From positions 62,001 to 126,000 of the forward strand of contig JAPEUD010000065.1 in assembly GCA_026026165.1 (NCBI GenBank): DNA of 64,000 bases, written 5' to 3'. Of the stretch, positions 1 through 64,000 are shown in pieces. How positions within the stretch are numbered: position 1 is the stretch's first letter; every line of letters begins with the position of its first letter. This DNA comes from Sarea resinae. Its lineage: Eukaryota. The translations under genes were made by a program, and so were the position numbers. The notes below the pieces were generated by a model that did no database searches, was not told the origin of the DNA, and saw nothing but the letters and a program-made list of their open reading frames with translations.

Positions 1-1030
1 CTTTGCGTCCACGGACTCTTACGGCCAGGCCGAGGTATCGATATGCCTGAAGGACTTCGGACTTCCCATCCCCACTGTTCTGCCTCGGTACCTCTGTACC
101 TGCCTAGGTACGAGCGAGACGACCCTGCTAAGACCATCGACAACCGACAACTTCTCCTTTTCGACTCTACAGTCCCAGAATGTACTCCGAGTACGCAGGC
201 GTTTCTATTAATAATGATCCCTCCTGGCTCTCCTTCTCCTTCCCCTTCTCCTGCTGCTTCTACTCTTCTACGGGAGTAACACGAGGAGACCCGGACAGCA
301 CAGACAGATACTCTACAGCGTACTCCGGAGTACTGAAGTACAGATGCAGTTGTATGCTGTATGACATCAGATGGGAGATGGGCGGGACAAGGGGAGCCGA
401 CTCGTGTCCTGTGTCTCTTGATATCATGTACCTCCGTCGGGATACTGCATTGCATGATCATCCTGTCGTTCTTTTGCACCGCCTGCGGTACGTGACTGAA
501 AGAAGATGGATCTCCATCGATAGAGATATATTTTGATCATTTCATTGGCACCTCCTTCCGCCTTGAGCTCTCATCCTCATCTACGACCATGTAGCCGGCC
601 GGTGTTGTAGACGTCTCGCGGGCAATTGAACCGGACTAGTATGGCAAAGGACAAATAATGAGCTTATTGCTGCATGTCCGCATCACTCACCAAGGCGCAG
701 TCGGACCAGCATCAATGATCAGCCGACGGAGTACGCTTATTGTCAATCTTACCAGAGGAGTAAACTGTAGCCGCGCGGGCCCAACTCCAATCGGCAAGCC
801 AATAAAGACCCTTCTTGACCATCTGAATGCGCGCGCTTCCAGACTGCGAGTAGAAGTAGAGGAGTCCTCGACTGCGGTCAGTAGTGTTCCAATCTGCATG
901 CAGCATCACATCACGTCCCCACCACGACTGCGACGACACCCGTACAGGCCTCCGCCTCAAAGCCATTCTGGAAGCATACGAATTCCCCAATCCTCTTGCT
1001 GCCTTATAGAGGAGGCTCCGCCAGCCATCG

Positions 1031-3737
1031 ATGCCCTCATCAAATTCCTTTGTCGAATCTAATCGATCCTCCTCTTCGTTCGCCGTACGGCAGGATCAAC
1101 CTGACAGTCAACGTACACCGGCCCCGGTGCTGACGTCGCCTGGCTACCCCAGCGACGTCCCCCAATATACCCCGCCGGATTCCTTCGCAGGCCAGACGCA
1201 GGACGACTCTTACGATCATCAGTGGCGTCAGAGAAGCTCATCTTCGGGGTTACCTTCCCGATCGCAAAGCCAGAGATATCCTCGGACCTCATACTCAAAT
1301 CTGAGTGCTCCGGTCGAGAGATTAGCGGCCGTGCCGCAAGGACAAGACATCGCGGACAGCAGCAGTAGCACTCCTCAACACGCTTCCGCTGCTAAGAAGA
1401 CAAAACGCAGCTTCTTTGGTATTGGGCGTAAAGACCCACCGTCTCAGAGCGCACCGGAACCGGCTTCAACTAGTGAGCCTACCCATCACTCTCACGCAAC
1501 GGGATTTGGACGTGCTTTATCAGTCCGTCGCAAGGAACACTCTCGTCGCCATCAGCAATCCCCTCCTACCTCCCCGCCAATTCCCCAAGCACCTGATACC
1601 CAAGCACCGCCAGCGGCACTGGGCGAAAACCAGCAAGGCATTGGATTGGACACTTCCCCTGTTGGTTCGTTTCCCCCAGCTTCGTTACCAAGCGAAGATC
1701 AACGCCAGGGACCCCCTATTCGAATCGTGGAACAACACGCGTCGACGACTCAGATAGGAACCCCACCTGGATGGGAGCCTGCTGGGCGTCGTCCGCCATC
1801 TACACAAAGAGACAGCTTTCAAGGTCGTCCACCATATCAGCCAGCGCCCCAAAGTACACCACCACAGCCATCTGAGTATCAAGCTTTTGATCCCAACCGG
1901 CCTGCTAGACCCAGCAATCAAGACCACCTTCAGAGTTTGAATCCGTCAAACTACGCTCCTCCCTATTACCCACGACAAGAAGGCCATATTTTGCCCGTCT
2001 CTGCCCAACCACAGTACGCACCACCCGGGTACAATCCTCGTCAAGACCAGCGGTCATCTGGATCCTCAGTTACGCAGGATATGCAGAGGTCAATGGGTGG
2101 CCCACCAGGAGCGCCTCAACAGTCACGCCGATCACTTGATAAGGAGGAGGTTGGCCATGGCGGAATTTCAAGAGAAAGCATCCTATCGCCACACGGATAT
2201 AATGCCCCCGGACAACCTCAGCCGTCATCTGCAGGAGCTGGTTCAGCTCCACCCACCCCAATTCACCAGAGTCAGGTCGCCAGAGGTGTTTCACAGCAGC
2301 AACAACAGCATGTAAACGAACAAGGACGAACTACTCCACCATTAAGCCGTAGTGGCGCCGATCCCGGGAATGGAGACTTTCCAAAAGCGGCCAAGCCTCA
2401 CGATGAACTCCGTAAGACCGCCATGCTCTACATTGAACATCTCAACTGTACTGACCACCAGCACAGGAGAAAAATACTCCAAAGTCAAGCGCCTCTATTT
2501 CGAACGGGAGGATCAGGTACAACAACTGAGCAACCAGATCCACCAGCTGCAAAACACTCTAGCAAATCAACGAATGTCACAATCCCGTACCGTCCTTGAC
2601 GATAATGAGTACAGTACTCGCTTCAACCGTCTGGATGGCGCCATCAACAATCTCGCCTTCAATATCCGAAAAGACTGGAAAGCCATCCCGCCCTGGATCC
2701 AACCTGTCGTCAACCACGACGCCCACAAAACAGGGACGAAAGAGATGACCGCTGTCGGTCGAGCATGCATATCTCGCTGGCTGGCCGACGAGATCTTCTG
2801 CCGGTTTTTCCACCCTGCTCTCGAGCCATCGCTATCTTCCCAACTCAAAATCATCGAAAAGAACCTCCGCACACATGCTCCTCCAACTCACTCCGCAGAA
2901 GAAGCCCAAGCCCTTCTGGCCAGGATCTCGAACTGGCGTCTCACTACCGTCGACGGCCTTTCCGAGTTGCTCTCGTCTCCACAGTCTACAGAGAACCGTG
3001 ATCAACTCTCAGAGATGCTTGTCGAGAAGCTCACTGCTTCTCTCGCCATGAATCTCGTTGATCCTCCGCCTCCAGGCCTAGAAGGCGGCGTCTCTATGCT
3101 GGTCGAGCTCGCTGTAGGGATAGCAGCTAATCTGCCCCTTGAGAGTCGCGAGCTCTATATAGAATATCCCCTTCCCGGCCAGCCCATCGCTCCGGACTTC
3201 ATGAGAATCGAGTCGGGACTTCCTCCGCTGTCAAATCCTGCAGGAAAGCTCTCACTCCAGGAGATAATAGACAGCGACCGGCTATCCGAGACGTCGAGTC
3301 TACGTCGGGATTCCAAGGACTTGTCCCCGGAAGCTATTGCATCCTTATCACAACAACAGCAACAACAGTCCCAGTCCCAGATCCAGTCTCGCAACGACGA
3401 AAATCAGAAAATGGATCAAGCCGCCTCCCATAAGAAAAAAGGCGGGCTTCTGGGTCTCATGGGCAAGAGTAAATCTTCGACCTCTTCTTCGACCTCGCCT
3501 ACCACTGCCACCAACGCCTCTCCGAACCCCAATAGCGCGACATCTACCACCTCGACGACGTCGACATCCCAACTCTCTTCCTCGCCTTCGTCTGCCGCTG
3601 ACCCTGCAGATCCGCATGGGGAGACTGATGCAGGCGGTGGTGGTGGTGGCGGTAGCCAAAGAGTAAGATTAGCCGTGTTTCTAGGAGTGGGAGTCAGGGC
3701 ACGGGGCGTCCTTGTCAAGGCGCCTGTTTATGTCTGA
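1031..3737 (+). CDS. Conserved fungal protein of unknown function (disordered P/Q/S-rich N-terminus, coiled-coil/helical C-terminal domain)
   Basis: ORF 1031.. joins ORF 2352..3737 via GT-AG intron 2412-2466 (gtaaga..ctgac..cacag), giving HDELR-EKYSKVKRLYF...LDDNEYSTRFNRLDGAINNLAFNIRKDW. The start codon is uncertain. Confidence 0.75.
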
Positions 3738-4169
3738 GACAATGGATGAAAGATGGAAGGGGAGGGAGAGCGAAGGGAAGGGAAAAGGAACAGGGACGAG
3801 AGTCCAGATTCAAGCCGGCGGATGGGCTCAGAGAAAGGCTAGCACAAGGACGACCGAAACGAAGGACGAAGGAGAGAGGGAAGGATAGGGCGGCGTTCTT
3901 CTTATTATCTATTCCCAACGTCTCTATTTTTGCTCTTCATTTTTGTTTTTGCATTTTTTTTTGGAATATCGAATGGAAACCGGACCCGGACGGACATTTA
4001 TAACACATATCTTCTCATCTTGCCTCTTCTCTCTCTAGACGCTAGGACCTAGCCGCCTAGCCTGCGGCCCTGCTTCCTCCCCGCCCCCTCTTTCTTACCC
4101 CATCTATCGTACTTAGTCAGTCACACGTCATATCTTGCATCGTAGTATACCATCCTCGTGTTTTCCTTT

Positions 4170-4465
4170 TATACAACCTTTCTTTCTTTCTCTCTCTCTT
4201 TCTTTTCCCCATTCATCAACCTAGTCGGTCTAGCTCGACGGCCCCCCCCCCCCTCCCTTTTCCTCCTCTGGACGAAAGCGAAAGCGAAAGCGAAAGCGAA
4301 ATGAAATAACACGAAACGGAATGAAAGAAAACGAAACGGAACGACACGAGAGCATTTATTGTTGATTGGAATGAAATATTTGATCTCATATAACAGAACC
4401 ACTCGGTCCATATTCTATCTACCCGTGAGAGAGCTTGCCGTGTATGTATGTATGTATGTATGTGT
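4170..4465. repeat. Simple repeats in a convergent intergenic region
   Basis: CT-rich tract, poly-C, (GCGAAA)n ~4275-4300, (TATG)n ~4442-4462. Confidence 0.9.
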
Positions 4466-4895
4466 GTATTGAGTATCCTCATCATTGGCAATCAATGTAT
4501 TACATTGAGTAGTGCAGTGCGGTGTGGTGCGATGTTGAGGGTGATGGTATTGCATTTTACGTATGCAGAAGTCGTCTCGCATATTGTACATGCACAGTCT
4601 TAGCTGTAACCAGCGACAGACACAAAAGCTCCAGGAACGTTAGTAGACAGAGTACGCACTGATGGTGATGATGACGATGGACAAGTTTCATATTCCTATC
4701 TCATCTCGTCACTTGGTAACAAGCCCTCCGAGGGCAATCATCTCCACCATCAACAAACAATCAACGAATTCGCAATCACGAATACACATTCAGACAATCA
4801 TATTCTCCACACCCCCCAGTTCTCCCAACGAGGAAATCACAAAAACACCCTCTCTCCTTTATCCCATTGTTTACCCCGCCTATAACATTGAAAAC

Positions 4896-6640
4896 TTACG
4901 CAAACCACTCACCGCCCAACCATCGGTTGAACATATCCAAGCTGGGCTCGGGCTGGTCAAGAGGCACCATGTGGCCAGCGGCATGGATCCTCAGGAAAGT
5001 AAAGTTACCGCTCGACTTCACCTCGCCAATCTTCTTGCCATTGTCCGTCAACTTCAAGTTGGAGAGGGGGGCCTTGTTGAAGGACTTCTGGCCAGGCCAC
5101 TCGAGCGCTTCGGTCCAGGCCTGATTGCCGAGCCAGTTGCAGATGAAGTCGGCGTCGCCCTGCAATGGTACATGAGTTAGTTATGGGTTTCGATTTATAG
5201 CAAGGGATTATTTTTAGACGTACAGCGTAGATCAAGACCGGGATCTTCTCTAGAATACCAGGCACCAAGCGATGGAATGGCTGCATCCAGTCACCCTGGA
5301 ACAAGAAGTTGCGGTTGATATCGAAGTTGCAGCTGTCGTAGCCAGAGACTTCGACACCAAGCTCCTTTTGCACCTCCTTCTGGTTCAGATAATCGGTGAT
5401 CCAGCCGAGCTGCTTGTAGCAGAGATTGTTGCCATCCTCACACTTTCCACGCACATCGTACACATTCTGGCCAGTGCGCTGGTACGGACCTAGCATTGCG
5501 TTGTTGCAGTAGATGGATGCGGGAACGCACGACCAGACGCTTTCGCTGTTGTAGCAGTTCTCGATCAGGCTGGCGCAGCGAGGGTAAGCATTCTCCATCG
5601 CTTGGCATTCGCCTTCATCGAGAACAGCAGGCCAGCCACCATCACCGCAGGCCATGGGCTTGTAGTGCTCATACTGGGTTAGGCCGTCCGTGAGTCCGTT
5701 ACCGATCATCACCGATTTGAGGTTGATGTTGGTCTTCTTGTGGCTGAGGATCTCCGAGGTAAAGACGGGGATATAGTGGCCTGCATATGACTCGCCGGCA
5801 ATATGGAAATCTTGCTTGGCATATTGAGGGAATTGCTTGAAGAAGAGAGTGAGCAGGGCGTAGACGTCCTTGCCTGCTGCGACGGTGTTGCTGACTGTGC
5901 CTCCACTGTACGAGAAGCCGACATTTACTGGCTGGTCGAGGAAAATGACCGAGGCATTCGAGTTCCATGAGTACGGGTTGTACACAACCTTGAGGTTTTC
6001 GTCGATGGATGAGGGTCCCAGCTCCAGGAAGAGCCCAGTCAACGAAGAGCAGCCTGGGCCACCATTCAACCAGAGCACAACGGGGTCATTGGCGGGATCA
6101 TTTCGAGATTCAAAGAACCCTGGGGAGATTAGCACATCTGACTAGTGCTGACCACGGGTCACACAGAAACTTACAGTAGAACAAGTGCTTGTCGTTCTCC
6201 TCATCGTCAAGATATCCACTGTATTGCTTGACACCCGGGTCGACGCCAAGCTTGCTCGGGTCGACACTCTTCGTCCTGAGGTTGTACGCCTCGAGCTTGC
6301 CATCGACATCCCTTTCCTTCTCGCCCTTGCTGTTCTCGACCCAGACGCTCTGAACGTCGGCCCCCCTCATGACATGATCCCACTCGCTATCAGGTCTGCG
6401 GGTATGCGGCTTCGGCAGAGAGAAGAAGCTGGCTGCATCCATCTGCTCAGGGAACATCATGGCGACCTCATCCCAGACCTGGCGAGCCTCCGAGGACAGC
6501 GACTTGAGGGAGTCCCTGAACGACTCGAGAGGTTTTGACCAGGCAGTCGATGCCTCTTTGGGAGCCTTGAGGATCTGCTGGTGGGGAGCGACAGCTGCCG
6601 AAGCTGCTCCCAAGAGGAGCGTTGTGGCAAGCACCTTCAT
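4896..6640 (-). CDS. cpyA: Vacuolar carboxypeptidase Y (peptidase S10)
   Basis: Signal/propeptide [25 protein letters not shown], catalytic GESYAG, AGHMVP. Introns 6120-6174 and 5160-5223. Confidence 0.97.
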
Positions 6641-7254
6641 GATGAGTGTGCTGCTCGAGTGTCGGGCTATCGGATAGCTCGAGCAGGGAGATAAGGACAA
6701 GCGAGAGAGAGAGAGATCGACCAGCCTGCTCGATACGTGATGAAGAGGCAGATGGATGAAATTCAAGTGATGAGATGAAGAGGATGATGATGATGATGCT
6801 GATGATGAATATGGAGATGGAGATGGAGATGGGGATGGGGATGGTAGACAGCAGGTGGAAGAGGTAGGTAGGCAGTAAGGCAGGTAGAGGTCCACGGGTA
6901 GCTAGCTCTCCAGCTGCTATGAGTCGTGACGATGATAAGAGGGCGACGGCGCCGGCGGAGGTCCTGTGACGAGGAGAGGTTGGGGTACCCAGGGACCGCA
7001 CCTATCAGAGCCCGACACCTGCCAGAAGCGGATATCAGTCGGCACTATGCCTAGACGGGCGATCTGCTGCGGAGATTGCCGCTCATCCCCTCGATTTGAT
7101 AGTGAACTGTGGACCTGAGGGTTACCTACGAAGTGTGTCATACATGTGAGAATAGAACCTCTCCAAAATCATCCTCTCAATTCTTCAAGGCCTCCAAGCA
7201 ACCCCATAGTGAAGAGGTGTTCATGACGGCAGCAGACACGCAGTCCAAGTCAAG

Positions 7255-8380
7255 ATGGTGATCAATCAGGTACAAACAGTTCCACCATCCCACGTCATCG
7301 GTCAAGGTGACATTCAACTGATCTCCTTCGTTGTAGCCGTCGAATCAGATCAAGTTGACCAATGTGTCACTCGTGCGCATGCGAAAGGGTATGGTACGAA
7401 CTCAAGAAGGAGGACTAAAAAGATGAGGCATACTAAGATACATGTTTCCGACAGCCAAGAAGCGTTTCGAGATAGCCTGTTACAAAAACAAAGTCCTGGA
7501 ATGGCGCAGCGGAGTGTAAGCACCCCGCATAGTCGCTTCTATCCGCCCACTCAAGTGCCTATCCAGTGAAACCGACATCGACAACGTCCTCCAGATTCCC
7601 AGCATCTTCCTCTCCGTCTCCAAAGGCCAGCTCGCACCCGCTCAGGACCTCGCCAAAGCTTTTGGCGCCAAAACCTCCCAAGACGACATCATCAACGAGA
7701 TCCTGCGCAAAGGCGAGCTCCAAGTCGGCGAGAAAGAGCGCCATGCCCAACTCGAACGGATGCACCATGAAGTTGTCGACATCGTCGCGGGCAAACTCAT
7801 CGATCCGAAGAGTAGACGGCCGTACACGACCGGCATGATTGAGAAGGCGTTGGATCAGCTTAGTTCACAAGGCCATGGGACGCAAAGCGAGGGAAAGGCA
7901 GCGGCCGAGGACAAGGCTGCCGCTGGTGCGGATGAAGACGGAGAGGGCAAGGCGAAAGGTAAGGCGCTTCCGACATGGACGGGCGTGGTGGCGACGCGCT
8001 CAGCCAAGTCGCAGGCGCTGGATGCCATGAAGGCGCTGATCGCGCATCAACCGATCCCGGTCGCTCGAGCACGGATGCGCTTACGTATCACATGCCCGAC
8101 GAACATCCTTAAGCAAGCAGCCAAGCAAGTACACCACGAGCATCCCAAGGGTGACGCAGCAGCAGAGGGGGCAGAGACCACCAAAGGTACGGTCAAAGAT
8201 CGGATATTGGGCTATATCGAGCAGGTCGAGACACAGGACGTGGTTGGAGGCGAATGGGAGGTCTTGGGTTTTGTTGAACCGGGGGCATACAAGGGCCTGG
8301 ATGAATTTGTAGGCGGAGAGACCAAGGGACGAGGGAGAATTGAGGTGTTGGATATGGCTGTGGGGTATGAGGGCGACTGA
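7255..8380 (+). CDS. SDO1: Ribosome maturation factor SBDS/Sdo1
   Basis: Spliced reading [53 protein letters not shown]...RPYTTGMIEKAL...KSQALDAMKAL. Three short 5' introns. Confidence 0.95.
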
Positions 8381-8978
8381 AGAACGATATACCGAGTAGA
8401 CGTGACATCAGTGGCTCTGTGGCATTCTGCACATACATTTACGAAAAGTCCATGACAATGAAAATGAAAATGAAAATGAAACCGTCTTTATTATGAGCTC
8501 ATAGAGCGAAACGGTTCAAGTGCGCAGTTGAAGGGGCTGTCACCTTGTGTCACCGTGGCCATGATGATACGTGTGGTATAGATGAGACATATGGAATGGA
8601 AACCCTTCGAATGAATATTTTCACATAGAGTAGAACTGTGCCTGCGAAAGTGGCCGATACAAGCATATTACCTTTTTCACGATACCGACCGACATCCAAT
8701 GAAGCCAGAAATCCGACGGGCCTTCCTCTATGGTTGACATGTTCACGCAATGTCCAGCTGATACACTCTAGAATCACAAGGCGAAGGCACATTAATTTTG
8801 TCATGATACCGAAACCGAACGAAGCCGGAAAATATCAATCGAGTTGTGTACATCTGGCCTAGCTTGTGCCAATTTAGACCAGCAGGACCACAATGCCGCA
8901 CGTATTTTCCGTACGAAACTCCACGTAATCTCCCACCCCCGGCAACAATCCTCCAACATCCATGATGCAACAATACGT

Positions 8979-9587
8979 TTAACCCTTCTTCTTCGAGACA
9001 CCGACGGTGCGACCTCTCCGACCGGTGGTCTTCGAGTGTTGACCACGCACACGGAGGCCCCAGTAGTGACGGAGACCACGGTGGGCCCGGATCTTCTTCA
9101 ATCTCTCCAAATCCTCACGAAGCTTGCTGTCGACGCCGTTGGCCAGAACTTGGTAATCCTTGCCATCAACAATGTCGCGTTGTCTGTTGAGAAACCACGT
9201 CGGGATCTTGTATTGAGTGGGGTTCTGGATGATGGTGACGATGCGCTCAAGTTCTTCGGAGGTAAGATCACCGGCGCTGATAGATAAATTAGTCAAGCCG
9301 GCCTAGACGTCGAAATCGAATCACTCGACCGGCGAGAGTCTTACCGCTTGTTGAGGTCGACATCGGCCTTCTTGCAGACCAAGTTGGAGTAGCGGCGACC
9401 GACACCCTTTATCTTGGTCAAGGCGTACATGACCTTTTGCTTTCCATCGACATTGGTGTTGAGAAGACGGAGGATGAACTGAAAGTTCGACTTCTCTCCG
9501 GAGACGAGAGCTGCGCAGATACCATCAGTATGTTTATCGATTTCCAAGTAGCCATAGACACGGCGTTCGTTCATTATACTTACACAT
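8979..9587 (-). CDS. RPS18: 40S ribosomal protein S18 (uS13)
   Basis: [24 protein letters not shown]...[32 protein letters not shown]. Introns 9511-9583 and 9277-9344; first exon is ATGT only. Confidence 0.98.
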
Positions 9588-11984
9588 GATGGGCGAATCG
9601 GTCGTCGTGAAGTCGGCTGGTTGTCGAAGTCGTCGTCGTCGTTCTTGAAGAGGGGAGAAGACATTTGTGCGGCTCTCGCTTAGTTTTCAGGACTCAGGCC
9701 CTACCCAGTCTACATTCGGTAAGCTTATCTTAGCTAAGCGAACCAATCGTTGGGTTTAGCAAGGCTATGGCATCTCATTTCTTTCTCCGAGGCTTCATGT
9801 TCTACTCCGTAGTACTCTGGAGGTCTTGTCGTGGGCATATCTTCCTCATGGGCCATGATTGTCTAGGTAGTCAGTATTTGGCTGTGAAGAACTCGATCCT
9901 CCGGAATGCCCGCAATCCGTTGCCTTGAAGGCTCAAGGCCTTCTCTGGAATATTCGGGCTTCCGTTTGACATAGGCCAAAAAGCATGCGCCTTTATCTTC
10001 GGTGCCGCGACTCCGTAATTGATTGCTGGCATATGGTCTGCTACTGCATCCGCCAAAATTTACCATCATCAGTTGAGGTTGCGCGAGGCTTAGTTCAAGT
10101 TGCTAGGACACTTTGTAAAGACAGAAAATCAAGAGACTTTTCATGATATTCAGAAGACCTCTTTGGATTTACTAATGCGTCTAATTGTAACTGATTGGGA
10201 CCGCGCACCTCTGGGAGTCGTTACAACAATTGAATTTTGTTTGCTTGCTACCGTGGCATAAGGCATGGCCAGGAAGCATCCTTCTAGATGCGAACGAGAG
10301 TGGGGCCCTACGCGGCCACACCCCACATTTGTGGCTTGGTCTACAGGAATAGAATCCAGCTCAGGAATCGCGAACAGCTTTTGCTGGCTCTGGATCTTTG
10401 TTTCGAAACAATCAAAGTTTTTAACCTGCCTAGTTCATCATGCAAATGGCGCGCGGTTGCGATTTTCACGATTGCTTCAGCCTTCCTTGGCTGGCCGCTC
10501 ACGGCACTTGCCTTCGACCGACGAATGCTTCGCACAAAGGGGAGGGAGTGCTCCAGGGGTGGCCTGCCTTCACTTACTGTAGTACTCCGAGTACTCTACT
10601 CTAGAGTACGGCGTTCAGAGTCACCATCACATGGACTTCCAGATTGGCAGCACGGCCTGTACCCAGAATGTGAACTGATTGGTCGTTGGATCTGCGAGTG
10701 AGATTTGTTGTGTATCTGTCCCTTGGCCAACTGCGGTAACGAATCTGATAGATACGAGCACTAGCGTCGGTGAGCCCGAATGAAGTGATACCTGCTCTAG
10801 AGGGAATGGAATGCGAGACGAGCCCGAAACGGGACGTAGATCGTGTCTACGGTCAAGACCTTAGCTAGAATCGTGGCAGATGCTCGGCAATGATATTGAC
10901 GAAGAGGCTCGGCACCGCAGAGTGCGACCCAGTGCGAATCGTTCAACAGCAACCTATACATCCAATCTTCTCTGGATAATGGGAGAGGATGACTGCTTCC
11001 CAGCTGCACTCTATCTTGGTGGAGTAGAGTACGGTAAGGTACGGAGCACACAGAACATAGTAAAGTACTATCTACCTAGGTAAGGTAGGAAAGGTAGTGT
11101 GACTTATCCGTACCTGCTCCGTACCGACCTTAGAGTATGTTCCTCAGATTGACAGGCCACCGCCAAGACACATAGCCAGCCAGCCCTGCGGACCATCAAT
11201 CAGAATAGAACGGCGAGCGCTGGCATGAGATACCGACCTCAAATACCGGCCCAGATGACTCTCCGGTACCTGATGTGCTGGTGTGACTGCGTCCAAGGAT
11301 GAAGTACCCCGAGGCACATGGATCCGGTATTGATGGGTACGGAGGGGAGAGGGGGAGAGGGTGAGAGGGTGAGAGGTGAGACGGGACGGCGTTTAGAGTT
11401 CCCGCGATTCGCCCGCCAAGCCTGCAGTTGCTATCACTAAGGTGCAGTGAATTACGCGGCCACTCCCCCTCGGTGTCAAGGTACGGACACAGCTGGAGAG
11501 CGACTTTGGTCTTGCACAGCCTACCTGTACCTACTCCGACCACTCACCTACCCAACTACCCGATCGAGCAGATCCCCCCATCTTCCAACCCGAGACCTGG
11601 GCTGAGTGTACTGAAGTACGCTCCATTCTGTTGACCTTGGTTTTCTTGCACACAGTCCCTCCTTCACTCCTTTCTTCATCAGTCATCATCAGACCTCGTA
11701 TCCCATCCTGCCAACCTCATCGACTTTCTCCATCGTCTTCGACAGCCAGAGCCATCTCTTGCGACAGCAGTCCCCCGGTTGCTCGAATCATCTGGCGATC
11801 CAGCAAAGGTACCCACGGCGATTAGGAGATCTCGATTGGTGTTCAAGACACGGAGTTGGTCAACATTAGCATCAGCCCTTGAAAACCCTCCAATTTACAG
11901 TCGTCCGTCCCTCGAGGCTGGCAAGAGCGACATCTTCCGTCCATCAGTGTTGCAGTCGTTTCTACCTTGACGGTGGCCGGCACA

Positions 11985-13979
11985 ATGGCTACGTCTAAAT
12001 CCTCCGCCTCCTCGGCTTCGTCGCAGTCGTCTCAATCCGGCTGCTTTGACCCCAACGATATGGATTCCTTCATCAACTACGATCAGATCGTCTATCCATC
12101 CCCATCTCCTTCGTCATCGCGATCACAATCGGATCCGGTTGCGGTCAATCCCAACAATACTCTTCTTCCCCCAAACCATTCCGGCCAGCAACAGATGTTT
12201 TCCGGGCCGAGTCATCAATATGATCTGCACAAGCAACAAACAGGTCTACCTGTCGGAGCGGTGGCTACGCTCACTGTCAATCAAGCCAGCAACTTGCAAT
12301 TCCCAAGAGATGCCTCCAATTTTGATGTCCCGTCCGGCGATAGCTTCTTCGGCATGAACCCTGGTGATGAGTTCATCGACTTCGGCGCAGGGTCTGCGAA
12401 CGATTCATTCGGCAGCGGTGCCGATCTCGACATGGACTACGATACTCCTACTCAAGACGGGCTCTCAGCTTTCCTGTATCCTGAACGTTCTGGCCCTTCT
12501 TCTGCCGAATATGTCAATCCCAGTGCAATTGGTGGACAGGAGGAGAATCCAGCAATGTCTCAGCCGGCAAGCAATGCCAACAATCAGAAGACCGCTGGTC
12601 GTCTGTGGCCCGGGATGCACCAACAGCAGGCCGCTATGGCCAAGGCCCAGGCGCAAGCACAGGCGCAAGCCCAGCATCAAAAGCAGCAACAGGTGCTCCA
12701 GCATCAACAGCAGCAGCGCACAGCTAGTGTACAGCCAAGGCACTCGGGTCGTCCAGAGAAGTCTGGCTACGCTGCAAATGACCCATTGGTTGAAGAAAAG
12801 ATCTCGCAGCTCTTGAACTCTATGAGGCAGGGCAGTGTGGCTTCATCATATGATGACGATGCCTCTACACCGTCCGCGAATGGCGTTCTGCCTCATATCG
12901 CAAAAATGAGAAAGGAAGAAGAGGACATGGATGAGGATGAGAGGCTCTTGGCAAGTGAGGAGGGAAAGAAACTTACGAGCAAAGAGCGCCGCCAACTCAG
13001 GAACAAGGTTTCCGCTAGAGCGTTCCGGTCACGAAGAAAAGGTATAGTATCACATAGCAACATGATTCATTCCAGTTACTGACATTTTACAGAATACATT
13101 GGCCAACTTGAAGGTGAAGTCGCCGCTAAGACGAACGAAGCCAACGATCTTAAAATCGAAAACCGAGCTCTGATGGACGAGAATAGACGCTTGTCAGACC
13201 TGACTCGTATGCTGCTCTCTTCTTCGGCCTTCTCGACTTTCTTGAACGATTTGGGCACCAAGAACATGCCTTCCCAGACACCATCAACCTCCGAGCAGCC
13301 TGCCATTAATCAAGCTGAACCACCCCGTCCGAATACCCACAAAGATGCCAACCCCAATCAATTTACGCAGCAGCAAATGAACATGCAGCAGCAAAATGAT
13401 CCACAGATCGGAATGGCTCTGGTGCCGGAAAATGCGTTCAACTTTTCCATGTTGGACATCAGCAACAATACAAACTCCTGGCCTGGCAACGCCGCAGGAT
13501 GGGCAAATCAATCCCAGGTCTTTTCTGTCCTCGAAATACCCGCAGGTCCCGCAGTCGATCGATTAGACTCTAGCTTCCTGTCAGAAAAGACTTCAGACCA
13601 CTTCGGCCCCAGCTTTTCCGGTGAAGCTAGTAAAAAGGACATGCCGGTAATCGAGCAACTACCGAGTGCCAAATTGGTTCAAGAGGAATCGGTCATTCAC
13701 GAGCCGTGCTCAGACGTGGACTTCGACGAGTCCGATCCCGCGTTCGCTCTTTTTGTCGATTTCCCCAGCGCCCGCCAGACCACTTTCGTTGCAACCGGGG
13801 AAGATATCTTTGGTGGTCTTCAGCCAGAGAAGCTGTTTTCGCGGATTGACCTCGTGGCGAGTCTTGAGAATGAAGTCGAGGAGACTGTCAGCGCAGCCGC
13901 CATGGGCAGATTCGAACGAACCTGCACTGGGCTGGAAGCGGCGTTCCAGAGGATCGAAAGAACAACTTCTTATTTGTAG
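11985..13979 (+). CDS. bZIP transcription factor (resembles the type annotated LziP-like in Aspergillus)
   Basis: Basic region KKLTSKERRQLRNKVSARAFRSRRK-EYIGQLE followed by a leucine zipper. Intron 13042-13092. Q-rich middle. Confidence 0.92.
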
Positions 13980-15084
13980 TCTGCAGGGCTTGTCTATATT
14001 TTGGATTCAGCGATTTGATTATTTGGGAGCTCTGGACTACAGAGCTTCCAGGACGGCGAAGCGTTTGTTTATCTTATCTGGTGGGCGGGATCAACTGGGA
14101 CTATTATCATGGGCAGGTCGCAGGGTGCATTACTTGATCTCTTCTCAGGTGCTATATACATGCACGCTTCAATAGGAATTAGCCGTGCAATGACTCTACG
14201 TTACCACAAAGTGCCTGAGACCTACCTTAGTATTGAACGATGGCGCCTCGGTTTGCAAATGACCCCAAAGCACTGGCGGGTTGCCGAAGCGCTGATCAGC
14301 TGGAGCCCAGCGTTGGTGATACGAAGTACAATGTCCGGCGCACCATAGAAACCAACTACTTCGTACTTAGGTACGTACTGCCGGTCCTACAACGTCGATC
14401 AGATCCATCCATCGACATTACTGCGTACTCCGTAGTCTTCAGTAGTACTCAAGAAAAAGTTCGTGAATTCTATCTCGACAGCTGCCAGCATTGCTTATTT
14501 CCACCACCGCTTCGCCCATATCCTGTGTTCTGTCCCGTCAAGGTGCCTATAACGCATGCCCTGGTAGACTGCATCGACTTTTGACATCTTCTTTTACCGG
14601 CACGTTGGCCTTCACCAACGCAGTGGCGACGGCGACGACCTTCACGACCCTAACGACCTTACGAACAACATTCAAAAATTGCCCAATTTGGCCGCTTCGA
14701 CGGCTCCCAAGCTCGATCAGTTTCATTAATGCAAGTAGGAGCTATAATACCGCTTACGCTCGTTCGAGTCTGCAATTAGCCCTCCTTGATCCTAAAAGCA
14801 GCAATCAAGCACATGCTTCTTCAATCAGGAGCCTTCATACGCCTAGTCAACGAGTCCGAAGAAAGGCTCAAATAAAAAGCACCAACACTGAGAAAATCTA
14901 TGTGACCAAGAGATATCTTCCTGGTAGTCCACCGCTCAGACCGCAAGGTTTAAGATCTCGTCTGCTGCAGGGCCCAATTCTCCGTTCGAACCGGAAGAGG
15001 CACCACATCATCTTCCATCCATATGATGGGAGGATCCCGCGTCTACTACAGCGACAAAGGAAACCCAGAAAGACCTGGGCCAAG

Positions 15085-18000
15085 ATGAGATCCGAAGTCC
15101 ATTTTGTTTCCACACCAACGGCAGATACTCGGGGCACCTCACTGCTGCTGCATTTCGATAAAAAGCGATACCTGATCGGCAATGTTTCAGAAGGCACACA
15201 AAGGGCTGCCGTACAGAGGGGCTTCAAGCTACTCAGGGTCTCAAACATATTTTTGACGGGAAAGACTGAATGGGCGAACACCGGAGGGCTCATTGGCATG
15301 ATACTGTCGTTGGCCGACGCAAGCACTACTGCAGCAATTGCGGCTGAGGAAGCAAAGGGCAAGAAGGCAACAAAAGGCGCAGAAGATGGGATTGAAAATC
15401 ATCTGACAGTCCATGGCGGCGAAAACTTGAATCATACCATGGCGACTGCAAGGAGATTTGTTTTCAGACAAGGAATGCCCGTCACTCTCAATGAATACTC
15501 TGATAGATCAGAGCGCCAAAACAAGAATAATGGTAAACTGGAACCATCCTGGAGCGATGAAAACATTCTAGTCTGGGCGATGCCCATATCTCCTGAACTT
15601 GATACGAAGTCCCGATCTCGTTCTGGAACGCGGAGTCCTTCAAAAAGAAGCTTTGATGAAATGGCCAACGCCATAGACATAAATGGTGCTAACGTTAGTG
15701 AGTCGGCGGAAGAGAAGAGAGATAGAGAGGACCAGATGCGCAAATCGATTGTCTCAGAGATGTTTGACTCCTCTTGGCGCTTGGACGCGCTCGTCGAAGT
15801 CCCGCTATCTGAAGTTCGATTACCTGCGGCCATCTTTGTACGCAACAAGGATACTAAAAGCTTGGAGAAGTATGATGGGCCCTTGCCAGGGGGCAATGCT
15901 GAACTGCCGGACATTCAGGTTCTGGTGCGAACGCCGTGGCCTGGTGCTATGATCACCAAACTACCACCCACGCAACCTTCCACACAGGCCGTTTCGTATA
16001 TAATTCGCAATCATTATCAGCGCGGAAAATTTCTTCCTCAGAAGGCGAAGGAGTTGAAGGTTGAAATTCCGCAATACCGCGTGCTCGCCGCCGGAAAGAG
16101 TGTCACATTATCCGACGGTAAAGTCGTCACCCCCGAGATGGTTCTTGAGGAAGGTAAACCAGGCAGTGGCTTTGCCGTTGTAGAGCTACCATCGATCGAA
16201 TACGTTGCAAGTCTTATTGGGAGGGAAGAATGGACTGCACGCGAAGTAATGAAAGGTGTGGGTGCTGTGGTTTGGATCCTTGGACCTGGAGTGGGTTCAG
16301 ATGAAAGGCTACGGAAATTCATGTCCGACCATAGCAACTTAAAACATATTGTGTCCTCAGGAGATTATTGTACCAACAGTATTGCTTTTACTTCTGCAGC
16401 TGGATCGTCGATCCAACTGGGTCTTATTGACCCCATTCGGTTTCCGGTACCAGTCCACGACAATGATACGCTACCACAAGCAGGCTGGGGCTCGTCCTCA
16501 GATGTTCTGCCTCCCGGGCCTCTCTTCACAGAGGCAAAGGCAGGACTCAAGATACAATTGGAGCCTGCCTTTGAAGTCCAAGAGCAGGAAGCTGCTCCTT
16601 TATTCAACCCTATACCATTGTTAAAGAGCACTCCACAGAACATCCTGCGTCTCGCGCAGCAGGCTAGGGATGAGGTAGCATCGAAAGAGTTCCTGGAAGA
16701 GCTGGCAGAGAAGCAGATTGATTTGCCGAGCCAAGATGCGGAAATCATCACCCTAGGGACTGGCTCTGCGCTACCGTCGAAGTATCGCAACGTATCCGCA
16801 ACTCTTCTTCGCGTTCCGGGATATGGGTCTTATTTGCTTGATTGCGGCGAGAACACTCTGGGTCAACTAAAAAGGGTGTTCAAACCCAGTGAGTTGAAAG
16901 AGGTCCTTCGAGATCTTAAAATGATCTGGATCAGTCATCTCCACGCCGATCATCATCTTGGAACTGTTTCTGTCATTAAAGCGTGGTATCAGGAGCACTA
17001 CGGTCAACGCTCTGCAGAGTCAGGCAGCGAGGAAAAGAAGCGTCTTTTCGTGGTATCCGACCGAGCCATGATTAATTGGCTCGACGAATATGCTTCTGTT
17101 GAGTCGTATGGCCACGATAAGCTTATGGCAATGTCCGTTGAGAATGCCGTTCCGTCTAAGGAGAAGCGCTCAACCCTGACCTGGAAAGACAATGAGCCGA
17201 TTGCATTAGTCGAGGACGGCAAAGATGATGCTCTGTATGTGCTACTGTCACCTTCACTGCACTCGCAATTTATTCGCTAATTCCATAGATACAGAGGCAG
17301 CTTATTCAAGTCCGCAACCGGTCTCTCCGATATCCAAAGCGTAGCAGTCCAGCACTGCGCCGGTGCGAAGGCCGTCTCTCTAACATTTCCCAACGGCTTC
17401 AAGTTCTCCTACAGCGGCGACTGTCGCCCGTGCAACAACTTTGCCATCATCGGCAAGGACTCCACGGTCGTCCTCCACGAAGCCACTTTCGACGACGAAC
17501 TCCACGGGGATGCCCTCGCGAAGAAGCACTCTACCACCAGCGAGGCGCTGGGCGTTGCCGCCAAAATGCGTGCCAAACGGGTTATCCTTACGCATTTCTC
17601 CCAGAGATATCAAAGGATTCCCGTTATGATCAATGCAGAGGGCGAAGATGATGCCGGCAACGCCCAGAACGTGGTGGAGGTCGGGGAAGCGCAGGCCGAC
17701 TCCGACACCACCATGGCAGACGCCTACGACGGCCCGATCGAGAACCCCACCGGCCCTCCTCCCGCATCCTCTCTTACCGGACCGGAACCACCTTCCAACG
17801 CCACCACCAACAACGACGACGACAACGCTAACGCTCCACCACCCTCGTCGTCCGCCCCGTCCGCCCCCGCGATCGTCCAGTTCAAAAAGCCGCCCTCGAT
17901 CGACATGAAGGTCGGTATCGCATTCGACTACATGCGCGTGCGCGTCGGCGAGATCGCCCACCTCGAGCGCTTCACCCCGGTGCTGTCGGCCTACTTCGAG

Positions 18001-18315
18001 GAGAAGACGCGCGAGGAGGCCCGGGCCAAGGAGGCGTCGAAGGCGGCGGCGGCGGAGAAGGGGAGAGAGGCCGAGCTCGCCAAGGCGGCGAAGGCGAGGC
18101 TGAGGGATGAGAAGCGCGCCGAGGAGGTGAGGGCGATGCGTGAGAAGAAGGAGAGGGAGAAGGGCGAAAAGGGCGAGAAGGGTGGGATGGCCGGGAAGGA
18201 GAAGACGAGGAAGGGGAAAGGGAAAGGACAGGCTAATAAAAGGGAGGAGTTCAAGACACAAGAACTTGGGGAGCGTGGAACAAAGAAGGAGGAGGATGAG
18301 AAGGGATCGAGTTGA
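15085..18315 (+). CDS. TRZ1: tRNase Z, long form (tRNA 3' processing, metallo-beta-lactamase fold)
   Basis: TPTADT..EGTQR N-terminal motif; LGTGSALPSKYRNVS, LLDCGE, SHLHADHH, YSGDCRP, HEAT, LTHFSQRY. Intron 17235-17288. First in-frame ATG at 15085, but the frame is open from 14467. Confidence 0.95.
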
Positions 18316-18899
18316 GATCCTTCTTCTCTGTGTGCGATGCCATCATCAGTCAGCCCATCTCACCTGACAATCCCTTCCTCGTGTATATTGAATTCCCTGG
18401 CATTTCCTGCATCTTGCAGACTCCGGATATAGAAATCATGTCACACATGAGACGAAACAGCATCGAATTCTCACATCTGTGCCATTGATGCTACCAACAA
18501 CATATAAACCTCTCAAGACCATACCATACCGTACAATACAATACGGTGCATGACAACTCGTATCTTAAATCTTGCATCTTATATCATAAAGACTCGACGA
18601 TCATCTCGAAGCGATCCCAACCCCATCTGTACAAGCTTTCAAGAAATTACTTTCCTTGTTTCTCCCCAACCGAGACTCCGTCGCGGATTGCCACGACTGG
18701 CACTAGCCGCGCGGCCCATGACCGATTGATATTCAAGGCAATGAGTGAACACGGCAGCTCTCGTTGTTTTGGTTTCCCCGGCTCATCTAATTCATCTCTC
18801 ATCTTCAACCCCAAACCAGCGCAGTCCGACCCGCATTTAATCGCAAGGAAGCAAGCAAGCAGAAGAGGCCACCACAAGGGGAAGACAAGCATTATCGTT

Positions 18900-21076
18900 C
18901 TAATACCCGGCGGGCTCGATCTTGGCGGGGAAAGCCGGCTCTTTGAGGTTGGAAGCACATGCGCGTTTCCAGTTCTTCGGCGTGAATTTGTCGGTGACGG
19001 ATTTGAAGGCTTCCTATTTTTTTTCGCGCGTTCGGGCTGAATTAGTTTGGGGATAGAAAGGCGGGTGTTCAATTTGGAGGATGTGATGGGGGTTAGGCGG
19101 AGCGAGGGAACAAGAGGCACGGAAAGAGAAGGAGGGCCACACAGAGGGGAATATTTCGTATGGGGGCTGAAGGGAAAGGAGAAAAAGAGAACGAGGAGAT
19201 CAAGACTAACCAACGTGCAAAATGTCTCGTCGCCTTCGAGATGGTTGCCCGGTTTCCTGCAGGCCGGGATCGTCATCGCGCGGTCATTGTATCGCACACG
19301 CACGTAATAGCCCTGGAGCTTTTCCTTCTCGTTCGTGCTCAGCTGCTCCATGGGTTTTCGTGCGATACCCCTTGCCTGGGGCGCAGAGCCGCCGTCTGCA
19401 GTTTCCTTCGTGGCGCCGAAGAGGCGTGCCCATAGGCCTTGGGGCTTTTGCTCCTCCAGCTGTGAGCCGTGGCCGACCTCGCCAAGGGTAGGTGTCCTTC
19501 CCGGGACGAGTTCGCTGTCTGGTTTTCGTTCCGCCTGCCGGAAGAGTTCCAGGGCGAGATGACTTGTGTACGGAGGCCATTTCTCGCCCTCAAAGGCGCC
19601 GAGACTAGCCAGTACGCCTGCGAGCGTCGTGTCGTGGCACCCCGAGAGCGCAAAGCGGATGCCCTTTTCGCCGCCCCTGCCACTACCTAGAGTGCCGTCT
19701 TCGCCACCGACTTCGGTGATTCCGTCGTTCCTCTTTCTTTCAACGCTGCCGACCATGCGCGTGACTATGTCGCCTACTAGGGCGCCCATTCCCAGGCTTC
19801 TGTACTCTACGGATTCTTTGTAGCCGTCGAACCATTCCTCAACGCCGATGCGGTCGATAATCTCGCGGCTTTTGGTGTCGTAGAACTCTGCGGGGAGGCG
19901 CGTCTCAGGACCATGGGCCAGTGTGCTGTTGATAGTGTCCATGATGCCGGAGAGGCGCGGGTGCGAGTCGACTGCCACCTGGGGAGAGGAGGCGGGCATC
20001 CACTTGGAAATGAGCTTGTTGAGATACTCCATCTCGTTCGTGTCATTCCCTGAATTTTTTTTAACAGTCAGAAGGTTTCGCAGATCTGATCTTCTTGCAG
20101 GGGACTCTACTGACAGCGGTCTGCGGCTCTCTGGGCAAAGGCTCGACTCAGCTGGCTGAATCGTCTACAGTTACCATCATTGGGAAACAGCGTTTCGTCT
20201 GCCGGTGTTCTGGTGAGAATCGTTGGTCGAGGGAATGACGCCGTTCGAGTTGAGTGAGGGTAAAATCCCCAGAAGACCTGTTGGAGGGATTCAAGAGCTC
20301 GGGGCATGGGCGTTGCGCGTAGATAGAACATGTCAGCGTCCGCAATCACCTTGGGCATGAAGCCGAGTTGGTCCACGTAAAGGTGCCGCAATCGCTGGCC
20401 CAGAGCCAGAGTCGTCTCTCTTCCCGTGTCCGTGAGCTCGCCCAATTGGCTGTGTAGTCGAGAAATGAGCCATCATCTTGCCAATCCTCAACAGATCAGG
20501 GAGGGGCTCACCAGATGGCGTCCACTGTTCCGTTCGGACCTGCTGCAACGACCGGCCCGTCATCGTCACCAAAGGTCTCAAGCCGGTGCCTCCAATCCAT
20601 TTCATCCCAGTGCGAGGCATCCTTGCCGGTCATGACCATGCTGGCCATGCGTTTGGCCGCGCTGCAGTACGGCCAATCTAAAGACAGATGAGTAAAGTTT
20701 ATAAATTGCTAGCGATCGGGGATTGAATCTCACAAGGCGGCACGCCGGCCTATCGCCATTCTCAGTTTGCCATTCATGTGAAGCGCTTTAAAAGGACGAC
20801 TCTGACTCACATTTTGGAATCTGGCGGATACTGGACTTCTTTCACCTGTGGACGGTCTTCTCAGCTGTTTGAACTACCATGCTGGACAAATTGCGGAATA
20901 TCTACCATGCCGCAGAAGCTGTTGTATGCTGTCAGTATTGATCTTGAGCAGAACGAAGGCACATGGGATATGGGCGAGCGACGCACGACTTGGACCAATT
21001 GAAGCTGTAGACCCCTCGGATAGAGCTTCTCGAGCTCGTCCTTTGAGTAAGGAGCTCGAGGCTGAAGGGTCGTCAT
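18900..21076 (-). CDS. Histidine acid phosphatase (branch 2)
   Basis: Spliced LLRHGERSP motif, GELT, and GCHDTT. Multi-exon; last exon EAFKSVTDKFTPKNWKRAC...PAGY ends at TAG 18900-18902. Confidence 0.9.
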
Positions 21077-22094
21077 GGTGGAAAATCACTGGATGGATTT
21101 CGACTCAGTGAGGTCGTTGCATGATCCAAAAGCCTCCAGGAAAGCAAAGACAATTTAAAGGCAGATGAACGGTGAGCGGGCAGGTTAGGTTGTCCGCCGT
21201 TCTGCTGCACGTAATGCGGGATTTCGCTATGACGGGCCGCGGAATTCGCCGTCTCGGCCTCGGTGGAGAACAATGCGATATATCCAACATCCGCATCGAT
21301 ATCAATGTCAACATCGACATCAGCCTCGACATTAGCCTCGACATCTTCTCCGTAGTAGCAAGGCCTTCAAGACCTGTAAGACTTCCAGTGCCTATAGAAA
21401 GCTCTTTTCTATATGCTCACTCTCCTTACACCTGCTCATGCTCTTAGCACTGCAGAGCTTGCAACAATAGCTTACCTTAGATAGGTCCCAAAAGCAAGAT
21501 AAGCCTTATTTGGCAACTTGCAGACTAGAAGGCATGAAGTAGAAAAAGTAAGACTATTAGGCTTAGAGATATTCGTACTCGTGGCTTAGAGAGGAAGACA
21601 AGTAGAGGTGTATTGTAAAGGGGTCGAAGGAGGATGGCATATTGATATAAGTAGCAGCTAGAGCATAATCTATTGTGCAGTGCAGTGTTGTGGATTTGTA
21701 ATCCGTTCATGTTTCACGCACACATTATATACAGAGACTTGTACAGATCTCTCTGTAGAATAGACGTTATTCATGATAGCTTCCAGACCTTAGATATTTG
21801 GAAAGAAAGCTACTACTTCGACGGCAAACCAGGCGCTTTATAACTCGCGCGCCATCTAAAATATCGTCGAGCTTTGGCATTCCCTCCCCCAATCGGTCTA
21901 ACAGGTAGATGCCATAGGAAAACCCATCTATCTTTTTGAGAAGATCATTCCAAACACTATGTTTGAGTATATATGTGCCTGCTCACGTCCTGCACTCCCA
22001 TCCAACCACCCCAAAACATCATTTTTTCACTTTGACTCATTTCATCTGATCCGTCACATTCTGTCCCGTTCATGAAGCAGATTTCTGCGTAAAA

Positions 22095-24393
22095 TTAATT
22101 GGCGATGATATCATGCACGTCCAGGACCTCGTCGTCCTCACCGTCCCCGTTGCCCCCACTAAGGTCGAACGCGTCGCCTCCTTCGGCCGACTCATCGTCT
22201 AGGCCTTCGAAGATCATGAATTTCTCGTTTTTGGCATCCGCTGGGAATGGGGAAGGGAAAGTTTTAGTATTGGTTTGTGAATGTGAGATGAGAAGAAGAA
22301 CAACAAGAAGAAGTCAAGCGACAAGGACAACGGATGAAGGAAAAGACAATGGATTGAAAACCGTGGAAAAAAGGGGGAAGGAGAGGAAAAGTTGACTTAC
22401 TCTCATCAGGAATGACGTTGCCTTCCTGGACCTCACAATCCCTGAGCACAGACTCCTTCCCGATCCGAGACCTACGGCCTAGGATACAGCCATCAAGCTT
22501 ACACTTCTCGCCCACGACTGTGCCGTCCATGAGCAGACATCTCGTGAGACGAGCGCCGGCTTCGACCTTGCAGTTGGCACCGATGACGCTTTCTTTGATG
22601 ACGGCGCGCTCCTCGACCGTGACATTCTCCGCGATGAGACAGTCGCCGCGTGTTACGGTGCAGCGGGAGGCGAGGCCGGGGGGATAGGCAACTTTGGAGG
22701 CATGCGCGAAGGGGGACGCGAGTGTGCGGTTGCCGGGCCCAAGATCGTCGAGGGAATCGAGCTTGGCGAGACGTAGGGAGACGGTCAGGAGGAGGGCGGC
22801 AGTATCGACGCGATGCAGGAGGGTGGTCGATGGTGGCTGTGAGTGAGTGTATGCTAGCATGGGTGGGATCAGGAGTTTGGATTTGGGTTGTTGGGAGGCG
22901 GACGCGGACAAGGGGTGGAGTGTGGATCTGGGGTCTTGGACACGAGAGGCATAGTGGCTAGAAGGTTTGGAAGAGGAGTTATGATCACTGATGCCGCCGC
23001 CGAGCTGGCTGGTCCAGGTCGAGCTCATGCTGCCGACGTCAATGTCTTCTTCGATGAAGGTACTATTGCCCATATTGTTCTCATCTGCGTCCTGCTCTTC
23101 GGTGCTGTCGAAGACGTCGCGTAGACCGAGTTTCTCGCCCAGGCCATCCTGCCAGCCTGCTTTGGCCCACCAACCGACAACATCCTCAGCGATACTGTCC
23201 ATCTTCTCGTTGCGCTTGACCATGTCGAGGATCCAATAAGGGAAAAAGTAGATGTGTGCGTCGCGATGAGTTGTGAGCATTTTGACGTTAGCGTGCTTAC
23301 GGAGCAAAGAGTGGCGGACTGGGAAGGACTTCTTCTCTTCGGTGATATCTTTGAGAGTGTCGGTTGGGATGGAGTAGACGAGGTGCGAGAGATTCTGGCG
23401 GTGCGAGCCGGGAGGTATGGAGACAACGGGGGCGGGAAGGGGCGAGGTGGCTACGAAGTCGGTTTCTTCTCCTTTGACACCACCGTCACCTTTCGTTTGA
23501 TACCAAACACCGAGGCCACCTCTTCGTCCTCCCTTTTCGCCTCCAATGCTCATCTTGTGGAGTGACATCTCGGAGGGAACGCCACTGGCACCTCCTAGTC
23601 CGGCTTGCTGAATCATCCATAGTTCGAGGAAAGCTTCTCCTCCAATCTCGCAGACTAAGTCGCATGGTAAAAGTAGGAAGTCTCCAACGATCTCCTTTTG
23701 GACCTCCGGGAGACGGAGGATTTCGGCGGTCCCCGTGGTCTGAGTGAGATCTCTAGGAGCGATGATGTCTGGCTTCGGTAGGGGTAGAGACGTGAGATGT
23801 GGGTTCTGAGAGAAGGCGGTTTCTAATGCTGCCGCTGATGAGGGTGGGGTTATGAGGCGAATATCTTGAGTGGGTTTTTAGCTTACAATCAAGGCAAATC
23901 GAGGAACGCTATGATTCGATAAGAGAGGAAGCCATGAAGAGAGCATTGCACGCGGAATGCACATATTACATCCACAAGGAAGACGAACGGGCTATCTTCT
24001 AGCCCAAAAGAAATTTAAGGAAAGCATCGCGCAGTCACAGTCTATAGATCCCAGAGCAAACTGACACCGAAATAAAATGGCTATGTGGTTCAAAGAATTT
24101 GACGCTCTATCAAAAATGGCAAAGAACATGGAGATAGGCCCCGCAGCCATCTCTAAGCAGTCATGAAGCAAATCAAACAGCCGCAGAAGCACAGGCAAAT
24201 GACAGGACTTACTAGTAATGCCGAGTCGATAGCACCATTCCAGAGGATACCAGACCATAGGCCTATTGGCGATCGGCACCAGAGCTTTGGGAAACTCATC
24301 CGGAGACGACGTGAAGGTGTTTAGCGATACACCTGGGCCGCATAGAATGAGGGCTTGAAAGCCCGCCGATGGCACTGCCTGCGCATGTGGCAT
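22095..24393 (-). CDS. GCD1: Translation initiation factor eIF2B gamma subunit
   Basis: FQALILCGPG...PKALVPIANRPMVWYPL (NTP-transferase-like) plus C-terminal hexapeptide repeats (ESVIGANCKV, GCILGRRSRIG). Last exon DAKNEKFMIFEG...IIAN*. Confidence 0.93.
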
Positions 24394-25758
24394 GGTTAAG
24401 GACACTCAGATCAGACCTCAGGATGCCGCAAGCCTTCTCTGCAGTGATCTATTCTATCAAATCAGCGCCATTCATATCGATGGATGAGGCTCTTGACGTC
24501 AAATCGTGCCGATTTGGGGCAGGCTACGATCAGTTTTCCAATTTTCAGCACGGCTGATCCATGCCGACGATAGATAGAAGTTCAGAGGCGAGTCACCATA
24601 TCTGTTCTTGCACTTACTATGATTTCAGCGGCACATGCGGCTTTGACATCAATTTTAGGGATTGACAAATGTGGCTGCGCTTTTTCGGCGTATGGAGATA
24701 TATTCCAGTGTCTTGATCAAGGCTCAGAACGTGATTGGCTCAGTGGAGTTGAATTTCGAGATTCGCAAAGGCGCTGAGTCATCATACATCATTCATCATC
24801 CGTCATTCATCCTGCGAGACAGACCCTCCAGCTACAATGCACATGCTTCGTTTTCGACGACGAAGATGCCGGTCGATATCAATAGTCATTGAGCCGTTGA
24901 GTCGTTGAGCCATTATAGTCTAGGTCCTTCGGCTTTTCCTCATGGTCTCTGATCTCTGGTCACCCCCGTGTCTGTTGGAGCGAGATGAGTGCGCCGAAGC
25001 ATAAGAAGGCATTTGAGCCTTTAGGGTGGTCTTTCAAAGGGACATCAGCTCTGGCACCAGCATCCCCGATATCTTACTTTCAAGTCAGAGAATGGTCTAG
25101 AGGTCTTGTGCTGTCTCGCGCACAAGCTGGGTATCTCTTCCCAAATTGGATTCCATGATGGCCACAGCATAGACGATCCAGACCTCTTAGCCACTGTCCC
25201 TCGCCCTGCCTCTGTCCTCGTTTTCATCTGCCTTGCCGAAGCCTCTCGATGTCTCAGTGTGAGAGGTACGATCCAATGATTTTGGCGCACATAGACAATC
25301 GATCATGATGATGCAAATCGCTCTTTGAAATGCCGGATTCACCCAATATCCATGGAGGAGGCGCTATTGATGAGTACTATTACGTACGTAGTTCTGCGTA
25401 AGATTCCATGGACGATGGAAACAGAGAGTACCTATCCAACGCTCATCAATGTACCAGATTCAATGTGCAATTCTCAAAGACACGTTCATGATTCATGCAA
25501 AAGCTCCATCTCGAAACGGTGAGAAAACCCCCCACCTCGATCGCCGCGGAGGGCTGGCGAATGATTGGCGAGTGTGGATGTTTCCCGACCACGGCGACCA
25601 GCGACCAGCCACCTCCACATCCATGTCAACAAAGCTGGCCTCTCCCGGGGTCCACAGGTCCACCAACCACCACCTCAGGATACAGCTCGCCTTTTCCATC
25701 CCCATACGATTCTTGATGATAATTTGAGGCGTTGGGCTTGGCAACAACGAAAGTGCAG

Positions 25759-27192
25759 ATGTCTTTCTCTTATGATCGATACGAACGCCAGCGTCGCCGG
25801 CAGACCTATGGCGGCAGGAGTACTCTTGGATACTGGGTTCCTCTCGTACTCAGCGTGACCGTCGCAACCATCGGCGTAGCTGCCTGGATATGGAGTGAGC
25901 GTCGCGATGATGATGACGGCGATGATGATTACGACAGACGCGAAGGCGAATATCGCGACCAAAGAGTGCCGCGCCCGTATGGACCCGGCGACGCTGCCGG
26001 ACCGCCCGAGACGGATTATGCGTACCGACGAGAGACAGAGACCACACAAGTCGAAGATGAGGGCATGTTCTCCAGAGTGTCGGGAGCGCTACGGCGAACT
26101 CCCAGCCCTCAGCAGATTTTTGATAGCGCGAGAGGTAAAGTCGCGGCCGGAATGACAGCAGCTGGCGCGGCGGTAGGAGGAGCCTTGTCGTCGATACGGG
26201 AAGAAGATAAAGATGACTTTGGCGATCACTCGCGATGGTCCGAGGAGGCGGAGAGCCGCCAAACGAATGTCGATGTGCAGTCGACTCAACGCGCGCGAGA
26301 TATTGCTTCGGATACCGCCACGCCTTTGATGCCATCTGCCCGTCAAGGAGGCCCTTCTCAGTCTCGTGGAAGTAGCAGGAAGAGGACTGTGGCAGTGGTC
26401 GTTTCTGCAGATAGTGAGAGTATCACCGAGGCTCACGATATCAATGACTACGAGCATGCAGTAAGCTAGACCATAAGCTCGAACATTGCCCACAAAAGTG
26501 CAACGCTTGCTAATCTAAGATGGGCGACACAGTCGATACTATCGCACCTTTCCCACCACATCAATGCAGACTCAGCCACGATTTATGTCCTGATCTACGT
26601 CCCAGATCTGAAACAGCACCCTCTTTCCTCCCATCCTACTCGCACAGCTCCATCAATCACTTCTTCTTACTCCAACATTGGTCAAGAAGATCTACAGACT
26701 CCCAACGAAGAGGCAGAGAAGCCTCTATCCACGGTTGACCCGATTCCTCTGAGCTCTCCATCTCCACCTTCGCGCTTGCCGGAGTCTGCTTCCCCGTTCT
26801 TTAGCGCTCTGTACACGCAGGCGCAGACTTTAGTCGACAAGGAAACAATGATCCTTCCCTTCACCACCAAGACGGGCCACGTGAATCTGCTGCGCCATCT
26901 CGCACCTGAAGTCGTCTACATCCAAGAATCGCTCTCGGGTGAGGATGGGGACGCGATATCGCAGGTATCGGGATGGGTAGGGCAGGTGGTTATCGTCGTT
27001 GGAGATGAGGATGGGCATGGGGGATTAGTGGATAGTGAGGACGATTCTGGAGCCGCTGCGCTTTCGGGACAGCACAAGGGAAACAGTTGGTGGGAGAAGG
27101 GCGATCGGGTGGGACTAGGAAAGGGAATCGAAGTAGTGGAAGGGCTAAGGATTGGAGAGGACTGGGCAAGGAGAGTCGGGGGTAAAGAGTAG
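25759..27192 (+). CDS. Pex22-like peroxisomal membrane protein
   Basis: N-terminal TM GYWVPLVLSVTVATIGVAAWIWSER, LRRTPSPQQ, HLAPEVVYIQESLSG. Intron 26461-26532. Family call recalled from fungal Pex22-like proteins. Confidence 0.7.
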
Positions 27193-27828
27193 GGCGTCTT
27201 GTTGTCTTTCTTGCATTGATCTTGGAACATTGTTTTGAGGATTGCCTTGAGATGGAGGATGAATCACGCCATGAGGAGTATAGGGGTCCATACTTTGATT
27301 TGCTGAACTGATTAATTCACGTAACCAATTTCACTTAAGAACATTGCTAGATTCATGAGAAGGGCATATAAATGTTATCACCTAAGGTATTGTGAGAGCA
27401 GTCAAAAGCTTAGATAGGTACCTTACACAAGGTAGCAAGTACCAAGGTACCGAGGTGCCTCCCGTTGCCTTATTGACCTCACCAGCACGTGATATCGTAT
27501 CGGATCGCATCTAGCCCAATTCGGGCGCATCCAGACACGACTCCATCACGTTGAGCAGACAGACGACGATGCGATCTTGAAGAAGCTGCGCTGCGCTGCT
27601 TGGTGCTTTCGAACCTTGCCTCTACCTCTTGCTGAAGCCGCGGATGCTGGTCTGTCCAAGGTGACCGATTTCGCCGTCTCTCTCGGCGCGCATACCTCTC
27701 ATCATTACACATGTCGCTGGGGTCGAACTCAGTTTGCAGAATTGGCTTGTCGAGCGGGTAGTTGCATCGTCGGCTTCCGAGGCTGTTGACCTCAATATCG
27801 TCTCTGTGGGGAGTCTCGAGCCGTCGTT

Positions 27829-30802
27829 ATGGCGACGACATTGTCAACCAAGGCGCCGCAACCCCACCCAAAGATGAAGCGGCCTCCACCTTCTTCTGCG
27901 CAGACTTCCGTCAATGGCATCGGCGCGTCAAAAGGATCAGTGTCACCCTCCTTGAATTCAAAGAAGCCCCCATCCGCGGCGCAACATCTGGCCAATGCGG
28001 TCTCCACAGCAGGCGCCAATGGGGCCGGACAGCGGGTCAGCAACCGCCAACGGAGAGAGCCGCAGCGACCTGGAGATCCTCAGAGGCAGCTCAAGAATGG
28101 TGTGGGAACCGGTGCGGATGGATTGGATGGTGACCGCAGAGCTCTCAAGGAATTACCTCCTCGACCCTTCGGTATGTTTGCGCGCTTGCTTGACACTCCT
28201 ATATAGCCTACTAGGGCTCCCAAAGAATACAGATGCTAATGCTGCCATCGTAGTCAATACCTCAGGACATATCCTTCGGAAGTACAGGGGTAGTCCTCCA
28301 TCTCTAATTCTTCATCTCCATCCAACGCACTTCAGATTTGACCAGCAAGATGGAAGTTTCGGTTACAATTCGCCTATGAAAGTTATTCTAGAGCACATCC
28401 GTGCTCAGACAGTTCCTCATGATATGCTCGAGGAGCTCTTTGCTTCCAATGTTAGGTTTTACGACAGTGAGTAAAGCCATGCGGATAGCAATTGAATGCG
28501 ATATCCGCTTACCGTATTGCCAGACTGCCTCATTGTCCAGATTCATGATCACCGATCTGTCTCCACCCCCTCAAGCAATGCATCCTCAGGATCATCCTCA
28601 GATGATAAAAGCATCCCTTATTCAATACACAACTATAATGAACACTTGACGCCATCGCCATACGTGCCATTCCCCATTCCCGCCAAGTCAGATCCTGCAA
28701 AGGAGCAAAATGGACGGACCAAAGCAAGTACCCAAGAGGCCTCGCCTGAAATGAAACGTAAAACAACCATTCAAGGGAAAGACTCTATGCCAGCCCCAGC
28801 CCGACAAAAGGATGGCCAAGGCAAGTCTGCTCCCCTTGGACCGAGGGTCTTTACTACTGTCTTACATCCAACGGCTCTCTCTCTTCTGGCGGAGATGACT
28901 ATCTACGCTACCACACCGGATACCCGCGGTTCCAACAAACGACAATATTCAGCTTACGCAATGAATTCGTCGACTCCAGTTTCAGCTACAGGACCTCATC
29001 CACCGACTCCTCTGACTGCCGTTCCATCAACCCCTATCGGTGGCGGCTTTCCTCGACCTAAACGACAGAAGATGATGCTTGATGATCGATCCTTCCATGA
29101 TTTCGAAGCAAAGGTTCTTCTAGGAACGTCCGCCGGATTGTATCTCGATCCAGTGGACGGCCCGGCAGAAGCCCAATTACTCCTTAAGGCCTTGAAGGAT
29201 CCCTTACATGAAAGTAAACCTCCTCCGCCCAAGGCTCGAAAGCGTACCGTTGCCGAATTGGCTGCGGACGAAGCGCAAGCCGCGGAAGAGGAACGCTTTA
29301 TGCTTATTATGGACGAACGTCTTGCGCCTGCATCTGCCGGAGCAGCTGCGGGAGTAAAGTCTACGACAGATGGACAGAGTGGAGGCGCTTCATTCGAGCC
29401 CAGATTTGCACGATTCAAAACTCTGGAGAATATTAAGATACAGCATGAAGAGAGAGAGAAGCAGAGGAAAGAGAAAGAAGCGCAAGAAGCGGCAACAAAG
29501 AGGCAACAGCAGGAGCACATGGAAAGGGAGAGGAGGAGAGAATTCGAAGAGAAGCAGAGGAAAGAGCAGCAGATGAAGGAGATGCAGCAGCGCCAGCAGA
29601 CGCATGCGCAACTTGCTCAGCAAGCAAAGGCGCAACAGCAGGCGATCCATATGCAACAAAGCGGCATGATCCCGAACGTCCAGCAACAACACCTTCAGCA
29701 AGTCACGCAAGGCCAGCATTCTTCTCCTGTTGTCCGACAGCATACTCCGCTCAACTCATCTCCTCTTGTTGGAAACGTTATAGCAAGCCATCCTAGCGTG
29801 CCAATCAACGGTGGGACCCCGACCCAGGGAGCTGGAAGTCCTCGTCCACCCTCTGTAACCCAGCATGGACATCCTGCAATTTCGGCGGCAATGGCTCACC
29901 AAATGAGTCAGCAACAGAGCCAACAAGGACCAAGTCGACGTGGCACACCCCAAATGACCCAGGGTACTCCCAACATGCAACATGCAACACCTGTTATGCG
30001 CCATGTAACACCGACACCGCGAATGAGTCGAGCAAGTCCAGTAGCTGGTTCTGTAGCTCATACGCCCGTAATGAACCACAGCATGATGGCAGGCACTCCA
30101 CAAATGCACGCTGCCCAATTGACGCCGCAACAGCAACAAGCTTATATTCAGCGCCAACATGCACAGCAACAGTATTTGGCGCAGCAACAACAACAGTTGA
30201 GGGCCGCAGGAGGCCCGCAACTGACGCCTCAGCAGATCGCCCAGTTTCATGCCCAGCAGCAGCAACAGGCCCAACAAGCTATGCAGCAGCAGCAACAACA
30301 CCCAAATCAAACACAATACCAGCAACAGCTCGCCCGCCAGATGCAACAGCAGATGGCTGCCGCCGCCCGGCATGGTGTCCAAGCAGGTGCAGGAGGCGGA
30401 GGGCAAGCAGGAGCAGCAGCAGGAGGAGGCATGCAAATGGGCGCTATCAGGGCCAATAGTGTGAACACACCTAACGGTCGGCCCATACAGCAGAATCCGC
30501 AGAATCCGCAGGTCGTGCAAATGCAAATGGGGCAGCGCGCGTGGATGCAGCGGCAGATGGCGCAGCTACAAGCTCAATTCGGTAATAACATTCCCCCGCA
30601 ACATATGCAACGATTTACACAGCACGTGGCTATCATGCAACAACAGCAGCAGCAAATGATCAACGCAGCACAGATGGGGAGAGGAGCCAGACCTATGATG
30701 CAGCAGCAGCAGCAGGGACAGCAGGGACAGCAGGGACAGCCGCAGCAAGGCCTACAGGGGGTGCAGGGAATGCCTCAGGGGAGGGGTGCGGCGATGCAGT
30801 AG
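27829..30802 (+). CDS. SPT20: SAGA complex subunit Spt20
   Basis: HILRKYRGSPPSLILHLHPTHFRFDQQDGSF...TVPHDMLEEL...FYDNCLIVQIHDHR; Q-rich C-terminus. Introns 28172-28253 and 28467-28523. Confidence 0.93.
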
Positions 30803-33303
30803 AAAGTGTGCTTATGTTGGGCTGGGATGATGGTAAATGCTTTCCGTCTGTGTCTTGAAGGCGTACTCTGAATTTACACGGGCTGGGGATGTTTGATGAT
30901 TAGACGTCCGTCCATCGGGGTTACGCTTACGGTGTTTATTCATTTGGTCCGGTCCGGCCTGGTTTGGTTTGGTTTGGTTTGGCATATTATCTGTCCATTT
31001 GAGTCTGTTTCTCTTCCTTATTTGGTGCCTTGGGTTGTTTGGACTGCTTTGCCAGCTTGGGTGATTGGGAGAGAGGGGGGTTTGGGGGTGGTGCAATTTT
31101 TGGAACGTCGATGGTTGGTCCTTCATGCGACTCTTGCTACGACATGTATTATATGATTTTCTTGATTCTCGTCCTGAATACATACTCACTGGTAACCAGA
31201 GCTCGGCCAGACCACGATCAAGAGAAGTAGAGACTCTCTCAAGGTGTCAGATGATAGAACTCGAGATAATAGCCTCGATCGACTATCATTGCCTGACTCA
31301 CGTCTAACCACAGTCTGCAAATAGAGCGCGCAATCTCAAACCGCATCCGCATCTACCATCGACTAGGGGGCAAGGCGAGAACTTAGACTCCCAATTTTTC
31401 GTATTAGTCTATCAAAGCCTCGAGCTCCTGTGACCGGCGCCGCTGCAGCGGCGCCAGTGTCCGTACGAGAACATAGAGATCGATCCAAATGCCTACGGGG
31501 AGCAGAACTACTCACTGCTATGCGTACTCACACTACCTAGGTACAATTCCCAGCGTCCACAAAAAGGTGAACGCGTCATGCTTTCCTTTTTCCTTTCTTC
31601 TCTTCCTATCTAAATTTCCACCATTATTGTTGGGTGTTCCTGGAGACGAATCAAGGGGAGGCAGAGCGCGCCCTGCCCCGTGTGTCACTGTCAACGCCAA
31701 TGTCAATGCCGATGTCAACGTCACAATTCCCGCGTGTTTAGGGAAGGATGGTTGGGGCTTGTGGAATTGGGTTCAATTGAATTGAATGGATGTATGGATG
31801 GTGTCTAGAGATGAAGATGGGATTTCGGGACGACCACGCTCACGACGCGTAGATGGGCTCGAACTTAGATCTGCGCACCATGATACTAACCAAATACCTC
31901 ACGCTCTGGAAGTGAGTAGCTTAGTCCTGGCTTGATCAATGAATGCCATCTGGACGCCTCCCCTCTTTGAAAGTTGAGAGGAAGGAAGAAGGGAGGAGTT
32001 TCGCGTGGGGAGGGGGGGAGGGGAGGGAAGGGGCGGCGGGATCCGAGGTGGACCGTGGAAGAAAGACGAGCTAAGTAAGGCCTACCTACCTACCTCACCA
32101 TATGCCCCACTGGCCCCCCGGGCCCGAGGGGAACGGACGGCAAGCAAAGCAAGGACCACCGGGCCAAACTAGAAAGATGAAGATGAATTCCCGAAATCCC
32201 AGATCTGCTTATCAATTGCTTCGTATTATCTACGGAGGAGGGTGCAATCATCTGGATTACACAGCTGCTCATATCCTCCCGAGGAGTTAAAGAAATCTCT
32301 TTTTCTTTCACACGAAAAAGACGCGACGGCTGGACTGAGGATAGACTCTAGGAAAGATGAATTAGCTTCGGCAGATGGAAGTGAGGGTTGGGAATTGGAT
32401 GGTCTAGTCTACGAATTCGTCGTCGATCATTGAGGGTGTTAGACTTGAACTCGGCATCAAGGCGCTGATGGCGAGCCACTACACCAAGATCGCACGAAGC
32501 TTCTCAAACACCTGACTCTCTCTCCATCGGCCGGCGCGACCATTTCGAGACATGACAAAGACATGCGGAAAGCGGAGCGGGGGAAAGGCTTCAGCAGTCC
32601 AACGGATCTGGATTGAACTTAAAGCTACCTACATGGTATGCTATGTTTCATCTTGCATCGTGCTGGCTGATGGCCTGCCGCTGCGCCAACCTCGAGAGAT
32701 TCAGAGAATGAAAGCTCAGAGATATATTGATTCTTCACGATCAACGCTGGACGAAGGCAGTATGTGCCGAACGTAGCAGGCTCTCGGACTCCACAACTCC
32801 ACATCTCCACCTCTCCGCCTCTCCACACCTCTACATGTCCCACTTCGGCGTCATTATCCGCGCGTCTGATGGCGGGCCCCTGCTCCAGTGGTCTACTCTA
32901 GCAGCAAGCCACCATCAAGGAAGCCGGAAGCCAACATGAACGCCTCCGGAATAGCCCTAGTAGTAGACCTGGTACAGGTAGGCGGAATGGAGAGGAAAGA
33001 TGCGCAGGTGTCCCGATCGCCCATCTTACGAGGTATTGAAACCAGGGCACTGCGGTCGCATACCTGCATTGATGCCTGCATACCTGTACGGATGGCGACA
33101 GAATACTTGACCACGTTCGCAGCTCAATGCCTGTCGGCCTGCCTGCTAGTCGAGCACAGACTTCTTTGGTACTGATAATAAAATGGAGTCTCTGCTGTGG
33201 GAGATGTCGCCGTCGATGAGTCGCGTCCCCACGGACCCACAGTCTGCTCTGCCTCCCCCTGCCCTGGCCTGCACTGGCCGGCCCTGGCAGATCTCTGCCA
33301 GGG

Positions 33304-36300
33304 CATTCTTATTATGATTACCATGACGACGATCATGGAGGAGGACAAAAACGGTTATGACCTCCAAGGTACGAGGCTAGGATGGCAATCATTGGCCTGG
33401 TGGATTTAGGTTCAAGGCAGGGGAGTTGCTAGTCTACTCTGTATGCTCGTCGCCTGGTATGGCGTGCATGCGGTAGCTTGGGTGCTTGCAGATGCTCCCA
33501 GCTGCTTGCGATGGAGGTACGAAGTACTTGGGTGGTCGATGATCATGATCGACGGCCGATGATGATCTCGGTAAGAGAGAAATGAGAGGATGAGAGAGGA
33601 TGAGAGAGGACGAGAGAGTCTCTCCACGACTTACGTCACAGTGAGATCTCAGATCACCATCGCCCGCCAGCGATGAGATGACTACCTGAGGTGGGTTAGA
33701 ATCAACATGGATATCCGTGGATCGATGGATGCTGGCACCAGATGGGAAAGGAAAGTCCCTTCCAAGACAGCACGGGCTGGTGACGACGATGATCCTGATC
33801 ATGGTCGTCCGCTGATAGTCATGATGATAACAGCACTACGCGGGGCCATCTCCATTCATCGTCTGGATTCATGTTCGTGCATCTCCACTGTCTCGCCTTC
33901 TCGATTGGGCATGACGGGGGTGGAGGGACCGGTGGCAGCGCGATCGAATAGGCCCGACCGATATCGAGCTGGAGATCACTTGCTGCATACTTGGTACCTC
34001 TCACCAAATGAGAGACATCGAAGTGTGAAACCGAACCCTATCGAACGCTTCTTCTGGGAGCTTCAGCGTCCTGAGGGAGCCTTCCGAGTGCCCAACGGTC
34101 CTTGGCTGCCTCGATGCCGTGGTCACAAGCCGTGAATCTTGGGACCAGAGTGACTGACTACAGAGTGGAGAGGGTGAGAGGGCGAGAGGACGAGAGAGTG
34201 GTGATTGTCCATTTCCGGTCATTCTTTTGTGTGGTCAGGGGTCTGAGAGCAGCTGAGCCGAGATGTCGGGCCCGCTAAAGTTGCTGCACATCGTCGTCTG
34301 TCTCGATGAGCATGGACTATTAGGGGATCCACATTGACACCGGCAAAGACTGTGGTAGGTGAGGTGTCATATTTGTTTCCCCAAACCCCGCTTGGGCCAG
34401 ATCCTTTACCCTCTCGAAATGAAGAAATTGGCTTCGAATCATTTCATTCAGGCGCAACAGAGTCCCGCCCGCTCGCTCGAAATTGGGCAATTCGAGACGA
34501 ATCACGGGTGTTTCTACTGAGATTATGTCTACCGCCATCGAAAATCGAATTAGCATTACTAGCAATGGCGCAGAATCGCGGAAGCGCGTTCGCCAGTGCT
34601 CCTCGGAGCATTTTCTCCTTCAGCCTTTTGATTTTACGTTACTGGCGTTGTTGTCATGGACTTTCGTCAAGAACATTCTCGATTGTCGATGTTAAGATAT
34701 GCTGTTCAAGCTCGAGGTGATGGGACCTGGGCCCTCGCAGTAGTTCTCTGTGGCTATCCATTAGGGCCCGTTGTTATTCTCCGGTTGACGTTCCCGGGGG
34801 GGGGGGGCCCCAGTGCGAATCACTAAGGTGTCTTGTTTCAGAATTCCCTAGGGTGGCAGAGGGCGACAGTAGCTGAGAGGCTAAGCAGCAGAGAAGTGGG
34901 ACTTGCCCAAAGTGGCCATTCGCCTCAAGTGGCTCGCTCGAAGCTCGGATTCGGCAGCCGACAATGGATGATGCTATACATGCTACGTACGATCTGCAAC
35001 AAAGTGGCTGACGCATTGATCATCCACGGAACAGCTCAAGGGAAATGTCAACCGGCCACTGATTGGACTTCAGACTCCCTTCCAAACCAAACCAGGAACG
35101 GCTGCAGGCTGCAGGCTTTTAACCCACAGATGTGGCCAGGTCCTACGAGCCTTGATCTCATCATTCCCCAGCTCGAGCGAGGCCTGTGCCACATTCCTGA
35201 CACCTCATATCATTCCACACTTTCTGACTTTAGGTTTTTGGAGATGCACAACTCTGCATCTTGAGCAGAGAGATCTTTACCAAAGAGGATCCTTGTGAAT
35301 CCGTATCTGGGAACCCCAGGGGCCTAGTCAAATGCCGGGTATCTCCGCCCTATCCGCAGGATCGATTCTATCGTATTGGTCGAGCAGGTGATTCGCGTCT
35401 GCACGGACAAGATGCTAAGGTCAGAATATAGACGGATAGCTCTGCAACAGCTGCTGACTGAGGCGAACTAAAGCTTCCCGGCACAGCGGCCGCGCCTTGT
35501 CGAGAGCGTTGAAACTCTGTTAAATGCAATGCTGGTCATTGTTCGCATAACGCAGGTCCCAAATCCTGGACATGGCTGCACATTCCCACCCTGCCGTTTA
35601 CAAGTAGTAGAAAAAAAGTTCGTCAATCGACGGCAGATTTCGGCCGTGATGATATCAGTCCCGTGATAACAAAGTCTGCAGCACCGCAGGAGCCCCAGCC
35701 TTTGACTTGTTGCTTCTGCAACTTGCTGTCAAAGTTTGGGACCGAAGGCTTTCATACGATCTGTAGAGCATTCCCAGCGGAAGAGCATCCGAATCTTCGG
35801 AGGTCTGCGATCCTGGCCGAGACTGGCACACCATTACTGCGGAAGGCGCTTTTTGCAAAAGGCTGATGTTTCAATGGACAGACCACTACCCCAATCTTCC
35901 TTGAGAAAGCGACCAGACCCTATCATAAAGGGTCGTTTGTCGTTCCGTGACAGCAGCTTCCGGAAACCACTAAAGCGAGGGGATCGAAGATTCTGATTCT
36001 TAAAGAAGGTGCAGTGGCCCTTTCTGGATGAGCTCTGAGACCCCATCTGCAAGGCCTCACATAACGAAAGAACCGTCCGAACGTCTCTTCTTGTTACGTG
36101 GATAAGAACTGTGCAGCCTTCTCTTTGGCCACGTTCAAAGAATCTGTCGTTCCTGAGTTATCGACTAAGATAGGAAGGCCCCCTTACAGTTTATCGTCCG
36201 ATCACCCTCTTTCGCCTGGGAACCACCTTTCTCTTCTCAACCCGTACCCGCCTCGCCGTGGATTAGCAAGCTCTGGCACTCTATTGCTTCTCACTCCATC

Positions 36301-36630
36301 GGCTAAAGTTGGTTCGAGACTCTTCGCCTCTATCCGACTCTATCAGAAACCCGTCACTGATATTCGGCGGTTACCACACCTTCTAACCACCTCCCCGAGC
36401 ACATTCCAACGGCTTCGCCTTGCTTTGCACCGCGCGATCGCGAACGCGTCTTGAAGACACCCGTCCAGTCATAGTATGTTCCACAAGGGTAGGTTCGAAA
36501 GAGTTTGAAGTTTCCAACGGCTCCAAGGTCGATCAGTCAATTTCGTTATCGTTGCTGATGTTTTATTTCCACTCAAAAATCCTTTGTCCTCTTCTTCATC
36601 CTTTTTCCGATTTTCATTTTCTGTCATTCC
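33304..36630 (+). promoter_or_regulatory. Cluster of CATTCY (AbaA/TEA-type) motifs upstream of and within the intron of the C2H2 gene
   Basis: CATTCY at 33304, 34220, 34674, 35162, 35192, 35211, 35581, 35769, 36402, 36625. Function is inferred. Confidence 0.4.
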
Positions 36631-38079
36631 TTTTACATCTTTCGCCCATCTGTCGACGTCTCTCCTTCAAAAAGCATATCTAGCCAACACCTTTTTTCCT
36701 TCTACGGTCAGCATTGATTGTCTCTGCCGATATCGTATACTGACCCATCGACAGGTCCATCAATAGCTAGAAATCGGCTTGGAGAGGAATACTCGGCCGA
36801 GTGCATCGAAGCCATGAGTAGGATTCTGAGAAACACAACTCGGATCGACACGCAAGGACATTGCTCTTCTGCTAGTTCAAGCTTCTCCAGCGCCGATCCA
36901 TCAACACCATCGCCCTCATTTTTCTACCGACGTCCGTCCATCGCCTCTTCGTCGTCGTGGGAGCCCGGCCTCTCAGGCCGCTCATCGGTCATCTCACCCC
37001 AATCGCCAGGCCCATCCACTCCCAAACGGGAAGAAGAGCTCTCGCCCGTCGATCTGTTTGCTGCAGAACCTTATAGTAGCTATTCTGCTGCCATGATGCC
37101 CAACACCCTTTCGGAACGAGAACTGGGCGAGGTGCTGATGCCGTTCAGCCAGCCCTTCGAGGACGTGGCCACCTCGGGGATTGGGGCTGCCTCCAAGAGT
37201 TTCCTCGACTTCGACTACGGCGAATACCAGATGTCGTCGTTTGGCCAGATGCCCAACCCTTTTCTACAAGACAGTGCTCGTTTCGTCGCCGCGTCCTCGA
37301 CTCCGACCTACGATCCGGCGCTCTTCAGATTCGATCTCACACAAGCGTGCGACTTTTCGTCGCCGCTCGAAAGCGCCTTCACGACCCCAACCAGCGAGCG
37401 GCATCATCCATCGAGAACGGTGGTGCCATCGCAAACCTGCGCAGAGCCCATCGTCGGCACATCACAAACGCCCGGCGTTGTTTCTGCAGTGGCGACCTCA
37501 TCAGCACCAACAGCAACGACCTCGTCCTATCACTCCTTCTACGACCGTTCCAACACGCTCAACCCAGACTCGCCCTCTTCCTCAATGACAGGATACAGCC
37601 TCACGCCTTCCCCGACACGAACACCCTCTCGCCACCCCTCCACCCGCAGCACGCGGCCTCAGCACCACCAGCAACACCATCATCAACAACATCACCGCGC
37701 CTCCCTCTTCTCCAATCCGCCCTCCAGCACCTCCTCCACAACGCGGATAACTAAACTAAAAAAGCCGTCGCGCCGGGCAACACAAATGACGCGATATGGT
37801 GTGGAAGCGGAGATTGTGGGCACGAACAAAGTGCACAAGTGCAAATGGTTGAACCCGGAGGACGGAAGCGCGTGCGACAAGGCGTTTCAGCGCCAAGAGC
37901 ATCTCAAGCGCCATGAGAAGACGCATGATGGCAAGAAGCCGTTCAAGTGTCTTGTGCCTGGTTGCCCGAAGAGCTTTTCGCGATCCGATAACCTGAAGAG
38001 TCATAATAATACCCATGACCCTACCAAGCAGGGAGGACGCAACATGAAGGTCGAGAATCATCGGAGCTACCTGCAGTAG
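36476..38079 (+). CDS. BrlA-like C2H2 zinc-finger transcription factor
   Basis: Two C-terminal fingers [19 protein letters not shown] and [25 protein letters not shown]. Mini-exon ATGTTCCACAAGG (36476-36488), intron 36489-36754; second in-frame ATG at 36814. C2H2 is certain; brlA orthology is probable but unproven. Confidence 0.85.
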
Positions 38080-39389
38080 GGGTCATTATTATATTGTGTA
38101 CGGGAATGGATAGTTTCTATCACAAACACACATACACACACACACAAAGGCTTTCCACGGCTGCATATTATGAACGGCCTGCCTACCTGCCGGCCTAACC
38201 CACTCAAAACTTTCGGATTGCTTCTATCTCGCCCACATTCCCGATGCCGTTTTCATGCTTCGTCATGTCCATTCAACACGCACAATTATATCATTACGAT
38301 TACATGTTTCATGTCTTATTACGCCGCGTGGCCGCGTCGCCACATCGCCCGCGTCCCGGTTGATGTCGTTTTCCCTCTTCTTCTTTGCCATTGTACTTCA
38401 CCACCCATCTCTTTTTGTGGATTTCGACTGACGAAAAAAAAACCTTTTTAAACCGGGCGTCCGTCTATACTTTGATATTTTGTGGTTGGTTCTGCATTTC
38501 CGGATTTCTTTTTACTCTTTCGTTTTCTGGTCGTGAATTAAATTGGTTGTACGTTAAGGCGTGATGTGATGGGCGAGTGGATTTCGTCTGTCTTGTTCGA
38601 CTGGGAGGATGAATGGAGGGATGAATGGAGGGGGGGAAGGAAGGAGGAAAGGTCTATATGGTATGTATGTATGTAATTCCGTACTGTGCGTTTGTTAGAG
38701 GCAGGGTGGAGGGGAAAAGGGACTGGGGAGTTCCTTTCTATCTGTCAGGTCTATAACTCTGGGACTCCCGCCTATCCACTATTTTCCACCTAGGGGGTTA
38801 CCTGACAACAGGCTCTGGGGAATGGACACCTATTTTGTTTCTCGTTCTTGTCCTGTCTGACTCTGTTCTCTTTTTGTTTTCTTTTTGTTTTTTTCTTTCG
38901 AAAAGGTTTTCGAGGGGGAAAATGGGGTGGGGCGGGCTTGTTATGTTTTCAGAGAATTTACTGTTATAGTTATAAAGTATAGCTTCAACTTGATCCATGA
39001 AACGTCACTGTGACAGTCACTGTTGCAAGCTAGTGAGATTGAGGTTGAGGTCTGAGACTGAGGTTTGAGATTTGAAGTTGAGATTTGAGATTGACGGTTG
39101 AGATGGGCTTTTATCCGGTTGCAGATTCCGCTCTTTTTGTCTCTGTGCGTCTGTCTGTGCTGTGTGTCTGCGTGTCTGTGTGTGCTTTCTCTGTACCATA
39201 GTAATGCCGTGCCGTGTTCCGTTATCTTATGTTGCGCTATATCTTGTTCTCATACAACTATTTCTTTCACCCAACCAACCGTCCATCCCATCCGTTTACG
39301 GACGGAAATCTCAACAGTACTGAACGCGAACATCTGCGCCCCCCCCCCCACCTTTCTCTCCCTGGCATCCCCACTAGACAAGGAAATGC

Positions 39390-41885
39390 TCACAGGAATT
39401 TCTCGGCATAACTCCTCAGAGCGGCCAAAAGGATCCTATCAGCCTGACTCTTTTTCTTTTCTCCCCAGCCGTTGTCGTCATCGCCGTCGTTGTCGTCGTC
39501 GCTGTCGTTGTCGTTGTTGCCCGGCCCAAACGACGAAGAAGAAGAAGAGGGCATGAAAGGCAGGGCTTCGACGGCGCAGACGGTGTCGGGGGCCGGTAAG
39601 ACAGACGTCTGAAAGTAAGCCCGGATGGCCTTGGCGGAACAGAGCGATGGCGACGAGATGCTGCAGTGCTGTTTTGGGGTGAGAGGGGTGAGAAAGATTG
39701 CTTTGCTGTGGTTTGGTATGTCATGGGGGTGGGAAGAGGGTATAGATGAGTGGGTTCTGGGAGGGAGGAAAGAGGACGGGACGGGCGGGACGGGCGGGAC
39801 TTACGCCTTCGGAATCTTGCGTCAGCACTATGGAGCTGTTGAATCTGCTAGCCATTTTGTGGGCACTGCGCAGGAAAAGTCCGTCAGTTCTGTATTGGAT
39901 AAAAGTATAGACGGCGAAGAAGGGACAGGCAAGAGATACTTTCTGAGCGGCGTTACGGGATCGCGGGTATTGCCAATATATAAGATCGGATTCGCCGTGT
40001 CTGCTCCCGTAGTCCCCTTGAACCTCCACTTGGGTTCCGCGGTCCAGCCAGAGCAGAAGAGCCGGAGAGCAGCCCATGAGTCTCCGAGCGTCTTACTCTG
40101 CTTCTGGAGCATCTGCCAGTACGCTTTGAAGGCTCCCGGAGAAACCAGATCCGCGTGGGCGCCGTCCGCGCACAAGATCCCCGTCGACGCCTCTTCCGAG
40201 TTCTCGCCCGGTATCATACAAGAGGGATCGTATGGGAGCGCATCGCGGCAGTTGCGTGAGGGATAGGGAGGGCTTCGGGACTTGTACTTCAAATCTGCCA
40301 CCGACGTCGTGTTTTCATGGACGAGATCGGCGAGCACTTGCGCCAGTATAGGAAATCTCTTCAGCGGCGAATATACTGTCTGAAAGATTAGTCGCTTGAG
40401 ATCGCTGTAGGTGATGATCTCGGGTCCGCGGGTGGCCGATGCTGGAACGGGCAGCGGCTGGCTTTTGAGAGAGGCGAGGATGCTCTCCAAAGTCGCTTCG
40501 ATGGCTTTAGGACCCCCGCTATGATAGAAGGGACACTCATCCGGGCCGCCGTTAAAACAATGCTCGTAGAACTTGTGGAACATCTCGTCTGAGTCATGAA
40601 GATTGGTGGTCCAGCCACCTTCATAGTAATCATCTGTGTCTACGGCGCCGTCGAGGACTGCTGTTCCAACTCGATGCGGCTGTAACGTGGCAAAGGTCGC
40701 GCCGATGACGGTGCCATATGAAAGGCCCCAGTACTGGAGTTGTTCCTCACCCTCCCTCCATCGAGTCCGTTCGATTACCTGCTCGCGAGAATAGGGGCTC
40801 GAGCTGGGTTTTCCGGTGGTAGCGAGTATCCCTTTCGGGCTCGAAAGCCATTTATTAGCCTGCCGTTCTCGCCACTCACCATGCCGTTCGATAATCTCCA
40901 CCATATCCGCAATCACTGGCGGAGTGCTCATGAATCGGCCTATGGATTCTTCACCAGCTGCTATCTTGGAGCAGCCCTCGGCATTAGCTTTGGCTCGAGC
41001 GTACGAGACCACAAATGAACTTTCGGAGCTGCCCAGCACTCCATCTGCTTCCACTTGATGCTGCCATATCGATCTGGAATACGAGTCTGGAAAGCACGAG
41101 AGGGAAGGCGTGGTGTTATTGACGCCTCGTGGATCCCAGCTTAGGATGTCGAAGTATTTAGCGGATCGTTCATCGGACAAGGAGCCATTCGAGTCGACAG
41201 GTATCTCGGAGTCGACGATCGTCTGTATGTCTTTGGCAACTCTCCACATCATACTAATTCCAGAGCCCCCAGGACCGCCTTTGACTGATTTCAGCCCTCC
41301 ACTGAAGGAATGCGGCAATCGGCACTTAGCAGCTCACCTGGATTCTGCAGTATGACACCGCCATATCTGGGATCCGTCACCGGAACTTTGGCCGGCAACC
41401 GAGTGATGGCCAATGCTACACTTGCGCCTTTGCCATCTGTGCGGTTCCAGTCCAAGGGAACTTCAAGACGGGCACACTCGAAGTCGCTCTCGCACGGATG
41501 GTAGACCAGATGCTTAGTAGGGGTTATCTGATCACGTAAGCATTGATGTAGGAGAATCGATTGCTGGGCTTATTGGATAGAAGCTATCCACACTTACATC
41601 TCTCCATTGGAAGTGTTCATCTCTAGAGGTCCTTGAAGCAGCATCCAGACTGGCTCCAAAGCAGCTCTTTCCCGCTCGACACCAACTCCCCGTACCAGTC
41701 CAGTGGGTCCAGTATCCCACTAGCAGCCAGGCGGAGAACGAGATCAGGCCGCCCAGAATGACGAGGTGGCGGAGACGGTAGAGGAAAACATTGCCTGGTT
41801 GCTTTGAGCGCGTATCCCCAGTCTGAATAGGTGAATCATCTGGGAGCCATGCCTGCTTGACGTCTCTCTCGGACGTCGAGCTCAT
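39390..41885 (-). CDS. Membrane-anchored alpha/beta hydrolase, TAP-like (tripeptidyl aminopeptidase-like)
   Basis: N-terminal [30 protein letters not shown], nucleophile [28 protein letters not shown]. About five exons. Confidence 0.88.
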
Positions 41886-42477
41886 GATTGTGAAGACACG
41901 ACGTCAAGCTTCCACGTGGGGTGTGGGGTCAAGCTTCAGGGTCCAGATGACGACAGAGAGGTTTCGCTTAAAGGCCGTCCACCGCCAAACGGAAAAGCCT
42001 CACAGATCGCAATTGATCTTCGTGGTCCCGCAGATGTTAGCAAGGGACTGAGGCAGTGTCAGATGCGCGACTTGAAGCTCGCGGAAAGTCACATTGGATG
42101 GCCAAGTCCGAGCATTCATGCAACGAGAATGGCGCGTGGATGGGTGCATGTGCATCTTGCCGCCAGGATACTACAGCCTTGTAAACCCCGCATAATTGAT
42201 CCCGTCCTTCATGCAGGTCTACCACCCATCGTTAACATTGCCAACCAAAACACTGCTTCCAAATTCAGTCAAGATATAACCATCGTGTGAACCGCTGCTG
42301 CCTCAACTTCAATTCATGCCAAATGAATTTTGCATTTCTATTTTGTCAAAGTACACACAAGAAGACAATTCATCGCGGGGCTTTGACTTGAGTTCCTATG
42401 CTCGCATGGAAAGCGTCGAAGGCCCGAAAGCAAAGCCCTCTAGCAAAGCCAAAGGCACCCAATTCACCGTCTATCGA

Positions 42478-43397
42478 TCAGTATCCACAGCTCGCTGCTG
42501 GTACCGGCATTTCCAGAGGGTACGCTCCATCTCCCATCACAACGTCTGGGCCTGGGTTTGGGTACTTGACTTCAGCCGTAGTATGAGGCGTCATGCAGCC
42601 ATTGTCAGTATCAGCAATGAGAAGGCCTGGGCGTTGAGCGAATGAGACAGAAGATGAGGACGGTGCTGCATAGTCGGCATCCGAGGAGGGCGAGGCGGAC
42701 GAAGAGGTACTAGGAGTGATGGTCACGGCCGCGCAATTCATGTTGAATTCTTGTTCGCGATTGAACCAAGTCCTAGAAATTTGTAACGAGACATTAGTTG
42801 AACACACTCAGCCATAAGCGGGAATGCAGTATGATACACAGACGAGGGAGGGATGATGAGGAAGTTAGATTACCAAGCAAAGACGACATCTCCAGTAGGT
42901 ATGTCGGAGGGAACAGTGAAATTGAAATTCTGACCCGCGTCATACCCGCCATTTCGATGGGGACAGTTGCCTTCATACGTAGTGGCGACGTGGAAGGTGT
43001 TACCGTTGTCGGTTGAGAAGCCAACTTGACAGGAACCACCCCAATGATTGCCGATGCCCGTGATACTATTGTTGCAAGATGCGTTAGCAAGGGTTTCCTG
43101 AAAGAGAGAGTGTTCTGATAGATGGAAAACTTACTTGAAATTTTGCGCACTTCCAGCCTCCCACTGAGCTACTGGCGCGCCCTCTGGAGATCCTAGCAGT
43201 GGCAAGTAGCCACGGCACGGGAGAGGAGTTTGCCGTCCGCAACAGTTGTGTGGAAACTGAAGGTAAGGGTCTGAAGGACCATCGAGATGGGGATTGTTTG
43301 AGGCGTTGAACGGAGCCGGGTAGACAAGTTGCATGTGAGCCTGCACCTGCACTGCTAGAAGGAACGTGAGAGAGATGATGATCTCAACGGACTTCAT
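42478..43397 (-). CDS. Secreted AA11-family lytic polysaccharide monooxygenase-like protein
   Basis: Signal peptide ending QVQA, then mature His1 (HMQLVYPAP); NHWGGSCQ; FAWTWFNREQEFNMNCAAV; C-terminal YPNPG. Two introns. Confidence 0.85.
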
Positions 43398-44604
43398 CTT
43401 GCCAGAAGAAAAGTCGACGAGAAGGTTGAGTGTGTCAATGAATGAATGGCTTCTCAAAATGAGCGGTATTGCAAAGAACTGAGGCCTGAGAGGAGGTTGG
43501 GAAAGAGAAGTGTGGAAGTCGAGGGAAGCTGAAGGTCACGAAGGCTTTTGATTCATTTCGAATCAATCAAGAAGTGAATGAATAAGTTCAACAAAGCTGA
43601 TCCTTCTGCTGTTCACCGGAGTGTGCCAATCTCTTGCACAAATGAATACACCGAACAGCGCCGGGCGACAAAGCACAAGGAAAGTGAGGGAGTGAACAGT
43701 GAAAGGTAATCACGACAGTCAAATGCATCCCGTCATCATCCAGTGAGTGACAGCACCGGAGGGCTACCATCAATTATATATGCAGATATTCGGCCATCAC
43801 AGCTTCATACAATAGGGGCCGTAGGCAATATACACCAGCAGGCACATTCGAATGCAGAGGGGAAAGTAGGTTAGCAAGCAAGGCGCCAAATCGGCCACTC
43901 GCAGCCAACAGAGTGATGTTGTTTCAAAGTCGCGATGATTGCTGTGCAGAGAAGCGAGGATACGAGAGCCAGACTCAGAGCGACATGAAATGAAACACGC
44001 ACGAACACGTCTCCTGGCCTGTACTGGCCGTGCTACCTGAGATGGCGTTTTCCTTCTGGAGCAAACATCGGCCTGTCATCTATATATCTGTGCTGGATCG
44101 TGGAGTCTGGAGCTTGGGCCGGGGATTCTGCTTCCATCTACGACTGCATACCGAGGCTATAACAAATGTTACATTCTGCTTGGGCTCACGAGCCACTCTT
44201 CCTATATAATTCCGGGGCATCCATGGCCAGTAATGAGGTATACTGACTTCAACGAGAGAATGCCATCGAAGGTGATGGCCGGCGCGCCAGATTTCTTGCA
44301 TCTTACAGCTTCGCCCCTAGAAGGCAATGGACGAACTCGTTTTCAAATGATGACAACCCTTATTGGTAAGCTCATCTCATATGATTGAACGATCCATGGT
44401 TCATCTTCTGGTGACCCTATTGACCAAAACCCAAAGGGTCAAGGCTGCAATATTGGAAACAAACAAAGTAAACTTATCGCTCACACGCACAAATGCACCG
44501 AGGCAAAGATTATAGACAAATGCAAACGCTTTCAAAAGAAATTCTGATTGACAAAGGCTGAAAGACTTCTCAGCCTCCAGGGCAAACCAAGTCAATCAGT
44601 GTCA

Positions 44605-45396
44605 CTAGCCTGACCTCCCGCCGTATCCACCACGCCCGCCATGGCCTCCACGAGCAGCCCTGTCTCTTCGTCGGCGGATAGCTGCCCGTATAACATCGCT
44701 GTCCGAGTCATAAAGCGCAGCGAATCCATCGCTCTCCGAAGAATCAGACGCAGGATGCCTATACCTGCCTGCGCGATATTCATCACTGTCTGAAGCATCG
44801 AGCGAGGGATGCCTATGCATGTCCACGGGATATGCGTCTCTTGAATTTCCAGTCGTCCTAGGATTGCCAGAGGCCGGGCCAGCCCGAATGCCCTATGGAC
44901 CATATTGTTCCTCCAATCGAGGAAGGAGCCATGGGGGAAGGCGATGATCGTCCCAGCCTGTATATCCACGTGTCCGTAGCTCCTCTACAACCTCTGGGAT
45001 TGACAGTCGATTGAGGAGATTGAGGAAATCGAGGGGTTCGAACTCTAACGCCCCTCGTCGCTGTCGTATAGAACGAAAGTCTTCAGGGCCAGGACCACGG
45101 TGAGCGTGCAGAGGAGGGTAGCCTGGTGGGCCATACACGGGATGAAGTTGAAGATCATTTATGCCACCATATATGCGCTGCCTACGGCGAGCATCTTCTT
45201 CGCTGTCATCATCAGGGTCATGGGGCTGGTCGCTGTCGTCGTCCAAATCGGCGTAGCCTTCCTCGTCGCTGCTGCTGAAGCGTAGGCGATCACGCCTATG
45301 CAAAGGAGGCATTCGTCCTTCTCCGGTTCGAGATCGAGGGGCCGCATTGTCGTCGACTCCGCGTCTTGCTCGTCGAGGATGTTGTCTTCCGTACAT
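44605..45396 (-). pseudogene. Orphan R/D/G-rich gene, copy 1, with a single in-frame TAG (pseudogene, or recoded CDS)
   Basis: ORF 44893-45396 continues in the same frame past TAG 44893-44895 into ORF 44605-44826, with the same composition. TATA-like element near 45530. Confidence 0.5.
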
Positions 45397-45863
45397 TGTT
45401 ATGGGAGCTGTCTTTCACAAAACCGACATGGATGATGCCAAGAGGGGCTTGCGTGTCGGTTGCTTGTTCGTGGTTGGTGATAATTTCAAGAAGATAGCTG
45501 CAAGTTCACTGCTTGTTCGTTGATGTTTTAATATAGAAGAAGACAAAGCATAGCGCGAGTCCAGGGAGATAGCCTTACTTATACCAGCAGTGGCGGCAGG
45601 CGCCCGCCAGCCTTCACCCATGAAGTTGACCACTCCAAGCATATTCACATTCGCATCAACGTCAAATTGGCATCAATCAGATTCACCATCTACTGGCAAT
45701 TATCAAAGGCAGTTATATCATTCTTGCGGTGGCGATGACGAAGTATGCAATCAATCCTGTTGCGGGAGAGCTAAAACTGACGATATCGTATCTGTAGATC
45801 TCGTAGTTCTTGTATTTAGAACATCATTATGATCACGCAAGTCTACAACAAAGTGAGTATATT

Positions 45864-46568
45864 CTATTTAAAGTAAAACAAAATAGAAAGCTCGACACTG
45901 TCGTAGGCAGCATCAAAAGAGCCCGTCCCAACCCCTCCAAAAGAATCCCACCTTCCTCGCCTTCTTCCCATACGATGGTCGCGTTGCATCCGCCCTCCAG
46001 CATTCCTATCGTATTCATGGTCGTCATTGGAATACGAGTCCAAGTCTGAGTAGTAATCACTATCAGGATCATAGTCATGCTGGGGTCCGCTCTGACCTCG
46101 GCCTCGGCCTCTATCTCTACCGCGCCGTCTCCGCCGACGTCTACCCCCAGCATGTGGTGGTGCCGGTCCTCTACCATGCAGTACATTTCCTGGCGCATGT
46201 TCCTGACCTTCCGCTGCAGCTTGGGCCTCCGGAGAGAGGATATCAGGCTCATCTGCCGGGGCTTCCGCGTCCCTCCCCGGATGGACATTGTCCCACGATT
46301 GCTCTTCTACGCTTGGTTCACCAGCTGCCAGCAACTGCCTAACTTCGCGTTCAGGTGCGAGCATCACATTGCCGTCATGGCAGTGGTAGTAGAACCCATG
46401 ATGAGGGTTCCCTGGTCGGATCTCAACGTTGGAGTTTTGCACAAGCATCAGGTCTCCGATTATGATGACATCGCCGTACTCATTGTACATTGGCCAGCAG
46501 CCCCCTTGTAGATTATGCCCACGGCGACGTAGAAGATGAAGTTCTTCGAAGAGGCCCTGACCAGACAT
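45864..46568 (-). CDS. Orphan R/D/G-rich protein, copy 2 (234 aa)
   Basis: Uninterrupted ORF; shares HxG(F/W)xYHC and DILSPEAxAAA with the adjacent ORF. Confidence 0.7.
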   Translation of the reverse strand: MSGQGLFEELHLLRRRGHNLQGGCWPMYNEYGDVIIIGDLMLVQNSNVEIRPGNPHHGFYYHCHDGNVMLAPEREVRQLLAAGEPSVEEQSWDNVHPGRDAEAPADEPDILSPEAQAAAEGQEHAPGNVLHGRGPAPPHAGGRRRRRRRGRDRGRGRGQSGPQHDYDPDSDYYSDLDSYSNDDHEYDRNAGGRMQRDHRMGRRRGRWDSFGGVGTGSFDAAYDSVELSILFYFK

Positions 46569-46906
46569 TGTTGCTGGGCGAATATCTATAACTTCTTTTC
46601 AAAATACCAGAGTTGGACGGGGGTATGTGGGATTGCATTGAAACAGAAATAGTGAGTGAAATATAGATAGTCCATGAAAGAGGAGGGACAAAGAGGAGGA
46701 AGAAGTGCAAGCAAATGCCATTATATGCCTAGCCACCCTGAGCATGCAAGTACGTGACTCACTCTCTGATCCGTGTAAAGCTCATTAATCGTGTCAAATT
46801 GCATCTAGGTTCACTGTATCTCAAGGAATTTCACGGACTGCGTTATTTGCACAAGATCATCTATATTCACTCAAAGCTGTCTCCTTATGACTTGCTACAA
46901 GAAAGC

Positions 46907-47698
46907 CTAATAGTAATCTTCGGGGTCTCTCCTGTATCTCGCTCTCTCGCGTCTCATACGTCGTGCAGACCGCTCCCGCTCTTCGTTCTCATCACTGTCA
47001 GAGCCGGAGTCGTCACTATAGTCAGATTCCGCCTCGACGTCATATTTTTGGTGCCGCTCCCTCCTGCGTCTCGGCTGTCTGTCTCCAGCGAATCGATCAT
47101 TTTCTAAGACACGCTCTGATCTGCCCGCTGCTGCACGAGCCTCTGGAGAGAGGATGTCCTCTCCCTCTGCTATATCCTCTGCCTGTAGAGGGGCGGCTTC
47201 ACGGACCTCAAGCCGATCATGGGCCCTTACGGCACCTCTAGGTTGAACTTCATATCGCGGTGGCTCATCGTCCAGCAGGGCTGCTTGGGCCGCTGCTAGA
47301 TTTCTATTTGCCTGGTCAAATGCAAGGTCATGGTAGCCTTCTCGCCGATGACTATGTCTCCGTTGGCTTCTTGCTTCGCCGTATCGATCTGCCTCTGCAC
47401 CTCTGCTACTGTACTCCAGTCGGGCTTCTCCTGTACCATCGCCAAGCAGCATTGTGACTTCGTACGGATGGGCGGGTATCGGGCGACGGCCAGCGCAGTG
47501 GTAGTGCCACCCATAATGATCATCGTTTCGAGCGACCTGCCAATTACATGCAAGCGGCATTCCATATCCTCTAGAACCAACACGTCTCACTGCGAGAAGC
47601 CCACCTGGGACTGGGAAGACCGCACACGGCGGCCTTCCATATTGACCGAGGAGACGTCGCTGACGACGCTCTTCATAGCCGTAGCCTTGGCCGTACAT
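46907..47698 (-). CDS. Orphan R/D/G-rich protein, copy 3 (263 aa)
   Basis: Uninterrupted ORF, paralogous to copy 2. TATATAAA on the minus strand at 47823-47830. Confidence 0.72.
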   Translation of the reverse strand: MYGQGYGYEERRQRRLLGQYGRPPCAVFPVPGGLLAVRRVGSRGYGMPLACNWQVARNDDHYGWHYHCAGRRPIPAHPYEVTMLLGDGTGEARLEYSSRGAEADRYGEARSQRRHSHRREGYHDLAFDQANRNLAAAQAALLDDEPPRYEVQPRGAVRAHDRLEVREAAPLQAEDIAEGEDILSPEARAAAGRSERVLENDRFAGDRQPRRRRERHQKYDVEAESDYSDDSGSDSDENEERERSARRMRRERARYRRDPEDYY

Positions 47699-49490
47699 TC
47701 TGGTAAGAGCAGTGAGTGTCTAATATGTTTTTGATAATTAGAATGGGCAAGCAAGGAATCCGGGAAGTCGAGTTCTCTGAGAAAGAAGTAAGATGGAGAA
47801 GGAAAGAGGGCCTCCGAAGAGCTTTATATAGCTGAGAAGCTAGGTACTTGCGGTATTGATATGCTCAGATTCACTCACATCCCTCGGCTTCCTAATTACT
47901 ACAGTAGGCCGAGGAAAACATCATTCCTAATCACGCAAAGCTGTATCACTTATACTTCTAGCTATATCAAATTTCTTATCTTATGATGCCGTCTTGCCTT
48001 TGCAGTCCAGCATCAGAAGCTTGATCTTCCCATTGTGCTACTGTTTTGTAAAAAGGGGTCAGAAATGGGAAGCACAAAGAGACTCAGCGCTCTAGCTCTC
48101 GAGCTTTGTTTAGCTCGGATCGCAGAAACCAAATGAGCGAGATTTGTAGAGAAAGACTAGAACGAGCAGTGGGAGCTTCTCCAAGATCAGCGGGCACAGT
48201 TTGGCGATGCTGATGAAATCCCTGCTGACCTCCTCAATTCGTCACGAGTGTTCGAATTCGGCGGGGATTCGAATTTGGTGAGCCAGTACCATTGACAAGC
48301 GCGTTGATTCAAATAGCTCCGGCTAAACGTTTGATGAGTGTGGACCCAAGTGCATGACTGGTCGAGATATACAGGCAATTGCCGCACCAAATCCCGTCCA
48401 GCGAACTTGTCAATGATGAGATAGAGTGAATACAGCTGGGTTCAAAAACATAAATACACTTGAGAACGACTCTCCTCTGCTGGGGATCGAACACACAACC
48501 TTGAGAGCACGAAGTACACCAAGTACCGGCAGGTATCATGCCCCTTCCCAAAACGGCAAATTCACAACAAAGGCCTGCAAAAAGCTCAGGTCCCCTTGTT
48601 GGGAACCCTACGAAAACCTTTCGGGTTTCCTGAGGAGGACAGACTACGAATCTTAAACTCCCGTTCTACGCTCGAGTACATAGGAAAGGTCTCTTTCTCG
48701 ACCCTTTACATTCGACACTTTCCATAAGGGCGAACCCCGAGATTATGCCACAACCCTAACTCGTTGGAAAAGAAGAGTTTATTTGAATCTATATACCCCC
48801 CAGCGCCAGCGCCACTGCGCATGCTCCGTTACAAGTTCTGGATACCTTATCAGCCCACTAAGGCCTTCACCAGGCCAGCCCCAATAATATTTTTAATACT
48901 TTAGTCCTTTCGTCGTCAACGCGTTTATACGTGATCTAGCAAGTCGCTACCTCTGCAATAGCCAAGCTATCGTACTGGCTTTCTGAGATAATTTGATGCC
49001 AAACTACCTATGTATAACCCTCTAGATAATTTATTTCTTAAACTTGAACTTATATCCAGTCAACTCGAGTAGTAGAGCTGGGAGGTTTCTTTTTCTTAAA
49101 TCTCTTTTAGGAAATTGATTTCATAGTATGAGAAAATTAAGTTTTGCAAAGAGCTCGATAATGAAAATTAACTCTAGAAATGAATATCTTTACAATGTAG
49201 TCATTTGTTGAAAGATTGATCGTGACAAAAGACGAGTTGACGGTAATAGGCGCTTGGAAAAGATGATGCTATGTTGCACCTTATCGATAAGGAGCATCAA
49301 CACGCGACACAAGCGCGTACCACTCTCTGTTGTCTCGCTCTTTGGCGCGTCCCCACGGCTTCCGACGGTCGCATCTCTGCGAGTGTTTACGAATCTATTT
49401 CCAAAGTCGCCTTCTTATTTTCCCGGCGGTAAAGACAGTGAGAGGACGCTGAACCTTTTCATCAAGGAGATTTTCCCGTTCCCCGCAACA

Positions 49491-50069
49491 ATGCCACCAC
49501 AGCGTAGAAACTCTGGCTTCTCCAACCGCCAACCGTTCAGACCGCCCCGGCCCTCCAACGGCGTCGACAGTACGCCCTCCTCAAGCACTCCGCGATCTTC
49601 GCATCCCTGTCTCGGCCCTCGAAGTCGTCCTCGGGACCCCAGCGCCGCTCCATCGCCCAGCCATCACCTCGCACACCGCAAGATCAGATCATCCCCGACG
49701 AGGACACCTCCGAGCCCGAGTTCATGCTTGCAGAAATAACGCACGAAGAAGCGCCTACGATTCCACCAAAGCTGCTGCGGGCACTCCTTGAGAAGAAGTT
49801 CGAGGCCGAAGGGACCAAGATCAATAAGGATGCGATGAGGGCGGTGGAGAAGTACATGGATACGTTTGTCAAGGAGGCGATTCATCGGGCCAAGTTTGAG
49901 AGGGAAGAGACTGATGGGTCCGGAGCCAGGAGAGGAGATGCCTTTCTCGAAGTAAGTGGGAATACATGGTTCTCCGTCTCGTCGGATAGCCAATTGATCA
50001 AGTCTCATTTGCTTCGTTCAGGTTGAAGATTTAGAGAAGATGCTGCCACAGCTTTTGCTCGACTTCTGA
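49491..50069 (+). CDS. MHF2: CENP-X/MHF2 histone-fold protein (apparent frameshift in the N-terminal part)
   Basis: PTIPPKLLRALL...TKINKDAMRAVEKYMDTFVKEAIHRA...FLE-VEDLEKMLPQLLLDF*. Intron 49952-50021. ATG 49491 is out of frame with the histone fold; the alternative start is 49724. Confidence 0.85.
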
Positions 50070-50508
50070 CCTCTCTGTTTGATATGAGCAACCGAGGCGC
50101 ATTTCATGTGGTTCAAGGGACGCCGGAATGATTGGTACGGGAAGGGCATGGCGAACGGCGTTGGATTTTACCATATGCGAATCACCACGCCGATCGTGGC
50201 AGCCATTATCTACTCAGTCGTAATCAATCGGTAGTAACGCCTAATGTCAATACCAATTACTCTTTCGATTGCGCATCTCTTCTGTCTCCAATGCTTGCGG
50301 GCGGTGAGTCGGTGATATCGAGAGTCTAGCTCGATTCGGCAAGGATCCGTCGAGAGCGAGGTGACGCGCGCGAATCTCGTGTAAACAATCAATCTATCGA
50401 TCAACCTCTATCAACCTCTATCAACCATCAATCTCGGTCGCAAACCTTCATCTGCTCAATGTTGCCCAACCAACAGTTGATTGAACATATCTCACTCGCG
50501 CACTCACT

Positions 50509-51819
50509 ATGAGCGGGCCAACTCAAGCCGCGACATCGCTGCTGACTGAACATCTGCGCTACACCCCCATCGTAAGTTCCTATCCCCGACCCCACCGCGT
50601 GCCACCCCCCCTTCAGACACTCCCAATCATCAGTTCTGGCTCAAGTAGCTGCTAATACCTACGCAACTAGTCACTCATCGACGACATTATAAATTCAGTG
50701 AATTGTCTGATCTACCACGCCGTCAGCTCCGTCGAAAACGGCCTCTCCTCCACCTCGCCCGCAAACCTCGGGTTCGGGTCCTCCGACCCCAACAATATCC
50801 CGGACACCGACGGCGATGGCAACGTCGTGTACCCCGAGGCTCGGCAGGAGGTAGAGGATGGCGTGCATCAGCTGGAAACGCTGTTCGAGTCCGCAGTGGA
50901 TAAAGATTTCGATAAGCTGGAGATTATAGCATTAAGGTCTATCCTGTCGATTCCGGAGGATCTGGTGCCGTGGGTGAGATTGCAGCATTACGAGGTGAGT
51001 TTTCTTGGTTCTGGTATTTTCCCAGGCTTTGAAGCATTAACGGCAAGCTGATACTTGACCCCGACCCAGAACCTCACCTTCCCCACCGCCCCCGACGCGC
51101 CAACCCCGGAGTCCATAAACCTCCAACGGCGCAAGCTGCGCGAGACCCAGAAACTGTACACGCTCCTCCTGCAGGAACAATCCCGCAACGCCGCCCTGAT
51201 CGTCCAACTACGCGGCCTCCTCGCACCCCCTCCCGACGCGCCCAAAAACAACAGCACCAGCCTCTCGGCCCCCAAGCTACCGAACAACCTCAACAGCGAC
51301 GCCGAAGCCTCGCAGGGCACTTCTACGAAAACGCCCACCCTCGCGTTCCTGACCGCGCACCCCGCGGCGCGCGCCCTGGGCGTCGGCGAAACCCAGGGAC
51401 AAGCCCAGTCGCCTCTGACGACCAACAGCACGTTCCTGCTCTCGCAGCTGCCCGCGCTCCGATCCCTCGTCAACTCGCTGCGACCGTACCTCTCCTCCCT
51501 CATCACTTCCTCCTCTTCTGGCACCGATCCCGCCGTCCGGGGGGCAGCAGGGACGCAAGGCGCGGCTGCCCGCGCCCACCACGAACGCACGCTGTACATC
51601 GAGCGCCAGACCCGGCGCCATCTCGAACGCACGCAGGGCCTGCGGCTCGGCGAGCAGGGCGGCGTGGTCGGCGGCGGCGGCGAGTGGACGGGCGGTGGAC
51701 GCCGGGTCGGGCCCGACGAGGTGGCTGCTTTGGAGAGGGTCGTGGGGGGCTTGGCTGGTGCTGGTCGTGCTGCGGCGGCTGCGGCCGACGAGGACGAGGA
51801 GATGGATGAGGGTGAATGA
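50509..51819 (+). CDS. MIS12: Kinetochore protein Mis12/Mtw1
   Basis: LLTEHLRYTPI-SLIDDIINSVN...EVEDGVHQLETLFESAVDKDFDKLEI. Introns 50572-50670 and 50995-51069. Confidence 0.93.
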
Positions 51820-51832
51820 GCTAGGCTTGTGA

Positions 51833-53150
51833 TGTGTGTGTGTGTGTGTGTGCGTATGTGTCAGGGAACCGGGGAACCGGGAAGCTGGGGAAGCTGGGGA
51901 TGTGGGGGTCGGGGGCAGGGGTAACAGCGGCGTATGGCGTTCCACTTAATCGACCTTTTTGCTTTTCCCCTTTTCACTTCCCACCTACCGCGCAACGTCT
52001 TCCGCCTTTTGCCTCATGGCACAATGCATTAGGCACAAGGCATGTAGGAAAACCAAAGCGAAGAGACCAAAAGCGAGTCCAGGATTAGGGGCAGGGGAAG
52101 GGGCACTACGGGGATATCACCATTATCATCACCGTCACCATCACCATCATCACCGTTACAATCACCACCAAACCTCTCTCAACCAGTAGTTCTCCTCTCC
52201 TTCTCCCTCTCCAACCCCCCTACCCGTACGCGTACCCGCTTCCCATGATCTCTTCCCTACCCACCTCACCTATCCTGTCCTCTCTCTCTCTCTCGCCTCT
52301 CCCCGTCCGGTGTCGTGCGCTCAGTGATGTAGACTAAATGAACTAAAGACTCGTCTGGAGATCCTGGTTACTGTCACTACCACTGTCACTGCCACCGCCA
52401 TTCGTCTCTTAGAATTAATGTTTTCCCTTGATTTTCTAGATCTCGTTGATTGATTGATTGATTGAGCGAGCAAACAAGACTTAACTCCAACCCCCCACCC
52501 CACCCCCCTTACCCGGCCACCGTGCCACCAGACCAACCAGCCCAGACCAGACCAGACCAGACCAGACCAGACCACCCCTAGCGCCTGGTACGGAAATGTC
52601 ACGAAAAGACAGACGAAAGAAGAGAGAGACAGGAAAAATAGACCTAACGCGCCGAAGACGGACAGACAGACAGACAGACAGAGGGACCTCCAGATTACAG
52701 ATTACAGATTACGCCCCCGGGGGTACGGGAGAAGGACGCCTACGCCTTCCTTCCTTCCTTCCTTCCTTCCTTCCTTCCTTCCTTCCTTTTGGCTTTGCTT
52801 CTTTCCTTGCTGGTTCTTCTCTGTGTTCTGAGAGGGCGCGCGTGTGTGTACGCGAGTGAGAAAGTTGGAAAGTAGGAAAGTGAGTGAGTGAAGGAAAGTA
52901 AGTAAGTAGGACAAGGCAAGGCAAGGCAAGGCAAGGCAAGGTACACAGAAAGGGAGATGAATTGGAAAAATCGTGGGGATCGGAGCGGATGGCATAGCAT
53001 AGCATAGCATAGCATAGCATAGCATAGGAGACGCCAGCGGATGACGCGCGCGAGGTAGGACGGGAAATCGGGAACAGGGAACAATTGGCTCTGAGAAGTA
53101 GGGGTTGAGGAACGTTGAAATTTGAAAAAATCTCCCTCTCTCTCTCTCTC
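51833..53150. repeat. Dense microsatellite cluster between convergent genes
   Basis: (GT)n ~51833, (CAY)n ~52118, (GATT)n ~52448, (CAGAC)n ~52542, (GACA)n ~52661, (CCTT)n ~52745, (GGCAA)n ~52913, (GCATA)n ~52992, (CT)n ~53135. Confidence 0.95.
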
Positions 53151-53153
53151 CAC

Positions 53154-54503
53154 CTAGTTCGCCTTGCCCTTCAACAAGTTCATCAGACTCTTCTTCTTGC
53201 CCATCTTCTTCTTCTTCTTCTTGTCGCCGTTGGCGTGATCGCTGTTCATGTGGACGCGGTCCTCGAACTCAAAGTCGTCCGACTCCCTGCTGTCGTCGCC
53301 GAGGCCCATCGGGATCGGAGGCGGCCGGAACGGATTCGTGATCGGCGACGAGCCGGACGAGTCGCGGTCCTTGTCTTTGCCCCTGGACGCCGGCCGCATC
53401 GACATGGACATGGGCGTCGTCGGCGTCGTGGCCGTCGTCGGCGATGCCATGCTGCTGGCCTTGGACTTTTTCTTCTTCAACACCTTGGAGATGCTCTTGC
53501 GTAGGCGCGGGTGGTGATGATGATGATGTGCTCCGTTAGTGTTGTTGCTACCAGCCGCCTCGTTCGCCTTGGCCCTCTCGGCCGCTTCGATGTGGCCCAG
53601 CACCGTCGTGCCGGCGCGCGCCAGGTTCTCTTCGGCCAGCGCCTGGAAGTGGATGATGCTGCGGTCCGGGCTGCAGGTGAAGTACTTGGACAGGAAATCG
53701 GTCAGCAGCGCCGCGTTGCGTTTGTTGGTCGTCGGCTGCACCTCGGACGGCAGCGCCGTGATGGTCAGCACGTAGGCTTTCTCGAACACGCCGCCGAGGA
53801 TCAGGCATGACGAGTGGTGGAATGTGATCATGATTGAGGACTCGGCGCGGCGATAGCGCTGCGCGAGATACGAGGAGAACTGCGTCATGAAGTTGAATTC
53901 ATCCGTGACCTGGAACGAGACATGAGCCGGGGTTAGTATCGGGATGGGTGTGCATGCGTGCGTGTTCACTCGCGAACAAGATGATAGTTGGTGATATGAT
54001 GAGATGAGACGGGATGAGAGAAGATGGGATGAGACGAGACGGGACCAGAGAGCGTGAAGAAAAGATGAAGAAGAACAACTGTGTACCGAACTCACTAAGA
54101 TGTTGGTATGCATCTCGACCGTGACGATCGAGTCCTGATGAGCCTGTTCGCGCATCGGAGAAGGGTGTTGGCGGTCGGCGAACAGCTCGCCGTAGAACTT
54201 ATGGCGGGACTTGGACAGCTCCTTCTCGGCGTCCGACGGGACGGTCGTGGGCGAGCCATCGCTGACGCCGGTGCCCCGGTCGAGCTCCCGCATGATGCCC
54301 TTGGAGTCGATGAGGTCGGGGAGGTCGGGCACCCGCGTCGTGGTGCGCTCGAGGGACGAGTCTTCTGCTTCGCGGCCATCGAGGGAGTTGGCCGACTGGG
54401 ACGGGTAGGACTCGCGCTGCTCGAACTCGGCGCCTGTGAGCATGAGGCCTGCACGGCGGGGGAATTGATCGGGGTCTTCTGCGCTCACGGTGCTTGAGGC
54501 CAT
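53154..54503 (-). CDS. Tautomerase/MIF-superfamily domain protein
   Basis: VEMHTNIL-VTDEFNFMTQFSSYLAQRYRRAESSIMIT...AYVLTITALPSEVQPTTNKRNAALL...IHF. Intron 53910-54095. Confidence 0.8.
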   Translation of the reverse strand: MASSTVSAEDPDQFPRRAGLMLTGAEFEQRESYPSQSANSLDGREAEDSSLERTTTRVPDLPDLIDSKGIMRELDRGTGVSDGSPTTVPSDAEKELSKSRHKFYGELFADRQHPSPMREQAHQDSIVTVEMHTNILVSSVHSCSSSSFLHALWSRLVSSHLLSSRLISSYHQLSSCSRVNTHACTPIPILTPAHVSFQVTDEFNFMTQFSSYLAQRYRRAESSIMITFHHSSCLILGGVFEKAYVLTITALPSEVQPTTNKRNAALLTDFLSKYFTCSPDRSIIHFQALAEENLARAGTTVLGHIEAAERAKANEAAGSNNTNGAHHHHHHPRLRKSISKVLKKKKSKASSMASPTTATTPTTPMSMSMRPASRGKDKDRDSSGSSPITNPFRPPPIPMGLGDDSRESDDFEFEDRVHMNSDHANGDKKKKKKMGKKKSLMNLLKGKAN

Positions 54504-56614
54504 GATGGTGATCTTTTGGTGTTGATACGGTCGTAGACTGTGCCCCTTGCTGTGGTCGAGGTCAACTACGGGGATGAGAAGTGAGAGAGCCGTCCAACTG
54601 CTCAACGATGCTGCACGACGCGTCGTGAGTCAAGTAGGAGTCGCGCACCGGGTACGCGGTGCAGAGAAGAAGAGAGAGAGAGAGCTAAGATGAGTGGGTG
54701 AATTCCAAAGTGCAGGAAAAGGACACGATATCACAGGGCAGATAGAACGGCTGATGGTCATCAGTTGAGGAATGCACCACATTCCAGCATGGTTTTGTCC
54801 TCAACGGGGACAAGACGCAGAGATAACGGATTTCAACGGCCAGAGGAAGCCTCCTCGCACATCCATAGCAAGGGATGGCAAGCGATGGCGAGCTGGCTGG
54901 CCGGCTGGCCGGCTGGGCCTCCTTGTGGAGGATATACAGGACGGATTAATGGCCGATGGACATGGAGTCGAGGAAACGGCGCTTGTCTCGAAAGAAACGA
55001 TATCGGCGCGACTATGCATACAGAGGATTCGTACGAAATACACGCAAGAGACACGCAAGAGCATTGGTACTCGCAAAGCCTTACAGGATCTCTCCGTTAG
55101 GTCTGCGGCACCGAGAGGCGAACAGCGCCTTTGTACGACCGCGTCGAGGTCGCGGGCAGATGGCCTTGGCCACAAGAGACAAGCCGATCCGGGTGTCACG
55201 AAGGGGAGGGCAGAAGAGAATCGATGCAGGAGTGCCCGTCTCATCTCAATCATCTCAGTCATCCCATCTCATTTCGCTTCATCGCCATCCCATCTCATCT
55301 CTGCTCCCTCTGCTCGTTTCCCCTCAGACCGTCGCAATCGGAGTGGCATATGCAGACTGCGCTCTGAAGCCGCAGACCTTTCAATTCCATGCTTCAGGAT
55401 CGGAGACGGCAATTGGTAGAAGCCCGCTGTCGGGCCAGCTGCGGCAGTACCTTGATCAACCGGAATCTGCGAGGTGCTGATAAGGCGCTGCACGGATGGT
55501 GACACCAAGGATCAATTGATGTTTCTTCAAGATGATATCTTCGGATCTACTACATCGTATGTAGGTACAGGATCAAGGCTCTGCTCTGCTGCGGTTTAGC
55601 TTCCAGTCGTACGTTAGGGTGCAGTACGACTGCGCAGTATGTAGCTCGCGATGGCTGATGGCTTGCATGGAGAAGCCCCTTGAAGGCCCCGTCGATCGAC
55701 TCTCAGCTGCGTACTCGTAATATTATTTAATGAGTAGCTCTCGCCTATTCCCTCCTCGCCGTACCGTCGCATGCGCAAATCGACGGTCAAGGCAGCCGAG
55801 TCACCAGAGTGTTCGACGCCCTTCACGCACAACCTCGAAGAGTGGCCTCTCTCTCAGATCTCAGAGAATTCCTTTTGAAACAGTCGGCATGGCGGGCATC
55901 CCAGCCGTCTATACTGCCAGATGGCAATCCGAAGCTCTCTCTCGATCGGGATCGAGATTGCATGTCAGCATTCAGTCACCCCCCCGTTCGACACGGCCGA
56001 GCACCCAAGGTAGGTACCTGCCTGCCGCTATCCGCGCGAAGTGACACGAGAAAACCTCCCCCCGCCCCAGCTTTACGGATGTATACCTACTTAACATGTG
56101 CAGGAATACGCCAAGCATGATTCGACGGCCTTCACGTTCCATTCGCGCCCGTCAGGCCGTTGGTTCCAAGTTGGTTGCAAACCCAACGACGCTGTTCGCC
56201 GGCTCGCTCGTGGACTTGCTTGCATTCGCTCGGGATGGAATGAAATCGATACATCACCATCCCTATCTGATGGACCGTCCTGACGTCAAAGAATGCAAAC
56301 CCTCGGCGCTCCTGCTGCCATTCCAAAGAAGACCTGACCTCCAAGCCAACCAACCCAAGGTCCCAAGTTTCTTAGAGGGGCAGATGGGCCATGACGGTCC
56401 ATATGACGGTCCATGACGCTCACAATCGCCCTATTCCGCATCCTCAATTGAACGTGCTGTAGTATCCTACCGTAGGAATCAATATATATACGAAGCCAAG
56501 CTGCCAGACATGATTAACCTCGTAATCTAAATCCCTATTAGCTATTAAAGGTCTTGAATTTTGCCTGGAATAAATAATCTCTCAAACAAATACTCGGCCA
56601 AAACATCATTCATA

Positions 56615-57123
56615 ATGGACGGCGATAGTTCCGCAAAGACCTTGGACAAGGGCGCCAAGTCCGCCATGCTCGACAACGAATTCACCAGCGGCATCCACGA
56701 GGCCAGCAAGCCTGACGCCGTACGTCGCTCCTCTGATTTCTCCGTTCCCTCTAGACATTGATACCACTCAATCTTCCCGTATCTTGTCTCGGCTGACGGC
56801 GACTTCAGGAGCCTGCAGGCGAGAAGACCACTGGCACAGGCACGAGTGCATTTGATTCTTCTGGGGCCATCGGCTCGCAGTTTACCAGTACGTGTTTGAC
56901 CATTTCCATCACGCACTGCAGATCGTCGCAAGGAAATATATGATTGAGAGACTGACTTATGGTCACAGCCAAGGGAATGCTTGGCGGTGCCGCGCAGAAG
57001 GTCGGCGGGCCATTCGATCAACAGGGTGCGATTGGGAAGCAATTCACCGATCAAGGCGCACTCGGAGGCAAAGTCCAGGAGACTTTAGGAAAGGGAGAGA
57101 CCAATGCGTTTTCGAAGAAGTAA
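56615..57123 (+). CDS. Small (112 aa) Gly-rich hydrophilic protein with a duplicated GAIGxQFT motif
   Basis: Exons 56615-56719, 56809-56887 and 56969-57123; both introns GTACGT..CTGAC..CAG with matching phases. Product ...AFDSSGAIGSQFTTKGMLGGAAQKVGGPFDQQGAIGKQFTDQGALGGKVQ... Confidence 0.85.
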
Positions 57124-57361
57124 TGCCCAAAAACCTCTTTGAGATTTAGAGAATGTTCAAAAAAATATTTTTTGTTTGACATCCAACTCGCCTGTTTCAT
57201 TGCCGTAGATGTCTGTGCAGTTTCACAGTTTTCGTCACAATCAGCCCTCCTGATATTTATGGTATCATTCCAAATGAGAATCAAAGACCAATATGAACCA
57301 ACATCAATGGCTGCCAGCAGTCGCTCGTTACGCACCCCGTCATCCCATCCAACCGCTTCCA

Positions 57362-57772
57362 TTATCGTTCGACGATAGAGTCCACGCTTCCTCCGAGATA
57401 AGGCGAAAGCATCTTCTTCGTAACCTTCATGACCCTGCACGCTACCATATCAACCCCAGACTCCTGATGCGCCCTCAATCGATGACATCCCCCAAAGGCA
57501 AAGTAAAAGTCCTTGGCCTCCTTCTCGTCCGTCGCAGGTCGATGGTAGTGCAGCACATCCACGGGCGGCAATCCCGTGGGCGAGTCTCCTGCATCCTCGT
57601 TTTTCGGAGTCGCGGACTCATTCGGTGCGGATCCGTCTTCTGGTGACGAGTTTTGGAGCGTCGTGATCATCGAATTATATTTGCCTTCATCGAGGACGGG
57701 AGGGATGGGACGAAGGATCGAGGCCAGTGGAATGAGGGTAATGTTTCTGATCGAGGACGTCTGGACAGACAT
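57362..57772 (-). CDS. SRX1: Sulfiredoxin
   Basis: IPLASILRPIPPVLD, LPPVDVL and the signature FAFGGCHRL. Confidence 0.95.
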   Translation of the reverse strand: MSVQTSSIRNITLIPLASILRPIPPVLDEGKYNSMITTLQNSSPEDGSAPNESATPKNEDAGDSPTGLPPVDVLHYHRPATDEKEAKDFYFAFGGCHRLRAHQESGVDMVACRVMKVTKKMLSPYLGGSVDSIVER

Positions 57773-58289
57773 GGCGAATATATACGATGAAGTAGAGATG
57801 GTTTTGAAGGTTGTTAGTGAAAGAAAGAAAAGGCAGGACGACGACTATTGTATATATCAAAGCGTTTTGGCCAGATTCTCTGCAGATTTGTCGTGATTAC
57901 AAATGGGATCTTCAACAATGATGAAAGGGCTAGATCGAAGCCATGATGCCGAAAGGTACGACCAAGAACACTGGAGGTGTGCGAGATGTTAGAAATCAGT
58001 AAACTTCAGAGATAGAAATTATAGAGCACAACAAGACGTGTCAGGATGTTTGATGCTTTGCATCACAGATATCCAAACCTGAATCGAGAGATCATCGATG
58101 GTTAGGTTGTCCTGGTGTTCTAGACTCTCGGTCGATTTGAGTGGAAGAGATGCTTAGTCATCCATATTCACTGCGATCTCCAGCGAAAGCACCTCGGGCA
58201 CTCGCGCCGCGTAATTTCACGTCGCGAAGATTCCCGTCTCCCTCAAGGTTTTGGCTTGTGGCTTGATATTTGTGATATGATCCCCAAAC

Positions 58290-59350
58290 ATGGCATCGCT
58301 ACCAGAGGGGAACCCACCACTCGGCGAAGAAGAATACCATTCGTCAGAGGACGAAGACTTTAATCCTGAGCTCGCAGCCGCTCACGTCTCAGACAGCTCC
58401 GATGATGAGGACACTGCCCCCTCTGGCAAATCGTCCAAGCCGAAGAAGCGCAAGCCTACCACCGCCGCCGAAGACGAGGAGATTGATTTCGAAAACTCGG
58501 GCGATGAAGCTACGATACGGAAGGGAAGACGGAAGAAGCGGAAGAATGGCAACAAGGCCGACGAGGATGATGAGGAAGGTGGGGAGGGCGGGCTGATAAA
58601 AACCAGGGCCCAACGAGCAGTAGAGTATGCTTGATCTTATCTGGAGTAGTTACGGCGACTGACTCTTGCGTCCTCTCCAGAGAAAAAGAAAGAAAGCCAC
58701 TCGTAAGCGCAAGTGGTGCAACGGTCGACGTAGACGCCCTATGGGCCAGTATGACCACGAAAGCCCAACCTACCCGGTCAGATGAAGCCGCGAAGTCCTC
58801 CGGCAAACCCTCGAAAGAGTCCGAAGCCGAAAAGGAGGCCTCTAAAGAAAACCGATCGGCTCCAGACGACGAGCACAGTACAGGGGGTGGCACAAATGGA
58901 GTAGGCGTGAGGAAAGAAGCAGCAGCGAATGGCGAGGACATGATTACCATCAAACGCACATACGATTTCGCAGGCGAGACTATCACCGAAGAAAAGGTTG
59001 TTCCTAGATCTTCGGCAGAAGCTCGACTCTACCTCCAGTCTCAGCAGAATCCACCCTCGCAATCGAACAAGCCACCGCTTCGTCGACCAAAAAAGCGGGC
59101 GTCCATGTTTGAGCCCAACCCCAATGGTGTAGTGAAGGGTCTACCGCCAACCACCGCGCAACGAGGACCCAAGCTCAACACGATCGAGAAGTCGAAGCTT
59201 GATTGGGCCGGGTTTGTGGATAAGGAGGGTATTGCTGATGAGCTGGACGAGGCCAGTCGTGCGAAAGGAGGCTATCTTGGTCGGATGGATTTCCTGGCGC
59301 GTTCGGATTCGAAGAGAGAGGAGGAATTGAAAAAGGCAAAGCATAAGTGA
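58290..59350 (+). CDS. SWC5: SWR1 complex subunit Swc5 (BCNT domain)
   Basis: Acidic N-terminus EEYHSSEDEDFNP, ITIKRTYDFAGE, KLNTIEKSKLDWAGFVDKEGIADEL. Intron 58625-58680. Confidence 0.93.
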
Positions 59351-59486
59351 AAAACGGACGGAAAAGGTGCATTACGACTATTGTGTAGTAATTCCAACGC
59401 CGGGTATCAAAACATCTCAATCTGAGAAATCCGAATCTCCTGCATGGTAATCTATTCGCCATCATCTCTTCTCCAATGGCCGGGAC

Positions 59487-61554
59487 CTACTGCTCGGGTC
59501 GAATCACTTTCACCTTCCCAGACCAGCATCCATGGGAGCACAACGCGTTCGACTCAGCAAAAGCTGCTCGTTCACTTGCTTGTCGACATGCCGCACGATC
59601 TCTCGAGAGCGCGAAGACGACATCACGCTGCCCTAATCTCTCGGCATTAATTTTCGCTTCATCAAAAGCATTAATTACTGGCTTTGGGCCACCTGCTTGA
59701 TCTCTACGATCATTGGCGAAGAAGGAAAAGTCTCCTTCTAGCGATTCTCGGAAGGTGGCACCCGCTACTATGGGGTCGAAATCATCTTCCAGCATCTCGG
59801 CGTCGGCCAATTCCAGGTGCACTTCCTCTAACAAGTCGGTCGGAGGAGAACGATCATGCGGTCTTAAGGCTCTCCCATGGTGCTGTCGTCGGGAGAAGCC
59901 GTTGGATGATGAGTTTGTTGCCTTTTTGGCTTCGGCCTCGGCCTCGGCACAAACGTGAATGAACGTCTGCAATGCCTTGGATATGAATCCCTTCTCGCTC
60001 AGAGATGGCACACCCGTCAACACTAGCTTTCTGATGCGCATCAGCGGGCTCCAGTGGACATTTCCTCTTTCCACGAGAGGCAGGTCTTCCAAATTACCAG
60101 ACCAGGATGGCCAACCCGTGAGGCAATCGCGATAGCTTACTGGCGACGAGACTCGATCGAATAATGCCGCGTCTCCTGTGACGATGTGATGGCTTATCCT
60201 AAGATAGTGCAGATTGCTAAAGGCGTTGTGATTGGTGGTGACGAGTGACGAGAGTATCTCTTGCGCTGCTCTTCCTTCTTCGTTCTGCTGTGACGTGGAT
60301 TGAGAACCCCATGGTCCTCCTACTCCTGTCCGCTGCTGTTTACTTGAAGCAACTCTTCCACAATCTAGAACACGAAGACGACTCGTTGCGATTAGAGCTC
60401 CTATCCCTGTGACGGTAACCCTATTTTCTGAAATGTAAAGATTCCTGATCCCCACGTGTCTAGCACCGCAGTTGCTAGCGTGATTGTCGATGCCTGTCGT
60501 ACCTTGACTTATCCGGCTCATAATCACACTCTCTTTATCCTCGTCCTCGGCCTGAAACTCGCATTCGTACCTTCCAGATGTGCCCCCTACCCGCTCATTG
60601 CTGTCATTACCGCATACTTGTCCTCGCAGTGCACCTCCAAGAGCCTGTTGCCCATCACCTACTCTTTCCTGTCCATCATACCCGGGTAGTTCCCTATCCA
60701 TGTTCCCAGCCCCGTCTCCATATCCCGGCGGGCCAAAACAATAATCCAGCAATGCCCCTACGCCCCGATCGCCCACCTCATTCCCCCTGACATCCAAGCA
60801 CCAAATTCGAGTCCCTAATCCACTAGCCAAAATCTCAAGACCCTCGTTCCCGATCCCTACATGCGCGAGTTTTAGGACTCGCAGCGATGAGAGTGAAGCT
60901 ATTCGTGTGAGAACGGATTTGTTGCGCGCTGAGGGAGTTTGGCATAGCGAGAGGTACGTGAGGGTCGGGAGGCGTGATAGAAGATTTAGTAAGACCGCTG
61001 GAGGAGCGGAGGAGTGCGCTAGGTTCAGGAGATCGAGCGTGGGTAAGGAGGGGTAGTTTCTCTGGGAATCAGCGAGGTTGAGCTGGATGGTGGTAGGTGA
61101 TGGAATTGATAAGGCGCGTAGCTTCGGGAGGAGAGACAAAATTGTGAAGAGGGGGGCGATATCTTCATTTTGATCGAACGGATAGGGAGAGAAGGGAAGG
61201 CTAAGACAGTAGATGAGAGACCGAGTCGGTAGGGACGCTGTTTTCTCGAGTATGCGAAGGAAACGTAGGAATTTCTCTGTACTGATTAGATTTTTCTATC
61301 CTGCAATCTCCACAACGGCGTGAAATGGACTATCTACCATAAGCTCGACTTATTGCTACCTCTTCATCGTCCACAACGACAAAGAAGTAAGGATTCCTCC
61401 AAATCTGTGGCGCACACTGCTCGTATAGATGGCGTGAGACCAGGCATGAGGCAAGGAGATCAGGGGTGCTAAGATGAGGCACTATCAGCCGCCACGGGTC
61501 CTTGGAGGTTGCGAATTCATAGCTTGGTGGCGGAGATGGCGCAGGAGACGGCAT
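59487..61554 (-). CDS. F-box-like / leucine-rich repeat protein
   Basis: N-terminal LIVPHLSTPDLLASCLVSRHLY..IW; LxxLxL repeats (LRVLKLAHVGIG, IWCLDVRGNEVGD, NLYISENRVT). One intron near 61280-61340, boundary approximate. Confidence 0.75.
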
Positions 61555-62918
61555 CGCGATATTGCGCTTGCCATTGTTGGATTCGACTGAGCTGAGGCTG
61601 ATCTCAACCAGCTACTTTACCTTGCCTTCCATTCCATTGTTATCGATATCGACAGAGTAGTGACGTATTCGTACCTTAGTCATCTCTCAGACCCTTGACA
61701 GGCAGAATTCCTCACCGCTTCCGATGCTCTGGGGAGCAGACGACAGTTATCGCTACACTTCAATCAATCAATTCATGGCAAGCGGTATGCGGCTCAAGAG
61801 CTGATTATGTTCATTCTCACGGGCTATAGCTGCTCTGGCCATGGCTGGTGGACCAGTCAAAGCTCTCAACTCTCGACATTTGACTCTTTGACGCCCGAAG
61901 ACTGGATCATTCGTTCCTACCTAGGCATCAACTCCGATGACTGAATAGCTCTCTACAATGCCCTAATGTGAGAGGCTCCTCCTGTGTGCTGATTGGGTAA
62001 GCAACTTGCGGCGTTGCTGGCTCGCCTGTTGAGAGACAGACACACTCAAATCCTGTTACCTGGCATTATAAGCCAGCGACAAAGCCGTTGGAGTGTGAGC
62101 CGGCGAGCTCGAGATGGGTTCTCTATGGAGGTCAATATCGCGACTCATCCAGAAGCTGCACCAGGACCGGGCTCGATGCTTACCACAAAACTAACTGGAT
62201 AAACATGATCACTTCCCCTACTTGGTCATATTTCTATTGCAATTCACTCTCAATTTCTACCCTTGATTCATTCTGGGATGCCGTTCATGGCCCCTTCCTT
62301 TTGCGAGCGGGTGGGGACCATGGCTCGGGTGGGGTACTGCCTCGACCCCTTTCCCCATGCTCTTTCCTAAGATACTTCCCCAGATTCTGTCTGTCTCTAC
62401 CTATCTTTGTTGGTAGATTATTATCTTGAGATTTGGCGCTAAGCACCCGCCTTCTTTTGTATCCTTTCTTTCGTGCCTCTTCTCCGTCTTCCCGAGATAC
62501 TATTTTCACTAAAGAGGCATGCAGGCTAGCAAGATACTTTCTAAGCCGCTCATCTACTTTCGCGTTTTCTCTTGTGTTTACGAAACAGAACATTCGTAAG
62601 CACCTCAGTGGAGCCGCCCGAATGGGTTACAATTACGAGTCATCCCAAAGAGGGGGCCTCGTCAATGTCAGTCTCTCCAGAGCCACCCCCCTTTTGGGAC
62701 TACCAATGATCCAATACGTCAATAAGACGAATCCGGACGCGTCGAAGCGCATCATTTTAATCTCCACGCGCTACTCGAAGGCTTTAGTAAACAGTAAACA
62801 TTGACCACGGCGAAAGTAATTATATAAGCAGACCTACCTGGGAACCATACTCGATTATATACTTCATTTTGGACGAGGATGCTAGAGTCTTTTACAAACA
62901 ACACTCTACATCCCAAAG

Positions 62919-64000
62919 ATGGCTGAGGAGCCTCAAACACAGCATGGCCTTGGGCCGTGTTCGGCTCCTATGGGCAGTGGGTTGAGGAGTCGCTCAGCCT
63001 TCCAAAGGCTGGTTCAGGGGCTTCTGACACAATTCCGCTTCGAGTGGCGTGGGGCTCTTCTCAACGACCCCTTCGGCCATCATGAACTGGACTTTCTCAG
63101 TCCACTGCGTCGCTCGGCCTCCCTAAATTCGATTCGAATGCATTACCGTTTCGATTCGCATTCATCTTTCCTCGGCCCATTCTCGAGCCATCTTGGATTG
63201 GGGACTCCTAATCCACTACGTCACTCTACCTCTCTAAACATGGTCAGAGAAATTGGAGCACAACACGGCCTCGAGTCGCGTTCGCTTTCGGTCGGCGCTT
63301 TTCCCACCCACCTTGGATTTGGTGACTTCACCCCACCGCGTCACTCTACCTCTTTAAGCACGATACAAGATCCTCGAGCACAGCGCCACCTTGATTCGAG
63401 TTCTTTTTCGAGCAGCAGTTCCGGCAGTTCTTGCAGTCATTATGGACTGAGCGAATTTGGCCCAATGCGTCGCTCCACTTCTTTGAGCAGGGTTCAAGAG
63501 CTTCGCGCAGAACACCGTCTTGATCCTCGTTCATTCTCGACTAGCAGCTCTACCAGCCATCATGGGCTCATCGATTCCATCCCGATGCGTCGCTCATCTT
63601 CCCTCAGCAGGGTTCAAGAGCTTCAGATGCAACATCGCCTGGAGTCGCGTTCAGTTTCCATCAGCAGTGTTGACGAACTCCAATCGGTCTTGTCCGATAA
63701 CAACGAGCCGCTCTTCATCGATATCCCAAAGAGGGAAAATATCGAGATCATCTTTCCACCCAACTCTACCCACATCACACCCACTCACGTCGCGTCCAAA
63801 GTGTCATTTGGCAAAGCGAACGGAAAACTGCACTCTTACGAAGCTCTTCGCAACAGCTCGCCCAGACGCACCCGGTCGGCAACTCCAGTTGTCTACAGGT
63901 CGAACAGCGCTGCGAGTCTTTACCGCGAGCAGCAAAAAGTCCCTCTATTCGTGCCATCACAGATCCTGATGTCACCTCACCACCATCATCACTCCTCGTA
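62919..64000 (+). CDS. Ser-rich protein with ~40-aa tandem repeats, truncated by the window end
   Basis: Stop-free frame from ATG 62919 (MAEEPQTQHGL) to 64000; not in the ORF track because it has no stop in the window. TATATAA at 62821. Confidence 0.75.
   Translation, partial: MAEEPQTQHGLGPCSAPMGSGLRSRSAFQRLVQGLLTQFRFEWRGALLNDPFGHHELDFLSPLRRSASLNSIRMHYRFDSHSSFLGPFSSHLGLGTPNPLRHSTSLNMVREIGAQHGLESRSLSVGAFPTHLGFGDFTPPRHSTSLSTIQDPRAQRHLDSSSFSSSSSGSSCSHYGLSEFGPMRRSTSLSRVQELRAEHRLDPRSFSTSSSTSHHGLIDSIPMRRSSSLSRVQELQMQHRLESRSVSISSVDELQSVLSDNNEPLFIDIPKRENIEIIFPPNSTHITPTHVASKVSFGKANGKLHSYEALRNSSPRRTRSATPVVYRSNSAASLYREQQKVPLFVPSQILMSPHHHHHSS

Follow-up and report, generated by a model that had tools for sequence, protein, structure and literature searches.

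A 64,000-nucleotide stretch of the Sarea resinae genome, referred to here as the window, carries a gene that is very probably an orthologue of brlA, as judged from sequence comparison. It is rather likely that this orthologue, found outside Eurotiomycetes, has kept the beta/alpha layout of brlA with both of its starts in use. Sarea resinae is placed in Sareomycetes (NCBI), and its asexual form consists, according to the available text of PMC9157775, of pycnidia with phialidic, rarely annellidic, cells. The main open reading frame of the gene (36814..38079, forward strand) encodes 421 residues, which is the form given in the public record (P0001), and ends with two C-terminal C2H2 fingers of the BrlA/Msn2/SteA type (approximately 37840-38016) followed by GGRN. 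The stop codon is followed by a long pyrimidine- and T-rich region with CA repeats (38080-39100), possibly a long 3′ UTR.

In Aspergillus nidulans, brlA-alpha starts within the beta intron, the beta form adds 23 residues and is held back by an upstream ORF (uORF), and alpha is under AbaA control (PMC8779605, 10.1101/627414, PMC12810187, PMC10253035). The window gene resembles this system in encoding a two-finger C2H2 protein with a common 15-residue stretch and GGRN, in having an upstream exon and intron that add about 23 residues, and in bearing a candidate uORF and AbaA-type sites. It differs in belonging to an organism outside Eurotiomycetes, in an identity of 25-28%, in lacking the Eurotiales C-terminal tail, and in an N-terminal extension unrelated in sequence. 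The second start and the uORF function proposed here are drawn from the analogy with A. nidulans.

Exon layout ahead of Met 36814

The coding part of the beta first exon (36476..36488, forward strand) is 13 nt long and begins with the ATG at 36476-78. It is followed on the same strand by a phase-1 intron of 266 nt (36489..36754), which opens with the donor GTAGGT at 36489 and is predicted to hold the alpha start, and by a 59-nt beta-specific coding part of exon 2 (36755..36813). A TACTGAC branch sequence lies at 36738-44, and the first AG 3′ of it is the acceptor at 36753-54. The spliced frame is open and encodes 445 aa, that is, 24 residues joined to the 421-aa ORF. Unspliced, the ATG at 36476 yields only a 10-aa ORF, and the single ATG within the intron (36558) opens a 41-aa ORF out of frame. 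There is little doubt, as far as the sequence allows a prediction, that this intron is spliced. The sequence-only reading had proposed the same mini-exon, donor, branch, acceptor, intron length, and 24-residue addition, and all its coordinates were right; a donor-like GTATGT at 36474 overlapping the ATG at 36476, as well as a TAG 12 nt 3′ of the intron acceptor that could serve as an alternative acceptor in frame, were absent from it. The donor at 36489, which fits the conserved layout, was preferred to a weak one at 36098 that would give a 657-nt intron.

The intron had been called long for this genome, and this view is borne out by a genome-wide count with one splice pattern, which gave 872 matches of about 45-90 nt versus 244 in a bin of equal width at about 240-285 nt, many of the latter being chance pairings. 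Genome-wide counts were used because short-intron patterns within the 64-kb window alone did not exceed those in shuffled sequence. The intron had also been described as pyrimidine-rich, like a core promoter. The composition stands (65% pyrimidine); its value as a promoter sign does not, since the leader 5′ of the first ATG is pyrimidine-skewed too, as are A. nidulans 5′ UTRs (PMC4046813).

A metagenome scan yielded 39 loci (denoted L below), and 49 loci were covered in a later motif search; the first cluster of the atlas bears the name brlA. In four DNA runs, three near-identical fragments were seen, all of them outside the exon and the intron. Four distinct Eurotiales brlA loci are present, L011, L012 (=L015), L013 (=L014), and L016 (=L018), and L011 is 96% identical to a Penicillium record over 140 residues. 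In all four, the ATG stands in a 13-nt exon with a GTRAGT donor, the phase-1 intron measures 235-286 nt, its acceptor is 56-62 nt 5′ of the alpha ATG, and 23-25 residues are added; the corresponding values in the window are 13, 266, and 59 nt and 24 residues. The same exon size, intron phase, and range of intron length connect the window gene with the long-form records P0337, P0346, P0358, and P0385 of the Penicillium/Talaromyces type. Among 18 proteins compared, the Penicillium records P0337 and P0346 begin with the long N-terminus predicted from splicing, and long forms also occur in Aspergillus and Talaromyces records. The extensions of the window and Eurotiales proteins are alike in size and have a split codon at position 5; in sequence, the 24-residue extension is not conserved with respect to the Eurotiales ones. 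The earlier suggestion that about 23 residues are gained from an upstream exon and intron, as in brlA, agrees with the sequence, with 24 residues here and the exon size and phase of Eurotiales. The A. nidulans intron is termed a 5′-UTR intron in the available part of 10.1101/627414, whereas the window gene and the Penicillium records have the intron within the coding sequence itself.

The intron, or an intron-like stretch, also recurs in a shortened or seemingly untranslated setting. L022, a divergent BrlA-like gene that we guess to be Chaetothyriales-like, has a 13-nt exon and a phase-1 intron of 178 nt, with 14 extra residues. Four further loci (L020, L025, L029, and L041) have an intron-like stretch of 278-292 nt ending 26-43 nt 5′ of the main ATG, and no in-frame upstream ATG was found before it. 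The persistence of the intron without the extension in some loci suggests selection on regulation more than on the peptide. Such selection would fit two starts and would equally fit a single promoter with alternative donors.

Two minor features of this region deserve mention. In the window (36474-36479) and in L020 (6741-6748), L025 (1733-1740), and L010 (approximately 613-620), a 5′ splice site and an ATG overlap; in L025 and L010 the spliced junction would itself form an out-of-frame ATG, while use of the 36474 donor in the window would delete the upstream start. In P0011 (Caeruleum), residues 8-18 align with the last part of the beta extension of the window protein, with Leu at the position of the alpha Met.

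Leader, short cis-elements and the two proposed starts

The beta ATG is preceded by an ATG-free stretch of 445 nt (36031..36475, forward strand), which a beta-type transcript would presumably carry as its long 5′ leader and in which a count by eye found five CAT and no ATG. The last ATG before it, at -448, opens a candidate uORF of 25 aa (36028..36105, forward strand), a possible counterpart of the brlA-beta uORF by position only, with no sequence conservation with Eurotiales upstream ORFs. In L011, L012, L013, and L016, the last upstream ATG is situated between -380 and -483, and the ATG-free stretch before the first ATG spans approximately 375-480 nt in six loci including the window (377 nt in L022).

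Near the end of the leader lies a conserved noncoding element (36402..36425, forward strand) composed of an AbaA-type CATTCC followed by GCCTTGCTT; CATTCY is given as the AbaA site in excerpts of PMC10253035 and 10.1101/829465. Next to it is a CGCG cluster (36431..36449) in which the StuA/APSES consensus (A/T)CGCG(T/A)N(A/C), taken from PMC10715145, is matched three times, the matches overlapping one another at 36436-36449. CATTCC, GCCTTGCTT, and CGCG repeats occupy the region 25-75 nt 5′ of the first ATG in the window and in L011-L013.

The pattern CATTCC-N0-20-CCTTGCTT has one match each in 11 of the 49 loci, all brlA-like and all on the gene strand: the window's own locus, L011-L015, L022, L038/39, L040, and L041. 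The matches in L022, L038/39, L040, and L041 are independent of the discovery of the motif, while L014 and L015 duplicate L013 and L012. The spacer is N2-9 in these loci, where the motif lies just 5′ of the donor, and it is 2 nt in the Penicillium/Talaromyces-type loci sharing the module (L011-L013) versus 9 nt in the window. The pattern read backward as a control matched none of the 49 loci, and the forward pattern had no match in eight paralogue loci or in yeast- or basidiomycete-like loci. It is also missing from the brlA-like L010, L016/18, L020, L025, L029, and L042/47, and in L031 it occurs with one mismatch; some contigs begin too near the gene to include it. Three matches to the GCCTTGCTT form are present in the 25.5-Mb genome, the other two lying near unrelated-looking ORFs, and 0.03 matches of the shorter CCTTGCTT form are expected in shuffles of the window.

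In L020, L025, L029, and L041, CATTCC and CGCG precede the donor of the intron-like stretch. Within the intron, the window has an AbaA-type CATTCC at 36625-30, and an intronic CATTCY is found likewise in L011, L012, L013, L016, L020, L025, and L041 and is absent in L022 and L029. AbaA-type elements may thus surround the putative alpha promoter, the CATTCC of 36402 and that of 36625 both having counterparts in other loci. Broader comparisons gave little: nhmmer models of Eurotiales noncoding regions left the window region unranked in six of six runs, word-sharing scores (not corrected for composition) were modest, being reached by about 1% of control windows upstream and 0.2-0.5% in the intron, and the pattern CATTCY..CGCG..CGCG in the window alone (one match versus 0.44 expected) was not significant. 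Noncoding conservation amounts to a few short words and not an alignable block. Another stretch, resembling TGTTT(T)ATTTC..TTTGTCC and located near the 5′ end of the intron (36558-36575), is common to the introns of L011-L013 and is not significant alone; it could be a TATA-like or forkhead-type site.

The same genome has a single abaA-like gene (L052:2700-3860, G000:C57), with six CATTCY in the 1 kb 5′ of it and 17 in 7 kb versus 9.5 expected. The CATTCY cluster, situated upstream and in the first exon, suggests conserved autoregulation. BrlA-type sites are not enriched near this gene (5 versus 6.6 expected).

By analogy with A. nidulans, it is fairly probable that a second transcription start lies inside the intron 36489-36754. 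A far-upstream promoter, its start site being presumed, would produce a long-leader transcript, probably held back by the candidate uORF at 36028-36105 if the latter functions as in beta, and splicing of 36489-36754 from this transcript, as predicted from the conserved layout, would give the 445-aa form. AbaA- and StuA-type sites at the leader end and in the intron might then give rise, within the intron, to a second transcript that is left unspliced and would encode the 421-aa form. By the same analogy, the second transcript may be the feedback step during the formation of phialide-like spore cells. The lack of ATG in the 445-nt leader and in similar stretches of five other loci suggests a long transcribed leader after the uORF, and for motifs inside a long transcript the simplest role would be activation of a start further downstream, within the intron, as reported for A. 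nidulans.

It is possible, though we consider it unlikely, that the gene is a brlA orthologue with a real conserved intron and a single promoter, the motifs serving that promoter or intron-mediated enhancement, and that the long and short proteins arise by leaky scanning, by retention of the intron, or by splicing from the 36474 donor, whereby the upstream ATG is lost. The donor-like GTATGT overlapping the first ATG, the mere 10-aa product of that ATG when unspliced, the purely untranslated appearance of the equivalent intron in L020, L029, and L041, and the generic nature of pyrimidine-rich 5′ regions all agree with this explanation. However, ATG-free stretches of such length in six loci suggest that the motifs are in a transcribed leader, which fits a downstream start better, and an intronic start is reported for A. 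nidulans, whose order has the same layout. A two-start precedent outside Eurotiales is the Metarhizium robertsii “BrlA”, likened here by name and description, which has two start sites according to the available text of PMC8779605; unlike in the window, both of its transcripts carry the same ORF and differ in the 5′ UTR only.

Probable orthology and gene neighbourhood

The identity of the 421-aa protein to Eurotiales BrlA is 25-28%, in agreement with the strong protein divergence noted from the sequence at the outset. Nine matches to the ORF were found in the genome in all, and the others comprise the fingers or little more. The best full-length named relatives come from Pycnora, Lasallia, and Caeruleum, with partial ones from Geoglossum and Thelocarpon. 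Outside the fingers, comparison of the Eurotiales profile with a profile of the window protein plus its relatives (hhalign) gave a probability of 93.8 and E of 1.7e-7; as single proteins against the Eurotiales profile, the window protein scored E 0.003 and a paralogue 0.14. A reciprocal search from L011 ended in a tie between the C67 paralogue (1.1e-9) and the window gene (1.3e-9), and among cluster representatives, multi-finger proteins dominated the result of a profile search. Exact look-up matched none of six locus proteins and four of four protein ids. Neither the window protein nor its lichen-fungus relatives have the C-terminal tail that follows GGRN in Eurotiales, a trait of Eurotiomycete-type members that is at most putatively family-defining.

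The neighbourhood offers a second line of comparison. The upstream neighbour of the window gene is spt20 (27956..30802, forward strand), which also adjoins brlA in L013/14, where it is downstream, and in L016/18, where it is upstream in the same orientation; spt20 linkage is thereby shared with the Penicillium/Talaromyces-type L013 and L016, the latter lacking the CATTCC..GCCTTGCTT..CGCG module common to the window and L011-L013. The eIF2B-gamma gene (22264..23877, reverse strand) is linked to brlA-like genes in L039, which adjoins both it and a homologue of the window 25723 gene, and in named records. In Pycnora, eIF2B-gamma and a BrlA-like protein have consecutive locus tags (006083, 006084), and the linkage is indirect in the Lasallia and Geoglossum umbratile records, where the two genes are found on contigs of the same length. 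In Geoglossum simile, the two genes are on contigs that differ in length, which counts against linkage there. The window eIF2B-gamma is 100% identical to a Sarea resinae record, and its next-nearest relatives are from Pycnora, Candelaria, and Candelina (65-66%). L022, L042, and L047 adjoin a BCNT-domain gene homologous to that at 58574 in the window.

The different brlA neighbours of separate lineages all occur in one block of the window (22264-30802, 36476-38079, and 58574-64000, with eIF2B-gamma, spt20, the BCNT gene, and the 62886 gene), and the window may therefore approach the ancestral gene order. Between spt20 and the candidate uORF, an unusually long region of about 5.2 kb (30803-36027) has no convincing gene and contains short purine repeats near 33580-33620; such an upstream region would fit a heavily regulated gene.

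The orthology proposed above is based on the neighbours common to brlA loci, the homology outside the fingers, and the confinement of the motif to brlA-like loci; the brlA identity put forward in the sequence-only reading is backed by exon size and phase, common neighbours, and common cis-motifs. It appears improbable that the gene is instead a paralogous C2H2 gene of the Msn2/SteA-like finger family, descended from an ancient duplicate that already had the intron. The low identity, the tied reciprocal match, and published surveys finding BrlA in Eurotiomycetes only would be expected of such a paralogue, whereas the single copy, the common neighbours, the identical exon size and phase, and the absence of the motif from all eight paralogue loci of the genome argue against it. 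Horizontal transfer from Eurotiales was rejected in view of the low identity and of linked relatives in several lineages.

A search for the layout, with strict limits derived from the four Eurotiales loci, picked out 5 of 13,246 ATGs. These belonged to the four loci and to the window gene, so that the background count is 0 of 13,241; under loose limits the number rose to 87 of 13,246. It is thus very improbable that the upstream ATG and splice signals occur by chance and the gene starts at 36814, as the 421-aa recorded protein and the frequency of the loose layout might suggest, because the strict layout is confined to brlA loci and recurs in L022, outside the defining set.

Range and age of brlA

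BrlA is described as limited to Eurotiales or Eurotiomycetes in excerpts of PMC5307856 and PMC6231087, probably with additional occurrence in some Chaetothyriales and Endocarpon, and is said to have emerged late in the available text of PMC8396895; Botrytis and Sclerotinia lack an unambiguous orthologue according to part of PMC3158057, while Histoplasma is said to keep BrlA in the accessible part of 10.1101/829465. Automatic names already label some distant proteins BrlA. These automatic names, Histoplasma, and the suspected cases of Chaetothyriales and Endocarpon are partial precedents and make the present finding less surprising. No paper was found that traces brlA outside Eurotiomycetes by exon layout, synteny, or the CCTTGCTT motif, and supplementary ortholog tables could list such genes.

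We lean slightly towards the view that brlA is not a Eurotiales invention, and that a single fast-evolving locus from an early Leotiomyceta ancestor, with its intron and cis-module, has persisted widely. The locus would have an intron of 180-290 nt just 5′ of the main ATG and an AbaA/StuA/CCTTGCTT module at the donor, and it would have been kept in Sareomycetes, lichen-forming classes, and other divergent lineages, hidden by protein divergence from BLAST and reciprocal-hit surveys. The 25-28% identity and the tied reciprocal search may explain how BLAST surveys missed such genes. If this is true, the two-start feedback design predates the Aspergillus conidiophore. The late emergence of BrlA serves as a model case of regulatory rewiring, on which the window locus bears. 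Candidate orthologues can be recognized by their exon layout, their neighbours, and a short cis-module where protein similarity fails, and with them the question of the range of BrlA becomes directly testable. The comparison further draws attention to CCTTGCTT as a conserved motif of brlA loci in need of explanation.

Elsewhere in the window, two adjacent ORFs (45864-46598 and 46907-47719) are similar in make-up, with the His/Cys stretches HHGFYYHCH and HYGWHYHCA and acidic and Arg-rich tails, and look like a diverged tandem pair.

Follow-up and report, generated by a model that had tools for sequence, protein, structure and literature searches.

We analysed a 64,000-nucleotide stretch of Sarea resinae DNA, called the window throughout, and identified in it a gene that we consider, with a probability of about 0.85 judged from sequence, to be a true but divergent brlA orthologue with an alpha/beta layout outside the Eurotiomycetes. 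The strongest evidence for brlA orthology is the layout of the gene, which lies outside the interval 36814–38079 given in the original prediction of a divergent BrlA-like conidiation regulator.

The predicted protein

The main frame is a single-exon, brlA-alpha-type open reading frame of 421 amino acids (36814–38079, + strand, as are all features of the gene described below), and its exact protein is P0002. A conserved Cys/Ser-rich block near the N-terminus (residues 16–49; 36859–36960) aligns with the N-terminal block of BrlA, and a central T-x-x-P-S-Q motif is common to the family and Penicillium BrlA in the alignment (37417–37437). Two C-terminal C2H2 fingers follow, with intact Cys/His ligands and a Pfam zf-C2H2 match above the cut-off: finger 1 (37840–37926; sequence and alignment) has a 10-residue Cys spacer and the helix RQEHLKRH, and finger 2 (37948–38016; sequence, Pfam and alignment) has the helix RSDNLKSH. 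The protein ends with the GGRN motif, a short tail of 11 residues and the stop (38032–38079). The reading frame, both helices, GGRN, the Ser-rich N-terminal block, the long finger-1 spacer and the short tail are all present as first described.

Two C-terminal fingers, GGRN, the N-terminal Cys/Ser block and T-x-x-P-S-Q are shared with BrlA of Penicillium and A. nidulans. The Sarea protein differs from Penicillium BrlA in the number of finger-1 inter-cysteine residues (10 versus 4; 9 in the Xylona protein P0122), in the tail after GGRN (11 versus 48 residues) and at position 6 of finger 2 (Ser versus Ala); the helix residues at positions −1, 2 and 3 are identical in the two proteins. As the long C-terminal tail of the Eurotiomycete form is absent, the Sarea protein is filed as a variant and not as the Eurotiales form. 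It is mostly disordered (Atlas pLDDT 0.47) and a PDB search with it returned generic zinc fingers. The top Atlas cluster is automatically named brlA (0.96), but SteA-type clusters reach 0.95, and the name is treated as a lead only; the structural matches there were uninformative.

The recognition helices are the same as in Msn2/MsnA/Seb1 and hence probably read an AGGGG-type site, as expected from the canonical C2H2 code. RQEHLKRH and RSDNL also occur in the host Msn2 orthologue (L005), and the helices alone therefore do not diagnose BrlA. The resemblance to BrlA at both ends that was first noted is borne out by an end-to-end alignment with Penicillium BrlA, but the helices by themselves do not carry it. 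Msn2 differs from the Sarea protein in being a separate host gene and in its finger spacing, and it has neither GGRN nor N-terminal likeness. Ste12/SteA differ in an RLEH helix and in the STE domain of Ste12, and have no likeness to the Sarea protein outside the fingers; a published orthogroup unites the Ste12/SteA fingers and Ustilago Biz1/Mzr1/Ztf1 with Aspergillaceae BrlA (10.1101/2021.12.16.472873).

Gene layout and upstream region

Two word-index searches gave 64 and 58 matches from 8000 candidates, none of them an NCBI-named Eurotiales BrlA, and reference genes were therefore taken from metagenome contigs by a scan with a degenerate pattern of the two helices plus GGRN. The scan returned nine loci: four encode Penicillium-type BrlA (L018, L020 and L021/L023), two are of Geotrichum type (L016 and L017) and three are near-identical copies of another protein. 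The L023 protein falls into a cluster of 14, in which all proteins with a name come from Penicillium and several carry an automatic brlA label in UniRef. The brlA genes L021 and L023 are identical and lie on a single 103-kb contig in opposite orientations, through either an assembly artefact or a duplication.

Upstream of the main frame we predict, from the DNA pattern and its Penicillium parallels, (i) a beta micro-exon of 13 nt made up of ATG, three codons and one base (36476–36488) and (ii) a phase-1 intron of 266 nt (36489–36754; 65% C+T) with the donor GTAGGT, the branch sequence CTGAC near 36740 and the acceptor CAG. The predicted splice would keep the frame and add 24 codons ahead of the ATG at 36814, extending the protein by 24 amino acids. 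A 13-nt coding exon is likewise present at both Penicillium loci; the phase-1 intron measures 286 nt in L018 and 260 nt in L023, and the extension 23 and 24 amino acids, respectively. Four NCBI Penicillium models of the L023 cluster start with a 24-residue extension. The extension sequences of Sarea, L018 and L023 are not alike. For A. nidulans, BrlA-beta is described as 23 amino acids longer than alpha, the beta transcript having an intron inside which the alpha transcript starts (10.1101/627414). At the DNA level, the Sarea gene has in common with the brlA genes of Penicillium and A. nidulans the 13-nt micro-exon, the phase-1 intron and the 23–24-residue extension, and by analogy its beta intron would be expected to hold the alpha promoter.

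In a scan of 128,672 bases from the host, a strict version of this layout fits one ATG of 4370, namely that of the Sarea gene, and a loose version fits 8 of the 4370, with criteria for the layout and motif tests that were set after the loci had been seen. In the micro-ORF test the nearest ATG upstream of the beta ATG lies 448 nt away and opens 25 codons; no upstream ATG micro-ORF occurs within 400 nt in L018 or L023 either. Short contigs of a second DNA run (X2) are 98–100% identical to window positions 33951–37259, leaving the micro-exon uncovered, and a strain near-identical to the Sarea host occurs elsewhere.

The 5.7 kb ahead of the micro-exon (30803–36475) show short ORFs only, and no recognisable gene, in the ORF list; a long upstream intergenic region is a known property of brlA according to PMC3730340. 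Within it lies a non-coding block, CATTCC...GCCTTGCTT (36402–36425, + strand), that combines the consensus CATTCY, given in PMC3741515 as the AbaA response element, with a 9-mer common to three loci. The block begins 74 nt before the beta ATG in Sarea, and CATTCC followed by GCCTTGCTT is found upstream of the beta ATG in Sarea, L018 and L023, at −412, −425 and −384 from the alpha ATG. The window contains the pattern a single time (0 of 100 shuffles) and the genome three times; in a fairer test based on alignment, an equally high score was reached by 10 of 1066 window segments. We consider the shared block to lend moderate support, at the level of sequence, to brlA orthology. Upstream of the Sarea gene there are four ARE sites, a borderline count reached by 17 of 300 shuffles, and BRE sites are not enriched (one site, reached by 225 of 300 shuffles). 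One TEA-domain gene was found in the host genome.

Synteny

SPT20, encoding a SAGA subunit, is the immediate upstream neighbour (27790–30802, + strand, start approximate; Pfam). It is preceded by a gene without Pfam family (25723–27192, + strand), matched to AN0977 by position alone, and by an eIF2B-gamma-like gene encoding an eIF2B-type LbH protein (22264–24405, − strand, ends approximate; Pfam and the AN0978 row). Farther upstream lie bZIP (+), tRNase Z (+) and histidine acid phosphatase (−) genes (11883–20472, ends approximate; Pfam, Afu1g16460 and Afu1g16470), the first two spanning 11883–18315. The neighbours named in the original prediction were largely recovered, SPT20, the eIF2B-type protein and the acid phosphatase, as well as tRNase Z, being identified by Pfam, but the bZIP match is weak (E 0.039, below the cut-off) and split by a probable intron. 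The window also holds Mis12 and Swc5/BCNT genes (Pfam) and, between them, a MIF/tautomerase-domain gene (53154–54629, − strand) that may correspond to AN0964 by position. Elsewhere in the window, three neighbouring Arg/Asp-rich ORFs lack a Pfam match (44893–47719, − strand), two of which (45864–46598 and 46907–47719) have short stretches in common and seem to be tandem paralogues of an unknown family. The exon 43131–43535 (− strand) has a signal-peptide-like start followed by His and no Pfam match over the cut-off; secreted, copper-binding proteins of the LPMO-like kind begin in a similar way. AN0952, AN0960 and AN0966 may be acid phosphatase, Mis12 and Swc5; the yeast genes YOR260W and YKR079C are GCD1, the eIF2B-gamma gene, and TRZ1.

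The comparison with Aspergillus uses gene numbers standing in for maps. In A. nidulans, brlA is given as AN0973 (PMC7641419) and Spt20 as AN0976 (PMC3676421); AN0978 pairs with YOR260W and Afu1g16470 with YKR079C in the orthologue table of PMC3730340, and Afu1g16460 is described as a bZIP gene (PMC5215518). The window order of eIF2B-gamma, the gene without Pfam family, SPT20 and the Sarea gene equals AN0978, AN0977, AN0976 and AN0973. In the same orthologue table the AN0977 orthologue, SPT20 and brlA are ATEG_05138, ATEG_05139 and ATEG_05140 in A. terreus, and SPT20 and brlA are Afu1g16580 and Afu1g16590 in A. fumigatus; the two genes also have numbers near each other in A. oryzae, A. clavatus and two Talaromyces (PMC3730340). 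Synteny is thus present, with SPT20 and brlA consecutively numbered in A. terreus and A. fumigatus. Of the Aspergillus neighbourhood originally proposed, the gene numbers recover SPT20, eIF2B-gamma and bZIP; the acid phosphatase may correspond to AN0952. The CPY and SBDS orthologues map elsewhere in Aspergillus, as far as the published gene numbers go.

According to the same table Fusarium, for which it gives no brlA row, likewise has SPT20 next to AN0977 (PMC3730340); the block is therefore old, and what matters is solely which gene fills the slot. The slot after SPT20, the CATTCC block and the long upstream region are features that the Sarea gene shares with brlA of Penicillium and A. nidulans. 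No SPT20 was found within ~9 kb upstream of brlA in the Penicillium loci L018 or L023. In Uncinocarpus the orthologues of AN0966 and SPT20 are consecutive (UREG_02920 and UREG_02921; PMC3730340), an empty slot that, as a lead, fits brlA loss. Histoplasma has one unassigned number at the slot (HCBG_01287; PMC3730340), likewise a lead, which fits a remark that Histoplasma kept BrlA (PMC7531577).

Placement of the host

We placed the host with the SPT20 exon adjoining the Sarea gene, which matched 566 proteins, the best 120 of which were used. Among these 120 of 566, the nearest rows after a 100% identical record were Candelina and Xylona (both 56%) and Trichoglossum (53%); Eurotiales SPT20 among the matches listed were 44–49% identical to that of the host. 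In a quick tree of 33 named rows picked from the 120, the host grouped with Xylona (support 89) and was parted from 15 of 15 Eurotiomycetes by a branch with a support of 100. A 19-row quick tree from the first 560 residues again united the host and Xylona (SH-aLRT 97) and rejected a host within Eurotiales (p-AU 6e-110) or within Eurotiomycetes (p-AU 0.005). These AU tests refute contamination with Eurotiales DNA. The host lies outside Eurotiales and Eurotiomycetes, a clear result although obtained from one gene, and it is not the ordinary Eurotiales species for which the original prediction had allowed. PMC9157775 assigns S. resinae, under the name Tromera, to the Xylonaceae and describes pycnidia and conidiogenous cells that are mostly phialidic.

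Relatives of the Sarea gene

Long word-index matches came from Pycnora (36% identity over 85% of the query), Lasallia (33% over 97%), Caeruleum (31% over 91%) and Geoglossum umbratile (32% over 56%). G. simile and Thelocarpon gave shorter BLAST matches, yet are full-length in the alignment, and the second search added Ptychographa, Phialocephala and Mollisia. In a representative search, 148 of the 150 rows listed were other, mostly many-fingered proteins, and P0122 and P0003 were used. P0122 is a 112-residue protein of Xylona heveae that is 71% identical to the Sarea protein. Equal contig sizes suggest that this BrlA-like fragment and the Xylona SPT20 lie on one scaffold, and the fragmentary gene model may explain why surveys missed the gene. 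The Lasallia protein has an automatic brlA name in UniRef; its source species reportedly has neither abaA nor conidia. P0048, P0059 and P0064 possess the tail of BrlA, and in the finger tree they form the sister group of Penicillium BrlA (91/81); our guess is that they belong to Chaetothyriales.

Several further groups were noted beside the family. P0235, P0237, P0057 and similar proteins form a helotialean two-finger group with BrlA helices, a P-S-Q-T motif and a different tail; JGI names several such proteins 'zinc finger protein BrlA', and their family link is borderline. For P0014 and P0018, Penicillium BrlA is the best-scoring counterpart of the fingers, and the sequence outside the fingers gives a match of 95.8% with the window group. 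The Geotrichum-type yeast proteins of L016 and L017 have a GGRN tail and no N-terminal likeness, and possibly mark a deeper root of the family. The family may be wider still, taking in the GGRN-less helotialean group (Phialocephala, Mollisia), P0014/P0018 and perhaps the Geotrichum gene.

Protein comparison beyond the fingers

BLASTP gave an alignment of 427 columns with 27% identity between the Sarea protein and Penicillium BrlA (P0389; E 1e-25, uncorrected for composition); with host Msn2 it aligned 49 columns, in the fingers only. Taking 14 family proteins without their fingers, we built a profile and compared each score with those of 200 shuffles. All three Penicillium BrlA proteins exceeded every one of the 200 shuffles (14.3, 11.4 and 2.5 bits), the lowest narrowly (2.5 versus a shuffle maximum of 1.1), and none of the eight controls did so (host Msn2, FlbC, CreA and Swi5-like; Ste12, Geotrichum, Mortierella and L015). 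Since the tail-bearing P0048 and P0064 also failed, false negatives do occur in this test; the result for Phialocephala is borderline (5 of 200 shuffles) and that for Mollisia negative. With hhalign, the finger-free window group scored 0.3% against Penicillium, which is not significant; the window group matched the Lasallia group at 98.7% and the Lasallia group matched Penicillium at 89.2%, with Msn2, Ste12 and Geotrichum controls below 1%. These comparisons point weakly to sequence homology of the Sarea protein to BrlA outside the fingers.

A search of the host genome with the Sarea protein gave nine matches; the other eight are finger-only or of low identity. Judged by motifs, we take these eight to be CreA, AmdX, FlbC, Msn2, Swi5-like, TFIIIA-like and others. 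The reciprocal search gave a divided answer: in phmmer with Penicillium BrlA the Sarea gene ties with CreA (40.9 versus 41.5 bits), but by full-length local score it is clearly best (257 versus at most 154 for eight other host C2H2 ORFs). Among five host matches to Penicillium BrlA there is no second BrlA-like gene. In the host genome, P0064 prefers Msn2 and P0057 prefers PacC by phmmer, its match on C111 being presumably PacC-like.

Finger trees were computed from 44 rows (5 of 49 dropped) and then from 39 rows without five long or stray rows. In both, a weak branch (70/92 and 77/92) sets Sarea and BrlA apart from Msn2, CreA, AmdX and Ste12; the interior of the family has no resolution and two microsporidian proteins are pulled in. 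AU tests on the fingers reject neither a clade of the window protein with Msn2 (p-AU 0.089) nor one with BrlA (p-AU 0.219). Host Msn2 (L005) groups with two other Msn2-type proteins at 100/96–98. The finger tree neither shows nor contradicts orthology. That the protein is not of the Msn2/Seb1 type follows from the separate host Msn2 and from an alignment that runs end to end with BrlA and covers only the fingers of Msn2.

Discussion

We propose that the Sarea gene was inherited in place, beside SPT20, from an ancestor older than the Eurotiomycetes. An upstream beta transcript would splice the 13-nt exon onto the main exon to encode a 445-residue protein, and an alpha transcript would start in the C/T-rich intron to encode the 421-residue protein. 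The two fingers would read an AGGGG-like site, the Ser/Pro-rich remainder would activate transcription and AbaA would feed back through the CATTCC site near the beta start. The likeliest output would be that conidium-forming cells in pycnidia are switched on. Splicing, the two transcripts, the binding site and the AbaA feedback in Sarea are what we infer from analogy with known brlA systems. By the same analogy, we give a role in conidiation about even odds, because the tail is missing, BRE sites are not enriched and a relative occurs in a Lasallia species that reportedly has neither abaA nor conidia.

The orthologue may instead have another job, as an old activator of development or stress responses (in hyphal differentiation, fruiting or starvation); its recruitment to conidiophore formation would then be confined to the Eurotiales, as would the origin of the long tail. 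This account is compatible with orthology and competes only with the conidiation step, and we place it just short of an even chance. The absent tail, the remodelled finger 1, the lack of BRE enrichment upstream and the Lasallia relative fit it, as does the fact that Sordariomycetes form conidia without a brlA orthologue; an AbaA-type block conserved in position with two Penicillium loci, the TEA-domain gene of the host and the phialidic conidia of Xylonaceae speak for conidiation. Orthology itself would fail if the gene were a brlA sister from an old duplication at the locus or an unrelated GGRN-type C2H2 gene beside SPT20, with brlA proper of the Eurotiales still a later invention. We regard this as unlikely: low identity, a finger tree without resolution, ties in reciprocal searches and GGRN-tailed two-finger proteins without N-terminal likeness in Geotrichum and L015 are set against agreement in the slot, the 13-nt exon, the phase and length of the intron and the upstream block, and against the absence of a second BrlA-like gene among the five host matches to Penicillium BrlA.

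That an Msn2/Seb1-type protein, or one of another common C2H2 clade, was mistaken for BrlA through shared helices is largely refuted and very improbable. The helices are indeed those of host Msn2 and the joint clade is not rejected (p-AU 0.089), but host Msn2 is a separate gene that groups firmly with its own type, lacks GGRN and has no likeness to the Sarea protein outside the fingers. A contaminant contig from Eurotiales or a horizontal transfer of brlA from a mould is scarcely credible, even though the source of an identical SPT20 record labels it as metagenome-assembled: the AU tests reject a place in Eurotiales or Eurotiomycetes for the SPT20 of this contig, the finger region is nearest to Xylona and not to a mould, and the Sarea protein is not nested inside Eurotiales BrlA.

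As a very probable brlA orthologue, the Sarea gene differs from brlA of Aspergillus and Penicillium in belonging to a host outside the Eurotiomycetes that forms pycnidia instead of conidiophores. A so-called BrlA has reportedly been found in Metarhizium and Beauveria (PMC9604561). In published accounts of its distribution, BrlA seems limited to Eurotiales (PMC5307856), brlA is absent from all other Ascomycota outside Eurotiomycetes in a survey with an E-value cut-off of e-100 (PMC6231087), and brlA emerged with the Eurotiomycetes, probably also occurring in some Chaetothyriales and Endocarpon (10.1101/627414). The last source calls brlA counterparts and their regulation outside Eurotiales undetermined (10.1101/627414), and Histoplasma is stated to have kept BrlA (PMC7531577). 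The restriction to Eurotiales from which the original prediction started is found in PMC5307856, but other work had already widened it to some Chaetothyriales, Endocarpon and Histoplasma. With a pairwise E of 1e-25, the Sarea gene would be out of reach of a survey that required e-100 (PMC6231087). It resembles the probable BrlA of Chaetothyriales, Endocarpon and Histoplasma in being a BrlA-like gene outside Eurotiales; those published cases, however, are all Eurotiomycetes, and the Sarea gene is in another class and has no tail (10.1101/627414; PMC7531577). Mention of a Xylonomycete or lichen-lineage brlA orthologue was not found in a mostly open-access literature whose supplementary hit tables may hold some. 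The Sarea gene is very probably a brlA orthologue outside the Eurotiomycetes, where three surveys found none.

The gene had been put forward as a syntenic ancestral brlA that would push back the origin of the central conidiation pathway. It appears syntenic and orthologous, but 'ancestral' does not suit a living and derived gene, and an older brlA does not by itself show that the whole BrlA–AbaA–WetA pathway is older. A broader proposal, which we make tentatively and at somewhat less than even odds, is that a two-promoter brlA with an AbaA feedback site arose at or before the ancestor of the Eurotiomycetes, the Lecanoromycetes and the Xylona/Geoglossum/Candelaria lineage, already driving phialidic conidia; rapid divergence, broken gene models and recurrent loss from the SPT20 slot would then have created the false impression of a 'late invention' in surveys.

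The SPT20 slot, the 13-nt micro-exon and the CATTCC block provide a cheap search rule for the genomes of lichens and endophytes, and with the tail-less Sarea gene the contribution of the Eurotiales tail could be put to a direct experiment. Textbooks present brlA as the master switch of sporulation in moulds, and it is a standard example of a late-invented regulator plugged into older networks. A syntenic gene with an alpha/beta layout in Xylonaceae would, if it is a true orthologue, turn this history of gain into one of retention, divergence and loss, and the brlA switch would look much older than published surveys concluded.
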